A stretch of 64,000 nucleotides of DNA from a virus: the IMG/VR virus record IMGVR_UViG_3300020165_000009, one strand, 5' to 3'. Positions 1 through 64,000 of the stretch are shown in pieces. Under the pieces are notes generated by a model. It was not told the origin of the DNA. It did no database searches and worked only from the letters and a program-made list of their open reading frames with translations. The position numbers were made by a program, and so were the translations under genes. Each line of letters opens with the position of its first letter. Positions within the stretch are counted from its first letter, which is position 1.

Positions 1-1494
1 TCTATTATTCTGTTTACGTTGTATGACTAGTTCAGTGTACTCAATATCATCAACAGATGGCTTGTCATTAAATGTATCTTGCAACCCAACTGTAACTCCG
101 ACATATACCGGATCCATTGGTTGTATTTCGGAGTTAATAATCTTCTGTACCCGAGCAGTATTAATAATTTCTGATTTCTGCGCCTGTGTTAAGTAAAATA
201 AATTATTATCACTATCTGCTATCTTTATCTTCGGTACCATGAAAGCGTATACCTGGTTAGCCTGATTGGTAGTAGCGAATTTTACCTGATTAAACAAGAA
301 CCTTGAATCTTGGTTAGGTCTATCTAAACCTAGATCATAATAATACTTTATAACATTATCGACGTATGCCTCATTACTCACAAGAGCGGTACTAGTGACG
401 ATATTACTATAACGCTTTTCAATAAACGCTTGAAAATCATCATTTGTTACAATCCTGTTCTGCGCAAAGAAGGTTCTAGGGGCATTTTCTTTAATTTGAT
501 CAACTGTTTCAATCTCACCGGGGCTAGTTGAGGCAACAGAATTTGTAAATGCTATTGCTGAAGCAAGATTAGGTGTTAATACCTGCACATTAGTCTCGTA
601 TATATCGGGCGATATTGCTTCAAATTGTATCGATGTAAATACATTAATATTATTACCGTCTAGCTTACCAGCAGAAACTCTACCAGCGGTACCATCACTC
701 TTTAAGTAATATATAAAGATCTTATCTGCGGTACCGAGCTGGACACCATTCACACCGTTACCAAATTTTATTTCATAAAACCCATTCTCGTTTAAACGCT
801 TCTCGAATACATAACTCGTATTAGTAGCATTAAAGAGAGAATCAATCTCATTGAATTCATTGTATTTGTTGGTATTAGCACTCTGAACATATACGTTAAT
901 GGAGTCAGCCTCGATATCAATCGGCGTCTGGTTAATATTATCTCTAACTAATAACGTTACAGTTTCAAACTCTTCGCCAATAGCCCTAATGACCGGGTGT
1001 TCTACATACTTCCCTTGATACAGCAGGGTATTGTCGGACAGTGTGGATAGGCTCTCATCTGCAATATTAGTCTTACTAAATGTTGCATCACTGATAAATG
1101 AGAAGTCAGTGCCATCGACTGTAAAATACGAGTACCTCTTTATGGTATATATGTTTACCGGTAACCTACTGCTAGCTTCTGCTTCAAAGGACAATACTCC
1201 TGTTTTGTAACCGGTAGGCTTGTACCCTATAAGCTTAGTAATCCTGTTAATATTCTCAAAAACAGTGGCTTCGTTGAATAAAGATTCAGCAGAGGTCTGG
1301 TTAAGATAGAATAGTGAAAGGTGATACGACAGGGCGATGATATCAATAATAGCAGATAGGTTACTACCTTCAAAATCTTGGTCAGTAAAGGTACCACCTT
1401 CTCTTAAACGGTCCTTAATTAAACCCTTTAAAGTTAGAGCATCGAAAGTCGCATACGCGTTCTTCGGTAAAGTAAAGTCAGTATTATCCGCCAT
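1..1494 (-). CDS. gp6: Baseplate wedge protein, T4 gp6-like (3' end runs off the window)
   Basis: Not in the ORF track. Reverse translation from ATG 1494 gives MADNTDFTLPKNAYATFDALTLKGLIKDRLREGGTFTDQDFEGSNLSAIIDIIALSYH, the gp6 N-terminal DFEGS signature. Adjacent to gp25; TAAATA just upstream. Confidence 0.9.
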   Translation of the reverse strand, partial: MADNTDFTLPKNAYATFDALTLKGLIKDRLREGGTFTDQDFEGSNLSAIIDIIALSYHLSLFYLNQTSAESLFNEATVFENINRITKLIGYKPTGYKTGVLSFEAEASSRLPVNIYTIKRYSYFTVDGTDFSFISDATFSKTNIADESLSTLSDNTLLYQGKYVEHPVIRAIGEEFETVTLLVRDNINQTPIDIEADSINVYVQSANTNKYNEFNEIDSLFNATNTSYVFEKRLNENGFYEIKFGNGVNGVQLGTADKIFIYYLKSDGTAGRVSAGKLDGNNINVFTSIQFEAISPDIYETNVQVLTPNLASAIAFTNSVASTSPGEIETVDQIKENAPRTFFAQNRIVTNDDFQAFIEKRYSNIVTSTALVSNEAYVDNVIKYYYDLGLDRPNQDSRFLFNQVKFATTNQANQVYAFMVPKIKIADSDNNLFYLTQAQKSEIINTARVQKIINSEIQPMDPVYVGVTVGLQDTFNDKPSVDDIEYTELVIQRKQNNR

Positions 1495-1522
1495 ATATTT
1501 ATTTATGAATAAAAAACATTAA

Positions 1523-1999
1523 TTAAACGGAAAACCCGGAACGAGACAAATTACCGGTTAGATTAAATTTAGCGCCTTTAAATCTAGGAATACTGTATGT
1601 GAAGTTGCATATGTAACTATGATTCTCAATATCTGGTGTTATTGTCAGGTTAATAATGTTCACCCGTGGCTCATTTGCCGCTACATTATCAATAATACCT
1701 GTACCAATAGCATCAGCTCGTTCTTCTGTTACCGGTAAAAAAAGAAGGTCACCGAAATTGATACCAAATGTGGGGTTGAGTGGCTTCTCGCCAGGTGATG
1801 TTGTTATAAGATTAATAAATGAGTTTTGTATTGCCTCGACATTTACATCATCTAGAATGTCTCTAACTTCTTTAGCTTTATCAAGCGGGTTGTTATTTGT
1901 AAAACCTAAAACTAAATCTAGTCTAAGGTCATTATAAATAACTTTATTCGCTTTCTGTGGTTGAGCTTGTGTTAGTATGTTTAAGTTAATCTCGGCCAT
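1523..1999 (-). CDS. gp25: Baseplate wedge subunit, gp25-like
   Basis: AIQNSFINLITTSPGEKPLNPTFG...EPRV is the GPW/gp25 pattern; next to gp6. Confidence 0.9.
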   Translation of the reverse strand: MAEINLNILTQAQPQKANKVIYNDLRLDLVLGFTNNNPLDKAKEVRDILDDVNVEAIQNSFINLITTSPGEKPLNPTFGINFGDLLFLPVTEERADAIGTGIIDNVAANEPRVNIINLTITPDIENHSYICNFTYSIPRFKGAKFNLTGNLSRSGFSV

Positions 2000-2052
2000 T
2001 GTATATATTATTTAAGCTATGGAATTATTAACTCGAAACCATAAATAATAAT

Positions 2053-2643
2053 ATGGCGAACAAATTTCTAAATCTTATCGAAGCAACTATAGAGAGAATG
2101 ACTAACGGTGGTATCCTGACTGGTGATAGAGTTCAGTTAGTAGACGGTTACAAGTCTCATGAAGGCTTTGCAAAATTACCCAAAGCAGTCCAGGACCATA
2201 TTGAAAAGATGTTCAAGGATACAGACCTTAATAAAAAGGTAATTAATATTAAAACCAAGTACCCTAGCTCCGCGCCAGGTAATGAGGACAACAGAGGAGA
2301 TTCTTTCATCGCTACAGTAGCTATTGAGCTTACTAACGGCCTATACGATAATCAGAATTCAGTAACTGTTCCCATGGGTATACTAGTTGCTGACGATGGT
2401 GGTCATGGAGCTGATTTTGGAAGTGCTCCAGTACCTGACTCAGTTAAGTACGATAACAAGGTTCAAATTGATCCTGTCGAAGCTGAGGAAAATGAAGAGC
2501 AGCAGCAAACGATGACCCAGCAGGGCGATAGTCTTAAAAAATCTGAGCGTTCGCTAGCTAAGAAGAACACTAAGATACCCTCAAAGCCAGCTACACCGTC
2601 TCCGGCGGTTAATGAGAACTATACTGCACAGTATATGTCCTAA
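2053..2643 (+). CDS. Hypothetical late protein, probable internal head protein
   Basis: 196-aa ORF; TAAATA 5 nt upstream; leader MANKFLNLIEATIE resembles capsid-targeting peptides. Confidence 0.6.
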   Translation: MANKFLNLIEATIERMTNGGILTGDRVQLVDGYKSHEGFAKLPKAVQDHIEKMFKDTDLNKKVINIKTKYPSSAPGNEDNRGDSFIATVAIELTNGLYDNQNSVTVPMGILVADDGGHGADFGSAPVPDSVKYDNKVQIDPVEAEENEEQQQTMTQQGDSLKKSERSLAKKNTKIPSKPATPSPAVNENYTAQYMS

Positions 2644-3554
2644 ATCTTGCTTAATGCTACCCAGCAGGCAAATGCGTTAATTTCTTTGTCTAGTACAAAG
2701 ACATCTTTATACATATAATCACTAAGCACGAGAATATATTCTCGCTTCTTATCGTCATGGAGAGTACTTGAATATACAAAGTTCAAGTACTGCTTCATGA
2801 GATTATGATAGTCACCTTGAAACTCATTTTCATTCTCGATCAGATACTTGCGTAGTCCCATCACGTCACTACCTTGTACGTCAGTATGTATCCTATCGAC
2901 AAGCTCTTTACTATCTAGAGCGATATCGATATTAAAATCACCATTGATACACGCTTTCTGCACCGCGTTAATAATCTTACGAATATCAGGATAGTTCTGT
3001 TTAATTACATTTACAAAGTTAGTCTTCTGGTCATCATCGATCTTAATGTCTTCAGACTTTATAACGCTAACAATACGTTTCAACACATCATCAAACGGTG
3101 GATTAAGGTCGAAGGATTGAGCACGGCTCTGAATAGCCGGTATGATCTTATGCTTATAATTTGCAGTTAGAATAAAGCGAGTCTGCCCGCTATACTCTTC
3201 CATAGTATTACGTAGAGCACGTTGACCGTCGATAGTTATACCGTCAGCCTCATCAAGTATAACTACCTTAATACCACCAGTAAGCGACTTGGTCTGACTA
3301 AAGCCAACAACCTTTGAGCGAATAGTATCGATACCATTCTCGTCTGATGCGTTAATATACAGATACTGACACTTTAAGATATCCTCAATGAGAATTCTAG
3401 CTAATGTAGTTTTACCGAGACCTGGTGTACCTACAAAGAGTAGATTGGGTATCTCGTCTTCAATAGATTCGAAATACTTTCTATTAGTATCCGATAAAAC
3501 TAAATCAGCTAGCGTCCGTGGCCTATACTTTTCGACCCAAAGGTTGTTAAACAT
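2640..3554 (-). CDS. gp44: Sliding-clamp loader AAA+ subunit (gp44/RFC small subunit-like)
   Basis: LWVEKYRP, Walker A GTPGLGKTT, INASDENGID, Walker B VVILDEAD, QRALR, IQSR. Confidence 0.95.
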   Translation of the reverse strand: MFNNLWVEKYRPRTLADLVLSDTNRKYFESIEDEIPNLLFVGTPGLGKTTLARILIEDILKCQYLYINASDENGIDTIRSKVVGFSQTKSLTGGIKVVILDEADGITIDGQRALRNTMEEYSGQTRFILTANYKHKIIPAIQSRAQSFDLNPPFDDVLKRIVSVIKSEDIKIDDDQKTNFVNVIKQNYPDIRKIINAVQKACINGDFNIDIALDSKELVDRIHTDVQGSDVMGLRKYLIENENEFQGDYHNLMKQYLNFVYSSTLHDDKKREYILVLSDYMYKDVFVLDKEINAFACWVALSKI

Positions 3555-3664
3555 TACTTTCTTTTCTTTTTCGGTGGTTTAGTAACAGTTACGGTTACTG
3601 TTTTACGTATCTTAGCGTTACCTACTTTCTTTTCTGTTATTTTCTGTCTAGTTGTCTTTCCCAT
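3554..3664 (-). CDS. Small very basic 36-aa protein
   Basis: Below the ORF-track cutoff: MGKTTRQKITEKKVGNAKIRKTVTVTVTKPPKKKRK. Its stop overlaps the gp44 start (TAATG) and a promoter lies upstream. Confidence 0.65.
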   Translation of the reverse strand: MGKTTRQKITEKKVGNAKIRKTVTVTVTKPPKKKRK

Positions 3665-3689
3665 ATCTTTTTACTTTTAATGTTAATAT

Positions 3690-3716
3690 ATTATAATGGT
3701 GTTCCTTTATTCTCAA
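3690..3716 (-). promoter_or_regulatory. Early/middle promoter TTGAGA...GGAAC-N5-TATAAT
   Basis: Minus strand reads gTTGAGAataaaGGAACaccatTATAAT; the GGAAC-N5-TATAAT core recurs at five other loci. Confidence 0.7.
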
Positions 3717-3726
3717 CTGCTTTATA

Positions 3727-4209
3727 TTACTTGCCTGTTGAACCGAATCCACCTTCACCTCTTTCAGCTACTTCAACCTCATCTGCCCACTCAATCGTGG
3801 TCGTCCAATTCTTTTCTACCTTAATTTGAGCTACCTTATCTCCTACTTTATAGTGGTAATCTTTATTAGAAAAATTATACATCTTCACTGCACAATCACC
3901 TCGATATCCGGTGTCGATCTCACCAAGATGCGGCTGTAGACCAGCTTTAAAACCTAAACCAGACTTAGGTTTAATTACAAACCCGAAACCGGGGGTAATA
4001 TAACCGACCTTAATACCAACAGGCACTACAGCACTACCAACAGACACCTTATGATCATAATGTGACCGAGCACCGGGGATGGTCGTATCTTCAACTGCGA
4101 ACAAATCATAACAGTTATCGTCATTATGAGCCTTTTCAGGTAGTTTAGCGGCGTCATGGGTCTTAACAAATTTAATCTCCGCGTCAATTTTTACATCAGT
4201 ACTATTCAT
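3727..4209 (-). CDS. dut: Trimeric dUTPase
   Basis: CYDL, KSGLG, GEIDTGYRG, KVAQ and RGEGGFGSTG motifs. Confidence 0.95.
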   Translation of the reverse strand: MNSTDVKIDAEIKFVKTHDAAKLPEKAHNDDNCYDLFAVEDTTIPGARSHYDHKVSVGSAVVPVGIKVGYITPGFGFVIKPKSGLGFKAGLQPHLGEIDTGYRGDCAVKMYNFSNKDYHYKVGDKVAQIKVEKNWTTTIEWADEVEVAERGEGGFGSTGK

Positions 4210-4266
4210 ATGTATCTATTGTAACGGCTAATCTTGAATATTCAAGTGGTTATATTAAATATTTTT

Positions 4267-4743
4267 ATGTCGAAAGAGGAAACCAATCCAGATGTTAATG
4301 ATTTACTAGATGCGCTTAAAGTGAAAGGCGATATCAAGGTTAAGGCTACCTCAAACCAGAATGAAGAATTTACACTCGATAAGGATGATATCGAAGCTTT
4401 TATCTTGAATAATACCGGAAAGCTAATTAAAGATAGTATGTCATATATCGACGATATAGGTGCATATGTTTCTGCGGCTCCAGATAGTAGGGATGTTGAG
4501 GCGTTAGCTAAATTAATATCGTCATCAGCTACTGCACTAGACAGTTTGCAGAAGATACACATCGCAAATGAAAAAAATAAAAACTCTATCTTTATAAAGA
4601 CATTAGATATTGAGAGTAGGAAAGTACTGCAGCAGAGCGACCAAGATCATAAATTACTTCTCAATAGAGAAGAGCTAATGTCTAAATTAATTATAGATGC
4701 AGAAATTGTAGATGATGGAGAGGCTATATCGACGCAGGCTTAA
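4267..4743 (+). CDS. Putative terminase small subunit (gp16-like)
   Basis: Start chosen at ATG 4267 after TTAAATA. Helical SRDVEALAKLI...LQKIH and C-terminal LLLNREELMSKL resemble the T4-family gp16 pattern. Confidence 0.45.
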   Translation: MSKEETNPDVNDLLDALKVKGDIKVKATSNQNEEFTLDKDDIEAFILNNTGKLIKDSMSYIDDIGAYVSAAPDSRDVEALAKLISSSATALDSLQKIHIANEKNKNSIFIKTLDIESRKVLQQSDQDHKLLLNREELMSKLIIDAEIVDDGEAISTQA

Positions 4744-5609
4744 GCGCCTGTGGCCGCATACCTATCATCTAGATCAGCTTCAATACCACTATTACCAGCA
4801 TCTATTTTATTCTTTAGCATATCTAGTGTAGTAGCTACTCCCTCGATCGTTGTATTATAGGCCAAATCAATACTGGTTCTATTAAGATCTCTATCCTGCC
4901 AGTTAACTTCTTTAAAGAAGTTAATAAAGTCTGCCATATTTTTAAGCAGAGTTTTAATCTTGGCGTTTACCGGGTCCTTCAGTAAAAATAACCGATCTAT
5001 ATATAGATTATCATTAACTAGATTATCACCGTGCGCAGTTTTAGCAATATTTACATCCGTAGTTGCTTGTAGGCCTGCAAGGCTCGTCTTCATTAAAGCG
5101 TCGGTGTAGACGGCGAGTTTTATATTGTTATCTAACTGCGTCTGTGATACTTTGTTGTACAGAGACGCAGGGAGAGCGTTGGGGTAGTTAAAAGACGTAT
5201 CGTAGGTATCAAAGAAGGGGGACGTGCTATTATCAATAACACTAGTCTGATTAACGATGTTACCTATATCGTCACTGAAAGCAATTAAGTATACATTACC
5301 GGCGCCTAAACTATCAGTAATAAAATCTTTAACAGATGTCAAGAGACTTTGATATTTTTCAATGAAGTATAATTGAAATTGCTCATTATAGCTATCGAGT
5401 TTTGAATTATTCAACTCTATATATACATTACTAATACTCTGTGCAATACCATCACTGCTCTTAGCCTTCTCTAGGTCTATACAAGTACCCAACTCATCTA
5501 AAAATTCTTGAAAGCTCTCGAATAGAGAGTTATTTGCTTGGTAAAAATCGGTACTAGTTTGCTGTACCATACCTACATACTCTGGTGTTAAAGAAACTTG
5601 ATTACTCAT
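4740..5609 (-). CDS. Hypothetical baseplate-region protein
   Basis: 289-aa ORF translationally coupled to the hub gene upstream. Confidence 0.55.
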   Translation of the reverse strand: MSNQVSLTPEYVGMVQQTSTDFYQANNSLFESFQEFLDELGTCIDLEKAKSSDGIAQSISNVYIELNNSKLDSYNEQFQLYFIEKYQSLLTSVKDFITDSLGAGNVYLIAFSDDIGNIVNQTSVIDNSTSPFFDTYDTSFNYPNALPASLYNKVSQTQLDNNIKLAVYTDALMKTSLAGLQATTDVNIAKTAHGDNLVNDNLYIDRLFLLKDPVNAKIKTLLKNMADFINFFKEVNWQDRDLNRTSIDLAYNTTIEGVATTLDMLKNKIDAGNSGIEADLDDRYAATGA

Positions 5610-7147
5610 TAAATTATACTCTCGTTAAAGTTGGGGTTACTGAAGTGATTGGTCTTTATACCAACTATCCGTTGAATGTAGTTAGATTCATCAATAAATT
5701 GATGCTCTACCTCTGTTAGTAGATACATACCTAATACCTTATTATCATATTGATTTTCTATATATGCTCCCTGCCTGTCAACAGAGAAGAAAGTACCTGT
5801 CTTTCTTAAGAGCTGGCCCTTAATTATAATCTCTATAGCCATATTAGAAAACAGACTAGACTTTAATAGCTTATTAGAACCGTATGACTTCCTGATTTCC
5901 GAAGATTCACCATACTCTGAAAAATTTGACTCAAACGTTTGATTCTCTTTTTGAAGATCTGTTAATGGAAGGTTAGGGTAAGGCTTGTTATTGTCACCTT
6001 TAAGTGGATTTACATATACATCACTAAACTTATCGCGTACCGTCGCGACGCTACTATCCTTAACTTCTATATTAAATCGCTTATTTTTAAAATCGTATGA
6101 ATTGACAACCTGGGTCTTAATCGCTTTTTTATATTGCTCACCATCAGTATCAAAGAATTTATAATTTAGTACATCACCCTTACTACCAAATTCTAATGCA
6201 CCTGCAGGTGCTTTTTTAGATGGCTCGATTATACTCGAATCACCGCTATCCATACCATTAATGGTAAAGTTCTCGACGAATAACTCACCACCTACGTTGC
6301 TATTTTTTTGAAAAGCTTTACCGAATATACTCTCCGCACTCTGTAAATTATATTCACCAGTGTAGTTTGATTTCTTTAAAAATGAAAAGTCGTTAGATGA
6401 ACTATTACTTACGTGCCGGTCTAAAAGATAATTTAAATCGTCATAAGCTGTGTTATTAATAGGTGAGGAGTAGAATAGCTTGGATGCTCCAGCCTCGAAC
6501 TCCGAATCATTAATAACATTTCCACCATCCAGATTATCATTTAGTATAGCTCTTATACTATCTCCTGTAGTAGCATACCTACCCTCGTTATTAGATTGTG
6601 CTGCTTCAACACCTTCCGGGGTTGCTAACTTACCAGTCGAAAAAAATGCTTTCTTCTCCTTTAGGATTTCCTCGTCTGCATCGCCAATATTAAAAAATTT
6701 ACACTCAGTACCATTAATAGTAGTATTACTACCTTGCTTAATACTAAAGATATATCTGAGACCAAATGTCGTTTTAAAGTCCTTATCATCATTAGTAAAC
6801 TCTGAGAGATCTCCGGAGTCTAGAGGAATAATTTCAATCTGAATAAAATCTCTACCATCACCGCGGTAAGTATAACCCTTTAATGGTGCAAGGTCGGGTT
6901 GAAATTCTCGGTCTGCCGGGTCAGTTACGAAACGCTCTATAGCGGATTGGGTATTATCGATGGCTATAGATCCCCTTACCCACGGGTCGCGGAGATTATC
7001 GATGAGCTTAAGTTCTTTGACTTCCCTTTTAGTTAAGGTAACTTTGTCACCTTCTGGATTGAACAAAGTTACTTTAAACAGATACTTCTGTGTATCAATA
7101 ATAGCGCTAAATCTCTCTTCATAAGAGGTGTCAAAGTTATATCTCAT
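5609..7147 (-). CDS. Baseplate hub protein (gp27-like)
   Basis: 512 aa directly downstream of gp53; C-terminal AIEIIIKGQLLRKTG...GMYLLTEVEHQF is typical of hub proteins. Confidence 0.6.
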   Translation of the reverse strand: MRYNFDTSYEERFSAIIDTQKYLFKVTLFNPEGDKVTLTKREVKELKLIDNLRDPWVRGSIAIDNTQSAIERFVTDPADREFQPDLAPLKGYTYRGDGRDFIQIEIIPLDSGDLSEFTNDDKDFKTTFGLRYIFSIKQGSNTTINGTECKFFNIGDADEEILKEKKAFFSTGKLATPEGVEAAQSNNEGRYATTGDSIRAILNDNLDGGNVINDSEFEAGASKLFYSSPINNTAYDDLNYLLDRHVSNSSSNDFSFLKKSNYTGEYNLQSAESIFGKAFQKNSNVGGELFVENFTINGMDSGDSSIIEPSKKAPAGALEFGSKGDVLNYKFFDTDGEQYKKAIKTQVVNSYDFKNKRFNIEVKDSSVATVRDKFSDVYVNPLKGDNNKPYPNLPLTDLQKENQTFESNFSEYGESSEIRKSYGSNKLLKSSLFSNMAIEIIIKGQLLRKTGTFFSVDRQGAYIENQYDNKVLGMYLLTEVEHQFIDESNYIQRIVGIKTNHFSNPNFNESII

Positions 7148-7515
7148 TACTGTAATTGCTGTTTTATGCTGTCTATAGTAGGTTTTAAGTATTGCTTTTT
7201 GATATACTTTACCCGGCTGCCAGCTGCTATCTTAGCAGGGTTTGAGATATTATTAACCACCATAATTAACCACCATAGGTAGGTAGTACCGTAAATTCTA
7301 TAGCTTAACGTTGTAATGGGTAGAGCATCATTATACGCTACTGTATTAAACAGTTCATCATCCATATCATCAGGCAGTTTTATTTTCTTAAGGATATTAT
7401 AATAGAAAAAATCCTTGTCACCTGTTTCGTAAATCTTAAAGATATTCTCATACCTATACTGTTCGAGTATAGTTAGATTAGTAATATCCTCTTGAAATTT
7501 CCCTAAGTCAGCCAT
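7147..7515 (-). CDS. gp53: Baseplate wedge protein gp53-like (LysM-like)
   Basis: LSYRIYGTTYLWWLIMVVNNISNP signature. Confidence 0.85.
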   Translation of the reverse strand: MADLGKFQEDITNLTILEQYRYENIFKIYETGDKDFFYYNILKKIKLPDDMDDELFNTVAYNDALPITTLSYRIYGTTYLWWLIMVVNNISNPAKIAAGSRVKYIKKQYLKPTIDSIKQQLQ

Positions 7516-7571
7516 ACTAATATTTATAACAGGTTAACTCTTATATCACCTATTCGGAGTATTTATTCACC

Positions 7572-8843
7572 TTAGGGTCTCGGCGGTAGGAGGCTATCAC
7601 TGGCGATATCCTCTTTTGCCTTGTTACGTGATCTTGTAGGTAGGCCCTGTGTAGGTGCTTCTGCGGCAGCGTTCGCACCGCCAAAGGCGTCAAAAACGCC
7701 CTGAATGGGGTCTAGAGCGGCGTTTACTGTTAGTTTCGGCTTAGCTATATTAGCATATAAAAAGTTTCTAGTTTCAGGATTTAACCCGGTAACGGATATA
7801 TCGAGCTGATATGCGTCGGGTATTATTGTCTCAATAGAAGTTGACGCGGTATCGCTCCCGGGTGATTGTATAGGTACCTCTATCGTCATTTTTCTACGAG
7901 AGCCTACATACTTTACACTTAGTTCCGAAATATATGCATAAGGCATAAATGCAACACCTGGTAAGTGTAACTCATATAGTACAGGCTGGTCAATTATACT
8001 CTTACTGATTCTACCAGGTGTGTTCTGGTAGATTAAGCCGAATAATAATTGCCAATTTCTAGAGATATCATCAACAGATATGGTATTGAGGAGAGGTAAT
8101 GTAAAACTCAAAGTCTTACCCTCATCTTTCATTTCAAATTGTTTTGCCTTTTCAATATAAGTACCTGGCTTTACTAAATTTGCGGCGCCGGCAAGACCCT
8201 CCGCTAATCCCGCGAGTTTATTAGCAATTGGTGCCACTAAACCTTCATTAGCCTGACCGAAGGAGTTGTTACTCTTTATAAAGGTATCATCGAGGTATGG
8301 AAAATAATAACTAAACCCGGTATTCTCAAGACTATACAACCCGTCATACGGTGTAAGGGCCGGATTTTGGAATTTTGTCAACCCGCCTAACCGTACAGCT
8401 TCCTCTTGAAATTTATTCAGTAGGCCACTAACTGACTTACCTGCCTCAATGACCCCGTTAGCTAGTTGCCCTGCTAATCCCGGTGCCTCCTCATCACCGG
8501 TAGTAGTTACGGGGCCTACTAGACCAGTTATTGTGTTAACAGCGCCTTCTGCAGAATCTACAGTAGCGAGAGCACTATACGCGAGGTTTGTGACCGTAGA
8601 GTTGAGTTTAACTCTTTTCTCAATCAATTGAAGCCGTGGTACATCGTTTCTTGAACTCTTCGGACTTACAGTCCATGAGAAGTCATCTACGACATTAATT
8701 GGATCTGCCATTTTACCTTGTGTGTATCCTTCGAGGTTAGTTAGGTTAGTTAAGTCACCACCGGCGGCAGTGATACCTCCACCAGCCCTCTCCAGCATGG
8801 GTAATGTCTTCGTGCTGCCTTCTCTAAGATGCCATAGATTCAT
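7572..8843 (-). CDS. Baseplate/tail-tube cap protein (gp48-like)
   Basis: Baseplate cluster position; tube-like segment LSFTLPLLNT...YISELSVKY; TATAAATA upstream. Confidence 0.5.
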   Translation of the reverse strand: MNLWHLREGSTKTLPMLERAGGGITAAGGDLTNLTNLEGYTQGKMADPINVVDDFSWTVSPKSSRNDVPRLQLIEKRVKLNSTVTNLAYSALATVDSAEGAVNTITGLVGPVTTTGDEEAPGLAGQLANGVIEAGKSVSGLLNKFQEEAVRLGGLTKFQNPALTPYDGLYSLENTGFSYYFPYLDDTFIKSNNSFGQANEGLVAPIANKLAGLAEGLAGAANLVKPGTYIEKAKQFEMKDEGKTLSFTLPLLNTISVDDISRNWQLLFGLIYQNTPGRISKSIIDQPVLYELHLPGVAFMPYAYISELSVKYVGSRRKMTIEVPIQSPGSDTASTSIETIIPDAYQLDISVTGLNPETRNFLYANIAKPKLTVNAALDPIQGVFDAFGGANAAAEAPTQGLPTRSRNKAKEDIASDSLLPPRP

Positions 8844-8883
8844 TATATATATTTATATTGCATGTGTATAGTCACTACACTAA

Positions 8884-10701
8884 TTACACCATTGGTCCTG
8901 TTGAGGTTGCGCGCATGTCTGCTACGGACATCCCGGTGAAGTCTGATGTACCAGCATATCCAGGAGTTGTACGTCCTCCTTCGCTTGGTGTCAACGTACT
9001 AAATAGTAATTTGCCGAGATCCAATAATAACGTATTACGCTCTTCATCCAGTTCAATTTGTGTAGCCATGTGATCTGCATGCATTTCATGTAGATTTATT
9101 AATATTTTACCATTACTTTCAAAACCGGCTGCTAATGTTGTTAGGAGTGGTCCTCCTTCTTTCATAGCATATATGGTGTCCATCGGATTAGCTTGAGCTA
9201 ATACTCGACCGTCTTGACTAAAGATAATGCCATCATCAACTTGTGCGAGTGGTTCACCAATTATTGGTTGTCTCAGGCCTTTAAACAATTTTGAGTTTAA
9301 TGCCCATTCTCCTAATGTTGAAGTCTTATCACCTAACTTTTTTGCAATAAGTCCCCCTAGGAGCCTACCACCTACGTCACCTAATACACCACCAGCAATA
9401 GCACCAACTATGTTACCTGCTATTGGGACCCCTGATCCAATTGCACCTCCGAGAATAGCGCCACCAGCTCCACCAATAACACCAGTTACTGCTTTAATTA
9501 ACCTTGTACCGACCTTTTCATTCAACTCAGCATCATCTATGTCACCGAGCTCATGCTGCTTTACCAACTCTTCCACATCTTTATATGTGAAAAAAGACTC
9601 GAGTATGGGTGCTAAAAGGGGACTTTTTAAAAGCCCTCTTACCAGTTTCAACGGTTTAACTTTTTGAATTGCGGCGCCTACTGGCTTTAAAACTGTATCC
9701 TTTGTAAATTTGAGTGCTCTAGTAGCTCCACTCCTCACTGCCCCGCCTACTGCCGCGCCGGCTCTTCCAACCGCTTGTGCTCCGCCCCTTACTGCCTGTG
9801 CGCCCCTGGCGGCTGCACTGCTCACTTTACTACCAACGTAGCTAGCAGCCCCGGAAAAAAAGCCTTTAGTTGCACTAGCGGCCTGACTGACTGCCTTACC
9901 GGCCGGTGACCCGGTTATCTTCCGAGCTATTTCAGCTGCTTTTTTCTTTGCTGCCTCCATTCCCTTCACGAGAGATGATCCAAACTTGGATATTCTACTT
10001 GCAATTCTTTCAAAGGCTCCGCCAAATTTAGTCGATATAGTATTAACTATTTCTTTAACTTTTGTACCGGCCTTTTCTATGCCTTTTTTGGCACTCGTGG
10101 CGGCGCTACTGAGCCTATTACCTATACGGGCAGCCATCTCCATAACCTTTTTACGCATAGGTGCAATAGCCTTGCTCACAGCCTTACTCGCTTTATCAAG
10201 TCGGCTAGTTACTCCTTTCCTAATAGATTTCGCCAAATCACTAATTCTAGTACCTATCCGTGATAATACATTCCCAGCTCTTACTGCAAACTTATCAATT
10301 CTCTTGTAAACTTGTTGTAAGCCTGATACAAGACCTACAATACCTTGACCATCAACTAATGCCGCAAGACCTGCACCGACTCCTACTAATTTTAATAGGC
10401 CCATTAGGTCACTATTATTTTTCTCCTGCTGTTTTTCTAAAGCTGCTTCAGTCTCGCGACCGAAAGCTCTAGCAAGATCATCTTCAGCATCAGGTCCAAA
10501 ATTAGTAATTACAACATCTTTAGGCCTTTCTACAATATCTCGTGGCCCTTGAGCTTCGCGCGGTGCAGTAGAGCCTCGCGATGTTGTTGATGCGCGCGCG
10601 CCCTTACCAACCTCTTTCTGAAGGATTTTTAGTTGGTTCGCCGTATCAGCTGATACTTTAGTTAGTAGCGAAATTGCTTCCGCAATAGTAGGTTCTGCCA
10701 T
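8884..10701 (-). CDS. Tape-measure-like protein (gp29-like)
   Basis: 605 aa, Ala/Gly/Lys-rich helical repeats and glycine-zipper hydrophobic segments (GGAGGAILGGAIGSGVPIAGNIVGAIAGG); lies between hub and tube-cap genes. Confidence 0.6.
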   Translation of the reverse strand: MAEPTIAEAISLLTKVSADTANQLKILQKEVGKGARASTTSRGSTAPREAQGPRDIVERPKDVVITNFGPDAEDDLARAFGRETEAALEKQQEKNNSDLMGLLKLVGVGAGLAALVDGQGIVGLVSGLQQVYKRIDKFAVRAGNVLSRIGTRISDLAKSIRKGVTSRLDKASKAVSKAIAPMRKKVMEMAARIGNRLSSAATSAKKGIEKAGTKVKEIVNTISTKFGGAFERIASRISKFGSSLVKGMEAAKKKAAEIARKITGSPAGKAVSQAASATKGFFSGAASYVGSKVSSAAARGAQAVRGGAQAVGRAGAAVGGAVRSGATRALKFTKDTVLKPVGAAIQKVKPLKLVRGLLKSPLLAPILESFFTYKDVEELVKQHELGDIDDAELNEKVGTRLIKAVTGVIGGAGGAILGGAIGSGVPIAGNIVGAIAGGVLGDVGGRLLGGLIAKKLGDKTSTLGEWALNSKLFKGLRQPIIGEPLAQVDDGIIFSQDGRVLAQANPMDTIYAMKEGGPLLTTLAAGFESNGKILINLHEMHADHMATQIELDEERNTLLLDLGKLLFSTLTPSEGGRTTPGYAGTSDFTGMSVADMRATSTGPMV

Positions 10702-10721
10702 ACATATATTTATACATCACA

Positions 10722-11462
10722 CTACGATATAAATAGGTCTGGGGTAATATCTAGTTGCTCATCGGCCGTGAGGTGGTTAGTTAGCACTTCTTCAGCGGCT
10801 CTAACCTTACCAATATAGTCGTATACAGGTCGTAACTGCACTGTATCGAGCTCCTTAATAATATCTATGCTCTTAGTATCTTTTCTAATTTTAAGAGTCT
10901 GGTCACCAATAGAGATGGCTTTAATAAATTTTAATGATTCAAAATGATACACGTCACTCAGAAGAGATTTAGCTGAATTACTCTTATACTTACGTAGAAT
11001 AAGACCGTTAACGATATGGTCGTCATCCATTGAAGGTGGTGCAAGGTGAAATGTAATATCGTCAACTGTGACGCTTTCTGGTGCAACTTCAAGCTCAATA
11101 CTCTCATTTCTAGTGAGCATCTTTTTGATATCGAAGTCTATACTATCTTCGGTAGTAACGATACCATCAATATATCCTTTAAGCGCGAGGATAAAGTTAG
11201 TTCGGTCAATAGTATTAAAGACGGGTTGATACTCACTAATATTCTTTTTAAGAATAGAATACATCACGTTATTAAATTCTAAGATAGCTATAATAGGGCT
11301 GCCAGCACTTGATGTAATGTTTGCTACAGTTTCGATGATCTTAGATTGCTGTGCGAGTGTAATAGGAGCAATATCAATGCTACTCTTAAGTGTAGGTGAG
11401 AATACACTTATAACCTTTTTTGCTTTTTTAAGCTCTTGAATGATACTACTTACATCGGACAT
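10722..11462 (-). CDS. Baseplate hub assembly protein (gp26-like)
   Basis: Position and PITLAQQSKII...IDRTNFILALK pattern similar to the gp26 family. Confidence 0.5.
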   Translation of the reverse strand: MSDVSSIIQELKKAKKVISVFSPTLKSSIDIAPITLAQQSKIIETVANITSSAGSPIIAILEFNNVMYSILKKNISEYQPVFNTIDRTNFILALKGYIDGIVTTEDSIDFDIKKMLTRNESIELEVAPESVTVDDITFHLAPPSMDDDHIVNGLILRKYKSNSAKSLLSDVYHFESLKFIKAISIGDQTLKIRKDTKSIDIIKELDTVQLRPVYDYIGKVRAAEEVLTNHLTADEQLDITPDLFIS

Positions 11463-11470
11463 ATCAATAT

Positions 11471-12244
11471 TTACTCCCCGTTGTCCGGAGTTCTACTGTT
11501 TTCGGCTTCAGTTTTCTCAGCCTGTTCTTTGGTATAGAAGTTTAAATTAATTTTAAGCTCCGGTAGTGTATAGTACTGTAGGTCGTGTCCTTTTAAATTT
11601 AGACGTTGCGATATATTGTACTCGAATTCATACATCTCCATTAGATCACTAGTGAAAATTTCACGTAGGAAGTATAGTATCGATGCATTATACACATTAA
11701 TTTCTGCTCTATTTTCAAGAATATCCACGCCACTCCTATCCTTGATCTTATTTATAATGCCGGCAACCTTTATAATATGTATATCGGTTTCATTTAATAT
11801 TAAGATCTTATCGTGTATTGAAAACCTATCTACATCATTACCATTAACATCATAAAGATAATCCGCTACAGTAGCTGTAATATCCTTGCTATGAAAATAC
11901 TTAGGTGTCTTGAACTTACATCCACCGTACTCAAAAGCATCCTCTCGAAAGACACCTATACATTGTTCCTTCAATGAAAAATTAACATCTCTATCGTCGT
12001 GAGTGAGTGTTATATTATTACCTAGTATAGAGTTTCTAATATATATTAATGCTTCAAATTTATCGATAATATTGAGATCGTAACTAGATGATATGCGCTG
12101 TGTGATTGTCTCGAAGCAATTATTAATCTCCTCTAGATCACTTGAAAGGAGCATCTTACATATATTTTTATATTCTATGTAAGATAGCTCTTCAAAGCGT
12201 ACTAGGCCTCGTTGAAGAGGTATTGATAGTTGACTTGAGACCAT
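11471..12244 (-). CDS. Baseplate hub assembly protein (gp26/gp51-like)
   Basis: LNIIDKFEALIYIRNSILG is gp26-like; the C-terminal segment is gp51-like. Confidence 0.45.
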   Translation of the reverse strand: MVSSQLSIPLQRGLVRFEELSYIEYKNICKMLLSSDLEEINNCFETITQRISSSYDLNIIDKFEALIYIRNSILGNNITLTHDDRDVNFSLKEQCIGVFREDAFEYGGCKFKTPKYFHSKDITATVADYLYDVNGNDVDRFSIHDKILILNETDIHIIKVAGIINKIKDRSGVDILENRAEINVYNASILYFLREIFTSDLMEMYEFEYNISQRLNLKGHDLQYYTLPELKINLNFYTKEQAEKTEAENSRTPDNGE

Positions 12245-13062
12245 TAAAATATTTTATCAATCAAGTCAGGTAATGGCAAGTATAAATTATCCTCTAATGT
12301 ATAGTGGGTGTATGCCCACCTGGTGTTATATGTTTCAAGTGCCTCCCTATCGTATGATAAATTTCTCGTATCTACACTCATAGGTACGCAGTTATAAAAC
12401 TTCCAGACCTTTCTAGGCACCTGTGATAGTTTTTGAAATGACCTCGTGTACTGTACTATAGTTACGTTAGTCTTAACATTTAGTGTCGAGCTCTCGGGCC
12501 TGGCGACCATACCGGCATGTGCACCTAAGATAACCCATGGTCTGACTAAACTATCAACGAATGATGTATTGGTCTCTCTAAAGTTTATGGTAAGCGGCGA
12601 GAATTTTACACGTCCCTGGCCTATGAGGCCAGGTATAAGTCCCATATTATTCGCGATCTCAGCATGGCTGGTCTGAAATGTATCGTCTGGAATAGCGGCA
12701 CCTTGCGCAAACATACACCCATTAATACCCTGAAATGGGTAAGACGTTAGTACCGCTCTAGCTCTATCGATATCGAAACCTTTCTTATCTGCTTGTACTG
12801 GTTCGAGATTTTGTATTACATTAGTCCGTAAACCACTTGGAAAATTATCGAAGAATATAATATACTGAGTTCTTAGTGGTATGGTACCGATCCATGACTC
12901 CATGGACTTTAAGAATGAATCTCTAAAACTCACTAATGGTACCCCAGGTATATTAGTACCAAGTAACTGTATATTAGGTTGACCTAGAGAACCGCCTAGG
13001 TTACCTTGCGTCACGCTTTTTACACCTTGCAGAAAATTGCCTGCAGCATTAAGAATACTCAT
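12244..13062 (-). CDS. Tail tube initiator / tube-like baseplate protein (gp54-like)
   Basis: Tube fold LTINFRETN...WKFYNCVP...LSYD; start chosen at 13062 after TTAAATA. Confidence 0.6.
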   Translation of the reverse strand: MSILNAAGNFLQGVKSVTQGNLGGSLGQPNIQLLGTNIPGVPLVSFRDSFLKSMESWIGTIPLRTQYIIFFDNFPSGLRTNVIQNLEPVQADKKGFDIDRARAVLTSYPFQGINGCMFAQGAAIPDDTFQTSHAEIANNMGLIPGLIGQGRVKFSPLTINFRETNTSFVDSLVRPWVILGAHAGMVARPESSTLNVKTNVTIVQYTRSFQKLSQVPRKVWKFYNCVPMSVDTRNLSYDREALETYNTRWAYTHYTLEDNLYLPLPDLIDKIF

Positions 13063-13078
13063 ACACAAATATTTAAGC

Positions 13079-13108
13079 AAAAAAAAGCCGTACCAAATAG
13101 GTACGGCT
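13079..13108 (-). terminator. Rho-independent terminator after the tail tube gene
   Basis: AGCCGTACC-tattt-GGTACGGCT hairpin followed by a T run on the minus strand. Confidence 0.85.
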
Positions 13109-13130
13109 CTTAAAGTTATAAAAATAAGTG

Positions 13131-13676
13131 TTACGCAGTCTTTCTATAAAACTGGTAAGCAATAGTAACAGTGAAGGTTTGTACGTCACCAGAAGCTGTC
13201 ACATCGTATGATAGATCACCGACTGAACGTATGCTAGCGCCAACCAATTGATACTGTGCTAGTTGATTTAGTTCCTTATCTAGCTGCACTAAGTCGATGA
13301 CAGAATCGGCCTTAGGTGTAAAGTAATTACCTGTAGATGTAGAGTCATCAAACGTATCATTAATGACCTGTTGGAACTTCTCATACAATTTATATGATTC
13401 ATCAGCTCTAAAAGTTAGAGAATATCCACCAGAGTTGTTATACTTAACAGTACCGGGTACATGAAAATCTAACCCCATGTAAGGTACTACAACATCTTGA
13501 ATTGTCTTACCAGGTAGAGTAGCTGTAGTCGCATATATTAGATCCTCTTCATCAATAGATATATCACTACCGCTACCGAAGTCAATGTTAAGTACCCTGA
13601 ACAAGTTATTTCTTGCGAAATCTCTTGCTTGCGCCTGAGTATAAAAGTCTTGTATCGTTTGTTTAACGTCTGCCAT
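13131..13676 (-). CDS. gp19: Tail tube protein
   Basis: FARNNLFRV, TLPG...VPYMG...VPG, LSYD...FTVTIAYQ; directly after the sheath gene. Confidence 0.9.
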   Translation of the reverse strand: MADVKQTIQDFYTQAQARDFARNNLFRVLNIDFGSGSDISIDEEDLIYATTATLPGKTIQDVVVPYMGLDFHVPGTVKYNNSGGYSLTFRADESYKLYEKFQQVINDTFDDSTSTGNYFTPKADSVIDLVQLDKELNQLAQYQLVGASIRSVGDLSYDVTASGDVQTFTVTIAYQFYRKTA

Positions 13677-13717
13677 GTAATTATTTAATCTAGATTAGTT
13701 GTTTTTTATATGAGTTC

Positions 13718-13747
13718 AAAAAAAAGCCGACCCTTTCGGACCGGCTT
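13718..13747 (-). terminator. Rho-independent terminator after the tail sheath gene
   Basis: Minus strand GCCGGTCC-GAAA-GGGTCGGC (GNRA loop, G-U pairs) followed by a T run. Confidence 0.85.
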
Positions 13748-13766
13748 AATTTGTTAGTGTTTAGTA

Positions 13767-16184
13767 TTAACCGACAATCTCGTTGAAGTCTGTACCTGTA
13801 CGAGTTGCATAGAAGTTAACAAGAATGAATTCAGCAGCGCGAACTGGCTTTAGGTAGATATCTACCACCATTTCATTTTGATCAATAACGTCTGGAGTGT
13901 TATTTCTTTCATCGCATACGATCAAGTAATCATACAATCCTTCAGTATTCTTAGCATTCTCGAATATTGGGGTGAGTGTATTAATAACTCTCGTTCTTGT
14001 GAGTAGCGTATTAGGCTCGAACAAGAAGTACTTAACTGTATTTCTTGTCGCTTTCTCAAGATTCAAGAACAGTCTACGTACATTGATTCTATCAAATGCA
14101 GTCGGAGCTGCTTGTAGAGTCTTCTGTCCGAATGTTACGAAGCCATCACCCGGGAAGAATGCAACTGGGTTGACCGAGTTCTTATAAAGTTGGTCTCTTT
14201 GCTTCTGCTTAGGGTACAGCGCGATATCATTAACACTACCTACTCTACCTCTAGTAAATCCAGCAGGTGCGAACCATGGTTGGAAGTTAGCATCTGTATT
14301 AGCCATTTGACTTGCAGCAGTACCAGAGAATGGCACCCATACTTGATCGTCTAATGAACTATCATAAACCTTATTCCAAGCTGCATATGTAGTAGAGTAA
14401 CTTGAATTAAGAATAGTCGTAAAGGCTTGCACGGGCTTTGATACATTCAACGAGAAGTTCTTTTCAGGATCATCTAGGGTCTTGAAGTTACGTCCTTGTA
14501 CGAATATAGGCCTTGGTAAATCGGCAATAAACATATGATCCTTCCTTCTCTTCTCCGCAAAGTCGTTAAACCTATTGTAGATTGTCTTCCAGTTATCTCT
14601 GTAAGTCTGTGCTTCTGATGATATCTTAGTAATATCTGATTTATAGAAACCGGACATTGCTGAGACATTAGTTAGATCGTCGAAGTATTTGTCATCGCCA
14701 TTGTCTTTTCTGGCAGCGTTAATTGTACCAAGACCAGCTTCAATAGTAATATCGAGATCAAAGACTTCAGGGTTCTCAATGGTGTCGAGTAATCTGTCAA
14801 CCTTTCTCGGTACACTACCTAGATCTTTTTGCTCCGCTTGTAAGTTAGCATTGGCATAAGCACCGACTGTGAATAGTGAGTCAGCTGCTCCTAAAGTATC
14901 AACCGCTCCAGATAAGGTACTAAAGACGTTATTAATAAGAGCAGCACTAGTAGCTGGTACTATTGATGTCTCAGGAATATAACCACTGGATAGTAGCTGG
15001 AAGTTTGCAAAGCCTGGATCAGCATCGATTGCATTAGCTTCATTTGCAGTAAACTTACTATTAGCAATTCTTATCTTGTTAATAGGGTTACCATTAAGAT
15101 CGAGCCACGTATCACCATTTCTGTGTGATAAGTTGTCATTAATCACGACTGATATATTAGGTGATTCATCTTCTCTGAATCCTAAGAAGAAGCTCTGAGG
15201 AGCTCCACCTTGCTGACTTTGCTGTTGTCTATGGAAGTCAAATGAACCTACATAATTTTCAGATAAGATGTAATCTAGTTTAATAACATCAGCAGCGAAT
15301 ACTGATTGTCTTAGTTTGAATAGACCGACTGATAATACATCATCGTACTGAGGTGTTGCAATATCGAAATCTGTGAGATTTTCCATGATCTCAGATATAC
15401 TATCAGTCTCTTGACCGAATGTATTGGTTGTTGCATCATTTGCACCAGATAGTGTAAAGTTTAATCTCTGAGTTGGCAGTCTTAGGTAATTAGATGTAAC
15501 AGTTGCGCTAGTAGCTACTGTCTCTGCTGTTAATATAGCATCAAAGTCTGTTGCATCGTTTAGGTTAGTATTGTCTGCAAGACCGAGATAATAACCTTCA
15601 AATCGGCCATTAACTGTCGTTTGCCCTTTGTTAAGAACAACTACTGCAGCGTTTCCTAGTTTTGCGAATGTGTCTGGAACCGCGGTTAAATCGTTAGTCC
15701 AGTTGAACTCGTCTTGTCGTAGTACTTGGAAGTATTCTTCCTGCGTTAACTCCATGTGGTAGGGTTTACCGAGTACGTAAATACCAGGTACATTTTGATC
15801 ACCAGACGTCGGCTGAGAGTATGTTGCTAAGGTCTCACCAGTACCAGATAGTGCAATACCTACTGCTGGGTATGCAAGTGCTCCGTAAGTGTTACCGAAG
15901 CCTGCTCCGGTTTGTTCACCATACGGTAACCTGTACGCTTGAATATTAGCTGGTGAATTGAATAGAGGTCTAACCGAATGATAGAAGTAGCGTTCTGCTG
16001 GTGTAGTGGGCAATCCGTAGATTTGCTCGAACTCACTTAAGCTCGTTACTTGAATAACTTCGTCTGTTGGTCCTTTGTCTGCGAAACCTGGGACTAATAT
16101 TGTGGTACCAGCTGGTATATTAGGTCTGAGAGACAAATCTATCTCATTAATCTCTACACCTGGTGATTGAATTGTACGTGCCAT
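13767..16184 (-). CDS. gp18: Contractile tail sheath protein
   Basis: SPGVEINEIDLS, PWFAPAGFTRG, FGQKTL, FDRINVRRLF, FEPN, KPVRAAEFILVNF. Confidence 0.97.
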   Translation of the reverse strand: MARTIQSPGVEINEIDLSLRPNIPAGTTILVPGFADKGPTDEVIQVTSLSEFEQIYGLPTTPAERYFYHSVRPLFNSPANIQAYRLPYGEQTGAGFGNTYGALAYPAVGIALSGTGETLATYSQPTSGDQNVPGIYVLGKPYHMELTQEEYFQVLRQDEFNWTNDLTAVPDTFAKLGNAAVVVLNKGQTTVNGRFEGYYLGLADNTNLNDATDFDAILTAETVATSATVTSNYLRLPTQRLNFTLSGANDATTNTFGQETDSISEIMENLTDFDIATPQYDDVLSVGLFKLRQSVFAADVIKLDYILSENYVGSFDFHRQQQSQQGGAPQSFFLGFREDESPNISVVINDNLSHRNGDTWLDLNGNPINKIRIANSKFTANEANAIDADPGFANFQLLSSGYIPETSIVPATSAALINNVFSTLSGAVDTLGAADSLFTVGAYANANLQAEQKDLGSVPRKVDRLLDTIENPEVFDLDITIEAGLGTINAARKDNGDDKYFDDLTNVSAMSGFYKSDITKISSEAQTYRDNWKTIYNRFNDFAEKRRKDHMFIADLPRPIFVQGRNFKTLDDPEKNFSLNVSKPVQAFTTILNSSYSTTYAAWNKVYDSSLDDQVWVPFSGTAASQMANTDANFQPWFAPAGFTRGRVGSVNDIALYPKQKQRDQLYKNSVNPVAFFPGDGFVTFGQKTLQAAPTAFDRINVRRLFLNLEKATRNTVKYFLFEPNTLLTRTRVINTLTPIFENAKNTEGLYDYLIVCDERNNTPDVIDQNEMVVDIYLKPVRAAEFILVNFYATRTGTDFNEIVG

Positions 16185-16214
16185 AATATTATTTATGGTC
16201 CAACGGGATAAAAA

Positions 16215-16838
16215 TTACGGTAACTTCACTAATAATTGCGAGAATGCGAATTCAAATTCTATTTCAATCTCACCAGCTTCTCGGTAATTATAGTTAATAC
16301 CACCAAGCGATACAGGAAATGCTTTTGTATAGTCAAATTGAACCATCGGTTTATCGAATTCATCAAGACCGTATATGGTAATAAGAGATTGATACAGCTC
16401 TGGTGGAGTAGAAGATCTATTCCTTTTTGTATCTGAAACACGAGATTCTGGCGATACTTTAACCGTGTTAGCAACATTACCCGCATCAAATACAGATTCC
16501 TTATCATCATTAAGGAGATCTAACCATTTGTATATAACCCAATAGTTTCTAAATTTACTATCAACAGTAAAGCTAACAGTTACATTTGCATAAGGAGGTC
16601 TTGTATTACTAGATATTTTATACGATTGACCGGCATAGGGTAGAATAACATCCGGTACTGTTACATCTGGCACAACAGCACCATATACAGAAAATTGTAA
16701 TGAATTTTCGTTAATCTTATTGTTGTCTGTAGCCCCGATGCTATTATCATTAATACCTCTAAGACCTTCAGGCAGGTTGATAACACATAGAAATTTATCT
16801 AACCTACTTTTATTTAACTGTGATTGCTGTACTGACAT
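16215..16838 (-). CDS. Tail tube-fold protein (tail completion, gp3-like)
   Basis: VTVSFTVDSKFRNYWVIYKWL...FTKAFP-like segment and SLGGINY are tube-fold motifs. Confidence 0.6.
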   Translation of the reverse strand: MSVQQSQLNKSRLDKFLCVINLPEGLRGINDNSIGATDNNKINENSLQFSVYGAVVPDVTVPDVILPYAGQSYKISSNTRPPYANVTVSFTVDSKFRNYWVIYKWLDLLNDDKESVFDAGNVANTVKVSPESRVSDTKRNRSSTPPELYQSLITIYGLDEFDKPMVQFDYTKAFPVSLGGINYNYREAGEIEIEFEFAFSQLLVKLP

Positions 16839-16839
16839 A

Positions 16840-18534
16840 TTATAAAGGTGTCCATCCCATCCCCATTAGTTGATCCAGGTCAGAGTCAGTATTTTGAGCA
16901 TTGCCTATTATAATAGGCGTTGTATCACTATAACCATCCTCTCTACCTTCACCACTATATATAGAGGTTGGGTTCATAAAATATTTAATCCCGAAGTCGA
17001 ATTGCTTAATCTTTAGAGGCTTGTTATTTTTATCAGTCTGTAGTACCTCAAAATATCTAGTTACTAATTCATCATCTAACATAATTAGGTTCCATAACAT
17101 GGCCATTACCTTATCATCATGATACCCGGCACCTTTTTTAGCTGCCCATGTACCGTTTGGATACCTTACAAAGTCCTTTAACTCCTTTACAGTATGTATA
17201 TCTTTTAAGTTAACTGCTTCGAGATCGTTGAGCCAGTATCTCATATTTGTAACTCCCTTCTGCTTTGTGTTAGTATGAGCAACAATACCTAATTGATTCT
17301 TCGCCCTACCAGCTGTAGATGCGCCCCATGATACAATATTATCATACTGATGGATCTTCTTTAAGTTATCGACGACTTGAGCTCCGCAATTATTTCTTTC
17401 AATACATGCCAGAGGACTTCCCCAGTGTTTTAGTATCTCGTGAACCTTCTCTGTAAAGTTAACTGGTGATATAGTATTAGAGGAGTATATAGCTACTTGG
17501 CGGATCTTAGTTAGATCAGAGTATTCGAAGATCTGTATAACTGAACTATCTGAACCTACCCCTTCAGCTGTATCTACACTCGCTATATATATACCATCCT
17601 TAATCGGCTCTTCCCAAAGCCGGTATTTACCCTCTTCAAATATAAATTTTGGATCTTCACATCCTGCCACCATACGGGCATATTGCTCTTCATTCAATGA
17701 ACTCTCGCCTAAGTCTAAGAACTCGCAGTTAAACTCCTGGTTAAAGGCTTCCATTGAGCCGATAGATGCGATTGTATCATCTTTCCATTTTTCATCTCGA
17801 CCAGGAATTTCATTCCATAAAATCTTATCACATGCCCAGTTAGATTCGCCTTTATCTGCTGCCTCGTATAATCTATGAAATAAGTTACCAGTACCATTAG
17901 CTGTCGATGCAACGAAGATCTTAGACTTCTTAGATGATGAAATAATAGGATATACTGATTTCCAGAACTCGTCGACGAGGTGAGGTTCAATAAAGGCAAG
18001 CTCGTCTAGTACAAGACAGTTTACGGATTGTCCACGAGCAGCTGTACCTGTCGTAGTAGATATACCGATTCGAGTACCGTTAGCAAATGTCACAGCAGTC
18101 TTACCGTACTCTTCAACACCAGGTTTAAGCCAGTTAGGGAGCTCCTCGTAAGCCATTCTTATACGCTGCATAATCTCAATAGCAGTCCCCTCCTTGTTTG
18201 CTACAACAAGTATCTTCTGGTCTCTATTAAAGCATGCTATCCATAACGCATAAATCGTCATCATTGTAGTCTTACCTATCTGACGCGACGCTAGTAATAT
18301 AAAGAACCTATTATCTCTCATCTTACGCAGAGCTCGTTTCTGAGCAGGGTGTAGTTTAATTTTCTGCTTACCGTCATCGAGTGAGATGATGTGAAAGAAA
18401 GTCTCAGCAAAGTATAGAAGGTTCTTAGATGCCTTCTTAAGCTGTTTAATCTGCACTGGTGAATATTCAAAAACCGACCCTTTACTGGGTAGATTAGGGT
18501 TATTCATATATATCTGTTTATTTTTGTCAACCAT
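16840..18534 (-). CDS. gp17: Terminase large subunit
   Basis: ASRQIGKTT, LVLDELAF, STANG, FNQEF, nuclease motifs VDTAEG and HDDKVMA. Confidence 0.97.
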   Translation of the reverse strand: MVDKNKQIYMNNPNLPSKGSVFEYSPVQIKQLKKASKNLLYFAETFFHIISLDDGKQKIKLHPAQKRALRKMRDNRFFILLASRQIGKTTMMTIYALWIACFNRDQKILVVANKEGTAIEIMQRIRMAYEELPNWLKPGVEEYGKTAVTFANGTRIGISTTTGTAARGQSVNCLVLDELAFIEPHLVDEFWKSVYPIISSSKKSKIFVASTANGTGNLFHRLYEAADKGESNWACDKILWNEIPGRDEKWKDDTIASIGSMEAFNQEFNCEFLDLGESSLNEEQYARMVAGCEDPKFIFEEGKYRLWEEPIKDGIYIASVDTAEGVGSDSSVIQIFEYSDLTKIRQVAIYSSNTISPVNFTEKVHEILKHWGSPLACIERNNCGAQVVDNLKKIHQYDNIVSWGASTAGRAKNQLGIVAHTNTKQKGVTNMRYWLNDLEAVNLKDIHTVKELKDFVRYPNGTWAAKKGAGYHDDKVMAMLWNLIMLDDELVTRYFEVLQTDKNNKPLKIKQFDFGIKYFMNPTSIYSGEGREDGYSDTTPIIIGNAQNTDSDLDQLMGMGWTPL

Positions 18535-18538
18535 CTAT

Positions 18539-18548
18539 TAAATATTTA
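18539..18548. promoter_or_regulatory. Palindromic bidirectional late promoter TAAATATTTA
   Basis: Perfect 10-bp palindrome in the 15-bp gap between divergent ATGs at 18534 (-) and 18550 (+); gives TAAATA on both strands. Confidence 0.7.
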
Positions 18549-18549
18549 C

Positions 18550-19461
18550 ATGTCAAAACATAAAAATCTAACTGAAATTTGGGATGTCTATAAAGACTCC
18601 CTAATTAAAGAGTCAAAAGATAGTCGTAAAAAGGCTGCCGCCACCGGATGCATGCAAGGTGGTCTTAAGAATTTCGGCACTAAGGCAGGCCCTGGTCCAG
18701 TTGATGCCGATAGTAAGCAAGCTCATGATATTCAAAACAAGATGACATCAGACATCGCGGAGATCGACGGTTTCGAGCCAGCCATAGATCCGAAGAAGAT
18801 GAAAAAGAAGGATAAGAAGGGTAACCTATATACACCGGGTAAGTTTTCTGCTGAACAATTTGACGAAAAGCTTGCAAAAAGGTACAAGGTAGATATAAAT
18901 AATAATATGAAGTCAACATTTGATAAACTATTTGAAGAAGTAATGGGCGATGATACTGAGCTAGATGCTCTTGGTATTGAAGTGGATGAGGTAGAAGATA
19001 CCGCTGAAGGTGAAGATACTGGTGACATTACCATTACAATCGACCGTGATATGGCTGAAGGCCTTTGCGAATTACTCCAAGCTGCTATGGGTGATGAATC
19101 CGAAGATGCAGATGCAGATGCAGAGGATTATGAGGAAATGGAAGAGTGCGACGAAGATGAAGATGACACAATGGACGAAGCTGTTGATGCTGAAGACCAT
19201 GGTCACCCTCTTGTAAATCTTAAGGGTGGTCAACCAACTAAGATTAGTGCTGGATCAAATAGAGTTAAATCTACAGTAACTGGTAAAACAGCTGGTGGTA
19301 AAGCAGATGCTAAAGTTAAGAAGCAACAAGGTGTTGCAGATGAAGATCTTGGCGAGCCACTTGTAAATCAGAAGAAGGGTGACGCTACTAAGATTGCTGC
19401 TGGATCAAATAAGGTACACGCAACTAAGGCTAATAAGCCTGGTGAGTCACTATTCGCTTAA
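18550..19461 (+). CDS. Acidic late protein, probable prohead core/internal protein
   Basis: 303 aa; basic N-part, very acidic middle, two C-terminal repeats (PLVNxKxGxxTKIxAGSNxV). Confidence 0.6.
   Translation: MSKHKNLTEIWDVYKDSLIKESKDSRKKAAATGCMQGGLKNFGTKAGPGPVDADSKQAHDIQNKMTSDIAEIDGFEPAIDPKKMKKKDKKGNLYTPGKFSAEQFDEKLAKRYKVDINNNMKSTFDKLFEEVMGDDTELDALGIEVDEVEDTAEGEDTGDITITIDRDMAEGLCELLQAAMGDESEDADADAEDYEEMEECDEDEDDTMDEAVDAEDHGHPLVNLKGGQPTKISAGSNRVKSTVTGKTAGGKADAKVKKQQGVADEDLGEPLVNQKKGDATKIAAGSNKVHATKANKPGESLFA
18894..18901 (+). promoter_or_regulatory. Internal late promoter TATAAATA before the in-frame ATG at 18907
   Basis: Exact T4 late consensus 5 nt upstream of an in-frame ATG (MKSTFDKLFEE). 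Confidence 0.6.
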
Positions 19462-19485
19462 TATCAAATAAAAAAAACTTAGACT

Positions 19486-19520
19486 AAAAAAGGCTGTAAC
19501 TTAGGTTACAGCTTTTTTTT
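19486..19520. terminator. Rho-independent terminator, probably bidirectional
   Basis: AAAAAAGGCTGTAAC-ttag-GTTACAGCTTTTTTTT. Confidence 0.85.
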
Positions 19521-19534
19521 GTATAAATATAAAT

Positions 19535-19852
19535 ATGAACAGCTTTGCTACCTTCTTCTCCAATCGTGGACCAAGACATAGAGGTCATGGATTCACAGAT
19601 ACGCATCACTCGTATAGAAGAAAGAAACTCAACCTAGTACCTGATGCATACAAGAAGGACCTTGCAAAGAATCAAAATATCGAGAGATTAAAAGAACATC
19701 CTGGTACATGCGTATGTAATAATAAAGATTTAGAATATATTAGAGATACATACGGTATCGTGCCGCATAAGGACAAGGAACAAAAGCTGGGTAAGACTGG
19801 TATTATTATCTCTTACAATCCGCAAAACAACACATTCGTATTAAAAAAGTAA
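19535..19852 (+). CDS. Hypothetical late protein
   Basis: 105 aa; TATAAATA upstream; abuts the neck gene. Confidence 0.6.
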   Translation: MNSFATFFSNRGPRHRGHGFTDTHHSYRRKKLNLVPDAYKKDLAKNQNIERLKEHPGTCVCNNKDLEYIRDTYGIVPHKDKEQKLGKTGIIISYNPQNNTFVLKK

Positions 19853-20734
19853 ATGAGCGTCGATTATAACAATAACCCATTCCCTGGATTGGTTCAGAAT
19901 GATCAAACATGTTGGAGATTTACTGATAAGTCGAACCAAGAAAGTGAACGTATTCTATTTGATAACTGGTGGCGAGAGCTGATTAATCAGTTTGGTGTCA
20001 AGACTACCTACTATGTAAATACTTTCAATACATTATCAGCTGATAATCTATACGGTGAGCAACCTACGAAGAGATTTGCGCCACCTGTTAAGTTTGTAAT
20101 GGGTATAAACTTAAACGATAACGCTATAACTTTAAGTCAGTTCGGCTTTCTTAGTGATGATGAGGTTACAGGCTTTATACATATTGAGTCCTTCGAAGCT
20201 GCATTCAGCTCTTTAACGGCCGAAGGGTTATGGGGTACTCAGAATGACATAATTGAGCCGAAAGCTGGTGACATCTTCCAACTCTCTGAATTTGGTGAAG
20301 ATAGGCCATCCAGTAGACAGCCTAAGTATTTTGAAATAACAGAAAAGCTAGATGAGGATATCACTCAAATAAATCCACTGGCCGGTCATTACGTGTTCTT
20401 AGTAAAAGCTAAACGTTACGATTACAGCTTCGAGCCTGGTATACCTTTTACATCTATAGGGCCGGAGTTCTTAATAACGCAACAAGGGGAGCAGGTTGGG
20501 GGCGATCCTTTATTCGTCGGGGACCATCCGGGTGATGATACCCTAAGCGTCGGCTTCTCCGGTAATGATCAGATCTACGAAGATTCTTTTGCTGGTAGAC
20601 TATCAGGTGGTGAGAATCCAGAGTCGCTGCCTAAGCAAGTTAATTACGATGAATACGATGTTGATTCATTTAGTAAGGAGCAAGTATTCGATATGTCAGA
20701 AAACGATACAGACGTGTATGGTGAATATTACTAG
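19853..20734 (+). CDS. gp14: Neck / head completion protein (gp14-like)
   Basis: ELINQFG...YY, DNLYGE, LSQFGF...DE, PKAGD, FEIT; typical gp14 pattern. Confidence 0.75.
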   Translation: MSVDYNNNPFPGLVQNDQTCWRFTDKSNQESERILFDNWWRELINQFGVKTTYYVNTFNTLSADNLYGEQPTKRFAPPVKFVMGINLNDNAITLSQFGFLSDDEVTGFIHIESFEAAFSSLTAEGLWGTQNDIIEPKAGDIFQLSEFGEDRPSSRQPKYFEITEKLDEDITQINPLAGHYVFLVKAKRYDYSFEPGIPFTSIGPEFLITQQGEQVGGDPLFVGDHPGDDTLSVGFSGNDQIYEDSFAGRLSGGENPESLPKQVNYDEYDVDSFSKEQVFDMSENDTDVYGEYY

Positions 20735-20946
20735 ATAACGAAGTTCGATAAAAACGCATCAGCCTCTTTCGTTGAGGCAAAAGTAATTTCCTTTCGACCA
20801 TCGCCAGCATCGAATACATATATAAAGCTCTTGTCTTCGCCTCTGCTAGGTTTAATATTAAGCAACTTGTAACGGGTGCCTCTCTTAAAGAACTTACCGT
20901 ATCTAGTTGTATTATTGAGAAATGTACTACCAGGAATATGTTGCAT
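20731..20946 (-). CDS. Hypothetical protein
   Basis: 71-aa ORF in a tightly packed minus-strand run. Confidence 0.55.
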   Translation of the reverse strand: MQHIPGSTFLNNTTRYGKFFKRGTRYKLLNIKPSRGEDKSFIYVFDAGDGRKEITFASTKEADAFLSNFVI

Positions 20947-21196
20947 CTTCTCTACCTTCTAATACTCCTCTTTTAATATTAAACTTCATATCCTCATATC
21001 TCTCATCGATATACTTCTGGAAGACCATAGGCTTAATCCATTTATTATTCTTATCTGGATCCATACCTAACCTCTCTGCAGCTTCTGCCGCCACATTCAC
21101 GCCAACCATTAGGCATGCAAATCTAGCTAAATAATCTATATCGTTTTCCGCTAGAACTTCGTTACCTCTGCCTTTAATTACTTTGTTTTTCTTCAT
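20927..21196 (-). CDS. Hypothetical protein
   Basis: 89 aa; GGAAC-N5-TATAAT ends 5 nt upstream of the ATG. Confidence 0.65.
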   Translation of the reverse strand: MKKNKVIKGRGNEVLAENDIDYLARFACLMVGVNVAAEAAERLGMDPDKNNKWIKPMVFQKYIDERYEDMKFNIKRGVLEGREDATYSW

Positions 21197-21201
21197 ACGT
21201 A

Positions 21202-21217
21202 ATTATATCGATGTTCC
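21202..21217 (-). promoter_or_regulatory. GGAAC-N5-TATAAT promoter
   Basis: Minus strand GGAACatcgaTATAATtacgtATG. Confidence 0.7.
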
Positions 21218-21221
21218 TCTT

Positions 21222-21608
21222 TTAAAGTGATTTAAGGAGAGCACCTACCATAAAGTGCTTTATGTCTTTTCTCTCAATTGACAGTTCTAATATGGAAACA
21301 ATAGTATTAAGCTGCTTCCGGAGGCCATCCTTAAACTTGTCATTAGATATTCTCGTTGTATTTTCACTATCTTTTGCTAAGTTCAGATTATCAATCTCTT
21401 CAAGTAGGAATGACCTTATAAGCGCGAGTGAGTCGCTTTTAACGTTACCTTGCTTAGCACATCCACGTAGCACTTCATCACCTAATTCTCGGCTAATGCT
21501 TGATACTATACCAGCGATTATATCGTCACGGTCTAGAGCTTTTTCTGATTTAAGCTGCTCGAACGCTGTTGGGCTAATTTCTGTAGTTATTTCTTCAAGC
21601 TTATTCAT
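21222..21608 (-). CDS. Hypothetical protein
   Basis: 128 aa; coupled to the upstream gene by TAATG. Confidence 0.6.
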   Translation of the reverse strand: MNKLEEITTEISPTAFEQLKSEKALDRDDIIAGIVSSISRELGDEVLRGCAKQGNVKSDSLALIRSFLLEEIDNLNLAKDSENTTRISNDKFKDGLRKQLNTIVSILELSIERKDIKHFMVGALLKSL

Positions 21609-21991
21609 TATCTTTCAAAGTATATCGGGTCAGTTGTTACGGCGGTACCTATACCAGCAGTGCATTTAATATTTTTCTTGCACTTACTACACTCAACAAC
21701 ATTTACCTCATCAAATCTATAATCTACGGTTAGTTCAGTTCTCTCATCACAAGGACATGCTATAGTAATAACATTCCTATTAGCTTCCTTTATCTGATTA
21801 GTTTTAACATCTTCAAACTCTCTGATAACTCTATTACTGTATATTTGTGAAAAAAATGATGATATAATAATCTGTCCCAATGTCGTGAGACCGAACACGG
21901 ACCAGAAGTACTCAGCAAAAATCGAAGCGAATATAAAGCTAACTAATGCTGTTACAGTTAACGATCTAAATAATTTATATAGGTTACTCAT
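21608..21991 (-). CDS. Membrane protein with C-terminal zinc-ribbon-like motif
   Basis: Two N-terminal hydrophobic helices; CPC...CSKC. Confidence 0.6.
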   Translation of the reverse strand: MSNLYKLFRSLTVTALVSFIFASIFAEYFWSVFGLTTLGQIIISSFFSQIYSNRVIREFEDVKTNQIKEANRNVITIACPCDERTELTVDYRFDEVNVVECSKCKKNIKCTAGIGTAVTTDPIYFER

Positions 21992-22352
21992 CTCCCTTTA
22001 TTATAGCTAACTTACCGTCAAAATCCACTAGCTTTTTTGCTATATTCTGGAGTAACTCGTTTAGACTATCAATGTGCTTTACTTTCTTAGAGAGTACAGG
22101 GTTGAGCTTAGCTATATCGAGCATTTTAGATAGGTTAGATAGGTCGACAAATACATCTGCCATGGAAGTTTCTATAGCCTCTAACGGGTAAGGTACTCCG
22201 TTCATGGTCGGCGGTATTTCATTCCGCTGCTGTAGATAGTCTGCTGTCGTCATACCACCAGGGGTACCTGGATTTTTTGCACCCGGTCCTATGCCAGATA
22301 CTTGGCGGTCAGTATCTGGTTTTTGTTGGTCTTCAAATAATCTACGCTTCAT
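21984..22352 (-). CDS. Hypothetical late protein
   Basis: 122 aa; TTAAATA upstream; MKRRLFE leader. Confidence 0.6.
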   Translation of the reverse strand: MKRRLFEDQQKPDTDRQVSGIGPGAKNPGTPGGMTTADYLQQRNEIPPTMNGVPYPLEAIETSMADVFVDLSNLSKMLDIAKLNPVLSKKVKHIDSLNELLQNIAKKLVDFDGKLAIIKGDE

Positions 22353-22386
22353 GTATATATTTAAGCTTTGGACTATAAATATAAAT

Positions 22387-22803
22387 ATGGCAAATAAATA
22401 CTATAACCGATTTACTAAGGTTCTCCGGGAGCAGGATGAAGATCCAGCGTTAACAGACGCAGAGGCTTTAGACGCTGAGCTTAGTGACATCACATCTGAC
22501 GAGCTAGGCGCAGATCTACCAGATAATGCTTCAGGTTCTCCCTTGAATAACCAGCAAAAGCAGATGTATGATGAGTTGAATAGCTGGATCTCTAAGATGG
22601 ATGAATTTGCATCTTACTTAAATGGCACAGACGACAGTATACAAACTACTCTTAACTCGGCAGAACCAGATACTATTTTCGATAGTATCAGTAATTCTGA
22701 AACAAAGAAGATTGCTAGAGTTGCTATGGAGGTAATGTCCTTAAGTGAAATTCTCAAGGGTTATCTTGCTGGTGCAAATGATCCTAAGTATAGATTTAAC
22801 TAA
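22387..22803 (+). CDS. Hypothetical late protein, probable internal head protein
   Basis: Start chosen at 22387 after TATAAATA; leader MANKYYNRFTKVLRE followed by an acidic region. Confidence 0.6.
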   Translation: MANKYYNRFTKVLREQDEDPALTDAEALDAELSDITSDELGADLPDNASGSPLNNQQKQMYDELNSWISKMDEFASYLNGTDDSIQTTLNSAEPDTIFDSISNSETKKIARVAMEVMSLSEILKGYLAGANDPKYRFN

Positions 22804-22810
22804 TAAGCCG

Positions 22811-23485
22811 ATGCATAACAAGACCGATATTGATTTAATTTTTGAGAGCTACTCTAAGACTAAGCAAATTGCGCCTGATTTTGATGCCATGTTTAATAAG
22901 GTGTATGACAGGTTACCAGAGTCACAGGATGAGTCAGACTCATTTCTGTTCGATGTACTCGATGCTGAAGCTAGTAACGGTGTCAGTAAGGCAGAGCTGA
23001 TCAGTAAGTATGGTGAGGATGCTGTTGCAACATATGAGAGATTTGGAGAGCAAAACGATCTTTTTGAAGGCCCGTTTGAAGATGCCGAAGGTGACGATTT
23101 TCTTTCTCTTCAAAAAGGCCAAAAAGTTTATGTTACTCTTACCGATGGTAGTGAATTACAAGGAGTGCTTGATTTCGATGGCTTTGATCTAGCACGCTCT
23201 AATATGTTTACAATTGACGGTGGTGAAGAGATCGGCGTCGAGTACATTTCTGACGTCGGTCCTGTATCAACAGAAGACGCGGAGGAATATGAAAGTAATG
23301 TCTATGAGAAACTACAAGCGTTTATGGAGTATCATCCCGAAACAGTAGAATACTTGAGCTCACTTCTTAATGAGATCGAAGCCATTATGACTGACATTAA
23401 TGCTCTTGAAGCACCAGATCAGAAGATAGATGCAGTTGATCTAGGCATACATCTTGATAGATTATCTCCATTTACTAACATTTAA
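22811..23485 (+). CDS. Acidic modular protein with capsid-targeting-like leader and Sm-like middle module
   Basis: Start at 22811 (MHNKTDIDLIFESY); two EDAE linkers flank GQKVYVTLTDGSELQGVL. Confidence 0.6.
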   Translation: MHNKTDIDLIFESYSKTKQIAPDFDAMFNKVYDRLPESQDESDSFLFDVLDAEASNGVSKAELISKYGEDAVATYERFGEQNDLFEGPFEDAEGDDFLSLQKGQKVYVTLTDGSELQGVLDFDGFDLARSNMFTIDGGEEIGVEYISDVGPVSTEDAEEYESNVYEKLQAFMEYHPETVEYLSSLLNEIEAIMTDINALEAPDQKIDAVDLGIHLDRLSPFTNI

Positions 23486-23489
23486 AAAT

Positions 23490-23798
23490 ATGAAAAACAA
23501 CACAGATATCAATTTAATATTTGAGAGCTATATCAAAAATAAAGCTCTAACCGAAGACAATGATCAATATGCACCTGATCCAATGGAAGATCCAACTAGA
23601 GATGGTGAGGGTGATGTTGTGTATATCGTCCAATCAAATGCAGAACACGAAGATACTGACACACATGGTGTTTTTACTGATTTTGAAACAGCTAAGAAGC
23701 ATGCAGCGGAGGTTGAATTAGTACCTGGGTTTTGGGTTGGTATAATGGAAATGCCGCTTAATGCACCAAACGCTGAAGGTAAGTATCATAGACTCTAG
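23490..23798 (+). CDS. Acidic small protein with duplicated leader
   Basis: Start at 23490; MKNNTDINLIFESYIKNKALTEDNDQYAP is shared with the 23827 ORF. Confidence 0.65.
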   Translation: MKNNTDINLIFESYIKNKALTEDNDQYAPDPMEDPTRDGEGDVVYIVQSNAEHEDTDTHGVFTDFETAKKHAAEVELVPGFWVGIMEMPLNAPNAEGKYHRL

Positions 23799-23915
23799 TA
23801 GCTACTAGATAATATTTAATAATAATATGAAAAACAAAACAGATATCAATTTAATATTTGAGAGCTATATCAAAAATAAAGCTCTAACCGAAGACAATGA
23901 TCAATATGCACCTGA
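23490..23915 (+). repeat. 89-bp direct repeat (23490-23578 and 23827-23915, one mismatch)
   Basis: atgaaaaacaa(c/a)acagatatcaatttaatatttgagagc...caatatgcacctga occurs twice; a diverged third copy starts at 22811. Confidence 0.95.
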
Positions 23916-24138
23916 AGATGCTCCTGAAGATGATCAATTTGGAGAAATTGAACCAGAAGAAGATGAGTCAGTAGGGGAATTCGACGAGTTTATCGAAAAG
24001 GCTGAGAAGTTCGTCGACGCTATTGGAGATGATGAGTTAGAATTCTTATCGACTCTACGTAAAGATCAATTTGAACTATTAATGGAGGTTGTCAGTGACC
24101 AGGTCGGTTACCGAGATAGAACAGATTATCATAACTAA
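23827..24138 (+). CDS. Acidic small protein with duplicated leader
   Basis: 103 aa; same 29-aa N-terminus as the 23490 ORF, unrelated C-terminus. Confidence 0.65.
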   Translation: MKNKTDINLIFESYIKNKALTEDNDQYAPEDAPEDDQFGEIEPEEDESVGEFDEFIEKAEKFVDAIGDDELEFLSTLRKDQFELLMEVVSDQVGYRDRTDYHN

Positions 24139-25172
24139 CTATTCTTAATTGCAGTTAATAGTAATTTAGCTTTAAGACCTGAATGAGTATTTTTTAATAT
24201 GAATTCAGGTTTTATTTTGTCTCTATTACCTGCCACGCATATATCATTAAAGTCTTTAAACTTTCTCAACTCCTTTGGCCATATAAAGACTCTTTCGTTA
24301 TTATCAGCGAGTATGATACTCTTATTAAGCGCTGCAGTATCTATGTATTGATTATCTAGTACGAATACCTTATCGTGTAGATACAAACTATTAATTTGTT
24401 GCTGTTGTAGGGCAGTAAATACTTTTGAACCTCTCTCCGTAATACCGCATGTAGCTAGACCATTCTGTACGAAGTAACTGTCAATAGGCCCCTCAAATAT
24501 AAACACAGCATCGAGATCAGCACTAACGTTCTGTATACCATACAACGTCTTCTCAGCACCTACCTTAGATAGATACTTTGGCCTGTCTCGCAAGTCTTTG
24601 TTATCTAATCCTCTCGTCTGATAGAAGACTATATTATTATTACTATCATAGAACGGTAACACCAATCTATTTTTATGAACAGGATCAGTAAGAGATATAT
24701 AAAATGTCTTAGGGCTATTGACGCCTTTATCTAGTTTACGTGTCTTGATACAATGTAGAGCCATTCTAACAAACGGGTTATCTTTATAGTACTCGACCTG
24801 ACTCTCATCAGTTAAATTAATGCAGTCTTTAGGTAGACTCTCAGTCTTAATTACCTGTTCAGGCTTCTCCTGCTTCGGAGCTTCGAGAGATATCTCGGTA
24901 TCGAAGTCTTTTATCTCAGAGATAATAACCTGTAAAGGTTTGTTAGCTATCTCTGAGATAAAAGCGATAGGCTTCTTACTATAGCCACAGTTATGGCAGT
25001 AAGCGACTTCTTTATCGACAATATAATAGAATCGTTTCTTTCTACCCCATGAATCACCTTCACGACAAATAGGGCAGCATCCATTATATGTCTTATTAAA
25101 TTTATTATACGAGATCTTATATATATTCTCGTAAAGAAATTGAATTATATACTGTTCAGGTATGGGTATCAT
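24135..25172 (-). CDS. gp61: DNA primase
   Basis: Zn finger CPICREG...CHNCG, RLVLPF, TOPRIM FEGPIDS, KDFND. Confidence 0.95.
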   Translation of the reverse strand: MIPIPEQYIIQFLYENIYKISYNKFNKTYNGCCPICREGDSWGRKKRFYYIVDKEVAYCHNCGYSKKPIAFISEIANKPLQVIISEIKDFDTEISLEAPKQEKPEQVIKTESLPKDCINLTDESQVEYYKDNPFVRMALHCIKTRKLDKGVNSPKTFYISLTDPVHKNRLVLPFYDSNNNIVFYQTRGLDNKDLRDRPKYLSKVGAEKTLYGIQNVSADLDAVFIFEGPIDSYFVQNGLATCGITERGSKVFTALQQQQINSLYLHDKVFVLDNQYIDTAALNKSIILADNNERVFIWPKELRKFKDFNDICVAGNRDKIKPEFILKNTHSGLKAKLLLTAIKNS

Positions 25173-25197
25173 CTACCTGATTATAGTATATAGTTTA

Positions 25198-25458
25198 CTA
25201 AGATCTACTCTGAGTTGTATTTGATGCAACTGCATGTACTGTTTGCCAATCAACAAGAGTCTCTCCAGTCTCTTTAGACTTAATAGAGGTTATGCCCTTT
25301 TTAATTATATGCCCAGTTACTGGGTCTGTAAAAATTGCCTGTTCATAGGTATTACCACCCTGGTCATATTGACTAATAACCGGGCGCGCTGTTTCTCCGG
25401 AGTATGGGCTTCTTACTTGCATCGGGTTAACGAAGTCGTTTGGATTATAATCATTCAT
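25198..25458 (-). CDS. Hypothetical protein
   Basis: 86 aa; TAAATA upstream. Confidence 0.55.
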   Translation of the reverse strand: MNDYNPNDFVNPMQVRSPYSGETARPVISQYDQGGNTYEQAIFTDPVTGHIIKKGITSIKSKETGETLVDWQTVHAVASNTTQSRS

Positions 25459-25466
25459 ATATTTAT

Positions 25467-26351
25467 TTAGGACAAAATCTCCTCTAATCTATTCTTTTGA
25501 AAGAAGGCACTATACCACTTTGCTTCATGTTTGATTATTTGCTCAAACTTTAACTCCTTGCAAGTAGATAAAAAAGTCTCCCAATTAGTATTATAATTCT
25601 GACGTGCTAGCTGAGACCTTACGTACGCCACCTCATCCTTATCCGATGTAAGTGTTACTAATTGTACGTTTTTCTCGTAGAGTTCTTGCTCTTTATCAGT
25701 TAGTTTATATCTGCCAGCAAGGTAGTTACCTACCTTAACCTTACCCATGCCCTTAATGCCGGGTATATTATCGCTCTTATCTCCTGTAAGAGCTTTTACC
25801 TTTATGAAATCGGCGTGTGAGTACTTTAATACCTCCTTAAAGTTATCTTCTGTAATCTCGATCTTTTTAATAGGATCATACACAGACACCTTATTAGATA
25901 TTAGCTGACACAGGTCTTTGTCTACAGTAACGATAACGTGCTTGTAGTGTTGTCTAGTTTTATAAAATTGACTACGAGCCTCCTTGTCCATATACTGGTC
26001 AATTATTTTAATAACATCATCTGCCTCGTATCTCTGCGGAAAGATAGACGGTACACCCATACTGGTAAGGAGCTTTTTAATTATATCGTTCTTAGTATGA
26101 ACCACTTGATTGCGTTCCTGGTCTCTATTACCCTTATACTCCTTTAGTAATTCTTTTCGCTTATTAGGTAAGCCGTCAGGCTTTTCATCCCATGCACAGA
26201 AGACTTTATCAGGCTTAAACTGATCTACATAGCTACGGACGCTATTTAGAAACATATAAACATGCATATTATCAGCCTTATGCTTCATATTATCCGCTAC
26301 CCAATATACCCTATGTACTAGGTTATTGCCATCAATTGTCAGTATTTTCAT
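25467..26351 (-). CDS. rnh: RNase H / 5'-3' flap exonuclease
   Basis: IDGNN, YKGNR, EADDVI, DKDLCQL, GDKSDNIPGIKGMG. Confidence 0.93.
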   Translation of the reverse strand: MKILTIDGNNLVHRVYWVADNMKHKADNMHVYMFLNSVRSYVDQFKPDKVFCAWDEKPDGLPNKRKELLKEYKGNRDQERNQVVHTKNDIIKKLLTSMGVPSIFPQRYEADDVIKIIDQYMDKEARSQFYKTRQHYKHVIVTVDKDLCQLISNKVSVYDPIKKIEITEDNFKEVLKYSHADFIKVKALTGDKSDNIPGIKGMGKVKVGNYLAGRYKLTDKEQELYEKNVQLVTLTSDKDEVAYVRSQLARQNYNTNWETFLSTCKELKFEQIIKHEAKWYSAFFQKNRLEEILS

Positions 26352-26592
26352 TTTTCTTATATTGTGCTTGTATTACTTTATAAACATCTCCTGGAACGGT
26401 TTTCATCAACTGTAATATCTCCTTATGGACTCCATTATAGAAATCCTCATGAGGTACAGATATATTTGCCATATCAGGTATTCTAAGAAAATTATACGAC
26501 AGTTCCTCTTCCTTAATGAAGACGAACGATTGACCAGCGTAATCACCGTGATGACACGCGTATATCTCTTTCTCTTTCGGCTTATCGGTCAT
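26332..26592 (-). CDS. Hypothetical protein
   Basis: 86-aa ORF overlapping both neighbours in an operon. Confidence 0.55.
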   Translation of the reverse strand: MTDKPKEKEIYACHHGDYAGQSFVFIKEEELSYNFLRIPDMANISVPHEDFYNGVHKEILQLMKTVPGDVYKVIQAQYKKNENTDN

Positions 26593-27556
26593 TACTAATA
26601 TAATAACCTATGTAGTCAGTTAATTCAACTACAAAGTCATTATATGTGCCTTGTTGCATGCCAATTTTCTTAGCCTTACTGCAATCGATGGCGTATCTAA
26701 AGTCATGACCCAGGCGATCCGCGACGAACTCTATATTATCGACAGGTTCTTTACCCATAATCTCACAGACTAGCTTAACAAGCTCTAAATTTGTTAACTC
26801 TACACCACTACCAATATTGTATACCCCGGCATCACCCTTAATAGCGACGTTCCAGACGGCTTCATTATGAGATGTAACGTGAATCCATTCCCGAACGTTA
26901 TTACCTTTACCATATACCGGAATCTTATTACCATTCTTTAAGGAGTCAATAATAGTCGGTATAAATTTCTCTTTATATTGATTAGGTCCGAAGTTATTAC
27001 AACAACGTGTTATCCCAATGTCTAAGCCATACGTCTTCATATATGATATACACATCAGGTCACTCGATGCCTTACTAGCAGCATAGGGAGAGCGTGGGGA
27101 TAACGGGGTCTCCTCAGTGAAGGCAGGGTCAGTTAGATCTAAGTGACCATACACCTCATCAGTAGATATATGAATGAATCTGCCATGACCTTTATTCCGG
27201 ACACGGTAACATTCTAGAAGATTCTGAGTACCTAATACATTCGATTCGACAAAAACAGTAGGTCCGGAAATGCTATTATCTACATGAGACTCAGCAGCAA
27301 AGTGAAAGATATAATCATATGGCTCATCTTCATCGAATCGCATCTCAAGCGCCGGTACATCCGTAATATCAATATCATAAGTCTCATCACAGTACGGGCT
27401 AGCATACTCTTTGTTTGACGCGTAACCGTTCTTGTCAATATTAACAATGTATACACTCTGCTGAAAAGTCTCACGTAGGTATTGTATAAAATTACCACCA
27501 ATAAACCCATAACCTCCTGTGACAAGTATTTTAGGTCTATTAATAGCCGTCGTCAT
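26582..27556 (-). CDS. rmlB: dTDP/NDP-glucose 4,6-dehydratase
   Basis: VTGGYGFIG, HFAAESHVDNSI, STDEVYG, SPYAASK, EKFIP, DRLGHDFRYA. Confidence 0.95.
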   Translation of the reverse strand: MTTAINRPKILVTGGYGFIGGNFIQYLRETFQQSVYIVNIDKNGYASNKEYASPYCDETYDIDITDVPALEMRFDEDEPYDYIFHFAAESHVDNSISGPTVFVESNVLGTQNLLECYRVRNKGHGRFIHISTDEVYGHLDLTDPAFTEETPLSPRSPYAASKASSDLMCISYMKTYGLDIGITRCCNNFGPNQYKEKFIPTIIDSLKNGNKIPVYGKGNNVREWIHVTSHNEAVWNVAIKGDAGVYNIGSGVELTNLELVKLVCEIMGKEPVDNIEFVADRLGHDFRYAIDCSKAKKIGMQQGTYNDFVVELTDYIGYYISNDR

Positions 27557-28061
27557 CGCGAATATTTGGGTTCTGCTTAATTGTTTGTTTTGTAATTAGG
27601 TCTTTAAATTTTGTAGTAGACCATTCATGTGACCGAGTAGTATATATAACTTCTGCTCTGAGCTCGCTACCTGTAAAATCTTTACCTAAATAATCTTCAC
27701 CTAATATACGAACATCGCAATCGAATGTCTTCATTAGCTCGTATAATTCTTCTTCCGTCTGGTACATATATACCTCATCAATATGCTTAATAGACATAAG
27801 CATTTTATAACGATCGTAATACGGTACGACAGGCTTATACTTTGTATTACGAGTAGCAGAAGGGTCGCCGTGTAGGAAGACAATAAACTTATCACAATGT
27901 CGCTTAGCTTCTTCAAACGTTGCAGTATAACCCGGGTGAATTATATCAAAGTTACCAGCTGTAAAGGCTGTAATGTCACCGGTCGGTTTGTATTTTTTGA
28001 TACGCTTATATACCTCACTTTTATGCTGGTCGATAAGTCGTTGTAATTGGTAATTATCCAT
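27540..28061 (-). CDS. Cytidylyltransferase (TagD/RfaE-like HxGH family)
   Basis: FTAGNFDIIHPGY, GEDY, R...WSTT. Confidence 0.85.
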   Translation of the reverse strand: MDNYQLQRLIDQHKSEVYKRIKKYKPTGDITAFTAGNFDIIHPGYTATFEEAKRHCDKFIVFLHGDPSATRNTKYKPVVPYYDRYKMLMSIKHIDEVYMYQTEEELYELMKTFDCDVRILGEDYLGKDFTGSELRAEVIYTTRSHEWSTTKFKDLITKQTIKQNPNIRDDDGY

Positions 28062-28073
28062 ATTTTTTTATGC

Positions 28074-28940
28074 TTATTTCTCTTCTTCTTGCAATATCTC
28101 TGTCATCGCCTGAAAGCTTTTTCGAATGTAATACTCTTCATCACCCCAATCAAAATCAAATACTAGTTTACTCTTATCGTTACTCAAGACGCAATTACTT
28201 CTACCACACTTCGTGTTTAAGTCTTCAAAATCCACAAACTCCCACTCTGGGTTAACTGTGAGTGGATATTCTTTAGATATCTCTATTACTTCTTTTGTAG
28301 TGAGTGCGTTACTATGAACCGCATTAAATATACCAGGTTCAAAATCATCGATAACAGTCTCAATAAACTCACACAGAACTGTTACATCTGTCTTACTGTT
28401 CCTATAATCAATCAGCTTACTATAGCCTTTTAGTTTATGTAACAGGTTTTTTGAATCTAGAGTACCTTCAATTGGCATTCTAATTCTAATGATGTTAGTA
28501 AAGTTGGTATCGAGGTTAAGTTCACCGGCATGCTTTGTCTTACTATAAAAACTAGAATCACTATCAAACATTCCGAAGTTAGGTTCATCATCTTCAGTAT
28601 ACTCTTTATCATACCCGGTGTAAATGCAGCCAGAACTAACATGAATTAGGTTCACTCTTTTAATCTTGCAAACCTCTTCAATATCTCGAGGTAGAATTGA
28701 ATTCTGAATAAAGCATTCTTCTTTTCGAACCTCACATTCATCAACATTAGGCTTACCGGTGAACCCTGCACAATTAACAACAGCATCAATAGCTGTCTTA
28801 TCTAAAAAATTAAAAAAGCGACTTTTATCGCCGTAGTCTAGCTCTTCTCTAGAGAAGTTGTATACTGTATGCTTCTCGCGAATCAAGTATTCAGTCAAGC
28901 GAGAGGCAATAAAGCCTTTTGATAGTACGAGTATATTCAT
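28074..28940 (-). CDS. NDP-4-keto-6-deoxyglucose 3,5-epimerase/4-reductase (RmlD-like, NRS/ER type)
   Basis: NCAGFTGKPNVDECE, SSGCIY, SFYSKTK, RIRMPI, RSNCVL. Confidence 0.85.
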   Translation of the reverse strand: MNILVLSKGFIASRLTEYLIREKHTVYNFSREELDYGDKSRFFNFLDKTAIDAVVNCAGFTGKPNVDECEVRKEECFIQNSILPRDIEEVCKIKRVNLIHVSSGCIYTGYDKEYTEDDEPNFGMFDSDSSFYSKTKHAGELNLDTNFTNIIRIRMPIEGTLDSKNLLHKLKGYSKLIDYRNSKTDVTVLCEFIETVIDDFEPGIFNAVHSNALTTKEVIEISKEYPLTVNPEWEFVDFEDLNTKCGRSNCVLSNDKSKLVFDFDWGDEEYYIRKSFQAMTEILQEEEK

Positions 28941-28983
28941 ATAGGTATTTTATATGACAGACTCCGATAATCAACTATTCAAT

Positions 28984-29349
28984 CTAATCCATGTATGAAA
29001 CAATTGTGTGAAGGTATTGCTGCAGATACTGCCCTAGGGCATCGACCTCGAGTTGGTTTTTGGCATGTATTACCGGTTGAATCGGATTGCCATCCAGGTC
29101 GTACCCCATAATGATAAAGTTATTCATGAACTCAGAACACGTTGCCACCATTGCATCAAGATTATCCTTAACAGGTACACCCTCACTCCCTCTTGGAGTG
29201 ATATCCGTTAGCATACCAGATAACGCATCCCTTATGAGAGTTTCGATGTCCTGTTGATCGGATAGTGCGATAGATACGCTATCTACTTTATCAATCTTAT
29301 GCTTCAATGGCGCTCGTGACCTCTTTTTAGGGGTACCGTCTCGTTTCAT
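28984..29349 (-). CDS. Hypothetical protein
   Basis: 121-aa ORF; TAAGTA upstream. Confidence 0.6.
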   Translation of the reverse strand: MKRDGTPKKRSRAPLKHKIDKVDSVSIALSDQQDIETLIRDALSGMLTDITPRGSEGVPVKDNLDAMVATCSEFMNNFIIMGYDLDGNPIQPVIHAKNQLEVDALGQYLQQYLHTIVSYMD

Positions 29350-29357
29350 AAAAGTAC

Positions 29358-29720
29358 TTATACTTTTGCGAAACGATTTCCATCTGGATCATTAGATATA
29401 CCCTTCTGAATTAGATGAGATACTAAAACTTCAACACTTTCAGTTTGTATGTAAAAGCCTCGAGGAAAGTTAATTCCTCCATCATCAAACTCAAACATAA
29501 TTTCATTAATATTATCTTTATTATGATAACAGGTCAAGAATACAGAAGATCTACCTGGATCTATCAGTATCGTCCATCTACGGAAATCAACTTCACTGTA
29601 TGCATTGAACATTTTAAATACAACAAACCCGTTATCTTTAAGCCGCTTAATAACATAACCTGCTGTTTTTAGCTTATTACTGATGCGCTTAACTCGTACC
29701 TTCTCATGTCTATTAGCCAT
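29358..29720 (-). CDS. Hypothetical protein
   Basis: 120-aa ORF downstream of the clamp gene. Confidence 0.6.
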   Translation of the reverse strand: MANRHEKVRVKRISNKLKTAGYVIKRLKDNGFVVFKMFNAYSEVDFRRWTILIDPGRSSVFLTCYHNKDNINEIMFEFDDGGINFPRGFYIQTESVEVLVSHLIQKGISNDPDGNRFAKV

Positions 29721-29721
29721 A

Positions 29722-30459
29722 TTAATTAATTAGGGCTGAAATTACATAAATCAATGATGTATTACTCTTTTTCATATCGCAAACTATAACACCCATATCT
29801 TGATTAACCCTAAATTGAACTTCCCTACTATTGTTAAAGCTTATTAGTCGAAAGCTTTCGAAGTTAAGAGCTAAAGGTGTTGTAATCCCAGAGCCTTCAC
29901 AATCTTCACTCATAACACAAACAAAGTTATCTGTATTATGTCGGCTTCTATCACCTAACTCACCTACAATATTACCATCTTCAGTATATAGATATAGCTT
30001 AGACGTCTCAGTAGTAAACGAACTACCCTTAAATACTGTAGCTAGGCTACTCTCTTTTACGGAGAAGGTACTGCTAAACTCTAAATCATTAATTTTATTA
30101 ATATTAATATTAGGCTGCCTGATAATACCATCGTCGAGTAGATGGTATTTAAATTTAAAACCACTCTCATTATATGAGATGCTATTCTCGTTAATTTTAA
30201 TAGTAATATCTTCTTTAGGTATGATATCTAATACTCTATGCAACTTCTTAATATCTGGGATATTAAGTGTTACTGTTCCCTCTACATCGCTCTCAACTTC
30301 AATTGACGTCCTACATACAATAGTAGAGTCTTCTGATGCTACGATACAACTAATTTCATCCTTTGAAAGATGAACTACACACATATTATGTAGATTGGAA
30401 ATAGGTCCAATAAAGTTATTAACGAAGTCCTTTTTATTTTTTACTCTTAAATAAGCCAT
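29722..30459 (-). CDS. gp45: Sliding clamp (gp45/PCNA-like)
   Basis: 245 aa, beta-rich two-domain pattern (LNIPDIKKL...FKFKYHL), replication context. Confidence 0.7.
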   Translation of the reverse strand: MAYLRVKNKKDFVNNFIGPISNLHNMCVVHLSKDEISCIVASEDSTIVCRTSIEVESDVEGTVTLNIPDIKKLHRVLDIIPKEDITIKINENSISYNESGFKFKYHLLDDGIIRQPNININKINDLEFSSTFSVKESSLATVFKGSSFTTETSKLYLYTEDGNIVGELGDRSRHNTDNFVCVMSEDCEGSGITTPLALNFESFRLISFNNSREVQFRVNQDMGVIVCDMKKSNTSLIYVISALIN

Positions 30460-30476
30460 TTACAATTTTGATTATA

Positions 30477-31064
30477 CTATACCTTGGACGTCGTATCAAC
30501 GGCTTTTCTCGGCCTACCGGGAGATTTTTTTTTTGATGTCTTAATAAGACTATCAATTTTATCTTTTAATAGATCTATCTCTTTTCGCTGCGCTTTAACA
30601 CTATTAACAAGAGTGCGTACCATCGATAGTAATTCTTGTTTCTCGTCAACGTTGAAGTTGAACTCCAACTGATTAGTATCTACCGGAATGTCAGGTTCCA
30701 TTACATTAAGCACCGGGACAGCAGCAGGCTGAACCTGCTGCTGTTGTGGTACTACTGGTGGCGGGATATCTACCGGCGCGGTGGCATGTGTACGTTCAAG
30801 TACCTGTGCTACCTGCTGCTTTACCTTTGCAGAACTACCTTTACCGAGGGCGCCATGACCTTCAATTTGACCATCTAATTGATTAAGTGCACCATATTGC
30901 GCACCCATAAATTGAATTAATGCATTGCTCTTTTCTACGGGGCTTAATTCCTTAGTGTACGAAGCCGGTTGTGCCTCTTTATCATCCATTGGCAACGGAG
31001 CTGGCATCGGTATCTGTTCAGGCATCTGAGAGCTTACCTCAGGTAATGGTAGTTCTGGGTCCAT
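30477..31064 (-). CDS. Hypothetical Pro/Gln-rich coiled-coil protein
   Basis: 195 aa, low complexity, QLEFNF motif and C-terminal coiled coil. Confidence 0.6.
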   Translation of the reverse strand: MDPELPLPEVSSQMPEQIPMPAPLPMDDKEAQPASYTKELSPVEKSNALIQFMGAQYGALNQLDGQIEGHGALGKGSSAKVKQQVAQVLERTHATAPVDIPPPVVPQQQQVQPAAVPVLNVMEPDIPVDTNQLEFNFNVDEKQELLSMVRTLVNSVKAQRKEIDLLKDKIDSLIKTSKKKSPGRPRKAVDTTSKV

Positions 31065-31067
31065 ATA

Positions 31068-31091
31068 TTAGAGGTCTAATTAGAGGTCTAA
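31068..31091. repeat. Tandem 12-bp repeat TTAGAGGTCTAA x2
   Basis: Exact tandem copy over the gp32 stop; each unit is an inverted repeat TTAGA-gg-TCTAA. Confidence 0.8.
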
Positions 31092-31949
31092 GCCTGCGAG
31101 TAGGTCTTTGATTTCAGCGTCGCTGTCATTAGCTGGTTGAGCAGGAGCTTCAGCCGGCGCAGCAGGTGTCGGCACACTTTCAACAGCAGGTACAGCATGA
31201 GTAGCTGCTGGTAATACACTCGGCTGTGAAGACTCTGCAGAGTCACCAGTACCAGCGATATGCTCATGCACCATCTGAACTAGCTCATCGTAACCCTTAA
31301 TAGTAAACACTTCATCTAGCTTATATAGATTACTCATCGCTGCTTCAGCTTTAGTATCATCCATACCAGGAATCTCAGATGGGAAACTAAATTTGGACGA
31401 CACATAGGTAGGATAATCGCCTTGCTTCTCTACAACGATCTTGAGGTTGCAGCCGTTAGGAGATACATCAAAGATCTTAGCACCAAGATCAGCTGCATCT
31501 TCACCTTCAATAGCGCTAGCAATAACTTTATGCAATTGCTTACCATAACGAAGGATCATTACCTTACCGTTATTATCAGGGTTAACAGGATCATTAACTA
31601 CATATGCGTTCGCCAGCCATTTTTCGGAACGATTAATCTTACTAGCCATGGCTTTTTCGTCGTCATTACCACGATAAAGCTTATAACGAGCTTCACCGAT
31701 AGGGTCTCGCTCACCAAAAGTCTGAGGCGAAATAGCATTTACATATTGACCGGTCGCAAAACTATTCCAGCCATGCTGGTAATAATGGAAGAAGGTCTTA
31801 CTAGCGTCACTAGCAAACGGTAATAGACGTACAGTATAGGTATTACCAGGCTCTGTACGTAAGATATTAGTAGGTCCGGAAGACTTCTCTTCAGTACTCG
31901 CAAGAGCGCCGCGGATAGATTCGAACATTGAATTTGATATATTTGTCAT
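31080..31949 (-). CDS. gp32: Single-stranded DNA-binding protein
   Basis: VRLLP, YVVNDPVNPDNNGKV...YGKQL, YVSSKF, acidic C-tail. Confidence 0.9.
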   Translation of the reverse strand: MTNISNSMFESIRGALASTEEKSSGPTNILRTEPGNTYTVRLLPFASDASKTFFHYYQHGWNSFATGQYVNAISPQTFGERDPIGEARYKLYRGNDDEKAMASKINRSEKWLANAYVVNDPVNPDNNGKVMILRYGKQLHKVIASAIEGEDAADLGAKIFDVSPNGCNLKIVVEKQGDYPTYVSSKFSFPSEIPGMDDTKAEAAMSNLYKLDEVFTIKGYDELVQMVHEHIAGTGDSAESSQPSVLPAATHAVPAVESVPTPAAPAEAPAQPANDSDAEIKDLLAGLDL

Positions 31950-31955
31950 AATTTA

Positions 31956-31971
31956 ATTATAGTTTAGTTCC
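31956..31971 (-). promoter_or_regulatory. GGAAC-N5-TATAAT promoter of gp32
   Basis: Minus strand GGAACtaaacTATAATtaaattATG. Confidence 0.7.
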
Positions 31972-32602
31972 TTTTTGTTTTTACGAATTTTTTAATATTT
32001 TCGATATTTGTTTTTTGTTTAGTTGAAGCATAAAGTTTCGTTCTAATGTAATTGCTTCTCTGCAAGGCGCAGCATTTCGCTTGTACATATAAACTACCTC
32101 TATACTCTCTTATTTTACAGTCTATTTCATCAAAGGCAAATAGAATGTACAAAGAAATTTTACGCTCGCCTAAATGTTTAAAAAACACCGGTAAGTTATT
32201 TTCCATATAATCTGGATACTGTCCAATAGGTACTCCTACGCTTTTACAGAAGTCATTTATAAAAACTAGACTACTCTTAACGAAGTCTAATGCCACCTTC
32301 TCATCTGGGTTGCTCAATAGATAATCATCGTGGTATCTAGTATAAGCTTTAATAGCTCTCATACTACTATAGAACTCTAAAGGGAAGAACTTATCGTCGT
32401 ATACGAAATAAGGAGCCTCGAAAAAAGTCTTTATATCTAGTGAAGGATGCCTTTTAAAAAAGTTGGCTAGCTTAACAACAGCCGGATAGGATTTATTATC
32501 TTCAAACTTATCAAAATTCTGACGTACCTTGAACGGTTTACTATCTACAGCTCTCGAAACTATCAACCATTGATTATAGATGGTTTTCTCTAGTTGAGTC
32601 AT
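31964..32602 (-). CDS. Putative helicase loader (gp59-like)
   Basis: Size, position directly upstream of gp32 as in T4, and a KLANFF helical pattern. Confidence 0.5.
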   Translation of the reverse strand: MTQLEKTIYNQWLIVSRAVDSKPFKVRQNFDKFEDNKSYPAVVKLANFFKRHPSLDIKTFFEAPYFVYDDKFFPLEFYSSMRAIKAYTRYHDDYLLSNPDEKVALDFVKSSLVFINDFCKSVGVPIGQYPDYMENNLPVFFKHLGERKISLYILFAFDEIDCKIREYRGSLYVQAKCCALQRSNYIRTKLYASTKQKTNIENIKKFVKTKRN

Positions 32603-32608
32603 ATATGA

Positions 32609-32890
32609 CTATGATAGTACCTGTTTGTTCTTATTCAAGTACTTTGTCACATATTTACTCTTTGTTATAGAGGGCTCTGTCTCAATAAATTTCTGAATTG
32701 CTCCAAAATCACTTTCTTCACCTATAAGATCAATAAACATTTTTCGGATCTTTTCGTTCTCTAAAATCTTGAGAAAGACAGTAGGGAAATTCATTTTCTT
32801 ACCGTGCAGGAGAGATACAAAAGTACAAAAGGAGTAGAACGCGTGTTCAAACTCTGCATCCTCCATGTTTTGGGAAGGTGACTTACTCAT
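32609..32890 (-). CDS. Hypothetical protein
   Basis: 93-aa ORF in an operon. Confidence 0.55.
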   Translation of the reverse strand: MSKSPSQNMEDAEFEHAFYSFCTFVSLLHGKKMNFPTVFLKILENEKIRKMFIDLIGEESDFGAIQKFIETEPSITKSKYVTKYLNKNKQVLS

Positions 32891-33776
32891 TGCTAATCTC
32901 CTTTAAAAGCTTTGTAAGGTTAATAATATTGTCGTTTAACGTTGCTCCGGCAGCATCGTCATGCCCACCGCCATCCGATAATTGACTAGCTAGCTTTCTC
33001 ATACTCAACGTACATTTACTTGATCGTCGAAAGACTACCGTCTTATTTTTAGTGCTCATTAACATACAGATATCAGCATCATGATCCTTAAGAGCTCTTT
33101 CGCATATTTCGTTCGGCGAAAAGGAAAAGAAACCTCCAATCAGTTTATATTCGGTACCGTTTAACTCTACATCATTCATGTATAGCTTTTCAGTCTTAAA
33201 GTATTTTTCTAATCTACTCTCAACTAATTTAAGTGCGCTTTTGTGATATGTATTGAAACCATTAAAGCCAGCGCTGAAATCAGTAAGGAATTTTAGGACT
33301 CTATCGCCTGTATAGTTCCAGAAAATATGATTTAACTGCCTACTGTAAGGTATACTCAAAGTATAGCTATCGTAATCATCGATGAGTTTAACTAAGAGTA
33401 ACTGGTAATCATTTAGCTTAGATTTTAGCTTTAGCTTATCATAGATAAGCCGTGTGCATGATGTATAGTCTTCAACAACCGGCTTAGCTTTAACGTATTC
33501 GTTCTTTACCTCTACGTGATCTTTATGGTGATCAAATACTATAACGTTCTCTACGTCGACAAGGGATGTCTCATCCTTAATATTGAGGTCACATACAAAT
33601 ACTCTATCATAGTTCTTAAAACTGTCGGTTAATTGCCAGTTGAGAATGTCCTGCCTGAAGCTTCTTTCTGTAGTTACCTTATAAGATATCTCATGAGCTG
33701 GAAAGGCTTGTCTGAGTAAGAAGACGCATCCAGCCCCATCTAAGTCTGCGTCAGTAAATACGTGTATTTTACCCAT
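32883..33776 (-). CDS. DHH-family phosphoesterase
   Basis: DADLDG, VCDL, FDHH, DDYD, GGGHDDAAG. Confidence 0.9.
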   Translation of the reverse strand: MGKIHVFTDADLDGAGCVFLLRQAFPAHEISYKVTTERSFRQDILNWQLTDSFKNYDRVFVCDLNIKDETSLVDVENVIVFDHHKDHVEVKNEYVKAKPVVEDYTSCTRLIYDKLKLKSKLNDYQLLLVKLIDDYDSYTLSIPYSRQLNHIFWNYTGDRVLKFLTDFSAGFNGFNTYHKSALKLVESRLEKYFKTEKLYMNDVELNGTEYKLIGGFFSFSPNEICERALKDHDADICMLMSTKNKTVVFRRSSKCTLSMRKLASQLSDGGGHDDAAGATLNDNIINLTKLLKEISNE

Positions 33777-33820
33777 ATAAACTATTTACTGCTCCTTTTT
33801 AAAATCTCAACTTATACAGT

Positions 33821-35137
33821 CTATAGGCTCATCCTATCGAGCTTATCTGTCATCTCGCCAAAGTCACCATCGTCGTTATTGAGAGTATCATCCTCTGATA
33901 CGGTAAGAGTACCATAATCAATTCTCATTTCATTCCTACCGAAGTTAGCACCGAAACGATTCTTCATCATATGCAGGTTAATGATATTAAGTTCTTTATC
34001 TGTATCACTCTGAGTAATACCAACAATAACATCAGCTGTAGCGGCTAAGCCAATACTCTCACCAATAGTATCAAGAGTCGGTGACTCTGTATCGTAACCT
34101 GTACGGTTAAGCTGAGTAGCACTAATAATAGGGCAGTTGAATTTATAACTCAACGCTCTCACTTCTTCAGTAGCACACTTAATACGCTCATATAGATTAC
34201 TGTTAAGTGAACCTCTCAACAGGTTAATGTAATCCAGTACAATAGCGTCAATCTGAATACCTTTTAATTGAACGGTCTTGACATAGGAGGCAATCTGCTG
34301 AGCAGTAATAGTATTAGGAGGAAACTCTTTGATAATAAGTTTACCCATACCTTCCATGCTATCCATACTATGCTTTAACGTAGGTGTTTGAGATCTAAGA
34401 TCTGCAATAGGTATTTTAGTAATATCGGATGCAAGTCGACAAGCATACATAATTTCACTCATCTCAAGAGATAGTACTAATACGTTCTTACCTTTTCTAG
34501 CTAGATTGGTCGCAATATTACCTAGGAAAATACTCTTACCAACGTTCGTCTGGCCCGCGAATACATAAAACGCTCTTCCATTCGCTAAGAAGCCACCATT
34601 TAAGTTTTCGTCAAGCCAGTCCCATCCAGAAGATAGCGTCGGTTCATCTACACTCAACTCACGGGCCACCTCATCAATATCACCGAATAGATCAATACCA
34701 AGGTCGTCCTTCAACTCGATACTACAGCTCTTTTCAAACTTCTCGAGAATATAACTAGTATCAACCTTACCGTTAGTAATGTCTTCAGCTACATCCATCA
34801 TTGTATGGTAGATAGCTCTTTCCTTAAGGTATCTTTCAGTATTATCTAATAACTCATCTTTATTAAGATTCTTATCTATTTCATCGAAACTACCAGCAAC
34901 AGTCTTAAGAGCAGCTTTAACATCATCATTGACTAGATATGTCTTTAGTTCAGTGAGAGTCGGAGGCACACCTCTCTTATCATAAAAGCTCTTAATGATG
35001 GTAAAGAGTACCTTAATATTCTTATCGGCAATAATTTTAGGGTCTACATGACCGATGATCTCCGCAAGGTACTGCTCATCAGTTAAGCTTTTATATATTA
35101 AAACCTTCTCAAAATAATCTAAATCAATTTTTTCCAT
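33821..35137 (-). CDS. gp41: Replicative DnaB-like helicase
   Basis: AGQTNVGKS, SLEMSE, IKEFP, VLDYINL, SATQLNR, ESIGLAATAD, KNRFG. Confidence 0.95.
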   Translation of the reverse strand: MEKIDLDYFEKVLIYKSLTDEQYLAEIIGHVDPKIIADKNIKVLFTIIKSFYDKRGVPPTLTELKTYLVNDDVKAALKTVAGSFDEIDKNLNKDELLDNTERYLKERAIYHTMMDVAEDITNGKVDTSYILEKFEKSCSIELKDDLGIDLFGDIDEVARELSVDEPTLSSGWDWLDENLNGGFLANGRAFYVFAGQTNVGKSIFLGNIATNLARKGKNVLVLSLEMSEIMYACRLASDITKIPIADLRSQTPTLKHSMDSMEGMGKLIIKEFPPNTITAQQIASYVKTVQLKGIQIDAIVLDYINLLRGSLNSNLYERIKCATEEVRALSYKFNCPIISATQLNRTGYDTESPTLDTIGESIGLAATADVIVGITQSDTDKELNIINLHMMKNRFGANFGRNEMRIDYGTLTVSEDDTLNNDDGDFGEMTDKLDRMSL

Positions 35138-35153
35138 TATATTTTATGTTGTA

Positions 35154-35822
35154 CTACTTTCGCCACTTCTTAATAAAGTATGTCTCGCCGTCGTAAAATT
35201 CTTTATCAGGTTTAGTTAGTCCTGGGCTACTGTGAATGATCGGTATATCCACTACGCCTATTGTAACGTGGTTCCTATTACATTCAAGTGAGAAGTCTAA
35301 ATCATAATAATGAAACTTAGATGGATAAGATTCGTCAAATCTCACATTTTCAGGTAACTCTTTAATATTGATGCCAATAAAGACTCCGTCAATAACTAAA
35401 CATCTGCTCGGTACAGGTCCGAAGGAGGTATACATATATGAATCTTTATCTCCATGAGCTACACACCCTCTTTGATCTTCCCTTTTTGACATAATATGCC
35501 ATAAAGCAGGGCTACCAACTTTACAAGAAGTAGCACCGGCGAGCCCGAATACGGTGTATTGATCTGCAGCTTTAGATATAAGAGAGTATAAATCACGGGT
35601 ATTAATATGTACGTCATCATGTACCATAACTGCAATATCAATATTGTTTTTCCGTGCATCGTCAATAAAATTATTGTAACACTGTTGAAGGCTTTTAGTA
35701 TTTTTATCCTCGTATTGTACTGAAACTCCTAGGTGATCTAGCCCGTAACTCTCTAAACATTTATAGAGTACGCAGTCCTCCTTATTGCCTTTAGTCGCGC
35801 TATAAATTTTAATATTATTCAT
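35154..35822 (-). CDS. Glycosyltransferase-like protein (GT-A, family 2-like)
   Basis: YN...MVHDDV, GLAG, IDGVF, FDE...FHYYDLDFSL, IIHSSPG; start chosen at 35822. Confidence 0.75.
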   Translation of the reverse strand: MNNIKIYSATKGNKEDCVLYKCLESYGLDHLGVSVQYEDKNTKSLQQCYNNFIDDARKNNIDIAVMVHDDVHINTRDLYSLISKAADQYTVFGLAGATSCKVGSPALWHIMSKREDQRGCVAHGDKDSYMYTSFGPVPSRCLVIDGVFIGINIKELPENVRFDESYPSKFHYYDLDFSLECNRNHVTIGVVDIPIIHSSPGLTKPDKEFYDGETYFIKKWRK

Positions 35823-36153
35823 AATCTTTGCGATCATCCAGTTCTGGTTTGTTATCTCTATTCCAAATCATACCCATTACATTCCACAATACCGCCCCTA
35901 GGTGGTCTTCACTCTCATCACCTCTGAAGTCTTGCATTAGATGTCTCATTGCACTGTCATATAGTACAGAATGCTTCATACCTCTCCGCCAGTTATTTTC
36001 TCCATAGGCCTCAGCACCTTGCAAGTATCTCACCATAACCGATTCTAAGGCTTTGTGTGGTACTAAACTCATACGTACCTTACCTTCACAGTTATCACGT
36101 TGTGCGCCAGTTTCAAACTGACGAGGCTTCCCAGTTGTTTTCAGATCATCCAT
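35815..36153 (-). CDS. dATP/dGTP diphosphohydrolase-like protein (DUF5664-type)
   Basis: FETGAQRD...GK.RMSLVP...GAEAYGENNWRRG...DSAMRHL...EDHLGAVLWN. Confidence 0.8.
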   Translation of the reverse strand: MDDLKTTGKPRQFETGAQRDNCEGKVRMSLVPHKALESVMVRYLQGAEAYGENNWRRGMKHSVLYDSAMRHLMQDFRGDESEDHLGAVLWNVMGMIWNRDNKPELDDRKDYE

Positions 36154-36168
36154 ATAGAAATTATAATA

Positions 36169-36690
36169 TCACTTAGTAAAGAAATCAAGCCATAGATTAA
36201 GTGATATGTCCTTAAGTGTAGTAAACATTTCATCTAATGAGGCACATTCATTTTTTACACCATGTGACAACACTACCTTACCTTCATCAACACCGGGTGT
36301 AACGTGATGAATAACTGAGCCTATAGTAGAGTAGCAGCCCTCAAAGGCACGTACTTGCGGATCTTTACCTTTAAGTTGTGGATAGGATGTTATTAGTCCG
36401 GGATGGCCGTTATAAATTTTATACTCCTCGCATATCTCCTTAGGTATAATATTAAGCCATCCATGTAACGTAATAAAGCATGTGGATGGGTCACCAAAGC
36501 AATCTCTCAAGTACTGAACATCCTTAACGTGCCTCTTTGCAATTCGATGACCTACATCACTAATATTAAGTCTACGGTCAATCTTAGTATCATCTTTCTG
36601 ATCAAAAAATATAGAGGATGGATTAACTCCTCGTTCTACCAGGCTCGCTATCTCTGAACCAGTTTGTGAAAATAGTGCTATATGTCTCAT
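36169..36690 (-). CDS. Formyltransferase, PurN-like (possible DpdN-type base formylase)
   Basis: ALFSQTGS, LHGWLNIIP, NGHPGL...GKDP, GSVIHHVTPGVDEG. Confidence 0.85.
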   Translation of the reverse strand: MRHIALFSQTGSEIASLVERGVNPSSIFFDQKDDTKIDRRLNISDVGHRIAKRHVKDVQYLRDCFGDPSTCFITLHGWLNIIPKEICEEYKIYNGHPGLITSYPQLKGKDPQVRAFEGCYSTIGSVIHHVTPGVDEGKVVLSHGVKNECASLDEMFTTLKDISLNLWLDFFTK

Positions 36691-37367
36691 AGTGTTAAGA
36701 ACGGTGATTTATGATTGAATGTGGATACTATCTCGTACCCAGTGGGGGTATATTTGTATATGGTACCTTCCGCTACCTCTATATAACCATTGCCCTTAAT
36801 AGATGATACATGTGTTCCTTTATAGAATAAAGTACTACCCTGTCTAGCTACATATAAGTTATTACTCCAGGTATTATACATCCAAACAGCATAGGTACCC
36901 TCAAGTCGTTGCAGCACTCTTGTAATATTATTAATTTCACCTTCTATTACACTTTCACACGGGCCATCTTTATAATCATTCTCGGCTAGAAGGTATGGTA
37001 TAATATAACTATCTACCGGATTATGAGGTACAGCTCTACATTCTTGTTGTAACTCCTTAAAGTTAGTCAATACCCCGTTATGAGCTACTACCCAGTCACC
37101 TACCTCGAATGGGTGTGATGTATCGTCTTGGAAATACCTCTGACTGCTAGTAGGAGCTTGGTTATGCCCTAGGAATAATTTACAATCTGCAGGTACACCC
37201 ATATCTTCCATACAGAAAGAACCTTCTTTACGTATAATGCCGTAATGTGCCTTATCACCTTTAACAGATGCATACAATAATCCAGTAGCAAAGTTGCCTC
37301 TAGATTGGTTAGCTTCCTCTAACACCTCGAAGGTATTACTATCATCACTACAATATATTCCGCACAT
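36687..37367 (-). CDS. Class II (Ntn) glutamine amidotransferase
   Basis: Start chosen at 37367 (MCGIY, N-terminal Cys; TATAAT 6 nt upstream); GHNQAPT, HPF, AHNGVLTN, VDS. Confidence 0.9.
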   Translation of the reverse strand: MCGIYCSDDSNTFEVLEEANQSRGNFATGLLYASVKGDKAHYGIIRKEGSFCMEDMGVPADCKLFLGHNQAPTSSQRYFQDDTSHPFEVGDWVVAHNGVLTNFKELQQECRAVPHNPVDSYIIPYLLAENDYKDGPCESVIEGEINNITRVLQRLEGTYAVWMYNTWSNNLYVARQGSTLFYKGTHVSSIKGNGYIEVAEGTIYKYTPTGYEIVSTFNHKSPFLTL

Positions 37368-37413
37368 ACTCTTATTATAGTATAAAACCAGTGTAGAATC
37401 CATAAATATTATT

Positions 37414-39051
37414 ATGAATTTCGCTACATGGACAAACCGAGTAATTAATGAGAGCAGTGAACATTACTTTGCTGAAGAGCTTCTAGAGGAAAGTATTGCT
37501 AAGACACTGAAGCCAGTAGTTAATAAAATGAAGAAACTAAACATAGGTGTACCATACCGTGATGCTCGCTTATTTTTCTTCAATTACCTTCAAGATCAGC
37601 ACCCTGAAGTTATTCCAGCTGAATTTAAAGATTCAAAAAGAAAACCATCAGCAAAAGATGTTAATGCAATGGTAGGTCAGATTGCAATTGATCGCCCAGA
37701 AATGCTCGATACGTTTGCAAACGAATTCGAAGCATACGCCACCGGCAAGGATGACGAAAATCCAGATGAGGATAGAGTATCAGAGTTTCTTAGAATCGCG
37801 ATGATACTTAGAACTGGCAAAAACGTTCGGCCTAAAAAACATGAAGGTTATAAGACAAAGGAATATAGCAACTTATCAGCTGAGGAGATCAAAAACACAA
37901 CAATGGATGCAATTGAAAAGGCTCCAGTTGAAAAAGGAGTAGATCCTGATATTGGGGATGAGAAGCTTCTACTGAAAGTAGCATTCACTAAGGTACTTGC
38001 TCAACTCCAAGAGCTTGACGAGCTTGACCCTAAGGTGCTTGTCAATATCGCTGACACTGGCGCAAAAGTAGACAGCATTGATAAGTTCAAGCAGTTTTTA
38101 GATTACATGCACCAGTTCGAAGAGTACCATCTCGCCGAAGCATACTTACGTGATATGATCGCAGTTCTTGAAAGGGAAATGGCTAGTAAGGAAGACGAAG
38201 AGCTTGATGATTTTGATACAAGTCGTCATTCAGATGAAGATATTCCGGAATATTTAGAGGACTTGCATGCGATGAGGGCTGGTAAATTTCCTGGTATGAA
38301 GAAGAAGAGAAAGGTAGTTGATTATGATACATCTTATGCACCCGTTTACGACACAGAAGAAGACGCTGAAGGTGTCAGTGTAAAGCAAGAAGTACTTAAC
38401 GCTGTTAAACAAGGTGCTGGTGAGTTTGCTCATAAAGCAGCTGGTATGCTTCAGTCAGCTAAAGAGCTTCATGACCAATATAGCAGACAGGGTGATCAAG
38501 AAAGAGCTAGTATCACTAAGTCACTCGTTAATCACTTCACTGTACAATCAAAGTTTGATGAAGATGCAGAGGCAAAGCCGGACTATATGGATATGGACGG
38601 CGATGGTGACAAAGAAGAGTCGATGAAGAAAGCTGCTAAAGATAAGCACGCTGCATGTGAAGATGCCGAAAATGGGTGTGATTGTGGCATGTGTCCGGAT
38701 TGTGCTGATAATGCAAGATATGGTACCTCGGATGAAGAGCAGAAGAGCATTAAAGATGAATACCATCTTTCCCCAGAGCAGTATGAAAAAGCTCGAGGAA
38801 TGGCAGACTTTGATGCTAGTGAATGGTTCTTTAGCCCGTCACAGAAGCTATACTTTAGAAAAAGAGAAGGTGGTGAAGATCAAGAGCAATCAACTGCTCA
38901 ATATATGTCCAAGGCCCCTGTCGAAAAACGTGAAGAGTCTGAAGAAGCGAGAATGTCTCAACAAGAGATTAACCAAATGCTCGCTAACCGAGAGAGAGAA
39001 AGAGTTCAAAACCTTTACGCTCAACAAAGACTGCATACTCAAGGATATTAA
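37414..39051 (+). CDS. Large acidic modular late protein, putative polyprotein/internal head protein
   Basis: TAAATA upstream; leader MNFATWTNRVINE; repeated EDxE/SDEx linkers; DMDGDGD and CDCGMCPDC modules. Confidence 0.65.
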   Translation: MNFATWTNRVINESSEHYFAEELLEESIAKTLKPVVNKMKKLNIGVPYRDARLFFFNYLQDQHPEVIPAEFKDSKRKPSAKDVNAMVGQIAIDRPEMLDTFANEFEAYATGKDDENPDEDRVSEFLRIAMILRTGKNVRPKKHEGYKTKEYSNLSAEEIKNTTMDAIEKAPVEKGVDPDIGDEKLLLKVAFTKVLAQLQELDELDPKVLVNIADTGAKVDSIDKFKQFLDYMHQFEEYHLAEAYLRDMIAVLEREMASKEDEELDDFDTSRHSDEDIPEYLEDLHAMRAGKFPGMKKKRKVVDYDTSYAPVYDTEEDAEGVSVKQEVLNAVKQGAGEFAHKAAGMLQSAKELHDQYSRQGDQERASITKSLVNHFTVQSKFDEDAEAKPDYMDMDGDGDKEESMKKAAKDKHAACEDAENGCDCGMCPDCADNARYGTSDEEQKSIKDEYHLSPEQYEKARGMADFDASEWFFSPSQKLYFRKREGGEDQEQSTAQYMSKAPVEKREESEEARMSQQEINQMLANRERERVQNLYAQQRLHTQGY

Positions 39052-39061
39052 TTCATAACAC

Positions 39062-39430
39062 ATGTTAATAGCAAATACACTATACACTTATAAGGCAAAA
39101 GTAGTATCCATATATGATGGTGATTCCTTGAGATTGGATATTGATCTCGGATTCAAAGTCGTTATGCAAAACCAGCGCGTTCGATTACTCGGAATAGATA
39201 CACCGGAAGTGAGGGGTGAGGAGCGTGAATCTGGTATAGCTGCGAGGGATTACATGAGAGATTTATTATCAGATAAAGAAATTATAATTACCACTATAAA
39301 GGACAAGTACGGTAAGTATGGTAGGTGGCTGGTAGAGGTGTTTATACCAGACGAAACTCAAGAGAGTGGATTTCTAAATGTTAATCAACATTTAATTAGC
39401 GAGGGCTTAGCTGTCCCATACGGGGAATGA
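39062..39430 (+). CDS. Thermonuclease (SNase-like)
   Basis: VSIYDGDS...RVRLLGIDTPE...DKYGKYGRWL...NQHLISEGLA. Confidence 0.9.
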   Translation: MLIANTLYTYKAKVVSIYDGDSLRLDIDLGFKVVMQNQRVRLLGIDTPEVRGEERESGIAARDYMRDLLSDKEIIITTIKDKYGKYGRWLVEVFIPDETQESGFLNVNQHLISEGLAVPYGE

Positions 39431-39699
39431 GTGAGTACGAGAAAAATAAATACTATTGCGGTGCGTGGTGGACGCCGAAATGGGTTCGTAGGATTTTAAG
39501 TACTAGGTTTAACGCTAGTTGTAAAGTACATGATCTAGATTATGATACTACGAGGTTTAGTAGAGAAGAGGCAGATACTAGATTTTTACTTCATATGATA
39601 AGACAGGCAAAGAGCTCTATATTCTGGGAAGTTATAGCTACGTTGTTTTATATCTCAGTTAGACTTATTGGTAAGCTATCGTGGGGTAAAAAAGATTAG
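39427..39699 (+). CDS. Small protein with PLA2/DUF1353-like CxxHDxxY motif
   Basis: YYCG...FNASCKVHDLDY...REEADTRF. Confidence 0.55.
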   Translation: MSEYEKNKYYCGAWWTPKWVRRILSTRFNASCKVHDLDYDTTRFSREEADTRFLLHMIRQAKSSIFWEVIATLFYISVRLIGKLSWGKKD

Positions 39700-40436
39700 T
39701 TGATAGACTTACAACCATTCTTCTCATATATAGCGTCTAACTTATCCTGCTGTATATAATCTAAAGGGTCCCTCAGCTTAGCTTCAACGAAGCCTTGTAG
39801 CCTTAAGCTGCTGCTAGCAGACTCAACGTCACAAGGGTACTCGCCTGAATAGCAGGTATATGTATTACTAAAGTTTACCCCAAGGGAGACGCCGTCTAAG
39901 ACGATATCTTTTTTAGACATTTCAATAAGAGGAGCAACTACTGTAATTCTATTCTCTCTATTAAGTGCTGTTACGTCATTTAACTGATTTACAAACTCTT
40001 CAGATCCATCCCAGTAACCGGCTAAACTATCTGCTTGCGCGGCCCCGTACCATACCTCACCGGCACCTACAGCCTCAGCATAAGAGCAAAGCATACTCAA
40101 GAACATTAAATTACGGAATGGTACATAACTCTTAGGTTGAGCTTCACCCATCATATCATTTACATTCGGGGTATCAATACTATCATTAGTGAGTGACGAT
40201 ACTGGCGCCATCTCACGTATAAAAGTTGTATCAAGTAATTTATTATGAAATACTTTATCTGGGTATAAGTTCTTAATATCAGCTAGCTGCTTTTCAACGC
40301 ACTCTAGTTCTCGTTTATGACGCTGCCCATAATCAAAGCTAATAGTATGTACTTCATCAGCTAGCCTCGCAGCTTTAAACAACAGTACAGCAGAATCCAT
40401 CCCACCACTGAGAGTTACAACAATTTTTCTTTTCAT
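39696..40436 (-). CDS. queC: QueC-like 7-cyano-7-deazaguanine synthase
   Basis: LSGGMDS, FDYGQRH, YVPFRNLMFLS, APL...K, TYTCY. Confidence 0.9.
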   Translation of the reverse strand: MKRKIVVTLSGGMDSAVLLFKAARLADEVHTISFDYGQRHKRELECVEKQLADIKNLYPDKVFHNKLLDTTFIREMAPVSSLTNDSIDTPNVNDMMGEAQPKSYVPFRNLMFLSMLCSYAEAVGAGEVWYGAAQADSLAGYWDGSEEFVNQLNDVTALNRENRITVVAPLIEMSKKDIVLDGVSLGVNFSNTYTCYSGEYPCDVESASSSLRLQGFVEAKLRDPLDYIQQDKLDAIYEKNGCKSIN

Positions 40437-40457
40437 TCTTTAATTATATACTAGTTA

Positions 40458-41576
40458 CTACTCAACTGCTATCACAGCATCCTCAGTTACTTCGTCTGGA
40501 ATAATCTCATCTGTATCACCTACATCTTTATTACTGTACTTCCATTCTTTCTTAATCTTCTCTTCTACAACCGGTATAATAGTCTTATCCCATAGTTCAG
40601 TATCATCTTTCCACTTACTATAATAGCCGAGTTTCTTACCATCTGGTAATTGATATGTTGCGCCAGTCTGTATAACTGCTCCAAGACCTACCGCGAGATC
40701 CAATAAGCCAAAGTACTTGTGCAGGCCACGATCAAATGACAGGTACATCTCACCTTGCAAGTACTGCTTAACGAAACGATTCTTAACGGTCAGTGCTCGT
40801 AGAATAACACCAGAGTAGCTCTTTTGACCTACAGCTAATTTGCCGTCAGTGTTCTTGTCTTCCTTAACCGGTTTACGAGCTAGCTGTATAGTAACAGAAG
40901 GTAGATATACAGTAGCAGTACCACCTGGCATTGCTTTTACAAGCGACGGAAACATTGCTGATGGGTCTTCATAAATGTGGTTAGTGGCAAGAATAGTAGT
41001 TTTAGTTAAGCCGGATAGTTGAGTAAGTGTACGTAATAGCGACTTCATTGCTTTAGCTCTACTACCCATATCAGCACTTACATTACCCTTTGTCTGACGA
41101 TTGATCTGCAATTGACTTTCCATATTACCTAGAGAGTCAATAGCGATTATAAATTTACCTTCCTGACCCTTCTCCTTTACTTTAGTTAAGAAGTCGAAAA
41201 TCGTGTTGCGGCATTCTTCAATACTAAAGACTGGTACATACTTCACCTTACTAACATCTAGACCTAACGCTTCAGCACCATCCCTATCGATAGCGTTCTC
41301 ACTATCAAAGATAACTGGAATTAAACCTTCCTTTTGAGCATTAGCTAGAATCTTTTGCAGAATAAACGATTTACCGGTCATACTCGGACCAGCTAGTAGG
41401 GTCATTCTATTCTTTGGAATACCGCCGTGGAGTGAACCTGATACAATACCGTTAAGTACCATAGAACCAGTATCGATCCAACCGTCTACGTTGCTAATAG
41501 CGCTCTCATTTAAGAAGGACGCGTAAGGATTAGACTTATCAATTACAGATAAAATATCGTCAATTTCTTTACTCAT
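40458..41576 (-). CDS. uvsX: RecA-like recombinase
   Basis: DTGSMVLN...SG...GGIP, AGPSMTGKS, FDSE, IDSLGN, DMG.RAK, KNRF. Confidence 0.95.
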   Translation of the reverse strand: MSKEIDDILSVIDKSNPYASFLNESAISNVDGWIDTGSMVLNGIVSGSLHGGIPKNRMTLLAGPSMTGKSFILQKILANAQKEGLIPVIFDSENAIDRDGAEALGLDVSKVKYVPVFSIEECRNTIFDFLTKVKEKGQEGKFIIAIDSLGNMESQLQINRQTKGNVSADMGSRAKAMKSLLRTLTQLSGLTKTTILATNHIYEDPSAMFPSLVKAMPGGTATVYLPSVTIQLARKPVKEDKNTDGKLAVGQKSYSGVILRALTVKNRFVKQYLQGEMYLSFDRGLHKYFGLLDLAVGLGAVIQTGATYQLPDGKKLGYYSKWKDDTELWDKTIIPVVEEKIKKEWKYSNKDVGDTDEIIPDEVTEDAVIAVE

Positions 41577-41584
41577 ATACCTAA

Positions 41585-42427
41585 TTATAGTATACCTTTC
41601 GCCTTGTTCAAGTAATAGTTTAGCTCTTTCGTATATACGGGTACAAAGTTTTTAATGCCACCTTGACCAGACCATATACACGCATCTACTCTAAACTCTG
41701 TATTATCTGGACCACCTTCATCTTTATATCTTAATGGCACCTTTAAGCACGTAGGGTTAAATAACTTGCACGCATCATTAAATACAGACTCGTCTGATGA
41801 TACATTAAATAAATCAATTTTTTCAGCACAAAACTTTATAAATTTACGGCTTACCTCTGTATTTCTAACAACAATTAAACCACCTGTTTCGAGTTCAAAA
41901 TCCTCGCCGAGTTTAACTTTTTCAAAACGATTAAAATTATTATCGTCAACCTTGACCGCGACATCTGTCACGACACCAATATCCGACTTATACTCGTGCA
42001 TAGCATCATAGAGATCATTAATATCTTTACGTACTATTGCATCTACGTCACTATATATATAAACTTCATCCACCTCATCTACCATCAACGTATTGAGGGT
42101 ATCATATTTTATACCTGTACAATAACTTGCATGCTCACTATATACTCGTTTAAAAATTTGATAATCATGAATCTTAGGTAAGTTTCTTAAATGTTCATCA
42201 GTAATATAATGCTTGTCTGCCCAATCAGGGTATAATATAGTAGGCTTCGTATTTAACTCTATATTATCAAATATATATTTAACGTTATTAAAATTTATGA
42301 GAGCGGATTCATCAACATTGACGCATCTACATATAATTTTAACATTTGGACTATTATCTAATGCAGACTGTGCAAAAGCGTTAAATAGGGGTAGATATTT
42401 TTCATCACTCGTACATACTATAGTCAT
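41585..42427 (-). CDS. Nucleotide-diphospho-sugar glycosyltransferase (GT-A)
   Basis: TSDEKYLP N-terminus, DxD motif YIYSDVDAIVRKD, GLIVVRNT, DESVFN. Confidence 0.7.
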   Translation of the reverse strand: MTIVCTSDEKYLPLFNAFAQSALDNSPNVKIICRCVNVDESALINFNNVKYIFDNIELNTKPTILYPDWADKHYITDEHLRNLPKIHDYQIFKRVYSEHASYCTGIKYDTLNTLMVDEVDEVYIYSDVDAIVRKDINDLYDAMHEYKSDIGVVTDVAVKVDDNNFNRFEKVKLGEDFELETGGLIVVRNTEVSRKFIKFCAEKIDLFNVSSDESVFNDACKLFNPTCLKVPLRYKDEGGPDNTEFRVDACIWSGQGGIKNFVPVYTKELNYYLNKAKGIL

Positions 42428-42927
42428 AGTAGTTCATCAGTCTCTTTTAGTAATTTTTTAATCTTTACAGATATATGGTTACTCTTCCATTTATATTCTT
42501 CGAAGAATGCCTTCCATGATAGAATAATCGTCCTCAATCTTTCGAGATTATCGTCTTTTAAATCGTCTTCAGTCAGCTGACCATATCTTATTGCTCTATA
42601 TAAAGCATTATTAATAGTCTGTATATCCTCGGACTCTGAAAATGTTGCTGATATTACACCTTTTGTATATTCAGGCGGAGGACCAGGCTCAATTATTGCC
42701 GGCTCTGTTTTTTTCGGAGCTGCTTTGAGCTTGTCAATCCTCGCTTCCAATTTAGCAATTTCAGCGTCTTTTTGTGTAACAATATTATGTATGGCTGCAT
42801 TAGCTTCTGCCCGTACTTGCTGATTAATCTCATTACGGATTTTTTCGGCTTCGTCCTGTCTCACATGACCGAAGTATGACGAGTCATCAGACGGAGGCCG
42901 GAATGATTGTGTTGACCAATTTGACAT
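42424..42927 (-). CDS. Hypothetical coiled-coil protein
   Basis: 167 aa; TAAGTA upstream. Confidence 0.55.
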   Translation of the reverse strand: MSNWSTQSFRPPSDDSSYFGHVRQDEAEKIRNEINQQVRAEANAAIHNIVTQKDAEIAKLEARIDKLKAAPKKTEPAIIEPGPPPEYTKGVISATFSESEDIQTINNALYRAIRYGQLTEDDLKDDNLERLRTIILSWKAFFEEYKWKSNHISVKIKKLLKETDELL

Positions 42928-42957
42928 AAAAATACTTACTTATCTTTTAGATTTTTT

Positions 42958-42993
42958 GCCAGGTTACACATACATTCAGAGGCGTAACCTGGC
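42958..42993 (-). other. 12-bp stem-loop without a U-tract
   Basis: Minus strand GCCAGGTTACGC-12 nt-GTGTAACCTGGC (one G-U pair) followed by AAAAAA. Confidence 0.6.
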
Positions 42994-43006
42994 GAGCAGA
43001 TAAATA

Positions 43007-43381
43007 TTACTCATCAAAGAGCTTAATTACCTCGGCATCCTCTGCTTCGTCTGATGATGCCTCAACCGGTACTAGTACCGGGTTAACAACCTTCTCGTAC
43101 TGCTCAACAATACGTGGCTCGATTGTAAACTCACTACCTAGAGCGATGTTTTGAACACTCCAGGAGAAGACAGTAGATCGCTCTGCATCTTCACCTACTG
43201 GTTGAATAAACTCTGGGAAGAATAGTGGAAAAAGCTGCACGGCCATCTGGCCATCCTGCTGAGGCTGAACGGTGATCATTACAGGATTCTTTACCTGAAT
43301 GCAATCGCCTTTTGATACTTCCTCACCGAAAACGGTGCGGCCTGCGTTATCAATAAATGTGGTATATTTCTTATCTGTCAT
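43007..43381 (-). CDS. Hypothetical protein (possible Sm-like fold)
   Basis: GRTVFGE...VKNPVMI...IVEQYEKV resembles small T4-family Sm-like proteins near the polymerase. Confidence 0.5.
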   Translation of the reverse strand: MTDKKYTTFIDNAGRTVFGEEVSKGDCIQVKNPVMITVQPQQDGQMAVQLFPLFFPEFIQPVGEDAERSTVFSWSVQNIALGSEFTIEPRIVEQYEKVVNPVLVPVEASSDEAEDAEVIKLFDE

Positions 43382-43388
43382 ACGTATA

Positions 43389-43415
43389 ATTATACAGGTG
43401 TTCCTATCTAATCAA
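43389..43415 (-). promoter_or_regulatory. TTGATT...GGAAC-N5-TATAAT promoter
   Basis: Minus strand gTTGATTagataGGAACacctgTATAATtatacgtATG. Confidence 0.7.
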
Positions 43416-45970
43416 CTAAGTAAATCAAATAAATCTGTCTGAACTGCAGCTCCGGGTCGTTGAATAGACCAACTCACATTATCATAAAAGCGCTCAATAG
43501 CAGAGTAGATAATCTTCTCAAACATTAATTCATAATCTATCTTGAGCTTTTCCTTAAATTCGCTAGGTAGGTAGTATTTATATGCCACATTACCTATGTT
43601 ATATGGATTAGGTTTCTGCACGTAAAAAAATCTAACCTTATCCCCACTACCAATCTCTTCATATTCCTTATCAATATTAAACTTCTTGAGAAGTATGTTG
43701 TGATAATACGCAGCTTTAACATGACTAGGCATACCTTTGCATGTAGTAAAGCCATTGCATTGAGTCGAATACTTCTCGTAATTCTTAATACCCGACACAA
43801 AAGCAATATCCTCAATAGGTAGGCTCTTGAAGATCCTATAAGCTTCATTCAGTACACTATTAGTCTTATTAATATCGCGAGTACTCAGCATCGTCTCAAT
43901 AATATTCTTAACATAAGGTTTAATAGCTGCCGGCATAGTACTACGAACGACCTCTACACCGGTATACTTGTATTTATCCATGGCAATTCCCTCGTCATCT
44001 AGTACATGCATAACGTAACGTTTCTTCTGCAGAAACACGCCTACATCAGCGAGCATTTCACGTTTAAAAACAAACCTACAGTCCATAGAGTTGAGGGAAC
44101 GCGTTCCCCATATCTTAATTTTATCATTCAAGAAATCTTCAATCTTTTGAACCTCTTTATGTAACTCGTCAGTTATCTTACCATCCGGTCCTACAAAATC
44201 AATATCAGTATTATCAATAATATGCTTAAGGGATATATATGACGAATCTGTATCGTTGTATATAACACTATCATTAAGCTTCTTCTCGTCATCTATACCT
44301 ACGCGTTTAGTTATATACTGCTTGAGTAACTCGTTAGAGGTCTTAATTACTGCCTGTCCGGTCAGGGTAATTGACGCGGCAATATCATCATCGCCGAACG
44401 GGGCATGCTTATTGCCGAAGTATCCATATATCGAGTTAATAAAGATCTTGATACAGAGCTGCTTCGAGTCTAATTGATCAATACGTACCTTTAGAGCAGG
44501 TGTCGGGTTAGCAGCATACTCATGCTTTAGTTTAGTAAGTATCTTTTTAACCTCAACGCGCTTGTTATAATACTCATCGAGAATCTCAGGCATTACACCT
44601 TTACGCTTCTGTGTAAACAGTACATTAGCCCGACTTATACCGATCTCTTCGTCTTTGACAAACTTACCAAAGCTCTCGATAGGCATTGTAAATGTTTTAC
44701 CGTTGACGTGCCTAATCGTAACCTCCTCGTCAGTCTTATCTTCAATTTTACCTACCTTTGTCTCCGGAGACATATTAAGAGAGATCATTACGTTCGGATA
44801 TAGTGAGTTAGCATCAAACGAAATAATATCTTTCTGAAATCCCTTTAACGGTTCGCCTACATATGCGCCTGGATTCTTGCCAGTATCCTCATTGCGAATG
44901 AACGTAGGTATACATTGCTGACGTCGTCTACCTCTAATAGCAGTAGCACCGTTAATGACGGACAATGACCCCATAGCTGCTTCAAACGAAGTTAGGCCGG
45001 AATAAGCTAACATACGAATTAAATCAATATACTTCAGTTTAACATCTAAATTCTTAAGAAGTCTAACGTCTTGAATGTTGTAGTCAACAAACGTCTGCCA
45101 ATCCTCATCAGATAGAGTAGCAAGATTCATATTACCATACTCAACCTTTTTCTCACCGAGCTCTAATTCACCGATAGCATCGAGCTTATAACTCTCACGG
45201 AGACCCATAGAGAACTTTTTATACACATCAAGATAGTCAAGTAGTGATATACCTTCTATAGACCATTTCACCTGGTCTCTCCCAAAGGCTCCCTTAATGA
45301 TCCTACTAGTTACATTACCTGTAGGGGACATACGAGCAACCCATTCATCCCCAAGGATACGGCGGCATCTGTTAATAATATAAGGTATATCGAAGAACTC
45401 AGAGTTCCAACCAGACAGTATATCAGGAAAATCCTGCTCTAGATGTTGAATATACCTCTTAAAGAGGTCCCTCTCATCATCACATTTTATATAAGTTACG
45501 TCACTTTGATGATTTTTGTAGTCATATAGCCCGAACGTCGTGAAGTGATCTGCTATAGTATCGTATACAGTTATAACAGTTACTTTATGATTACCAGTTT
45601 GAATATCTGGGAAGTCGTCGGGGGAGTAAGTCTCAATATCAATAAACATCGTCTTAATAGGATGCTTATTGAAGTCCTCTTCTTCGTTCTCCTCCCAGTA
45701 ACGATCTACAAGATATTGTTGATGTGATTGTAAGTTTTCAAATACTCTCTTAATACCAGTATCTTTAATAAACTTATACCGGCCATACTGATTCTGAAAC
45801 TTCTTCTTAATTAGCTTAGTACCAAAAATAGACTCGTACTTACCGTTACCTTCAACAAATAGATACGGTTCATGAGACACCTCATAAGATATACGCTTAC
45901 CATCTTCATCCCACGTAAAGAGCTTAATTGAACTCTCCTTACCATTATATACTATATTTCGATAACTCAC
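43412..45970 (-). CDS. gp43: Family B DNA polymerase
   Basis: Exonuclease DIET, GWNSEFFDIPY, YNIQDV; polymerase FDANSLYP, KIFINSIYG, YNDTDS, KKRY; GTG start. Confidence 0.97.
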   Translation of the reverse strand: MSYRNIVYNGKESSIKLFTWDEDGKRISYEVSHEPYLFVEGNGKYESIFGTKLIKKKFQNQYGRYKFIKDTGIKRVFENLQSHQQYLVDRYWEENEEEDFNKHPIKTMFIDIETYSPDDFPDIQTGNHKVTVITVYDTIADHFTTFGLYDYKNHQSDVTYIKCDDERDLFKRYIQHLEQDFPDILSGWNSEFFDIPYIINRCRRILGDEWVARMSPTGNVTSRIIKGAFGRDQVKWSIEGISLLDYLDVYKKFSMGLRESYKLDAIGELELGEKKVEYGNMNLATLSDEDWQTFVDYNIQDVRLLKNLDVKLKYIDLIRMLAYSGLTSFEAAMGSLSVINGATAIRGRRRQQCIPTFIRNEDTGKNPGAYVGEPLKGFQKDIISFDANSLYPNVMISLNMSPETKVGKIEDKTDEEVTIRHVNGKTFTMPIESFGKFVKDEEIGISRANVLFTQKRKGVMPEILDEYYNKRVEVKKILTKLKHEYAANPTPALKVRIDQLDSKQLCIKIFINSIYGYFGNKHAPFGDDDIAASITLTGQAVIKTSNELLKQYITKRVGIDDEKKLNDSVIYNDTDSSYISLKHIIDNTDIDFVGPDGKITDELHKEVQKIEDFLNDKIKIWGTRSLNSMDCRFVFKREMLADVGVFLQKKRYVMHVLDDEGIAMDKYKYTGVEVVRSTMPAAIKPYVKNIIETMLSTRDINKTNSVLNEAYRIFKSLPIEDIAFVSGIKNYEKYSTQCNGFTTCKGMPSHVKAAYYHNILLKKFNIDKEYEEIGSGDKVRFFYVQKPNPYNIGNVAYKYYLPSEFKEKLKIDYELMFEKIIYSAIERFYDNVSWSIQRPGAAVQTDLFDLLS

Positions 45971-45976
45971 ATCATA

Positions 45977-46004
45977 ATTATAATGTAGTTCCGCTTAGTA
46001 TCAA
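45977..46004 (-). promoter_or_regulatory. TTGATA...GGAAC-N5-TATAAT promoter of the DNA polymerase
   Basis: Minus strand gTTGATActaagcGGAACtacatTATAATtatgatGTG. Confidence 0.7.
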
Positions 46005-46005
46005 C

Positions 46006-47220
46006 CTACTTATTGTATCTAGCTAGATTAACTCTCTTAGGATCACCGACGTTATACTGGTAAAGTTCCGTATAACAGTCGACATTAATATCGCTCTCTA
46101 GCCAGCGTGTATCAGCATATACTGAAGCTTTTTTGCATAAAGACTTGTAACGCTGTCTGTCGCCTAAAGTCCTCTCGATCTGAGCAATCATCTCATCTCC
46201 TGTTTTAAACCTAATGGGTGCATTCTCGTATGTACACATATCCTGGCATGCAATAGGTAAGCCAAGTGCACATGCTTCTATATATTTTAAATCTGACTTT
46301 GAACGGTTAAATACGTTATCTTGTAAAGGTGCAACAACCATATTAATGTTCAAATCACGTAATTTGTCGCCGTATTCAAAAAGTCTCACCCATGGGTGAA
46401 ATTCGATCTTACCGGACATAACTAATGGTTTAAGTGACAGCGGAAAAGCTCCTAAAAATACCCATTGATATTTATCAACTGTTTTAGCAATAACATTATT
46501 TACATGCTCAAAATCATCCTTCTGGCCTACATTATTATCAACATCAAAATGAGCACCGGAACCAGCATATAAGATTCTTGGCTTCTTTTTATTATCTTCA
46601 AAACTTTTCATCGTGCGACTCAGGTCGCTTCTATTACCTAACCAAAACTTAGGCATAAAATTAGGTATAACAGTTACATTTTCATTACCCGTTTTCTCTT
46701 TATAGTAGTCGCGCATGAATGGGCATGTAACAGTAATTTCGTCGCACATGGCCATAATCTCCTGAGCACTCTTTCTAATTTGAGGATCAGTAAATGCCCC
46801 CTTAAACTTATTATAATCAGGTATATCCTCCGCGAAGCAGATGTCATCAATTTCATATATAAGCCTAAAATTTTGTTTGTCTGCAATATTGCGCACAAAT
46901 TTAATAAACTCTAATTGCTGTGGCGTTGCTTGTCTCTGTATACGCACACCCTTCACTCCTACATACTGTCTCGTATCTCCATTCATTACTGTTGTACCAT
47001 GCACTACAGCTTTATTATGAGCATTCATAACCTGTTCAGGCCATATCATTCTCCAGTGACCACAGCCGGAGTAATCAGCGTAGTAGTTCATAAAACGTGG
47101 CAGACCGAGCTCTTGAGGCTTTGGCGTTGCTGGTTGTTGAACGTTACGCACTTGATTAGCTAGTCCCATAGGGAGAGCGCCTCGCATAGGTGAAGTCTGG
47201 AAGGGAGATTGGCTGAGCAT
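46006..47220 (-). CDS. Glycosyltransferase, GT-B fold
   Basis: SGCGHWRMIWP, IYEIDD, VIPNF, APLQDNVFNRSKSDLKYIEACALGLP. Confidence 0.85.
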   Translation of the reverse strand: MLSQSPFQTSPMRGALPMGLANQVRNVQQPATPKPQELGLPRFMNYYADYSGCGHWRMIWPEQVMNAHNKAVVHGTTVMNGDTRQYVGVKGVRIQRQATPQQLEFIKFVRNIADKQNFRLIYEIDDICFAEDIPDYNKFKGAFTDPQIRKSAQEIMAMCDEITVTCPFMRDYYKEKTGNENVTVIPNFMPKFWLGNRSDLSRTMKSFEDNKKKPRILYAGSGAHFDVDNNVGQKDDFEHVNNVIAKTVDKYQWVFLGAFPLSLKPLVMSGKIEFHPWVRLFEYGDKLRDLNINMVVAPLQDNVFNRSKSDLKYIEACALGLPIACQDMCTYENAPIRFKTGDEMIAQIERTLGDRQRYKSLCKKASVYADTRWLESDINVDCYTELYQYNVGDPKRVNLARYNK

Positions 47221-47249
47221 ATATACTATTAATTATAGGGATTTTTTAT

Positions 47250-49055
47250 TTAATCCACAAATTCTACGCGTTTAGTAATACCGTTACTCTTCTCTAAAAA
47301 TACAATATCACCGGTAGCAGCTTTAATACTTTCCTTACGGTGACTAATTACAAATATACACTCTTTTTGCGTCTCTACCCGATCATTTAAGATCTCTAAA
47401 ACTAGATCAACACCTTTTTCATCGAAACTACTATCAAATAGCTCATCATAAAAACTAAGGTTATAATGAACATCTCCTTGAGCTTTTCGCATATCCATAA
47501 ATGAGAAGAGGCATGCGAGGTCAATAGCTTTTCTTTCAGCTCCAGAGAAGTTATTATAAAGACATACCTTACCTTTTTCATTAATAATCTCCTCTTCAAA
47601 ATACTCATTAAAGACGCAAATACTATTACTATCTAGTTTCTTGAGATAGTGCGTAAGTTTAGAGTTAAAGTTGCGTAAAATTTTCTTAACGATAAAGCTC
47701 TTTACTCCTTCTTCTGAGACGACAAACTTTGCAACATCTAAGAAGTCTAATCTATTTTTAAGACTGTTAATATCAGCCTTAATAGTATCAACCTTATCTT
47801 GATACTCATTAACTACACTATCGAAAGTATTAGTTTCATTCTTTACTCCTTCTAACTCACTCTCAATTTCGGTTATACATTTTTGTATATAATTAACAGA
47901 GTCACTAACTTGACTGATACTATATTTCTCTCTCTCAATGTTAGTAATTTTATCGGCTAGAGTTTGAATTGCATTATTAATTTTCTCTTCAAGAGTCTTC
48001 TTACCATTTAAGTCACTAGTAAGTTCATCTAGTTTTGTTTTCTGTTTGTTTATACCAGCCTTTATATGAAGCTTCTTTTCATTGATAGCTTCTATATCAT
48101 GATCAGCAATTGGCCGGAGACATACCGGGCAATCGGCTTCTGATGTACCTATCTGTTTATAGTCCTCAGCTGCAGTTCTTAGCGTTAGCTTACACTCAAT
48201 TAAATCATGATTAATTGCATCTATTTCATCTCGTACTGCATTCTTCTTCTGACTTACTTCCTCTTTCTTTTTTTCAAAAGGAGTAGCATCTAAATTATTA
48301 ATACTGTCCAGTCGCTCATTAGCTGCTTTAAGATCAGCTGAGTGTCGGTCGCGGGTTGACTCTAATGTATTGATCTTCCTGCCATGGTCAATATCAAAAT
48401 TATTCTTATGGTTCTGCTGTAGTTGCAAATAACCGGACGTTTCTTCTAACCGAGTAACATTAATATCAAAGTCTTTCTTAACCTCACTCTGATCGCCTCT
48501 AACATCGTTTAGCATCTTAGAGAATACTTCTAGATTAAAAATCTTTTCAATAAATTTACGCTTCTCGACCTTATTCTTAGCCATAAAAGGTATATGGTTA
48601 TTGAGAGTCATAATAACACAATTCTGAAATATCTCTGGTGATGATGATAATACGGTTTCAATATACTGGTTTGTATTTTGAATAGTATCACGTGTCTTAT
48701 CGATATCATTCTTATATATTGTGCATTTTGAAGGTCCTAAGGTACGTACAATTCTAAAGTCATTTATACCATATTGCGGATCATCAACACTAAACAATAG
48801 CTCGACAGATGTCTTACCGTCTGTTAAATTATTAGGTATAAAGGTCTTCTTAATCTCACGTAATGTATTACCGAATATTGAGAAGTATAGAGCATCAGCA
48901 ATAGTACTCTTACCCACACCATTTCTTCTATCCTCCTTATCGCGATTTATACCAGTAACAATATGCAAGCCAGTCTCGAAGTTTACCTTCACTACTTCTT
49001 CACCGACTGATAAGAAGTTCTTAATTTTTAACTCTTTAAAATTTACGTATTTCAT
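47250..49055 (-). CDS. gp46: Recombination nuclease ATPase subunit (Rad50/SbcC-like)
   Basis: KNFLSVG, NGVGKST, CPVC hook, FSGAE, DELFDSSFD, ISH. Confidence 0.95.
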   Translation of the reverse strand: MKYVNFKELKIKNFLSVGEEVVKVNFETGLHIVTGINRDKEDRRNGVGKSTIADALYFSIFGNTLREIKKTFIPNNLTDGKTSVELLFSVDDPQYGINDFRIVRTLGPSKCTIYKNDIDKTRDTIQNTNQYIETVLSSSPEIFQNCVIMTLNNHIPFMAKNKVEKRKFIEKIFNLEVFSKMLNDVRGDQSEVKKDFDINVTRLEETSGYLQLQQNHKNNFDIDHGRKINTLESTRDRHSADLKAANERLDSINNLDATPFEKKKEEVSQKKNAVRDEIDAINHDLIECKLTLRTAAEDYKQIGTSEADCPVCLRPIADHDIEAINEKKLHIKAGINKQKTKLDELTSDLNGKKTLEEKINNAIQTLADKITNIEREKYSISQVSDSVNYIQKCITEIESELEGVKNETNTFDSVVNEYQDKVDTIKADINSLKNRLDFLDVAKFVVSEEGVKSFIVKKILRNFNSKLTHYLKKLDSNSICVFNEYFEEEIINEKGKVCLYNNFSGAERKAIDLACLFSFMDMRKAQGDVHYNLSFYDELFDSSFDEKGVDLVLEILNDRVETQKECIFVISHRKESIKAATGDIVFLEKSNGITKRVEFVD

Positions 49056-50101
49056 TTTGGTCTATCTACTGATCGGTTATATAGTTCTGTAGTGTATTTT
49101 GCAACTTCACTCTTATTATCAATATCTAACATGTTAATAAATTCAGTAATAGCTTCCGACATATCTACTCCAGAAAGATCAAACTCATTATCTTCTGCGA
49201 ATTGTACTTTATTATAATTAGCATCATAATCAATTCTAATGTCACTAGGCTTATAACTAGCAAGTTTTGTAACTAGTAAATCCATATCTGCTGAATTAAC
49301 ATTTTTATCTACAATAAATTTAATAATGTTACCGGTTACTTCAGATCTAAAGTATGCTTCAGGATCTTTTTGTGTTATAAGCTTAGATAGAAATATCTTA
49401 ACATGTTTAGGTGTTACAGTATTTTTATAAAACTCATAACTTAAATCCTCTAGATCTAAAACATAGTATCCTTTGGTCTGCCCTGAATCACCGAAATCCA
49501 TTTCATAAGGGTTACCTACATATATGATTTCACTATTATCGAACTTTCTACTCGCTCTTAAGTGGAAGTGACCTGAGAATACTAGAGGTGCTTTATTAGC
49601 TAGAGCCTCCGGATTGTCGCCGTGATCACATACCTTAAAGGAGTTCATTTTAAAGTTAACTAACTCAAAGTGACCGAATACTAAATCACAATCCGGAATG
49701 TCTTTTAGTTGAGTGCCCCATGGGCAGAAGACTGTATTAACGCCGTGTATATTACATTGCGTCATTTTATCATAAACCGTCAGGTTACTATAACCTCTCA
49801 ATATACTCAGACTGTTAATTTCACTAGTATCTTTATACCACGCATCATGATTACCAGTAATCATCGTAATATTAAAGTCGCTAAATTTATCTAAAAAGTC
49901 TTTAGCGAAATTTAATGTTTTAACACTTATTTCGTCTCTATAGTGGAAGAAATCTCCACAAAATATAATATCAGAAATACCTTTGGACTTCAAGTCCTCA
50001 ATATACCAGTCGCTCCATTGATTTGCTACACCTAGCCAGAAGTCACTATTCTGGTGAACGCCGAGGTGTATATCAGAAAATATGGCTACCTTTTTACCCA
50101 T
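49052..50101 (-). CDS. gp47: Recombination nuclease subunit (Mre11/SbcD-like)
   Basis: SDIHLG, GDFF, GNHD, GHFE, SGHFH, YVGNP. Confidence 0.95.
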   Translation of the reverse strand: MGKKVAIFSDIHLGVHQNSDFWLGVANQWSDWYIEDLKSKGISDIIFCGDFFHYRDEISVKTLNFAKDFLDKFSDFNITMITGNHDAWYKDTSEINSLSILRGYSNLTVYDKMTQCNIHGVNTVFCPWGTQLKDIPDCDLVFGHFELVNFKMNSFKVCDHGDNPEALANKAPLVFSGHFHLRASRKFDNSEIIYVGNPYEMDFGDSGQTKGYYVLDLEDLSYEFYKNTVTPKHVKIFLSKLITQKDPEAYFRSEVTGNIIKFIVDKNVNSADMDLLVTKLASYKPSDIRIDYDANYNKVQFAEDNEFDLSGVDMSEAITEFINMLDIDNKSEVAKYTTELYNRSVDRPK

Positions 50102-50102
50102 A

Positions 50103-50615
50103 TTAATAGTCGTCAGGGTTGGTGGGTTTTACATAAACATGACCTCCTCCGGAATCCATCATCTCTTTTTCATAAACTACTTCTTTATAATCACATAGAG
50201 TTTGATGATGCTTTTTCTCTTTTTTAATTCTATTAATGAAAGCGTGAAATGCAATAGTAGTAAAATAAGAGAATGGATTGTATTCTGAATCTACATTAAA
50301 CTTTTTGTTCTGCAGAGCTGTATACATCTTAACTAGAGCGTCACCTATCATATCTTCTTTATAGGTATAATTTATAAAATTTGATTTATTACCAAGACCA
50401 TAAGCAATCTTCTTAAGTGAGTTTGCAAGCTCGAAAATACAATCCTCAGTTACATAATACTCTCTAATCTGCTGCTTAAACACAGCAGGATTAACATAAT
50501 ACTGGTCAATCTTAGGCTTAGGCCCTCTCTTCTTAGGCTTAGGCTTCTCCTCGAGTGCAGGCGCCTCATCAGTCTTAGGCTTCTTATCGGTCTTAGGTTC
50601 TTTGTCTCTAGGCAT
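50103..50615 (-). CDS. gp55: Late-transcription sigma factor
   Basis: YYVN, NFINYTYKEDMIGDA, NPFSYFTTIAFHAFINRIKKEKK. Confidence 0.93.
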   Translation of the reverse strand: MPRDKEPKTDKKPKTDEAPALEEKPKPKKRGPKPKIDQYYVNPAVFKQQIREYYVTEDCIFELANSLKKIAYGLGNKSNFINYTYKEDMIGDALVKMYTALQNKKFNVDSEYNPFSYFTTIAFHAFINRIKKEKKHHQTLCDYKEVVYEKEMMDSGGGHVYVKPTNPDDY

Positions 50616-50656
50616 AATATAACTATAGTATAGTATATGACTATGTAACTTTCAAC

Positions 50657-52090
50657 TTATTTTTCAGTAACCTGCACTATTTTATAAGGTATCCTCTCTT
50701 GCTCGTAGATTTCTTTTCTACGGGCAACATGCTTTTGACCATACTTAAGCTGATCCGCTATATCAATTATCCTAAGATTGTCTTTACTATCATGTAAACG
50801 TAAGCCACGGCCTATAGTCTGAATAGTACGTATGGAGCTTTTACCACCAGCAGCAAATACAATCATATGTATATTTTTAATATTAACCCCGGTACTAAAA
50901 ATAGAACTCATAGCTATACAAACTACATTACTTTCTACCTCCATTATTCTCTTAATATTTTCGCGCTCTTCGACCTCTAGCTCACCCTGAACAAAATATA
51001 CTCGCTTATCTTTTAAGGTTGACATTAGATCATAAAGTGTTTCACCATGTTTCAGGTGATTTACTAATACTAGAATGTTGTTGTTAAAGTTAGCACATAT
51101 CTGATTTATCATATTATTTCGAAATTGATTCTCATATATGAAATCTAATTCGAGCCTGTAATTCAGTTTAGCGTCTGCACCTGTTTTATATGCTGGTGAT
51201 TTTAAAAATTCAGACTCAATAATAGTTGTACTTGCTGGGGTAAGGTGTTTTTCGGTACGTAACTGAAAACTATCTTTCTCATATATGATACTCCCTATCT
51301 TACCGATAATATTCCATTCATCAACCTTACCATCAGGCATTGTGCCAGTCAATCCAAACTTATGAACAGTTCTAATTTGTTGTACCATCTTACTTACCTT
51401 ATTACTTTTTTTGACTTTATGACACTCGTCTATAACTAACGCATCTACCTTTTCTAACCAGTCATTATCCTTAAATTGACTCTGAAGTATACCTAGGTTA
51501 GCTATAATAACATTAGCAGTAAAGTCTGGTTTATTCTTACCGGACCATTTAGTATACTTAAAGGGTGCATCATATTCACTAAAGTCGCTAAACGTCTGAT
51601 TGACTAAGCCTAAATCTGGTACAATCAAAAGACATTTAAATGTATCACCCGTACTCTTAAACATACTCGATAGTAGAGAGCATATTGTTAGAGTCTTACC
51701 GGCACCTGTACCCATTTTTAGAATACCTCTACCAAATTGAATTGCTTTCTTACAAGCAGCTAACTGATAGTCTCTCAATGGTAGTGTTAACTCATCATAT
51801 ACGTCTGTGGCTGCTAACGTAGGTTTTATAATATCAGATACATTACTATCAATATGTAATTCCTCATCAGGATAAACCTCCTTAATGTATCTTAATATAT
51901 CAAAAAATAATCCAGCTTCGAAGAGACCGGTTGGTGTAATACAATAATTTCTGATATCAGCAAAATGTCTAGCTCTACCCTTCAACCTAAATCGAGCTGT
52001 TGCATCGGTTTCACTAAAAAAATCGCGAATAGCGGGCACGAGTTCGCCTGCTATTCTAATCTTATTATTAACTAGTTCAAATTTAATCAT
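50657..52090 (-). CDS. uvsW: UvsW DNA helicase
   Basis: LRDYQ, TGAGKT, IDECH, GLTGT, FSTGVNIKN, QTIGRGLR. Confidence 0.95.
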   Translation of the reverse strand: MIKFELVNNKIRIAGELVPAIRDFFSETDATARFRLKGRARHFADIRNYCITPTGLFEAGLFFDILRYIKEVYPDEELHIDSNVSDIIKPTLAATDVYDELTLPLRDYQLAACKKAIQFGRGILKMGTGAGKTLTICSLLSSMFKSTGDTFKCLLIVPDLGLVNQTFSDFSEYDAPFKYTKWSGKNKPDFTANVIIANLGILQSQFKDNDWLEKVDALVIDECHKVKKSNKVSKMVQQIRTVHKFGLTGTMPDGKVDEWNIIGKIGSIIYEKDSFQLRTEKHLTPASTTIIESEFLKSPAYKTGADAKLNYRLELDFIYENQFRNNMINQICANFNNNILVLVNHLKHGETLYDLMSTLKDKRVYFVQGELEVEERENIKRIMEVESNVVCIAMSSIFSTGVNIKNIHMIVFAAGGKSSIRTIQTIGRGLRLHDSKDNLRIIDIADQLKYGQKHVARRKEIYEQERIPYKIVQVTEK

Positions 52091-52092
52091 CC

Positions 52093-52509
52093 CTATATAG
52101 TTTCCATCTTCATTATCTCGATGATATTCTTGATGTCAAAACCTAAGCTTGTAAATGTTCTTTCAACCTTTTCTAGATAATCAACAATTAGTTCTTGCTC
52201 ATCGATACGATTTTGCAATTCTATCATTCCCTCATGTTGATATGAGCTTTTCTCTGCTATAGGTCTAGTCACCTTTACTGGAGATTCACGTTGTATAGCT
52301 TGTACTATATCTTCTCTTAAGGAATACCTCTCAGCTTTTAGATTAAGGAGTGACTTTTTATGCTGAATCAATCTGCAGACCCAGTAGTGTTTACGAGCTG
52401 GAGTCTTAAGTGACATCTCTTTGATATTAAACTCATCGATATGTAGCTCAGTCTCAATCTCTTTACTATATCTTTCAATTATTTCCGCATTCACATCCTT
52501 ATTATACAT
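52093..52509 (-). CDS. uvsY: Recombination mediator UvsY-like
   Basis: ELHIDE...helical body...GFDIKNIIE C-terminus; adjacent to uvsW. Confidence 0.75.
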   Translation of the reverse strand: MYNKDVNAEIIERYSKEIETELHIDEFNIKEMSLKTPARKHYWVCRLIQHKKSLLNLKAERYSLREDIVQAIQRESPVKVTRPIAEKSSYQHEGMIELQNRIDEQELIVDYLEKVERTFTSLGFDIKNIIEIMKMETI

Positions 52510-52587
52510 GTATTTACACGGCTTGCAACTACTAACTAGTGATATAACATAGAAAGCCTAAGACGTAATACATAAATAAATATTAAT

Positions 52588-52974
52588 ATGAGGGATACAC
52601 AGAGATTATTTGAACGTACAATAGATAAACTACTCAAAGGGGTGGAAGATATTGATTATGATGAAAATGAACTTAAAATGGGTATTGAGGTAGAGTTAGA
52701 ACATACTGATGATAAAGATGTTGCAACAACTATAGCCAAACAGCATCTCGCTGAAGATCCTGCATATTATAGTAAGCTTAAGACAATTCATGACGAGGAT
52801 GAAGGTAATACAGTAGGTGGAGGTGCTCTTGGACCAGCAGCTGCAGTAGGTCATTCACAATCAGGCGATTGGTACGCTCCCGGCGATGCTAGAGTACCTC
52901 AGATATTAGGCGGCATTCAGACTCGGCGCGGGACGATTGGCCGGAAACGTAGAAAAAAGAAAAAGAAAAAGTAA
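52588..52974 (+). CDS. Late protein with DUF5661-like domain and basic tail
   Basis: ELKMGIEVELEHTDD...IAKQHLAEDPAYYSKL; C-terminal RKRRKKKKKK. Confidence 0.65.
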   Translation: MRDTQRLFERTIDKLLKGVEDIDYDENELKMGIEVELEHTDDKDVATTIAKQHLAEDPAYYSKLKTIHDEDEGNTVGGGALGPAAAVGHSQSGDWYAPGDARVPQILGGIQTRRGTIGRKRRKKKKKK

Positions 52975-52980
52975 GTACAT

Positions 52981-53415
52981 GTGATGGAAACAGGTCACTG
53001 GACAATACATGGCACGATACCTGCGGATGCTTTCGGTTTTATATATGAAATTACTAATACAGTAAATCAAAGGAAGTATATAGGTAAAAAACAGATGGTA
53101 AAGCGTATTAAACGAGCACCACTCAAAGGTAAGAAGCGTAAACGAATTGATTTTGTAGAGAGTGATTGGAAGTCCTATACAGGCTCTTCAGATAGACTTA
53201 ATGCTGATATTGAAGAGCTTGGTAAGGAGACTTTTACATTCCAAATTTTAAGATTTTGTGGTAGTAAATTTGAACTAAGTTATTTTGAATCTAAGATGCA
53301 ATTTGAACGTGATGTTCTATTAAGTGAAGATTATTATAATGGTATTATAAACTGTAGAATAGGTAGACCACCTAAAGCTCTAAAGGAACAGTATTATAAT
53401 AAGGTTAATGAATAA
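52981..53415 (+). CDS. GIY-YIG domain endonuclease
   Basis: FGFIYEITNTVNQRKYIGKKQ...ESDWKSYTGSS...YYN. Confidence 0.85.
   Translation: MMETGHWTIHGTIPADAFGFIYEITNTVNQRKYIGKKQMVKRIKRAPLKGKKRKRIDFVESDWKSYTGSSDRLNADIEELGKETFTFQILRFCGSKFELSYFESKMQFERDVLLSEDYYNGIINCRIGRPPKALKEQYYNKVNE
53385..53400 (+). promoter_or_regulatory. GGAAC-N5-TATAAT promoter
   Basis: GGAACagtatTATAATaaggttaATG, start codon at 53408. Confidence 0.7.
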
Positions 53416-53965
53416 TGTAGATCTAGGAATATACAATATAAACCTTATTAACTGTAATGAGGTTTTTAAAAAGGCTAGTGATAGTATTGTAGATGACTTA
53501 TACAAGTTTGATTTACTTCAGAAATCTCTGAATAATACTACTGTAAGACGCCTATTCCTACATTACACTATACTCCATTTATGTGAAGCTATCCTAAAGA
53601 GTAAGTCTAACAAGAAAAATATTCTATTCTTTAATAATACACAGCTAAATGATGTTTCGTTAGCTAAATTTCACAATGAAAGTGATATTATTAAGTCTAT
53701 ATGCAGCGTCCTTAGGAAAGTTAAGGTTATGCTACCAGTAAAAGTATACATTAGTAGATATAGTCTGGATTACTTCCATCATCTACTCGAATCTAACCAA
53801 GGTAAAGGTTATTTACTACTAAATGAGGTAAGAAGTACTGCAGATCATGATAATACACGATTTACTTTTAGTAAAATTAAGCAATACACTAAAAAATACG
53901 GATTAACTTGGCTTAATGAAGAGTACTTTAATAGACTATCAACTAAGTTTCTTCTAATTAAATAA
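53408..53965 (+). CDS. Hypothetical protein
   Basis: 185 aa with its own promoter. Confidence 0.6.
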   Translation: MNNVDLGIYNINLINCNEVFKKASDSIVDDLYKFDLLQKSLNNTTVRRLFLHYTILHLCEAILKSKSNKKNILFFNNTQLNDVSLAKFHNESDIIKSICSVLRKVKVMLPVKVYISRYSLDYFHHLLESNQGKGYLLLNEVRSTADHDNTRFTFSKIKQYTKKYGLTWLNEEYFNRLSTKFLLIK

Positions 53966-53973
53966 ATAATAAC

Positions 53974-54789
53974 ATGGATAATTATACCCAACTTGCAAAT
54001 AAAATTCTCAACGAGAGTATGGATAGCTCGAGACTTAGCAGTGATACAGCATTAAGAGATGAAATGATCGCACTAGATGATGAACTTTTCAGTGCTGTAG
54101 ACGCAGGAGATAAAGCGGCTCACGAAAAGGCGCTTAATAGATATGAAGCTCTAAGAACTCAAGCCATCGACAAGTTTGGGATAGACGGCCCTATCCATCT
54201 TATCGATCCAGATCTGCACGGCGCACATTCGGATGATTATAAGGATGAAAACGGCGTTAGACCACACAATGTTACATTCCGTGACGCTGTAGAATTTTAT
54301 CCGTCCGGTGCATATGGTAAAATAGTTGATGGTAAGTTTATTGCCCCGCCTGTAAAGAGTTATATTGAAGATAATGAATCTCCATCAGACGGACTACAAG
54401 CTATCTTGCAGAAATATCCAAGTGAAGTAGAGGATCTCAAAAATAGTGGAGAGTTTGCTGATGAGCTGTATGATGAGCTATTTGAATTTTATCTTGATAG
54501 TGGTGAGATGCCTTATGGTGTAGCAAAAGCTAGAACAGGGGATCCATATGAGTGGGTACATGCTAAATTAGATGAGTTGGGTGTGTTTAATGATGCCGAG
54601 CACGTTGAAGATAATCAAAATGCTATAACTGCTGATGATTTAAAAACTCTAGAGACTGTCAAAGCACTAGCAGGCGGTAAAGCAGATGGAGGCCTTTTTA
54701 GCAATCCTGAAAAACAAATACAACAAGCGTATGGTAAGATGCTTACCAAGATATCCAAGCAAATGAAAAACGTAGCTAAGAAGATGTAA
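53974..54789 (+). CDS. Acidic modular late protein, probable internal head protein
   Basis: Leader MDNYTQLANKILNE; EDNE and EDNQ linkers; modules SDDYKDENGVRP and GEMPYGVAKARTGDPYEW. Confidence 0.6.
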   Translation: MDNYTQLANKILNESMDSSRLSSDTALRDEMIALDDELFSAVDAGDKAAHEKALNRYEALRTQAIDKFGIDGPIHLIDPDLHGAHSDDYKDENGVRPHNVTFRDAVEFYPSGAYGKIVDGKFIAPPVKSYIEDNESPSDGLQAILQKYPSEVEDLKNSGEFADELYDELFEFYLDSGEMPYGVAKARTGDPYEWVHAKLDELGVFNDAEHVEDNQNAITADDLKTLETVKALAGGKADGGLFSNPEKQIQQAYGKMLTKISKQMKNVAKKM

Positions 54790-54791
54790 TT

Positions 54792-55127
54792 ATGAATAAG
54801 TTTTTAAGAAGAATATACGAACTCGATTTGATCAATGAAGAAGATCAAGCACCACCTCCTCCAGGTGTTGCTGATGTCAATGATGTAACGCCTCAAGAGA
54901 TTGATGATGCTCCTGAAGTAGAAGCTGAGGTTGGTACGTTATCTCCAGAGAGCGAGGTAATGTACGTTAGATTACTAAAGAAGGCTCTAGTTGTAGATCT
55001 TGACCCTGAGGATATTGACAATATTAATAGCTTAGCGGAGGTTAACGAAGAAAATGCTAAGCAGGTGCTAGGAGATATCCTTAGAATTATAAAGAGTTAC
55101 TCAACTGAAATCGATATAGAAATTTAA
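54792..55127 (+). CDS. Acidic late protein
   Basis: Leader MNKFLRRIYELDLINE. Confidence 0.6.
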   Translation: MNKFLRRIYELDLINEEDQAPPPPGVADVNDVTPQEIDDAPEVEAEVGTLSPESEVMYVRLLKKALVVDLDPEDIDNINSLAEVNEENAKQVLGDILRIIKSYSTEIDIEI

Positions 55128-55129
55128 AT

Positions 55130-56182
55130 ATGAGCTGGAAATCATTAACACAAGTATACTTACAAGAGGCTGCCTTAAAGAATGTTACTAAACTAACACG
55201 GCAACAACTAGTCGGTGAGGACGTCTCAATATACGCTAAAGAAAACGATAAAACAGAGCATATAGGCGACGTGAGTAGAGAGTACTATGATAGTGTTCTC
55301 AAAAATAGAGTTGAGCTAGGTTCGCATGAAAATGTTAGCTTACGTAAGGTAGTAGAGCAGCGTTTAGATAAATGTAACGGTAATATTGATAACAATGCTG
55401 ACATATGGCAAAATTATATGTTAGAAGGTGCTTTCGATATGTCAGCTGATAATTTTGATAGTAGTGAAGACTATTTACTATCTCTAGTTGAGCAGAGTAC
55501 ACCGTTTTACCTAACTGATTTTATAAAAGCCAACTGGCCTGCTGCAGATGTAGTAAACAAATACTATGAATCTGCATTTACCAGTATGCCACAAGCTCCA
55601 GTTTTTGGCAGCCCGGGCGCAGGTGAATTATACTTAGCTTATTTTGCAAATGGCAGTAAGCCTAAGAAAGGTGATTTGAGTGTAGGCGGAGTTGAAATTG
55701 AACTTAAAGGGCCAGGTGGTCGTATTTTTAAGACACCAAAAATAGTTAATGATTTTAGCGACCTGCAGAAAGATTATAAAGATGAAGATGAATTATTAGA
55801 TAATATTACTGAATATATTGCTAAACTATCACAAACTGCGCCACATAAATCATTGATTCGCGAAATGGTAGCATTATTTAAAGAATCAATGATTGAAGAG
55901 CATGCCTACTTCAGAGAACGCGGAAAGATGAGACCAGGTAACGAGCTCGTCTATATAGGGGGTTTAGCTCAATTATATGCATATAAGCAAGTACAGGGAT
56001 TTGACATCTTTATGTCCTTCTCCACACAAAAAGATGGTAGAATACTCTTCAAGCCAGTAAATATGAAGAGTATCAATAATCTAGTAGGGCTGCATAAGCT
56101 AATTACAAGAGACACATTCTATAAATTTGGTGTTAACCGGGATGGTTCCGGTTGGTCACTAGATAGAACTCAACCAAAATGA
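55130..56182 (+). CDS. PD-(D/E)xK nuclease-like protein with capsid-targeting-like leader
   Basis: SPGAGELYL...KGDLSVGGVEIELKG catalytic-type motif; leader MSWKSLTQVYLQE. Confidence 0.6.
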   Translation: MSWKSLTQVYLQEAALKNVTKLTRQQLVGEDVSIYAKENDKTEHIGDVSREYYDSVLKNRVELGSHENVSLRKVVEQRLDKCNGNIDNNADIWQNYMLEGAFDMSADNFDSSEDYLLSLVEQSTPFYLTDFIKANWPAADVVNKYYESAFTSMPQAPVFGSPGAGELYLAYFANGSKPKKGDLSVGGVEIELKGPGGRIFKTPKIVNDFSDLQKDYKDEDELLDNITEYIAKLSQTAPHKSLIREMVALFKESMIEEHAYFRERGKMRPGNELVYIGGLAQLYAYKQVQGFDIFMSFSTQKDGRILFKPVNMKSINNLVGLHKLITRDTFYKFGVNRDGSGWSLDRTQPK

Positions 56183-57999
56183 AAACATTCAAGCAATACT
56201 ATAACACTATCCTAAATGAAGGTGGTGCCGCAGGTCATATGGCTCATCCATTTGACCTACCTCAAGTTAAGACAGGTAAGGATTTAGTGAGCTTCTTCGA
56301 TAGAGCTGTTAGTTCTATTAAGACAAACCCACCTTCTGTTAAGATTGACGGTGTGAATGCTAGTTTTAGACTCATTGATACACCTGAAGGTAAGGAATTC
56401 GCACTCGACAGAGGTAGTATGAAGCCTCTAGACCTTGAAGGTATCACAATCGATAAGCTTGTAGCTAGATTCGGCGAGGGACATGGAATGGTTAATGCAG
56501 GCCGTACACTATTGACCATTATGAATGAGTCTATAGATGAAATTACACCCGAACTCAAGCAATTAGGTATGTGGGATAATGCAAATAGATTTTTTAATAC
56601 AGAGTTCGTGCAAGGTACTACTAATGTACTACAGTATGATAATGATTTCCTCGCGATCCATGGTATTAACGAGTTCTATCAAGCGACTCCTAAGAGAAGA
56701 GCCAGTAAAGAGGTTGAGTACAATCCAAAGGTACTTGATTCACTTATTGAAAAGCTTGATAAGACTGCAGCAGAATATAATTTTAAAGTATATGGTAGTG
56801 TACCTGCCACTTTAACTAAGCAGCCTAACTACGCACACGTGCTTAGTAAGAACTTTAACGTTAATGTAGGTACAGAAAGAATTTCAAAGCCCTTGCGCGA
56901 TTATTTAAATGATGCTAATAACCCATTCGGGGATAAGATCACATTACAGGATGGTAAAAAGGTAGGAGCTCTTAGTAAGTTCGTCTATCTACAGATTCTT
57001 AACGGTGTACCACTCGATACATTTATAAAAGATGAAGCTGATCACCAAAAGGCTATTGATGGAGCGGCAATATACCACGCTACTAGACTTTTAGGTGACG
57101 AGCTGCTAACAACCTTAACATCCGACATGGGTGACGTTAAGTACCACGAAGGTATTGTTATAAGAGACCCAAAATTTCATAGCTCACCAGTCAAGGTTAC
57201 CGGTGAATTCATTATTGGCGGTATGTCATCACAGTTTAGAAAAGAAGATGAAGAAGTGACGCCTTACTATTCTAATTACGTCACGGAACCACCAGTCAGA
57301 GGAGATTTCTTCGGTAGAGGTCGCTTTAAACAAAGTGTTGATGCAATAGGTGAGAGCTTTGATGCTGTCTACAACAGTATAATGCTAAGAGAGTTTGAAG
57401 AGCCTGACAATGAGCGCGTTGTTGTTATATACCCCGGTAGATTTCATCCGTTTCATAAGGGTCATTCATCAATATACAATAAATTGACGCAAAAATTTCC
57501 TTATGCCGACGTATATATTACTACTTCTGGTAAAACTGATGAAGATACATCACCATTTACGTTTGACGAAAAGAAAGAGATGATGATATCAGCTGGTGTC
57601 GATGCTGATAAGATCGTTCAAGTAGCATCTCCTTATATTGCTAAAGAGATAACTGAAAGATATGATGGAGATAATACTAAAATCATCTACGTAGTATCTC
57701 AGAAAGATATGGAGGGTTCATCAGCTAGATTCAAATTTGGCACTAAGCGAGACGGTACACCTAGCTACTTTCAACCTTTTGAGAGTGTAGGTGAGAGTGA
57801 GTATATGTCAAAGCACGGCTATGTTGATGTACTACCGACTATGGACTTCAAGATTAACGATAGAAGCGTAAGAAGTGCTTCAGAAATCAGAGATATGTAT
57901 AAGAATGCTGATGATAGTCAAAGAGAAGATCTTATCCATAGTTTATACGGTTCTAAGGACCGGAAGATAAAGAATATCTTTGATAATAAGCTAGTTTAA
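56179..57999 (+). CDS. Fusion of a ligase-like nucleotidyltransferase domain and an HxGH cytidylyl/adenylyltransferase domain
   Basis: N-part GHMAHPFD, KIDGVN, EGIVIR...VK; C-part YPGRFHPFHKGH and SASEIR; leader MKTFKQYYNTILNE. Confidence 0.75.
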   Translation: MKTFKQYYNTILNEGGAAGHMAHPFDLPQVKTGKDLVSFFDRAVSSIKTNPPSVKIDGVNASFRLIDTPEGKEFALDRGSMKPLDLEGITIDKLVARFGEGHGMVNAGRTLLTIMNESIDEITPELKQLGMWDNANRFFNTEFVQGTTNVLQYDNDFLAIHGINEFYQATPKRRASKEVEYNPKVLDSLIEKLDKTAAEYNFKVYGSVPATLTKQPNYAHVLSKNFNVNVGTERISKPLRDYLNDANNPFGDKITLQDGKKVGALSKFVYLQILNGVPLDTFIKDEADHQKAIDGAAIYHATRLLGDELLTTLTSDMGDVKYHEGIVIRDPKFHSSPVKVTGEFIIGGMSSQFRKEDEEVTPYYSNYVTEPPVRGDFFGRGRFKQSVDAIGESFDAVYNSIMLREFEEPDNERVVVIYPGRFHPFHKGHSSIYNKLTQKFPYADVYITTSGKTDEDTSPFTFDEKKEMMISAGVDADKIVQVASPYIAKEITERYDGDNTKIIYVVSQKDMEGSSARFKFGTKRDGTPSYFQPFESVGESEYMSKHGYVDVLPTMDFKINDRSVRSASEIRDMYKNADDSQREDLIHSLYGSKDRKIKNIFDNKLV

Positions 58000-58307
58000 A
58001 TTTTTTCTATTGAAGCAATGTTTGCGTAATATGGTGTATTACTTAACACTACTTTGACTTCATCACCGGGCTTGAAGTCTTTACTGAGCTTAGGATCAAA
58101 ACCAAACTCATCTTTCATTCCCCATTTGGTTTTAGCATCGTGACCCTTAAAAGTCATAACCCATACTTTACCAAATCTACCAGGTGATCTTTGAGTTTGG
58201 TAAACATCGGAAATTGTAAGGTCTAGTTCTTCTCCGATATTATTCGCGAGAACATCATCATAAATAACAGCACTGCTCTCTTCAAAATATTGTTTAAATT
58301 TTATCAT
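57996..58307 (-). CDS. Small late protein with capsid-targeting-like leader
   Basis: Start chosen at 58307 (MIKFKQYFEE); beta-rich body. Confidence 0.55.
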   Translation of the reverse strand: MIKFKQYFEESSAVIYDDVLANNIGEELDLTISDVYQTQRSPGRFGKVWVMTFKGHDAKTKWGMKDEFGFDPKLSKDFKPGDEVKVVLSNTPYYANIASIEKI

Positions 58308-58311
58308 ATAA

Positions 58312-58971
58312 CTAAGCTCCTTCGAATCCTGTATCTCTAGCGGCGGGGTCTTCACTGATATCATCGAACTTCAAAGTCCTGATACCTCCATCTTCATCCT
58401 CTGCATCTTCTACTTGCTCATGATTATCCTGATAATCGAGGTGGTGGAATACTGAAGAGAGATAATCTGATGCCTTTGTAATTTTTGCTGCAACCCAACC
58501 ATCTAGAGAGTCTACATTGGCTATATGGTCGAATAATTTCGATGAATATTCAGCGGCTTTAAGTAGGTCAGCTCTCGCCATATCAACCTCACCATCATAA
58601 TCGTCCTGGTCGTGGTCGTGATCACAGTCATCATCTATCTCACCAGCTTGTATATATACTGTCTCATCTTCAGCAACACCACGAACATTTGGTATATGAC
58701 GTACCCGTGAATGGGGCGTAGTACTACCAATTGATGTTACTCTAATCATAGAGGGTGTACCGTGACCTAAACCAAGATCGTCCTCTTCAGGAATCTCTTC
58801 ATCATTAGGATTGACATAAGTCGGGTCTGATCTAAACTTCGGACCACCTCTACCATCTGAATCTGCATCTCCTTTACGGAGATGACCGCCCTTTGTATAG
58901 TGTTTACCTTTTGGAGCTTCTTTTGCTTCCATGTACGCCTCATATATGAGTTCAGATTCTACCTTAGCCAT
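58312..58971 (-). CDS. Acidic modular late protein
   Basis: TATAAATA upstream; leader MAKVESELIYE; helical module EVDMARADL...WVAAKITKASDYL; EDAE linker. Confidence 0.6.
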   Translation of the reverse strand: MAKVESELIYEAYMEAKEAPKGKHYTKGGHLRKGDADSDGRGGPKFRSDPTYVNPNDEEIPEEDDLGLGHGTPSMIRVTSIGSTTPHSRVRHIPNVRGVAEDETVYIQAGEIDDDCDHDHDQDDYDGEVDMARADLLKAAEYSSKLFDHIANVDSLDGWVAAKITKASDYLSSVFHHLDYQDNHEQVEDAEDEDGGIRTLKFDDISEDPAARDTGFEGA

Positions 58972-59003
58972 AATAATATTTATACTATGTATTAAATAAT
59001 TAT

Positions 59004-59429
59004 ATGGAATTTGATAAGTTATATAACCAGCTCATGGAATCCTTACAAGAGGATGCAAAGAAGTGTTGGGACGGGTATGAAAAGGTTCCGGGTATTCCGC
59101 GTAGTAAGCAAGGCTCATGCAAGAAAAAAACTGAAGGTGAAGAAGTACCTGAAGAAGATGCTGAGTATAGAGGCAGGAAGGTAACTCTTAATAAGCCCAC
59201 CAGAGGTGATGTTAAGAAGTTTAAGGTATATGTAAAGGATCCTAAGACTGGTAACGTTAAGAAGGTTAATTTCGGACATGGTGGTACGTCTGCTAAGAAG
59301 AGAGGTGAGAAGACAATGAAGATTCGTAAGAGTAATCCAAAGGCTCGTAAATCTTTTAGAGCTAGACACAAGTGTGATCAAAAAAAAGATAGAACCACTG
59401 CAGGTTACTGGTCATGTAAGAAGTGGTAA
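59004..59429 (+). CDS. Late protein with DUF6321-like basic domain
   Basis: KCWDGY module, EDAE, then YRGRKVTLNKP...KKVNFG...RKSFRARHKC...AGYWSCKKW. Confidence 0.65.
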   Translation: MEFDKLYNQLMESLQEDAKKCWDGYEKVPGIPRSKQGSCKKKTEGEEVPEEDAEYRGRKVTLNKPTRGDVKKFKVYVKDPKTGNVKKVNFGHGGTSAKKRGEKTMKIRKSNPKARKSFRARHKCDQKKDRTTAGYWSCKKW

Positions 59430-59463
59430 TAGAGTATAAAGCTATATATTAAATAATTATACG

Positions 59464-60351
59464 ATGAGTATTAAGACAACCATAAATACCCCAGAAAATA
59501 CTCTCAACTACATGAAGTATGTTGAGATTGAAAATGATACTCGCTACCCAGCAGTAACTGGTGGATCGGGTCAAGATGTTTTTAATAAGTCTGCAATTTT
59601 AGTACAGCAAATCGACCCGCTCGGGTTAGATATCGGTGGTCAATCAGGTACTGATTATGTTGAAAAATTTGGTGCTAATTTAGAACTTGGGAATAACTTA
59701 GAAACTATATGGGAGACAGGTGGTCTATATACCTTTTTAACTACTGCTGGTCCAATTTCAGCGGTAAGTACAGATGCTACAGATAATCAAGCGGGTACAG
59801 GAGCACGTGAGATAGAAATTTTAGGTCTTGATGAGAATTATGAAACTATAACTGAGCTGATTTCAACTAATGCGACTGATGGCCGGAATGGTGGTCCTGT
59901 ATCTACTCAAAACTTTTTAAGACTCTACAGAGCTAGAGTAACTAAAGCAGGTTCAACTGGTACCAATGATAGTGTTATAACGATGAAATCAGGTGGTATA
60001 ACGGTAGTTACAATAGGCACGCATGGTACCGGTGCCAATGAAGAAGGTTTTGGTCAATCACAGACAGGAGTATACACTATACCTGCAGGTAAGACGGGGT
60101 ATTTAACGCAGTGGACCATGGGATGTAGCCGATATAATGAAGGGGTAAATGCCTTTATTTATGTAAGACCAATTAACGGGAATGGTACTACATCTATATT
60201 AGATAATGTCTTCTTTATCGGTAATACAATAAAAGATTATAAAGTACCACTACCTCTAGAGGAAAAAACCGATATCGAAATCAGAGCATATAACGGCGCA
60301 ACTGGCATACCTGTCAACACTACGTTTAATATAATCTTAGTAGCTAATTAG
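59464..60351 (+). CDS. Putative virion structural protein
   Basis: Gly/Thr-rich beta protein (GTGAREIEILGLD, YTIPAGKTGYL); TAAATA upstream. Confidence 0.6.
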   Translation: MSIKTTINTPENTLNYMKYVEIENDTRYPAVTGGSGQDVFNKSAILVQQIDPLGLDIGGQSGTDYVEKFGANLELGNNLETIWETGGLYTFLTTAGPISAVSTDATDNQAGTGAREIEILGLDENYETITELISTNATDGRNGGPVSTQNFLRLYRARVTKAGSTGTNDSVITMKSGGITVVTIGTHGTGANEEGFGQSQTGVYTIPAGKTGYLTQWTMGCSRYNEGVNAFIYVRPINGNGTTSILDNVFFIGNTIKDYKVPLPLEEKTDIEIRAYNGATGIPVNTTFNIILVAN

Positions 60352-60389
60352 GTTAGTTGTGAAAAAGAAAGAAGTAAATAAATAATCTT

Positions 60390-60974
60390 ATGAGTGGAGT
60401 TGTACCAAGAGCAGGCCAAGTAAGTATATCGTGCATCAATTCGGTAAGAAGGTGCAAGACTAATCAGCAATCCCGTATTGTCGAAAATCCAAATACTTAC
60501 GCTACCGGTAGTCAAAACTTCTATAGAAATCGGGCTGCCATGCGCGGGTTTAATGGAGAAGATAACGGTCTGTATTTTTCTGAATTTAGAGGTGCTCAAG
60601 TACTGACAGCTTGTATTCGTACATTCCCTGAAAGTAACGGAGGTACATATGGTACCATCAATGATGGTCGGATTCAGGCGTGTATTAGACCTGATACTAT
60701 CAACACAGACGGTGGTAATAGGTATTATGGTTACCGGATCAACGGCTCTGGTCCGTTTCAAATATGTACAAACAATAATGTTAAAACGTGGACCGGTTTA
60801 GAGGGCGGTGGTACAGGAGCTGGAGGTACTGCAAGTGGTGGATTTAGAGACTATTGTGTCGAGCTGAAAGATAATACATTAGGTGCAAATATTAGACAAA
60901 CTGCTCGCGTTACTTATGCTGGTGGTCAGAATCTATACGGGTGCGTGCAGAATCAAGATAATCTTAGCGTCTAG
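60390..60974 (+). CDS. Cys/Gly-rich late protein, possible fibre/adhesin subunit
   Basis: N-terminal P..GQVSISCIN...FSEFRG resembles phage fibre-associated proteins; TAAATA upstream. Confidence 0.45.
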   Translation: MSGVVPRAGQVSISCINSVRRCKTNQQSRIVENPNTYATGSQNFYRNRAAMRGFNGEDNGLYFSEFRGAQVLTACIRTFPESNGGTYGTINDGRIQACIRPDTINTDGGNRYYGYRINGSGPFQICTNNNVKTWTGLEGGGTGAGGTASGGFRDYCVELKDNTLGANIRQTARVTYAGGQNLYGCVQNQDNLSV

Positions 60975-61022
60975 TGAAGTGGCTTTATGTTGATGTTTTA
61001 AGCGACAGTACTAAATAACCGT

Positions 61023-61913
61023 ATGCACTTTGAATATGTATTACAGGAAGTAAGCAAGCGCTTTTTATATACTATAAATTACACGGATGATTCCGGAGAA
61101 CGGTTATACGCGCTAGTAACAACATCACCTGATATAGCTCCGGAGGAGGTGGTGTCTGAAGTACACAGCATTACAGAACTCAAGGAATTTGTCTTTTGGG
61201 ATTTGTTTAGGAAAAAAATATTACGCCTGCCTACTGCGGAAGGTGATATTAGTTTCACCTTCCATAATTTGCACCTATTACCTGGTGATGATGTCGCTGA
61301 GCTTCTAAACATCACGGATCAGCAGATCATAGATGAGCATAATAAAGAAATTATTAATATACACAATAAGCGACGTCAGGTCATTATAGATATACAAACT
61401 GAATTAAGTGCTGAGTATAATATGGTATTTACAGAAGAAGATACAATGTGCTATATAAATCTTATTAATACACACCGATTTGCGGAGTTCGAGCCAGGTA
61501 GGCATGCATACCTGATCAAGTTGTGTATGCTACTCAAAAGCACACCCTATAAGCTCCTAAGAGGGCCGATGGATATGCAGGATTTTGAGAGAGCAAAAGA
61601 TCAGTGGTTATTTGTAATTAAGAGTCATGTTGAAAAAGCTAAGGCTCAGCTCGATAATGAGGCTGCCTCACTAGACGGTAAAGCAGATACATATGAATAC
61701 GATTTAGAAGAGATTGAAATTATAAAAAACTTACTTGATGAGATTCCCGAGGAGTTTAGAGATGACCTAGATGAGTGCACAACATATAAAGACCTGCTCG
61801 AAGCATGGCCACCGCTATTACTACCAGCGCCACAGTTTATTATTGATCCAAAAACGGGAGTAAATGTTTTCGCAGCACTCGAAAAACAGATCGAATGGAA
61901 GCTTTATGATTGA
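61023..61913 (+). CDS. Hypothetical protein
   Basis: 296 aa; TAAATA upstream; C-terminal WPPLLLPAP; heads the modification operon. Confidence 0.6.
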   Translation: MHFEYVLQEVSKRFLYTINYTDDSGERLYALVTTSPDIAPEEVVSEVHSITELKEFVFWDLFRKKILRLPTAEGDISFTFHNLHLLPGDDVAELLNITDQQIIDEHNKEIINIHNKRRQVIIDIQTELSAEYNMVFTEEDTMCYINLINTHRFAEFEPGRHAYLIKLCMLLKSTPYKLLRGPMDMQDFERAKDQWLFVIKSHVEKAKAQLDNEAASLDGKADTYEYDLEEIEIIKNLLDEIPEEFRDDLDECTTYKDLLEAWPPLLLPAPQFIIDPKTGVNVFAALEKQIEWKLYD

Positions 61914-62778
61914 TCTATCTAAGAACATACACTATGATGAGATTTTTTTAGGTCAACTTCAAATATGTTTGAGTAGCCTTAATATTGGTAGTAATGGGCT
62001 GCTGAGGGATGATGGTGTTATAGATATTATATCTAGCTACTATAATATTGATAAGAAAAATTTATCGATAGGTTTTGGCTCTGGGGATGTATTGAAGAGG
62101 ATTATAGATTTACCAGAAGTAGATCACTTATATGTTGTTGAACCGACGTTTAGAGGTGCGATGGTATACGCTCGTAATAAAGGCATATCATACAGACCGT
62201 TACATTACACTACATTTAACGAAGTACAACTATCATCACTCCCCACCAATGGTATTATTTATATAGCAAACCCGAACGGTAATAACGGTCACAGTTTTAA
62301 AAGAGAAGACCTACTCGCGATCATTAAACGTAGTAAGTTAACTATCCTAGATGAAGCGTACATTGAGTTTGGTGGTGAGTCACTTATAACTAATGTAAGT
62401 GATAAGTTAATAGTATTGAGAACATTTAGTAAGAGTTTAGGTATGCCTGGTATTAGGTGCGGTTTTGCAGTATCATCAGAGTCAAATATTAATAAGCTAA
62501 GAAAACGTGATTTACTGTATAACTCTACAAGTTTAGCATATCATATCTTAAACGAAAAAATTGATCAGATACCGCTAATTGTTGATAGAATGAAGCAAGG
62601 TAAGGATTTTTTACAACAGAATTTTAATCATATAAAATCTGATGGTAATTATGTTTTATTGGATACTAAGTATGCCGATACATTTAGTAAATTTTGTAAA
62701 TTCTCCACGCGCGGCGATTACTTGAGGATAGCATTAACAAATAAAAGATTATTAAAGGAATGTCTACGGATGGGTTAA
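61906..62778 (+). CDS. PLP-dependent class I/II aminotransferase (HisC/CobD-like)
   Basis: YIANPN, ILDEAYIEF, LRTFSKSLGMPGIRCG; start chosen at 61906. Confidence 0.88.
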   Translation: MIDLSKNIHYDEIFLGQLQICLSSLNIGSNGLLRDDGVIDIISSYYNIDKKNLSIGFGSGDVLKRIIDLPEVDHLYVVEPTFRGAMVYARNKGISYRPLHYTTFNEVQLSSLPTNGIIYIANPNGNNGHSFKREDLLAIIKRSKLTILDEAYIEFGGESLITNVSDKLIVLRTFSKSLGMPGIRCGFAVSSESNINKLRKRDLLYNSTSLAYHILNEKIDQIPLIVDRMKQGKDFLQQNFNHIKSDGNYVLLDTKYADTFSKFCKFSTRGDYLRIALTNKRLLKECLRMG

Positions 62779-63617
62779 ATATATCTGATCATAGGGATGC
62801 TCAATCTAATATAGATAAAGCTAGTAATATATACTCTATGCTACGTGCTGTTGAGATTAACCCAACTGAGCTATGTAACCGGCGGTGCTCATTTTGCCCT
62901 AGACATGATTCTAAACTATATCCAAACACTAATAACCATATAAGTGTAGATACAGTTAAGAGTCTATGTAACAGCTTAAGAGATATTAATTTTAATAATA
63001 GAGTAGGGTTCGTTGGTTTTGGTGAGCCTTTATTACATGAAGATATATACGAATGTATCCGAGTCACTAGAGATATACTACCTGGTCTAAAGTGGCTAGA
63101 GATTAATACGAACGGCGATTTATTAGATAGAGAGACCTTAGAGAACCTTCATACAGCAGGTTGCTCTCACATTGCAGTAAGTATGTACGACGAGGATATA
63201 ACTGATAGACTAACAGCGATGAAGGAGGATATACCTATTAATTTCATATTCAGACATCACTACGATAAGAGTAATAATTATAATCTGAATATAGTTAATA
63301 GGTCAGAATTACTAAAAGGCGATGCCACAGCTTATTTCGATACACCGTGCCATATTCCATTTTATAAAGCCATGATTGATTGGAATGGCGATGTATTGTT
63401 ATGTAATAATGATTGGAAGAGAAGTAAAATATATGGCAATATAAACGAAGTAAGTTTTGATAAAATTTGGTTTGGTGATGAGTTGAATGCTCATAGAGAT
63501 AAGCTGATGTGTAGTAGATCGCATTGCGATCCATGTAAGAACTGCTCTGTTGGTGGATTATTAAGAGGAGCTGAATCAATAGAGGTGTATACCGAATATC
63601 ATGAAAGAGTGCATTAA
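62760..63617 (+). CDS. Radical SAM protein with SPASM/twitch domain
   Basis: CNRRCSFC, GFGEPLL, INTNG, PCHIP...GDVLLC...GNI...CDPCKNC. Confidence 0.92.
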   Translation: MSTDGLNISDHRDAQSNIDKASNIYSMLRAVEINPTELCNRRCSFCPRHDSKLYPNTNNHISVDTVKSLCNSLRDINFNNRVGFVGFGEPLLHEDIYECIRVTRDILPGLKWLEINTNGDLLDRETLENLHTAGCSHIAVSMYDEDITDRLTAMKEDIPINFIFRHHYDKSNNYNLNIVNRSELLKGDATAYFDTPCHIPFYKAMIDWNGDVLLCNNDWKRSKIYGNINEVSFDKIWFGDELNAHRDKLMCSRSHCDPCKNCSVGGLLRGAESIEVYTEYHERVH

Positions 63618-64000
63618 TATTTTTATCGGGTTAGATGAAGCGCATCCCGAAGCATATGATGTATGTCGTGAAAGCATATTAAAAGGTAATAAGAAGTATG
63701 AGCTTAATATTAAACCTATTAATTATAATACTGTTTCAGACTATTACAGAGCTAGGAATGAAACAGAATCTACTCAATTCTCGTTCGCTCGTTTCTGGAC
63801 TCCATGGGAAAGCAACCGAACAGGGGTAAGTATATTTGTGGATAGCGATTTCGTCTTCTTGGAGTCCATAGATAATCTTATTGATCTATATGATGATCGA
63901 TATGCTGTAATGTGTTGTAAGCATAAAGATTACGAACCTAAAGGCGACGTTAAGATGGGAGGTAAATTACAATCTAAGTACCCGAGGAAGAATTGGAGTA
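63601..64000 (+). CDS. Glycosyltransferase (GT8-like), 3' truncated
   Basis: Not in the ORF track: MKECINIFIGLD...STQFSFARFWTPW...IFVDSDF...YAVMCCKH...KYPRKNWS. Confidence 0.85.
   Translation, partial: MKECINIFIGLDEAHPEAYDVCRESILKGNKKYELNIKPINYNTVSDYYRARNETESTQFSFARFWTPWESNRTGVSIFVDSDFVFLESIDNLIDLYDDRYAVMCCKHKDYEPKGDVKMGGKLQSKYPRKNWS

Follow-up and report, generated by a model that had tools for sequence, protein, structure and literature searches.

A predicted tailoring gene set for DpdA3-type replacement of guanine by a 7-deazaguanine in the DNA of a marine T4-like phage

Full replacement of guanine by 7-deazaguanines is among the strongest anti-restriction strategies known in phages. To our knowledge, the only cultured phage known to make 7-(formylamino)methyl-7-deazaguanine (fdPreQ1) is immuto_2-6A, whose formyltransferase DpdN is encoded in a cluster with DpdA3, a kinase and QueF. 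The DNA of this phage contains 100% fdPreQ1 (PMC10516641). In phage 9g and in Crenarchaeota, a class-II glutaminase with an N-terminal Cys (Gat) is fused to the 7-cyano-7-deazaguanine synthase QueC; these fusions are the published precedent for a partnership of the two proteins, and they lead to dG+ in phage 9g (PMC6884629). Pseudomonas phage pf16 (Chakrabartyvirus), which is cultured and T4-like, exhibits the gene order FolE-DpdA2-QueF-QueC-Gat-MazG-like-polB-dNMP kinase, with DpdA2 instead of DpdA3 (Hutinet 2019 supplement), and represents an independent pairing of QueC with Gat. The 2-aminoadenine (Z-genome) phages have the diphosphohydrolase MazZ; MazZ of phage S-2L feeds dGMP to PurZ, which is more than mere removal of dGTP (PMC8342488).

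The locus described here lies in a viral sequence of 64,000 nucleotides (IMG/VR record IMGVR_UViG_3300020165_000009; the window), which is the replication module of a marine T4-like myovirus. All five minus-strand open reading frames (ORFs) of the preliminary description exist at the coordinates it gave, profile matches uphold all five identities (Table 1), and the folds and catalytic residues of the proteins are established. We favour, with moderate confidence, the reading that this stretch forms the tailoring arm of a system of the DpdA3 type that replaces guanine in DNA by a 7-deazaguanine, with fdPreQ1 as its predicted end product. FolE, QueD and QueE, encoded elsewhere in the genome, would convert GTP to 7-carboxy-7-deazaguanine (CDG), from which QueC would make preQ0 with ammonia freed from glutamine by Gat; QueF, likewise encoded elsewhere, would convert preQ0 to preQ1, the DpdN-type enzyme would formylate the aminomethyl group, and DpdA3, also from another part of the genome, would swap the resulting base for guanine in DNA. 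Beside this route, the MazZ-like diphosphohydrolase would tune the purine (d)NTP pool and the GT-A glycosyltransferase would move a sugar onto some acceptor.

Table 1. Position of the genes, flanks and TATAAT-N6-ATG boxes in the window
Feature	Position	Strand	Profile match
TATAAT-N6-ATG box, gp32	31947-31961		
gp41-type DnaB-like replicative helicase, downstream flank	33821..35137	-	DnaB_C 8e-25; phrog_19 3e-71
Small GT-A glycosyltransferase (PF13712, majastridin-like)	35154..35837	-	Glyco_tranf_2_5 3e-9
MazZ-like NTP diphosphohydrolase domain protein, 112 aa	35815..36153	-	PF18909 (DUF5664, dGTP_diPhyd_N)
TATAAT-N6-ATG box, diphosphohydrolase	36151-36165		
DpdN-type formyltransferase (predicted preQ1/dPreQ1 N-formyltransferase)	36169..36690	-	Formyl_trans_N (PF00551) 1.8e-8
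Gat, stand-alone class-II (Ntn) glutamine amidotransferase	36687..37367	-	GATase_6 9e-9; GATase_6/7
TATAAT-N6-ATG box, Gat Met13	37365-37379		
Insert separating QueC from Gat, three genes on the opposite strand	37414..39699	+	
QueC (7-cyano-7-deazaguanine synthase), viral subtype without zinc cluster	39696..40436	-	PF06508 2e-53
TATAAT-N6-ATG box, QueC start	40434..40448	-	
UvsX recombinase, upstream flank	40458..41576	-	RecA 5e-17; phrog_97 3e-58

The five genes had been described as running directly into the helicase gene. This holds for Gat, the formyltransferase, the diphosphohydrolase and GT-A, but not for QueC, which is set apart from Gat by three plus-strand genes coding for a 545-aa orphan, an SNase-type nuclease and a 90-aa protein; the run thus consists of only four genes. 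Within it, the start of the formyltransferase gene overlaps the Gat stop by 4 nt, and GT-A lies 16 nt from the helicase start. The insert is outside the pathway; its nuclease and 90-aa genes are found in the nearest relatives only, and relatives carry an opposite-strand variable gene either at the QueC/Gat position or between Gat and GT-A.

The assignment to a 7-deazaguanine-type cluster is supported. QueC scores above the TIGR00364 cut-off (156.7 against 150.3 bits) and carries the SGGxDS signature of PP-loop ATPases (SGGMDS, residues 10-15). The C-terminal four-cysteine zinc site (C...CxxCxxC) is reduced to two Cys (TCYSGEYPCDVESASSS), with CDVESASSS in place of the CxxCxxC motif. This motif is likewise altered in the whole clade and in QueC of immuto_2-6A, which belongs to the same zinc-cluster-less subtype; the wider clade keeps one zinc-site Cys and immuto_2-6A none. 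The loss of two of the four cysteines counts against the favoured reading. The site is evidently dispensable, because immuto_2-6A still makes a preQ1-derived base without it.

By sequence, the formyltransferase is an orthologue of DpdN. It is 41.5% identical to immuto26A_67 (DpdN, YP_010114479) over 97% coverage (2e-32; reciprocal blastp 5e-41). Among 50,697 cultured-phage records no other full-length homologue was found; the remaining matches are partial, with E of 1e-4 or weaker. In alignments with PurN structures, N94, H96 and D135 of the enzyme fall on the catalytic Asn, His and Asp. Formylation of dPreQ1 by DpdN had been called established, but the activity is a prediction (PMC10516641). 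The proposal that the modified base is formylated is nevertheless well supported by the homology to DpdN, by the complete fdPreQ1 content of immuto_2-6A DNA and by the DpdA3, kinase and QueF genes of related phages. The two phages differ in other respects: immuto_2-6A is an Immutovirus with a family-A polymerase, whereas the window phage is T4-like with a family-B polymerase; its DpdN gene has moved from the DpdA3-kinase-QueF cluster to an operon between Gat and the helicase, and it adds Gat, GT-A and a PF18909 protein. At profile sensitivity, Gat and GT-A were not found in immuto_2-6A; as this phage makes fdPreQ1 without either, the fdPreQ1 pathway leaves both unexplained.

FolE, QueD, QueE, QueF and DpdA are missing from the window, as had been noted and as tblastn with the immuto_2-6A proteins as queries confirmed. 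One relative, G002 (70% identical in QueC and 79% in polB), encodes a DpdA3-like protein (49% to DpdA3 of immuto_2-6A), an AAA_28 kinase and a QueF that is bimodular and has both the ESKSIKLY motif and its catalytic Cys. G005, which is 93% complete, and G008, a complete genome with terminal repeats, have FolE and QueD as well; a DpdN homologue adjoins kinase-QueF in G004 and G005, as in immuto_2-6A. Across the relatives, DpdA3 (47-49% identity to immuto_2-6A), the kinase (38%) and QueF (46%) stand in the same order as in that phage. Since the relatives carry DpdA3, the kinase, QueF, FolE and QueD, the known base fdPreQ1 is the most probable product, and by analogy with them DpdA3, QueF, FolE, QueD and QueE would be encoded in the window's own genome. 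The QueC-Gat-GT-A triad was found between uvsX and gene 41 in 105 of 105 non-redundant related loci, QueC being counted in the 76 of 76 loci that cover it. This linkage is conserved, and the triad goes beyond the published system. The slot between Gat and GT-A holds DpdN and the MazZ-like gene in 13 loci and a GNAT gene, with or without the MazZ-like gene, in 35, and is empty in 57; DpdN and GNAT occur together in none of the 105.

The class-II amidotransferase at 36687 was correctly identified, as was its ORF (36687-37403), but its start is at Met13 (37367), because this gives the obligatory MCGI N-terminus; 45 of 45 orthologues start with MC[GA]I. C1, R23-G24, N97-G98 and D119 do not vary among 34 orthologues; they include Cys1, the oxyanion Asn-Gly and the Asp that binds the glutamine amino group, as in a catalytically intact class-II glutaminase. 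Profile matches in the PDB are the glutaminase domains of GlmS and PurF, and the model (pLDDT 90.5) retrieves GlmS, GFAT-1 and PurF in Foldseek at 1e-12 to 1e-9. Ammonia supply to QueC is the most likely role of Gat, and the pair would then constitute a split, glutamine-dependent QueC. In distant clades the Gat start abuts the QueC stop, in the order QueC then Gat, without fusion, and in pf16, which has neither DpdN nor GT-A, an unfused Gat (25% identical; profile E 1e-18) lies beside QueC. Against such a link, Gat does not resemble the Gat portion of the published fusions particularly closely in sequence, synteny in T4-like genomes can persist without functional coupling, and Gat overlaps GT-A by 4 nt in many clades, so its partner could be GT-A.

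Alternatively, Gat and QueC might together do what the fusion does in phage 9g and turn preQ0 into the amidine G+, so that the DNA would carry dG+; we hold this reading to be highly improbable. The fusions of phage 9g do yield dG+ and the fusion family phrog_10428 matches both Gat and QueC; here, however, the two are separate polypeptides, encoded 2.3 kb apart. Moreover, a bona fide bimodular QueF, which requires preQ0, is present in the relatives and in pf16, and DpdN, which requires preQ1, is encoded in the same operon. Because Gat and QueC co-occur with QueF and DpdN, their likely output is preQ0 rather than G+.

The GT-A protein was modelled with a pLDDT of 93.6. It exhibits the Rossmann-like GT-A fold, with the UDP-bound majastridin as the best match (2qgi/2nxv; E 4e-11, TM 0.71) among many matching GT-A enzymes, and a DxD-type metal/nucleotide-sugar site (H73-D74-D75), which is invariant, as is H202; more than 1100 metagenomic homologues were found. 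Majastridin, ORF6 of the Rhodobacter blasticus atp operon, has the same size, fold and DxD-type motif, but it is only 17% identical; the phage protein, for its part, keeps a constant place between Gat and the helicase. Likeness to TAGT is confined to the generic fold. The suggestion that the base is glycosylated draws on this UDP-sugar-type enzyme, strictly co-inherited with QueC and Gat; immuto_2-6A, however, makes fdPreQ1 without GT-A, the relatives are devoid of a hydroxymethyl-pyrimidine route, and overall the suggestion is neither supported nor excluded. No thymidylate-synthase-family hydroxymethylase, as expected for the acceptor of a DNA-base glycosyltransferase, was found in G002, G004, G005, G006 or G008. 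It is quite unlikely, in our estimate, that GT-A puts a sugar on the deazaguanine (on the aminomethyl nitrogen or N2), with DpdN or GNAT then capping the nitrogen; the sole chemical precedent we know of is the glycosylation of a 7-deazapurine base by HuiG in the huimycin pathway. If true, virion DNA would contain a never-described glycosylated, N-acylated 7-deazaguanine, and one pathway would encompass Gat, the acyltransferase, the diphosphohydrolase and GT-A.

Another reading leaves the deazaguanine out: Gat, GT-A and the N-acyltransferase (which would transfer formyl here but acetyl in relatives) might build an N-acylated amino sugar and attach it to DNA, to a protein of the virion or to a structure of the host, and the formyltransferase would be a sugar N-formyltransferase. 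Amino-sugar pathways typically alternate formyl and acetyl, and two cytidylyltransferase-like proteins (362 and 145 aa) and a cupin of the mannose-6-P-isomerase type flank GT-A in near relatives; Gat is similar to the glutaminase domain of GlmS, the formyltransferase weakly matches the sugar formyltransferase PseJ in the PDB (E 0.015), and other sugar-nucleotide genes are located at 26582-28940 of the window. We nonetheless consider this very unlikely: the only full-length cultured homologue of the formyltransferase is DpdN, found within DpdA3-kinase-QueF (immuto_2-6A, G004, G005), Gat is devoid of an isomerase or synthase domain, Gat of pf16 is paired with QueC and that phage has no GT-A, and no hydroxymethylase that could create a DNA acceptor was found in the relatives.

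The diphosphohydrolase matches PF18909 (8e-20, profile positions 3-99 of 99), phrog_18716 (1e-27) and phrog_801, 'dATP/dGTP pyrophosphohydrolase' (1e-18), and thus shares its label with MazZ of Z-genome phages. It has no sequence match in the PDB, the solved S-2L MazZ included, and no adenylosuccinate-synthetase (PurZ) or HD-type DatZ homologue was found among the ~60 window proteins scanned against Pfam. PF18909 homologues occur in 400 phage records, mostly of actinophages, and are widespread in phages without known modification. Removal of canonical purine dNTPs, the role earlier attributed to such enzymes, is imprecise in view of the supply of dGMP by S-2L MazZ; probably the protein adjusts the purine (d)NTP pool. 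Like the window, pf16 has an NTP pyrophosphohydrolase inside a T4-like replication module, but of the PRA-PH/MazG family.

This gene raises the question of whether the base is installed before replication. The deazaguanine would become a deoxynucleotide via a phosphoribosyltransferase (PRTase), kinase(s) and ribonucleotide reductase, or by base exchange on dGMP, and be incorporated by the polymerase, while the MazZ-like enzyme would hydrolyse dGTP, either excluding it from DNA or supplying dGMP; the base would still be fdPreQ1. DpdA3 phages reach 100% replacement, and attempts to make DpdA3 functional in E. coli failed, although all cases have been interpreted as post-replicative (PMC10516641) and the DpdA3 of the relatives has the TGT fold. 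The kinase is tied to DpdA3 and QueF in all relatives, which also have a PRTase homologue, and the slot of relative L172 contains a gene resembling nucleoside 2-deoxyribosyltransferases. In immuto_2-6A an NTP pyrophosphohydrolase adjoins DpdA3 and both a PRTase and a kinase are encoded, and in pf16 the MazG-like and dNMP-kinase genes flank polB directly after QueC-Gat. On the other hand, the diphosphohydrolase, though inside the operon of the window, is missing in 66 of the 105 loci, the complete genome G008 among them; together with DpdA3 in the relatives, the lack of similarity to S-2L MazZ and the frequency of PF18909 in actinophages without known modification, this leaves the case for installation from the dNTP pool circumstantial, and we judge it unlikely. 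Exchange in DNA by DpdA3 is the reading we prefer.

The three TATAAT boxes reported before QueC, Gat and the diphosphohydrolase are real, each exactly 6 nt ahead of an ATG, and a further one precedes gp32. The TATAAT-N6-ATG pattern has 6 occurrences, where 2.4 +/- 1.7 would be expected, and 4 of them coincide with gene starts. The boxes should be regarded only as putative promoters, because a generic sigma-70 scan of the region gave 28 hits, not above chance (24.7 +/- 4.5).

As outlined above, fdPreQ1 chemistry is probably in use by an abundant uncultured group of marine T4-like phages, a lineage that retains three extra genes (glutaminase, diphosphohydrolase and GT-A) unaccounted for by the published pathway. 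The stand-alone glutaminase accompanying QueC, here and in pf16, is a so far undescribed component, and the diphosphohydrolase bears on the question of whether DpdA3 systems work at the level of DNA or of the nucleotide pool. From the exchange of formyl for acetyl in sister phages, a new DNA base is predicted. DNA of this kind is resistant to many restriction enzymes, and it may bias sequencing-library methods and nanopore base-calling in studies of marine viromes.

The window covers the region of replication genes and late genes in a T4-like myovirus of AT-rich composition (about 38% GC), and encodes TerL, gp32, a gp41-type helicase, UvsX, a family-B polymerase, gp46/47-like proteins, a gp55-like sigma factor, a UvsW-like protein and UvsY. 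Five minus-strand genes, coding for QueC, a stand-alone class-II glutaminase (Gat), a formyltransferase, a diphosphohydrolase and a glycosyltransferase of the GT-A type, were found where the preliminary description had placed them and belong to the families it had named. Its statement that they run directly into the helicase gene holds for Gat, the formyltransferase, the diphosphohydrolase and GT-A, which are packed head to tail (the successive junctions from Gat to the helicase are overlaps or gaps of 4, 15, 23 and 16 nt), but not for QueC, which is separated from them by three plus-strand genes. Two of these, for an SNase-type nuclease and a 90-aa protein, lie between QueC and a 545-aa orphan; their occurrence is limited to the nearest relatives, L002 and L003 (the 90-aa protein also in L004), and look like a recent insertion. 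Among cultured phages, megablast and blastn searches with the 5.3-kb stretch revealed no close relative at the DNA level, the sole match being one of 95 nt to a cyanophage inside the 545-aa orphan. The TATAAT boxes reported before QueC, Gat and the diphosphohydrolase are real, each exactly 6 nt from its ATG (for Gat, from a corrected start), and a generic promoter and terminator scan of the region gave no excess over chance. The TATAAT-N6-ATG arrangement leaves almost no leader; it may drive transcription of mRNAs whose leader is very short or missing, or may serve as a combined start signal.

Coordinates of features in the window and in related loci
Feature	Sequence	Coordinates	Strand
Sugar-nucleotide genes	window	26582-28940	minus
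TATAAT-N6-ATG box, gp32	window	31947-31961	minus
TATAAT-N6-ATG box, diphosphohydrolase	window	36151-36165	minus
TATAAT-N6-ATG box, Gat	window	37365-37379	minus
Three-gene insert between QueC and Gat (545-aa orphan, SNase-type nuclease, 90-aa protein)	window	37414-39699	plus
SNase-type nuclease and 90-aa protein	window	39062-39699	plus
QueC	window	39696-40436	minus
TATAAT-N6-ATG box, QueC	window	40434-40448	minus
Second glycosyltransferase	window	41585-42427	minus
Sugar-nucleotide genes	window	56179-57999	plus
Sugar-nucleotide genes	window	61864-62778	plus
Immuto QueC	L091	1495-2376	
Phage pf16 genes	L128 (KU873925.1)	33696-46289	
Deoxyribosyltransferase-like gene	L172	5356-5841	
Deoxyribosyltransferase-like gene	L118 (G006)	6710-7111	
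DUF1501 sulfatase-like gene	L073 / G008:C1 (locus coordinates)	13187-14446	minus

Among 50,697 cultured-phage records, the only full-length homologues of the formyltransferase are the 'phosphoribosylglycinamide formyltransferase' genes in Flavobacterium phage isolates named vB_FspM_immuto (41.5% identity, 97% coverage, 2e-32), which are located between the gene for the DNA transglycosylase DpdA3 and a kinase-QueF pair, with FolE, QueD, QueE, a phosphoribosyltransferase (PRTase) and an NTP pyrophosphohydrolase close by. In immuto DNA every G is replaced by 7-(formylamino)methyl-7-deazaguanine (fdPreQ1), and the protein, named DpdN by Cui, Hutinet and colleagues, has a predicted activity (PMC10516641). 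The formyltransferase of the window retains the catalytic Asn, His and Asp of PurN and is, as judged from its sequence, a DpdN orthologue; the formylated 7-deazaguanine proposed in the preliminary description appears to be right, the evidence being this orthology to a protein of the fdPreQ1-making immuto. The isoelectric points of DpdN (6.4) and GT-A (about 6.2-6.8) give no hint of DNA binding and are not decisive.

FolE, QueD, QueE, QueF and DpdA3 are absent from the window, as had been noted. The 93-kb contig G002, whose QueC and polymerase are 70% and 79% identical to those of the window, encodes a 262-aa protein with 49% identity to immuto DpdA3, an AAA_28 kinase and a bimodular QueF with the signature motif and the catalytic cysteine, and, elsewhere on the contig, QueD and a PRTase. 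The relatives G005 (93% complete) and G008, a complete genome with terminal repeats, additionally have FolE, and in G008 a weak tblastn match to QueE adjoins QueD and FolE. A search of five relatives with the Pfam TGT model (PF01702) gave no match, because DpdA3 is too divergent for it, and the transglycosylase was located with immuto DpdA3 instead.

Related loci were retrieved by three routes, via QueC, via GT-A and via a distant Gat representative; the contexts of distant Gat homologues come from IMG/VR only, and one other distant Gat representative yielded no loci. We obtained 105 non-redundant loci with both Gat and GT-A. Each of the 76 that extend far enough upstream also has QueC, and no locus covering the interval from uvsX to gene 41 lacks QueC, Gat or GT-A. 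In the most distant clades this triad is contiguous, with the QueC stop abutting the Gat start and Gat overlapping GT-A by 4 nt. In the slot that separates Gat from GT-A the content varies: 57 loci have nothing there, 13 (window included) have DpdN with the diphosphohydrolase, 26 a GNAT acetyltransferase with the diphosphohydrolase and 9 GNAT on its own, and no slot holds both DpdN and GNAT. The GNAT gene (Pfam 4e-7 to 2e-5) occupies exactly the position of the window's DpdN in 35 non-redundant loci, including L006, L011, L060, L063, L064, L067, L135 and L137. In clades with an empty slot DpdN can adjoin the kinase-QueF pair instead (G004, G005), and DpdN is missing altogether from G008, whose genome is complete. 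G008 also has an insertion between the helicase and GT-A, a DUF1501 sulfatase-like gene (2e-108).

The true start of Gat is Met13 (37367), which yields the obligatory N-terminal Met-Cys, and an MC[GA]I start is found in 45 of 45 orthologues. Gat comprises a complete class-II glutaminase domain and no further domain, with invariant Cys1, Asn-Gly oxyanion pair and glutamine-binding Asp, and it matches the glutaminase domains of GlmS and PurF in sequence profile as well as in predicted fold. A glutaminase domain standing alone requires an acceptor enzyme, and QueC is a consumer of ammonia. Gat-QueC fusions are known (PMC6884629), and in pf16, a cultured T4-like phage of Pseudomonas, QueC is immediately followed by a homologous stand-alone Gat. 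For these reasons we take Gat to be QueC's glutaminase subunit, a pairing that is testable in pf16. Coupling of Gat to GT-A instead is kept alive as an alternative by the tight linkage of the two genes. The reading of Gat as the QueC glutaminase fits a nitrogen-poor habitat. Since both QueF and DpdN depend on preQ0 and preQ1, archaeosine is an unlikely outcome. The order in pf16 is FolE, a 440-aa DpdA2, QueF, QueC, Gat, a MazG/PRA-PH-like protein, polB, a dNMP kinase and UvsX, each of which bears the annotation 'hypothetical protein'; a 2019 survey lists the other pf16 genes, with Gat missing from the list. The QueC of the window scores as a true QueC, but its zinc site is missing the CxxCxxC half, a loss common to the whole clade and to immuto QueC, with ADAxTPSSS or CDVESASSS in its place. 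This loss is evidently tolerated, since immuto makes a preQ1-derived base.

The model of GT-A is confident (pLDDT 93.6), with the UDP-binding GT-A protein majastridin as its nearest match, and the protein has an invariant His-Asp-Asp at the metal and nucleotide-sugar site; a viral fold library gave generic GT-A matches only, and neither a cultured-phage homologue (by tblastn) nor a PDB sequence match was found. In near relatives, the genes flanking GT-A code for two cytidylyltransferase-like proteins and a cupin of the mannose-6-phosphate-isomerase type. On the strength of the model and these neighbours, GT-A is very probably a real sugar transferase with a phage-made donor. Glycosylation of the deazaguanine is unproven; the sole precedent for glycosylation of a 7-deazapurine base is huimycin biosynthesis (bioRxiv 10.64898/2026.04.15.718813). 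An hmC or hmU acceptor was dropped, as no ThyA-family hydroxymethylase was found in the relatives. Unlike the window, both immuto and pf16 are without GT-A; gp76 of pf16 was ruled out as a candidate (hhalign probability 3.6%) and is MazG-like. A second glycosyltransferase (GT8 / Nucleotid_trans-like) is encoded directly upstream of uvsX, the position of the beta-glucosyltransferase gene in T4; L007 alone was found to have a syntenic homologue (46%), and two weaker matches (26-28%) lie elsewhere on the G002 contig. The window also encodes a GDP-mannose-4,6-dehydratase-family epimerase, a cytidylyltransferase-like protein, an RmlD-like reductase, a 606-aa cytidylyltransferase-domain protein and a class I/II aminotransferase, which may supply donors for phage glycosyltransferases.

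The diphosphohydrolase is a clear member of PF18909, a family with 400 cultured-phage records, mostly from Arthrobacter and Mycobacterium phages, and has no match among PDB sequences, the solved MazZ of S-2L included. The role of S-2L MazZ is to feed PurZ with dGMP, not simply to remove dGTP (PMC8342488). Within the lineage the gene occurs only alongside a slot acyltransferase (39 of 48 such loci versus 0 of 57 empty ones), a linkage that may go back to one insertion event. Installation of the modified base by way of the nucleotide pool, as proposed earlier, is unproven; in its favour are a kinase and a PRTase in the relatives, a MazG-like and a dNMP-kinase gene in pf16, an NTP pyrophosphohydrolase in immuto and, in the slot of one relative, a nucleoside 2-deoxyribosyltransferase-like gene. 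Enzymes of the latter type could swap bases on deoxynucleosides or deoxynucleotides. This gene (PF15891, 3e-32) was seen on the 221-kb contig L172 and in G006.

Since the window represents the DpdN (formyl) form, its predicted product is an already known base, and it is the conserved Gat and GT-A, together with the diphosphohydrolase, that set it apart from the known formyl-deazaguanine system. The exchange of DpdN for GNAT predicts that sister phages carry N-acetyl-preQ1, a so far undescribed base, in their DNA.

Follow-up and report, generated by a model that had tools for sequence, protein, structure and literature searches.

P0001 is a chain of small units separated by a recurring acidic joint, its cassettes belonging to a pool common to many phage proteins, and its E-D-x-E joints are real and occur far above chance frequency. 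The explanation we favor, to which we assign a probability of roughly 0.45, is that P0001 would be a capsid cargo (an internal head or ejection protein) that is trimmed of its leader and whose acidic joints are seams between units. T4 provides a precedent, in that arbitrary proteins can be loaded into its capsid for delivery to the host by means of a short leader, and the locus suggests that the abundant, uncultured marine T4-like phages may build cargo from a common kit of mini-domains with a standard acidic seam, the kits being phage-specific.

Modular architecture of P0001

Coordinates are positions in the window, that is, the whole 64,000-nucleotide stretch of DNA that was analysed; residue numbers are those of P0001.

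37403..37408, + strand: late-promoter-like TAAATA, 5 nt upstream of the P0001 ATG
37414..39051, + strand: P0001, an open frame of 545 aa, acidic (21% D+E)
37414..37452, + strand: leader MNFATWTNRVINE, 13 residues with the end I-N-E then S, resembling a T4 capsid targeting sequence (CTS)
37453..38187, + strand: helical N domain, residues 14-258, ~50% identity across the family
37480..37491, + strand: second conserved site, L-x-E-E then S (L23-E26); E26 and S27 nearly invariant
38191..38202, + strand: joint 1, EDEE, residues 260-263; E260 invariant in the N-domain alignment A3
38230..38241, + strand: joint 2, SDED, residues 273-276; close relatives only
38299..38313, + strand: basic KKKRK peptide, residues 296-300, in a disordered stretch with alignment occupancy of 10-30%
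38359..38370, + strand: joint 3, EDAE, residues 316-319; a 65-column insertion point lies inside
38371..38559, + strand: helical hairpin unit, residues 320-382; pLDDT 82-92
38560..38571, + strand: joint 4, EDAE, residues 383-386; occupancy rises here from ~0.2 to 0.7
38572..38658, + strand: AKPDY-DxDxDG unit, residues 387-415; resembles an EF-hand loop
38659..38670, + strand: joint 5, EDAE, residues 416-419; 19-column insertion point, occupied in 50 sequences
38671..38727, + strand: four-Cys unit NGCDCGMCPDCADN, residues 420-438; all four Cys retained in close relatives
38728..38739, + strand: joint 6, SDEE, residues 439-442; largest insertion point, 178 columns, occupied in 52 sequences
38740..38874, + strand: aromatic alpha/beta unit LSPEQYE...YFRKREGG, residues 443-487; pLDDT ~86
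38875..38886, + strand: joint 7, EDQE, residues 488-491; E488 and D489 conserved in at least 90% of sequences
38887..39048, + strand: C-terminal tail, a long helix then the ...HGY end; alignment occupancy ~1.0

P0001 has 164 metagenomic homologues, across which the N domain and the C-terminal tail are conserved and the middle forms an array of cassettes. The N domain is all-helical in the AlphaFold model (pLDDT 70-88 in its cores), and the tail, modelled with a helix at residues 516-543, is retained at 28-30% overall identity. No credible match to P0001 was found in Pfam, PHROG or PADLOC, among cultured phages (tblastn against 50,697 phage records) or in a profile search of the PDB, and nothing in the ESM Atlas exceeded 0.75. 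Neither the whole model nor the N domain by itself drew anything but generic helical matches in fold searches (Z ≤8.0, Foldseek E >0.008), and those to the N domain are uninformative on function.

The seven motifs that the first-pass annotation had read as linkers (EDEE, SDED, three EDAE, SDEE and EDQE) are all in frame at the coordinates given there, and AlphaFold places every one of them at pLDDT <50, flanked by small units modelled with confidence. Its expectation that homology breaks at these positions was borne out: in a 71-sequence alignment, the largest indels map to residues 263, 318, 417, 440 and 491. At joint 1, E263 is at least 90% conserved in alignment A2 and column occupancy falls right after it, followed by a 33-column insertion point; at joint 7, a 14-column insertion point comes directly after the motif. 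An ED[AGN]EG form lies upstream of the matching hairpin unit in P0123, P0124 and P0125, and P0003, a close relative, is set apart from P0001 by an insert starting with EDAQ and ending just upstream of EDAE. Unit order varies among the homologues, some units are duplicated, and P0001 units turn up again in other proteins of diverse architecture, in 166 clusters or more; a query spanning the AKPDY unit matched at least 166 clusters, of 35-1186 aa, mostly over that unit and often in tandem.

The EF-hand-like and Cys units correspond to their earlier description. The hairpin unit is present in three other protein architectures. In DMDGDGDKEESM, D1, D3, D5 and G6 of the EF-hand loop are present and Met occupies position 12, where the canonical loop has Glu; homologues with DLDDDGEISEYE fit the 12-residue EF-hand loop pattern in full. 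Neither the AKPDY nor the Cys unit has a match in Pfam, EF-hand families included, and the phage family that matches the AKPDY unit, phrog_24078, has no assigned function. The four-Cys unit is reduced in distant homologues to a one-Cys RCPVTGK or CPY stub, and most homologues conserve the aromatic unit, with P0017 and L146 carrying a duplication of it. Elsewhere in the window, ORFs 53974 and 58312 have other units in common with metagenomic AKPDY/MPYG-KARDGDP repeat proteins, and in ORF 59004 an EDAE stands exactly at the start of a domain that matches phrog_7595 (a 96-position profile) almost end to end.

Late promoter, leader and putative capsid cargo

The source of P0001 is an uncultured marine T4-like phage, and the tail module of the window lies at positions 1-18.5 kb. 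The arrangement TAAATA-N5-ATG occurs 22 times in the window against 2.2 expected, with the tail sheath and tube genes among its carriers, and CAATAAATATTATT-ATG precedes P0001 homologues in every locus examined. At the level of the promoter motif, this agrees with the earlier reading of P0001 as a probable late gene.

The leader resembles T4 CTS peptides. T4 leaders are 10-19 aa long, and reviews of T4 propose that the CTS recruits varied proteins into the head (PMC9026906). Judged by its sequence, MNFATWTNRVINE/S conforms to the pattern of a propeptide of ~10-19 residues with an L/I-x-E end, and residues 11-13 carry an [IL]-x-E that is conserved family-wide: I11 and E13 show no variation in alignment A1 and hold at 90% or more in A2 and A3, and the leader is retained in homologues at only 28-30% overall identity. 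Within the window, the pattern hh-x-E[SAGN] is found in 12 of 78 ORF N-termini, where ~2 are expected, and the leaders end in [LI]-x-E. The most distant homologue, from the relative G002, retains L-I-E-E-S at the second site, and has neither I-x-E at residues 11-13 nor any E-D-x-E.

Residence in the capsid is read only from the promoter and the leader, because no head gene, and no cognate prohead protease, lies within the window; G002, a complete 221-kb relative, and ~80 related capsid loci therefore served as proxies for head genes. G002 encodes a Peptidase_S77 protease (PF03420, 102.8 bits) and a Gp23-family capsid protein; PF03420 and PF07068 were absent from three other long IMG/VR relatives.

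If P0001 is indeed capsid cargo, the 13-residue leader with its I-N-E end would act like a T4 CTS, bringing P0001 into the prohead, and would then be removed by a gp21-type protease. What follows the leader is the helical N domain and a series of units predicted to fold independently (the hairpin, the AKPDY/DxDxDG loop, a four-Cys knuckle, the aromatic unit and the terminal helix), and the alignments show the disordered acidic joints, of E-D-x-E or S-D-E-E form, to be seams at which cassettes are inserted, lost, duplicated or reordered. Most likely, the chain stays whole after leader trimming. The E-D-x-E itself may have a role in partner binding, cation binding or non-canonical cleavage; protease resistance would not need this specific motif, which is therefore unexplained by the cargo model.

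The closest known parallels would be the T4 proteins IPI, IPII, IPIII and Alt, which like P0001 combine late expression, a short leader with an L/I-x-E end and unrelated cargo behind a common leader type. P0001 differs from them in that no sequence or fold similarity was found, in its much larger size and in its cassette-like, acidic C-terminal half; its packaging, moreover, is putative, as a reading of sequence.

Joints and possible cleavage by a prohead protease

One may postulate, as the first-pass annotation did, that P0001 is a polyprotein, in which the prohead protease, cutting behind the final Glu of every E-D-x-E, frees the hairpin, AKPDY, Cys and aromatic peptides in the head. We regard this scenario as doubtful. 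T4 gp21 cuts after L/I-x-E (PMC9026906), and proteases of its family all cut after Glu, with a P3 preference that varies between phages: L/I in T4, S/A in phiKZ and A in SPN3US (PMC9026906, PMC5694885). The variable P3 and invariant P1 of the family leave room for cleavage here, and in five of the seven joints Glu is the final or the last acidic residue; the closing residue is Asp in SDED and Gln in the EDNQ joint of ORF 53974. The joints are also disordered, accessible according to the model, and positionally conserved. However, P3 in E-D-x-E is Asp, which fits no known specificity, and [IL]-x-E is the form used in the phage's own leaders as well as in related capsid proteins; indeed, ~80 related marine T4-like capsid proteins retain WC[ILVM]xE then [AGSN] at the inferred maturation site. 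Canonical sites of the form [LIVMF]-x-E-[AGS] are absent from the C-terminal halves of the family (0 observed against 23.7 expected, in sequences that are related to each other); the remaining leader-bearing proteins of the window do not share this depletion (11 vs 13). The proposal that E-D-x-E is a prohead-protease site went unsupported, and we infer that the joints are probably not protease sites of the canonical kind.

The AKPDY units of other proteins speak more favorably for cleavage. There, 185 units have the upstream flank [VLMI]-x-E then [AGS], a T4-type site, at the position where the P0001 family has E-D-x-E then A. The AKPDY repeat proteins show a 2.65-fold enrichment of h-x-E-[AGS] (581 vs 219) and none of ED.E (50 vs 41 expected), the opposite of the P0001 family, and similar leaders are found on 16 of 141. 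These metagenomic AKPDY/DxDxDG and MPYG-KARDGDP repeat proteins (phrog_24078) share with P0001 the AKPDY unit and a beads-on-a-string build; the difference is in what bounds the units. Some ORFs, of 35-105 aa, consist of AKPDY units standing alone, and both this and the placement of EDAE at the domain start in ORF 59004 are compatible with release of separate units. As for distribution, seven of the ten EDAE in the window are in late proteins, but the other three are in ORFs 43007 and 32609, both of which are without a late promoter, and two of these replace acidic loops of homologues; the absence of such joints from the G002 homologue likewise weighs against a polyprotein. A broader proposal, which we consider improbable, is that marine T4-like phages keep a common pool of mini-domains (AKPDY/DxDxDG, MPYG-KARDGDP, the hairpin and others) and that EDAE also marks other phage proteins for processing.

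Known cases of multiple cleavage show both likenesses and differences. T4 gp22, gp67 and gp68, which like P0001 are acidic, helical and late, yield several fragments on cleavage by gp21 (PMC9026906); unlike P0001, with Asp at P3 of its joints and no canonical site in its C-terminal half, they follow the T4 rule of L/I-x-E. P0001 is further separated from gp22 by G002, which has its own scaffold gene in the gp22 position, adjoining the protease gene. In phiKZ, 201phi2-1 and SPN3US, processing of many head proteins takes place behind the Glu of a three-residue motif, and long propeptides with redundant sites occur (PMC9026906, PMC5694885). Such multi-site processing of head and ejection proteins resembles what was proposed for the P0001 joints, but the motifs are S/A-x-E or A-x-E, and there is no homology to P0001, whose phage is T4-like and unlike phiKZ in type. 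In the literature, we found no paper linking EDAE to phage processing, and none linking a CTS to cyanophages beyond a T4 review. Were the seams cut, this would add a specificity not yet known among gp21-type proteases and would amount to a polyprotein strategy in a tailed phage.

Frequency of the tetrapeptide and constraint on the peptide

Enrichment of E-D-x-E over composition-matched shuffles, which the first-pass annotation had put forward as a test, was confirmed in both P0001 and the ORFs of the window. P0001 has five ED.E where 0.69 are expected (p ~4e-4) and three EDAE where 0.07 are expected, the latter count being reached by 0 of 20,000 shuffles. In an unbiased scan of all tetrapeptides in the 78 window ORFs (19,962 aa), EDAE ranked first, with 10 occurrences in six proteins against 0.51 expected (Poisson p 2e-10; first-order Markov expectation 0.64). 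The same four residues in any of their 11 other orders appear twice at most. The highest count of any tetrapeptide in 300 within-protein shuffles was 8, seen once, against the observed 10. As a control, G002 has 3 EDAE in 65,032 aa, and its best tetrapeptide has a p of merely 1e-5; related head modules hold 7 EDAE in 190,000 aa, every one at a single homologous position of the scaffold gene in the gp22 position, with no enrichment. Among 23 non-redundant homologues of P0001, ED.E occurs 73 times against 10.8 expected, with DE.E at 9 and ED.D at 3. A tetrapeptide that is 20-fold over-represented in six proteins, with the signal absent in a relative, is an unusual and sharply defined signature, suggestive of an enzyme or binding partner specific to the lineage.

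The motifs reported earlier for ORFs 22778/22811, 23490, 23827, 53974, 56179, 58312, 59004, 32609 and 43007 are all present. No cultured-phage match was found for the 43007 protein. The EDAE in 43007 and 32609, for their part, do not follow from the cargo model.

The exact tetrapeptide is favored beyond acidity alone, and one may ask whether E-D-A-E is a short linear motif for one common partner (a phage or host protein, or a cation), seated in exposed acidic loops of several proteins of the lineage, packaged or not, in which case P0001 would be a multivalent scaffold or decoy. We think this unlikely, although several observations suit it: EDAE occurs alike in late ORFs and in those without a late promoter; it arose in the 43007 protein where homologues have KED-ES, DAD-GN and similar loops; its enrichment is lineage-specific and absent from G002; it adjoins DxDxDG loops that resemble cation-binding ones; and constraint acts on the peptide. 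This last point follows from the joint codons, which differ between sites. Against the idea, the flanks of EDAE have no extended consensus, and indels and unit swaps at the motif are not explained by partner binding alone.

Conserved motifs mediate exchange in T-even tail-fibre genes, and the joints could in principle be DNA-level recombination signals or scars, with short conserved GAAGAYGMNGAR stretches mediating the exchange of cassettes. Indels and permutations do map to the joints, and the boundaries of the P0003 insert are of the kind expected. Nevertheless, the three EDAE sites of the P0001 gene are three different 12-mers, codon usage is equal inside and outside the motifs, and in 28 distinct genes synonymous variants are as many at the joints as at other conserved sites; on the strength of this synonymous variation we rejected the model, which we hold to be very improbable. 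That the pattern is chance or a by-product of composition, as the 21% D+E of P0001 and the choice of the pattern after inspection of the sequence might suggest, is refuted by the tetrapeptide scan, the shuffles (0 of 300 for the proteome), the permutations and the unenriched G002 control, which leave it a negligible probability.

Locus, promoter and leader of P0001

The protein under study, P0001, has an Asp+Glu content of 21% and is encoded by an open ORF of a distant, uncultured T4-like phage; the UvsX-like recombinase of the window shares only 33% identity with its cyanophage counterparts. Searches of Pfam, PHROG and PADLOC gave no family for P0001, the PDB gave no relative, and tblastn of 50,697 phage records gave no match, while 164 homologues were recovered from marine metagenomes. 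The locus is constant: P0001 is a lone + strand gene flanked by - strand genes, a class-II amidotransferase-like gene to one side, QueC and UvsX to the other. The genes around it (35154-37403 (-) and 39696-40436 (-)) resemble a 7-deazaguanine (QueC-type) DNA-modification set, an assignment of QueC, the amidotransferase-like protein and their neighbours that is read from N-terminal motifs and synteny only.

Window 1-18.5 kb: tail tube, sheath and baseplate genes
13674-13687 (-): TAAATA-N5-ATG
16182-16195 (-): TAAATA-N5-ATG
37403-37416 (+): TAAATA-N5-ATG of the P0001 gene
37414-39051 (+): P0001, 545 aa
39062-39699 (+): two small ORFs after P0001
58993-59006 (+): TAAATA-N5-ATG

TAAATA lies exactly 5 nt upstream of the ATG of ORF 37414-39051, an arrangement that occurs 22 times in the window against 2.2 expected, tail sheath and tube genes included, and CAATAAATATTATT-ATG stands upstream of every P0001 homologue examined. 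As a T4-type late -10 element, TAAATA would place transcription starts at or beside the AUG, and late mRNAs would be leaderless or nearly so. The N-terminus of P0001, MNFATWTNRVINE|S, closes with I-x-E and in this resembles the T4 capsid targeting sequence, fitting the rule that T4 gp21 cleaves after L/I-x-E (PMC9026906). The [IL]-x-E leader is family-wide and is retained even at 28-30% overall identity. Of the window ORFs, 8 of 27 on the + strand and 4 of 51 on the - strand carry hydrophobic-hydrophobic-x-E-[SAGN] within the first 28 residues, with 0.025 expected per protein (MKTFKQYYNTILNE|G and MDNYTQLANKILNE|S, for instance). The proposal that P0001 is a late, leader-bearing gene is supported.

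The leader ...TDINLIFE|SY is common to three tandem ORFs (22778-24138 (+)), which differ beyond it. Two relatives have this leader at the start of a 435-aa late ORF that directly follows their P0001 homologue (L018:3657-4964 and L019:4313-5620), so the locus seems to be a landing site for leader-bearing genes. In ORF 59004-59429 (+), the match to phrog_7595 (a 96-position profile) covers residues 51-141 and begins exactly at EDAE-51; ahead of this domain, which matches nearly the whole profile, stand 50 added residues of leader and spacer.

Units, joints and module order

All seven acidic motifs that the first-pass annotation described as linkers (EDEE, SDED, three EDAE, SDEE and EDQE, here called joints) were found where it had placed them. 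The AlphaFold model of P0001, built on 71 sequences, contains:

N-terminal part: helical domain
Residues 261-328: disordered stretch
Residues 323-381: confident hairpin (pLDDT 82-92)
Residues 400-411 and 428-436: short elements
Residues 452-486: confident unit
Residues 516-543: terminal helix

The segments holding joints have pLDDT <50 in 7/7 cases. Occupancy of the 71-sequence alignment is full through E263, falls to 10-40% across residues 267-382, rises at EDAE-383, drops again past ED-417 and is restored past SDEE-442. The five largest insertion points (178 columns at 440, 65 at 318, 33 at 263, 19 at 417 and 14 at 491) each lie within or adjoin a joint, in agreement with the claim that homology breaks at the linkers, although conserved acidic words tend to serve as anchors for aligners.

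The presence and order of units vary among 23 non-redundant P0001 homologues: the Cys stub precedes the DxDxDG unit in P0020 and follows it in P0001 and P0120, two copies of the aromatic unit occur in P0017 and in locus L146, and some homologues hold extra units, such as a beta-rich VLDHxRPVMVxDHDGDxFVFVQDEDG unit. A search with residues 316-445 against 1.84 billion cluster representatives returned at least 166 matching protein clusters. The proteins that contain the AKPDYxDxDGDGDKxESMKKA unit, frequently in tandem, range from 35 to 1186 aa; the hairpin is found in three further architectures, each time with ED[AGN]EG at one end and an acidic word at the opposite end (FDEDAE in P0123, FDENAE in P0124, a looser FEAREDSE in P0125). 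Two units of AKPDY-type metagenomic proteins recur in the window: the MPYGVAKARTGDPYEW unit, placed between EDNE and EDNQ in ORF 53974, and WVxAKITKAxDYL in ORF 58312, which also matches Synechococcus phage hypothetical proteins. This recurrence supports the module shuffling at a standard linker that the first-pass annotation had claimed, and with it a modular architecture built on seams.

The mini-units MPYGVAKARTGDPYEW and WVAAKITKASDYL held by late ORFs 53974-54789 (+) and 58312-58971 (-) recur in long metagenomic repeat proteins (P0122, P0126, P0127, P0169), in the P0001 homologue of G002, a complete 221-kb relative phage, and among the hypothetical proteins of three Synechococcus phages (S-H9-1, S-WAM2 and S-SM2).

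Proposed capsid cargo and possible cleavage at the joints

We favor, at a probability of roughly 0.45, a reading in which P0001 is carried as capsid cargo, its leader trimmed off and its acidic seams serving some peptide-level function. Across the 23 homologues, which are kin to one another, [LIVMF]-x-E-[AGS] occurs 0 times in the C-terminal halves against 23.7 expected; [LI]-x-E occurs there 21 times against 59.7, and no depletion is seen for the basic control [LIVMF]-x-[KR]-[AGS] (31 vs 18). Such depletion is the expectation for a Glu-rich disordered chain that meets, and has to survive, a T4-type protease. The canonical sites of P0001 itself number only three: INE|S, LEE|S and LAE|A, the last at residue 240 within a helix. 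The other leader-bearing proteins of the window show no depletion (11 vs 13).

The observation behind the first-pass annotation is confirmed; its proposal of a true polyprotein, cut at the seams by a T4-type prohead protease, we consider unlikely. In favor of cleavage, the joints offer Glu at P1, are conserved in position and would be accessible in the model, and the P3 preference is not the same in all phages (S/A for phiKZ, A for SPN3US; PMC9026906, PMC5694885). Also in its favor, AKPDY units elsewhere are bounded by T4-type sites precisely where the P0001 family has E-D-x-E|A: upstream flanks read [VLMI]-x-E|[AGS], with hydrophobic P3 in 72% and Ala/Gly/Ser P1' in 79% of 185 non-redundant units, and h-x-E-[AGS] (h being [LIVMF]), which flanks the units, is enriched 2.65-fold (581 vs 219 expected) in 145 other AKPDY/DxDxDG proteins (P0126-P0270). 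These 145 proteins, covered by PHROG 24078 only, look like candidates for cutting at several sites by T4-type prohead proteases. Against cleavage, Asp at P3 falls outside every known specificity, this phage's own leaders carry [LI]-x-E, and related capsid proteins keep WC[ILVM]xE|[AGSN] at the inferred maturation site. G002 encodes a Peptidase_S77 protease and a Gp23-family capsid protein with the putative site CIQE|AGPG, and LLENQExWC[ILVM]xE|[AGSN] is kept in ~80 loci of G002-like marine phages (L038-L117). E-D-x-E as a prohead-protease site is therefore not supported. In 7 loci, the gene in the scaffold (gp22) position next to the capsid gene carries EDAE, each time at the same homologous site (L-N-EDAE).

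Also against cleavage, two - strand ORFs that have no late promoter contain three EDAE. One of these ORFs (43007-43381 (-)) separates the UvsX-like gene from the large ORF 43412-45970 and encodes a conserved 124-aa protein, in which two EDAE, one accompanied by a 3-residue insertion, replace KED-ES/DAD-GN and EE-PE/DD-K of homologues. This is a lineage-specific motif gain, which the capsid-protease model does not predict.

Enrichment of EDAE and E-D-x-E

Because the E-D-x-E pattern had been picked after the sequence was read, we scanned every tetrapeptide in 78 non-overlapping window ORFs (19,962 aa). EDAE ranked first, with 10 occurrences in six proteins against 0.51 expected (p 2e-10; 0.64 expected under a first-order Markov model); each of the eleven other arrangements of these four residues is seen at most twice, and EDAE is the dominant form within each of ED.E, E.AE,.DAE and EDA. 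patterns. The control genome G002 has 3 EDAE per 65,032 aa and a top tetrapeptide at only p 1e-5; given the lack of a comparable signal there, the EDAE enrichment is real and lineage-specific. DNA matches to GARGAYGCNGAR are in frame in 10/10 cases, on both strands and with differing codons, so the signal is a peptide and not a DNA word. E-D-x-E could instead be a short linear motif to which a common partner binds, a reading that we hold to be slightly less plausible than cleavage. A DNA-level recombination signal at the joints is highly improbable, since codon usage within motifs (GAA 74%, GAT 89%) equals that elsewhere and synonymous variants are as many as at other conserved sites. Chance can practically be dismissed, given the rank of EDAE in the unbiased scan and 300 within-protein shuffles in which a tetrapeptide count of 10 was never reached. 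P0001 alone holds 5 ED.E (0.69 expected) and 3 EDAE (0.07 expected), and its 23 non-redundant homologues hold 73 ED.E against 10.8 expected, alongside 9 DE.E, 8 DD.E and 3 ED.D.
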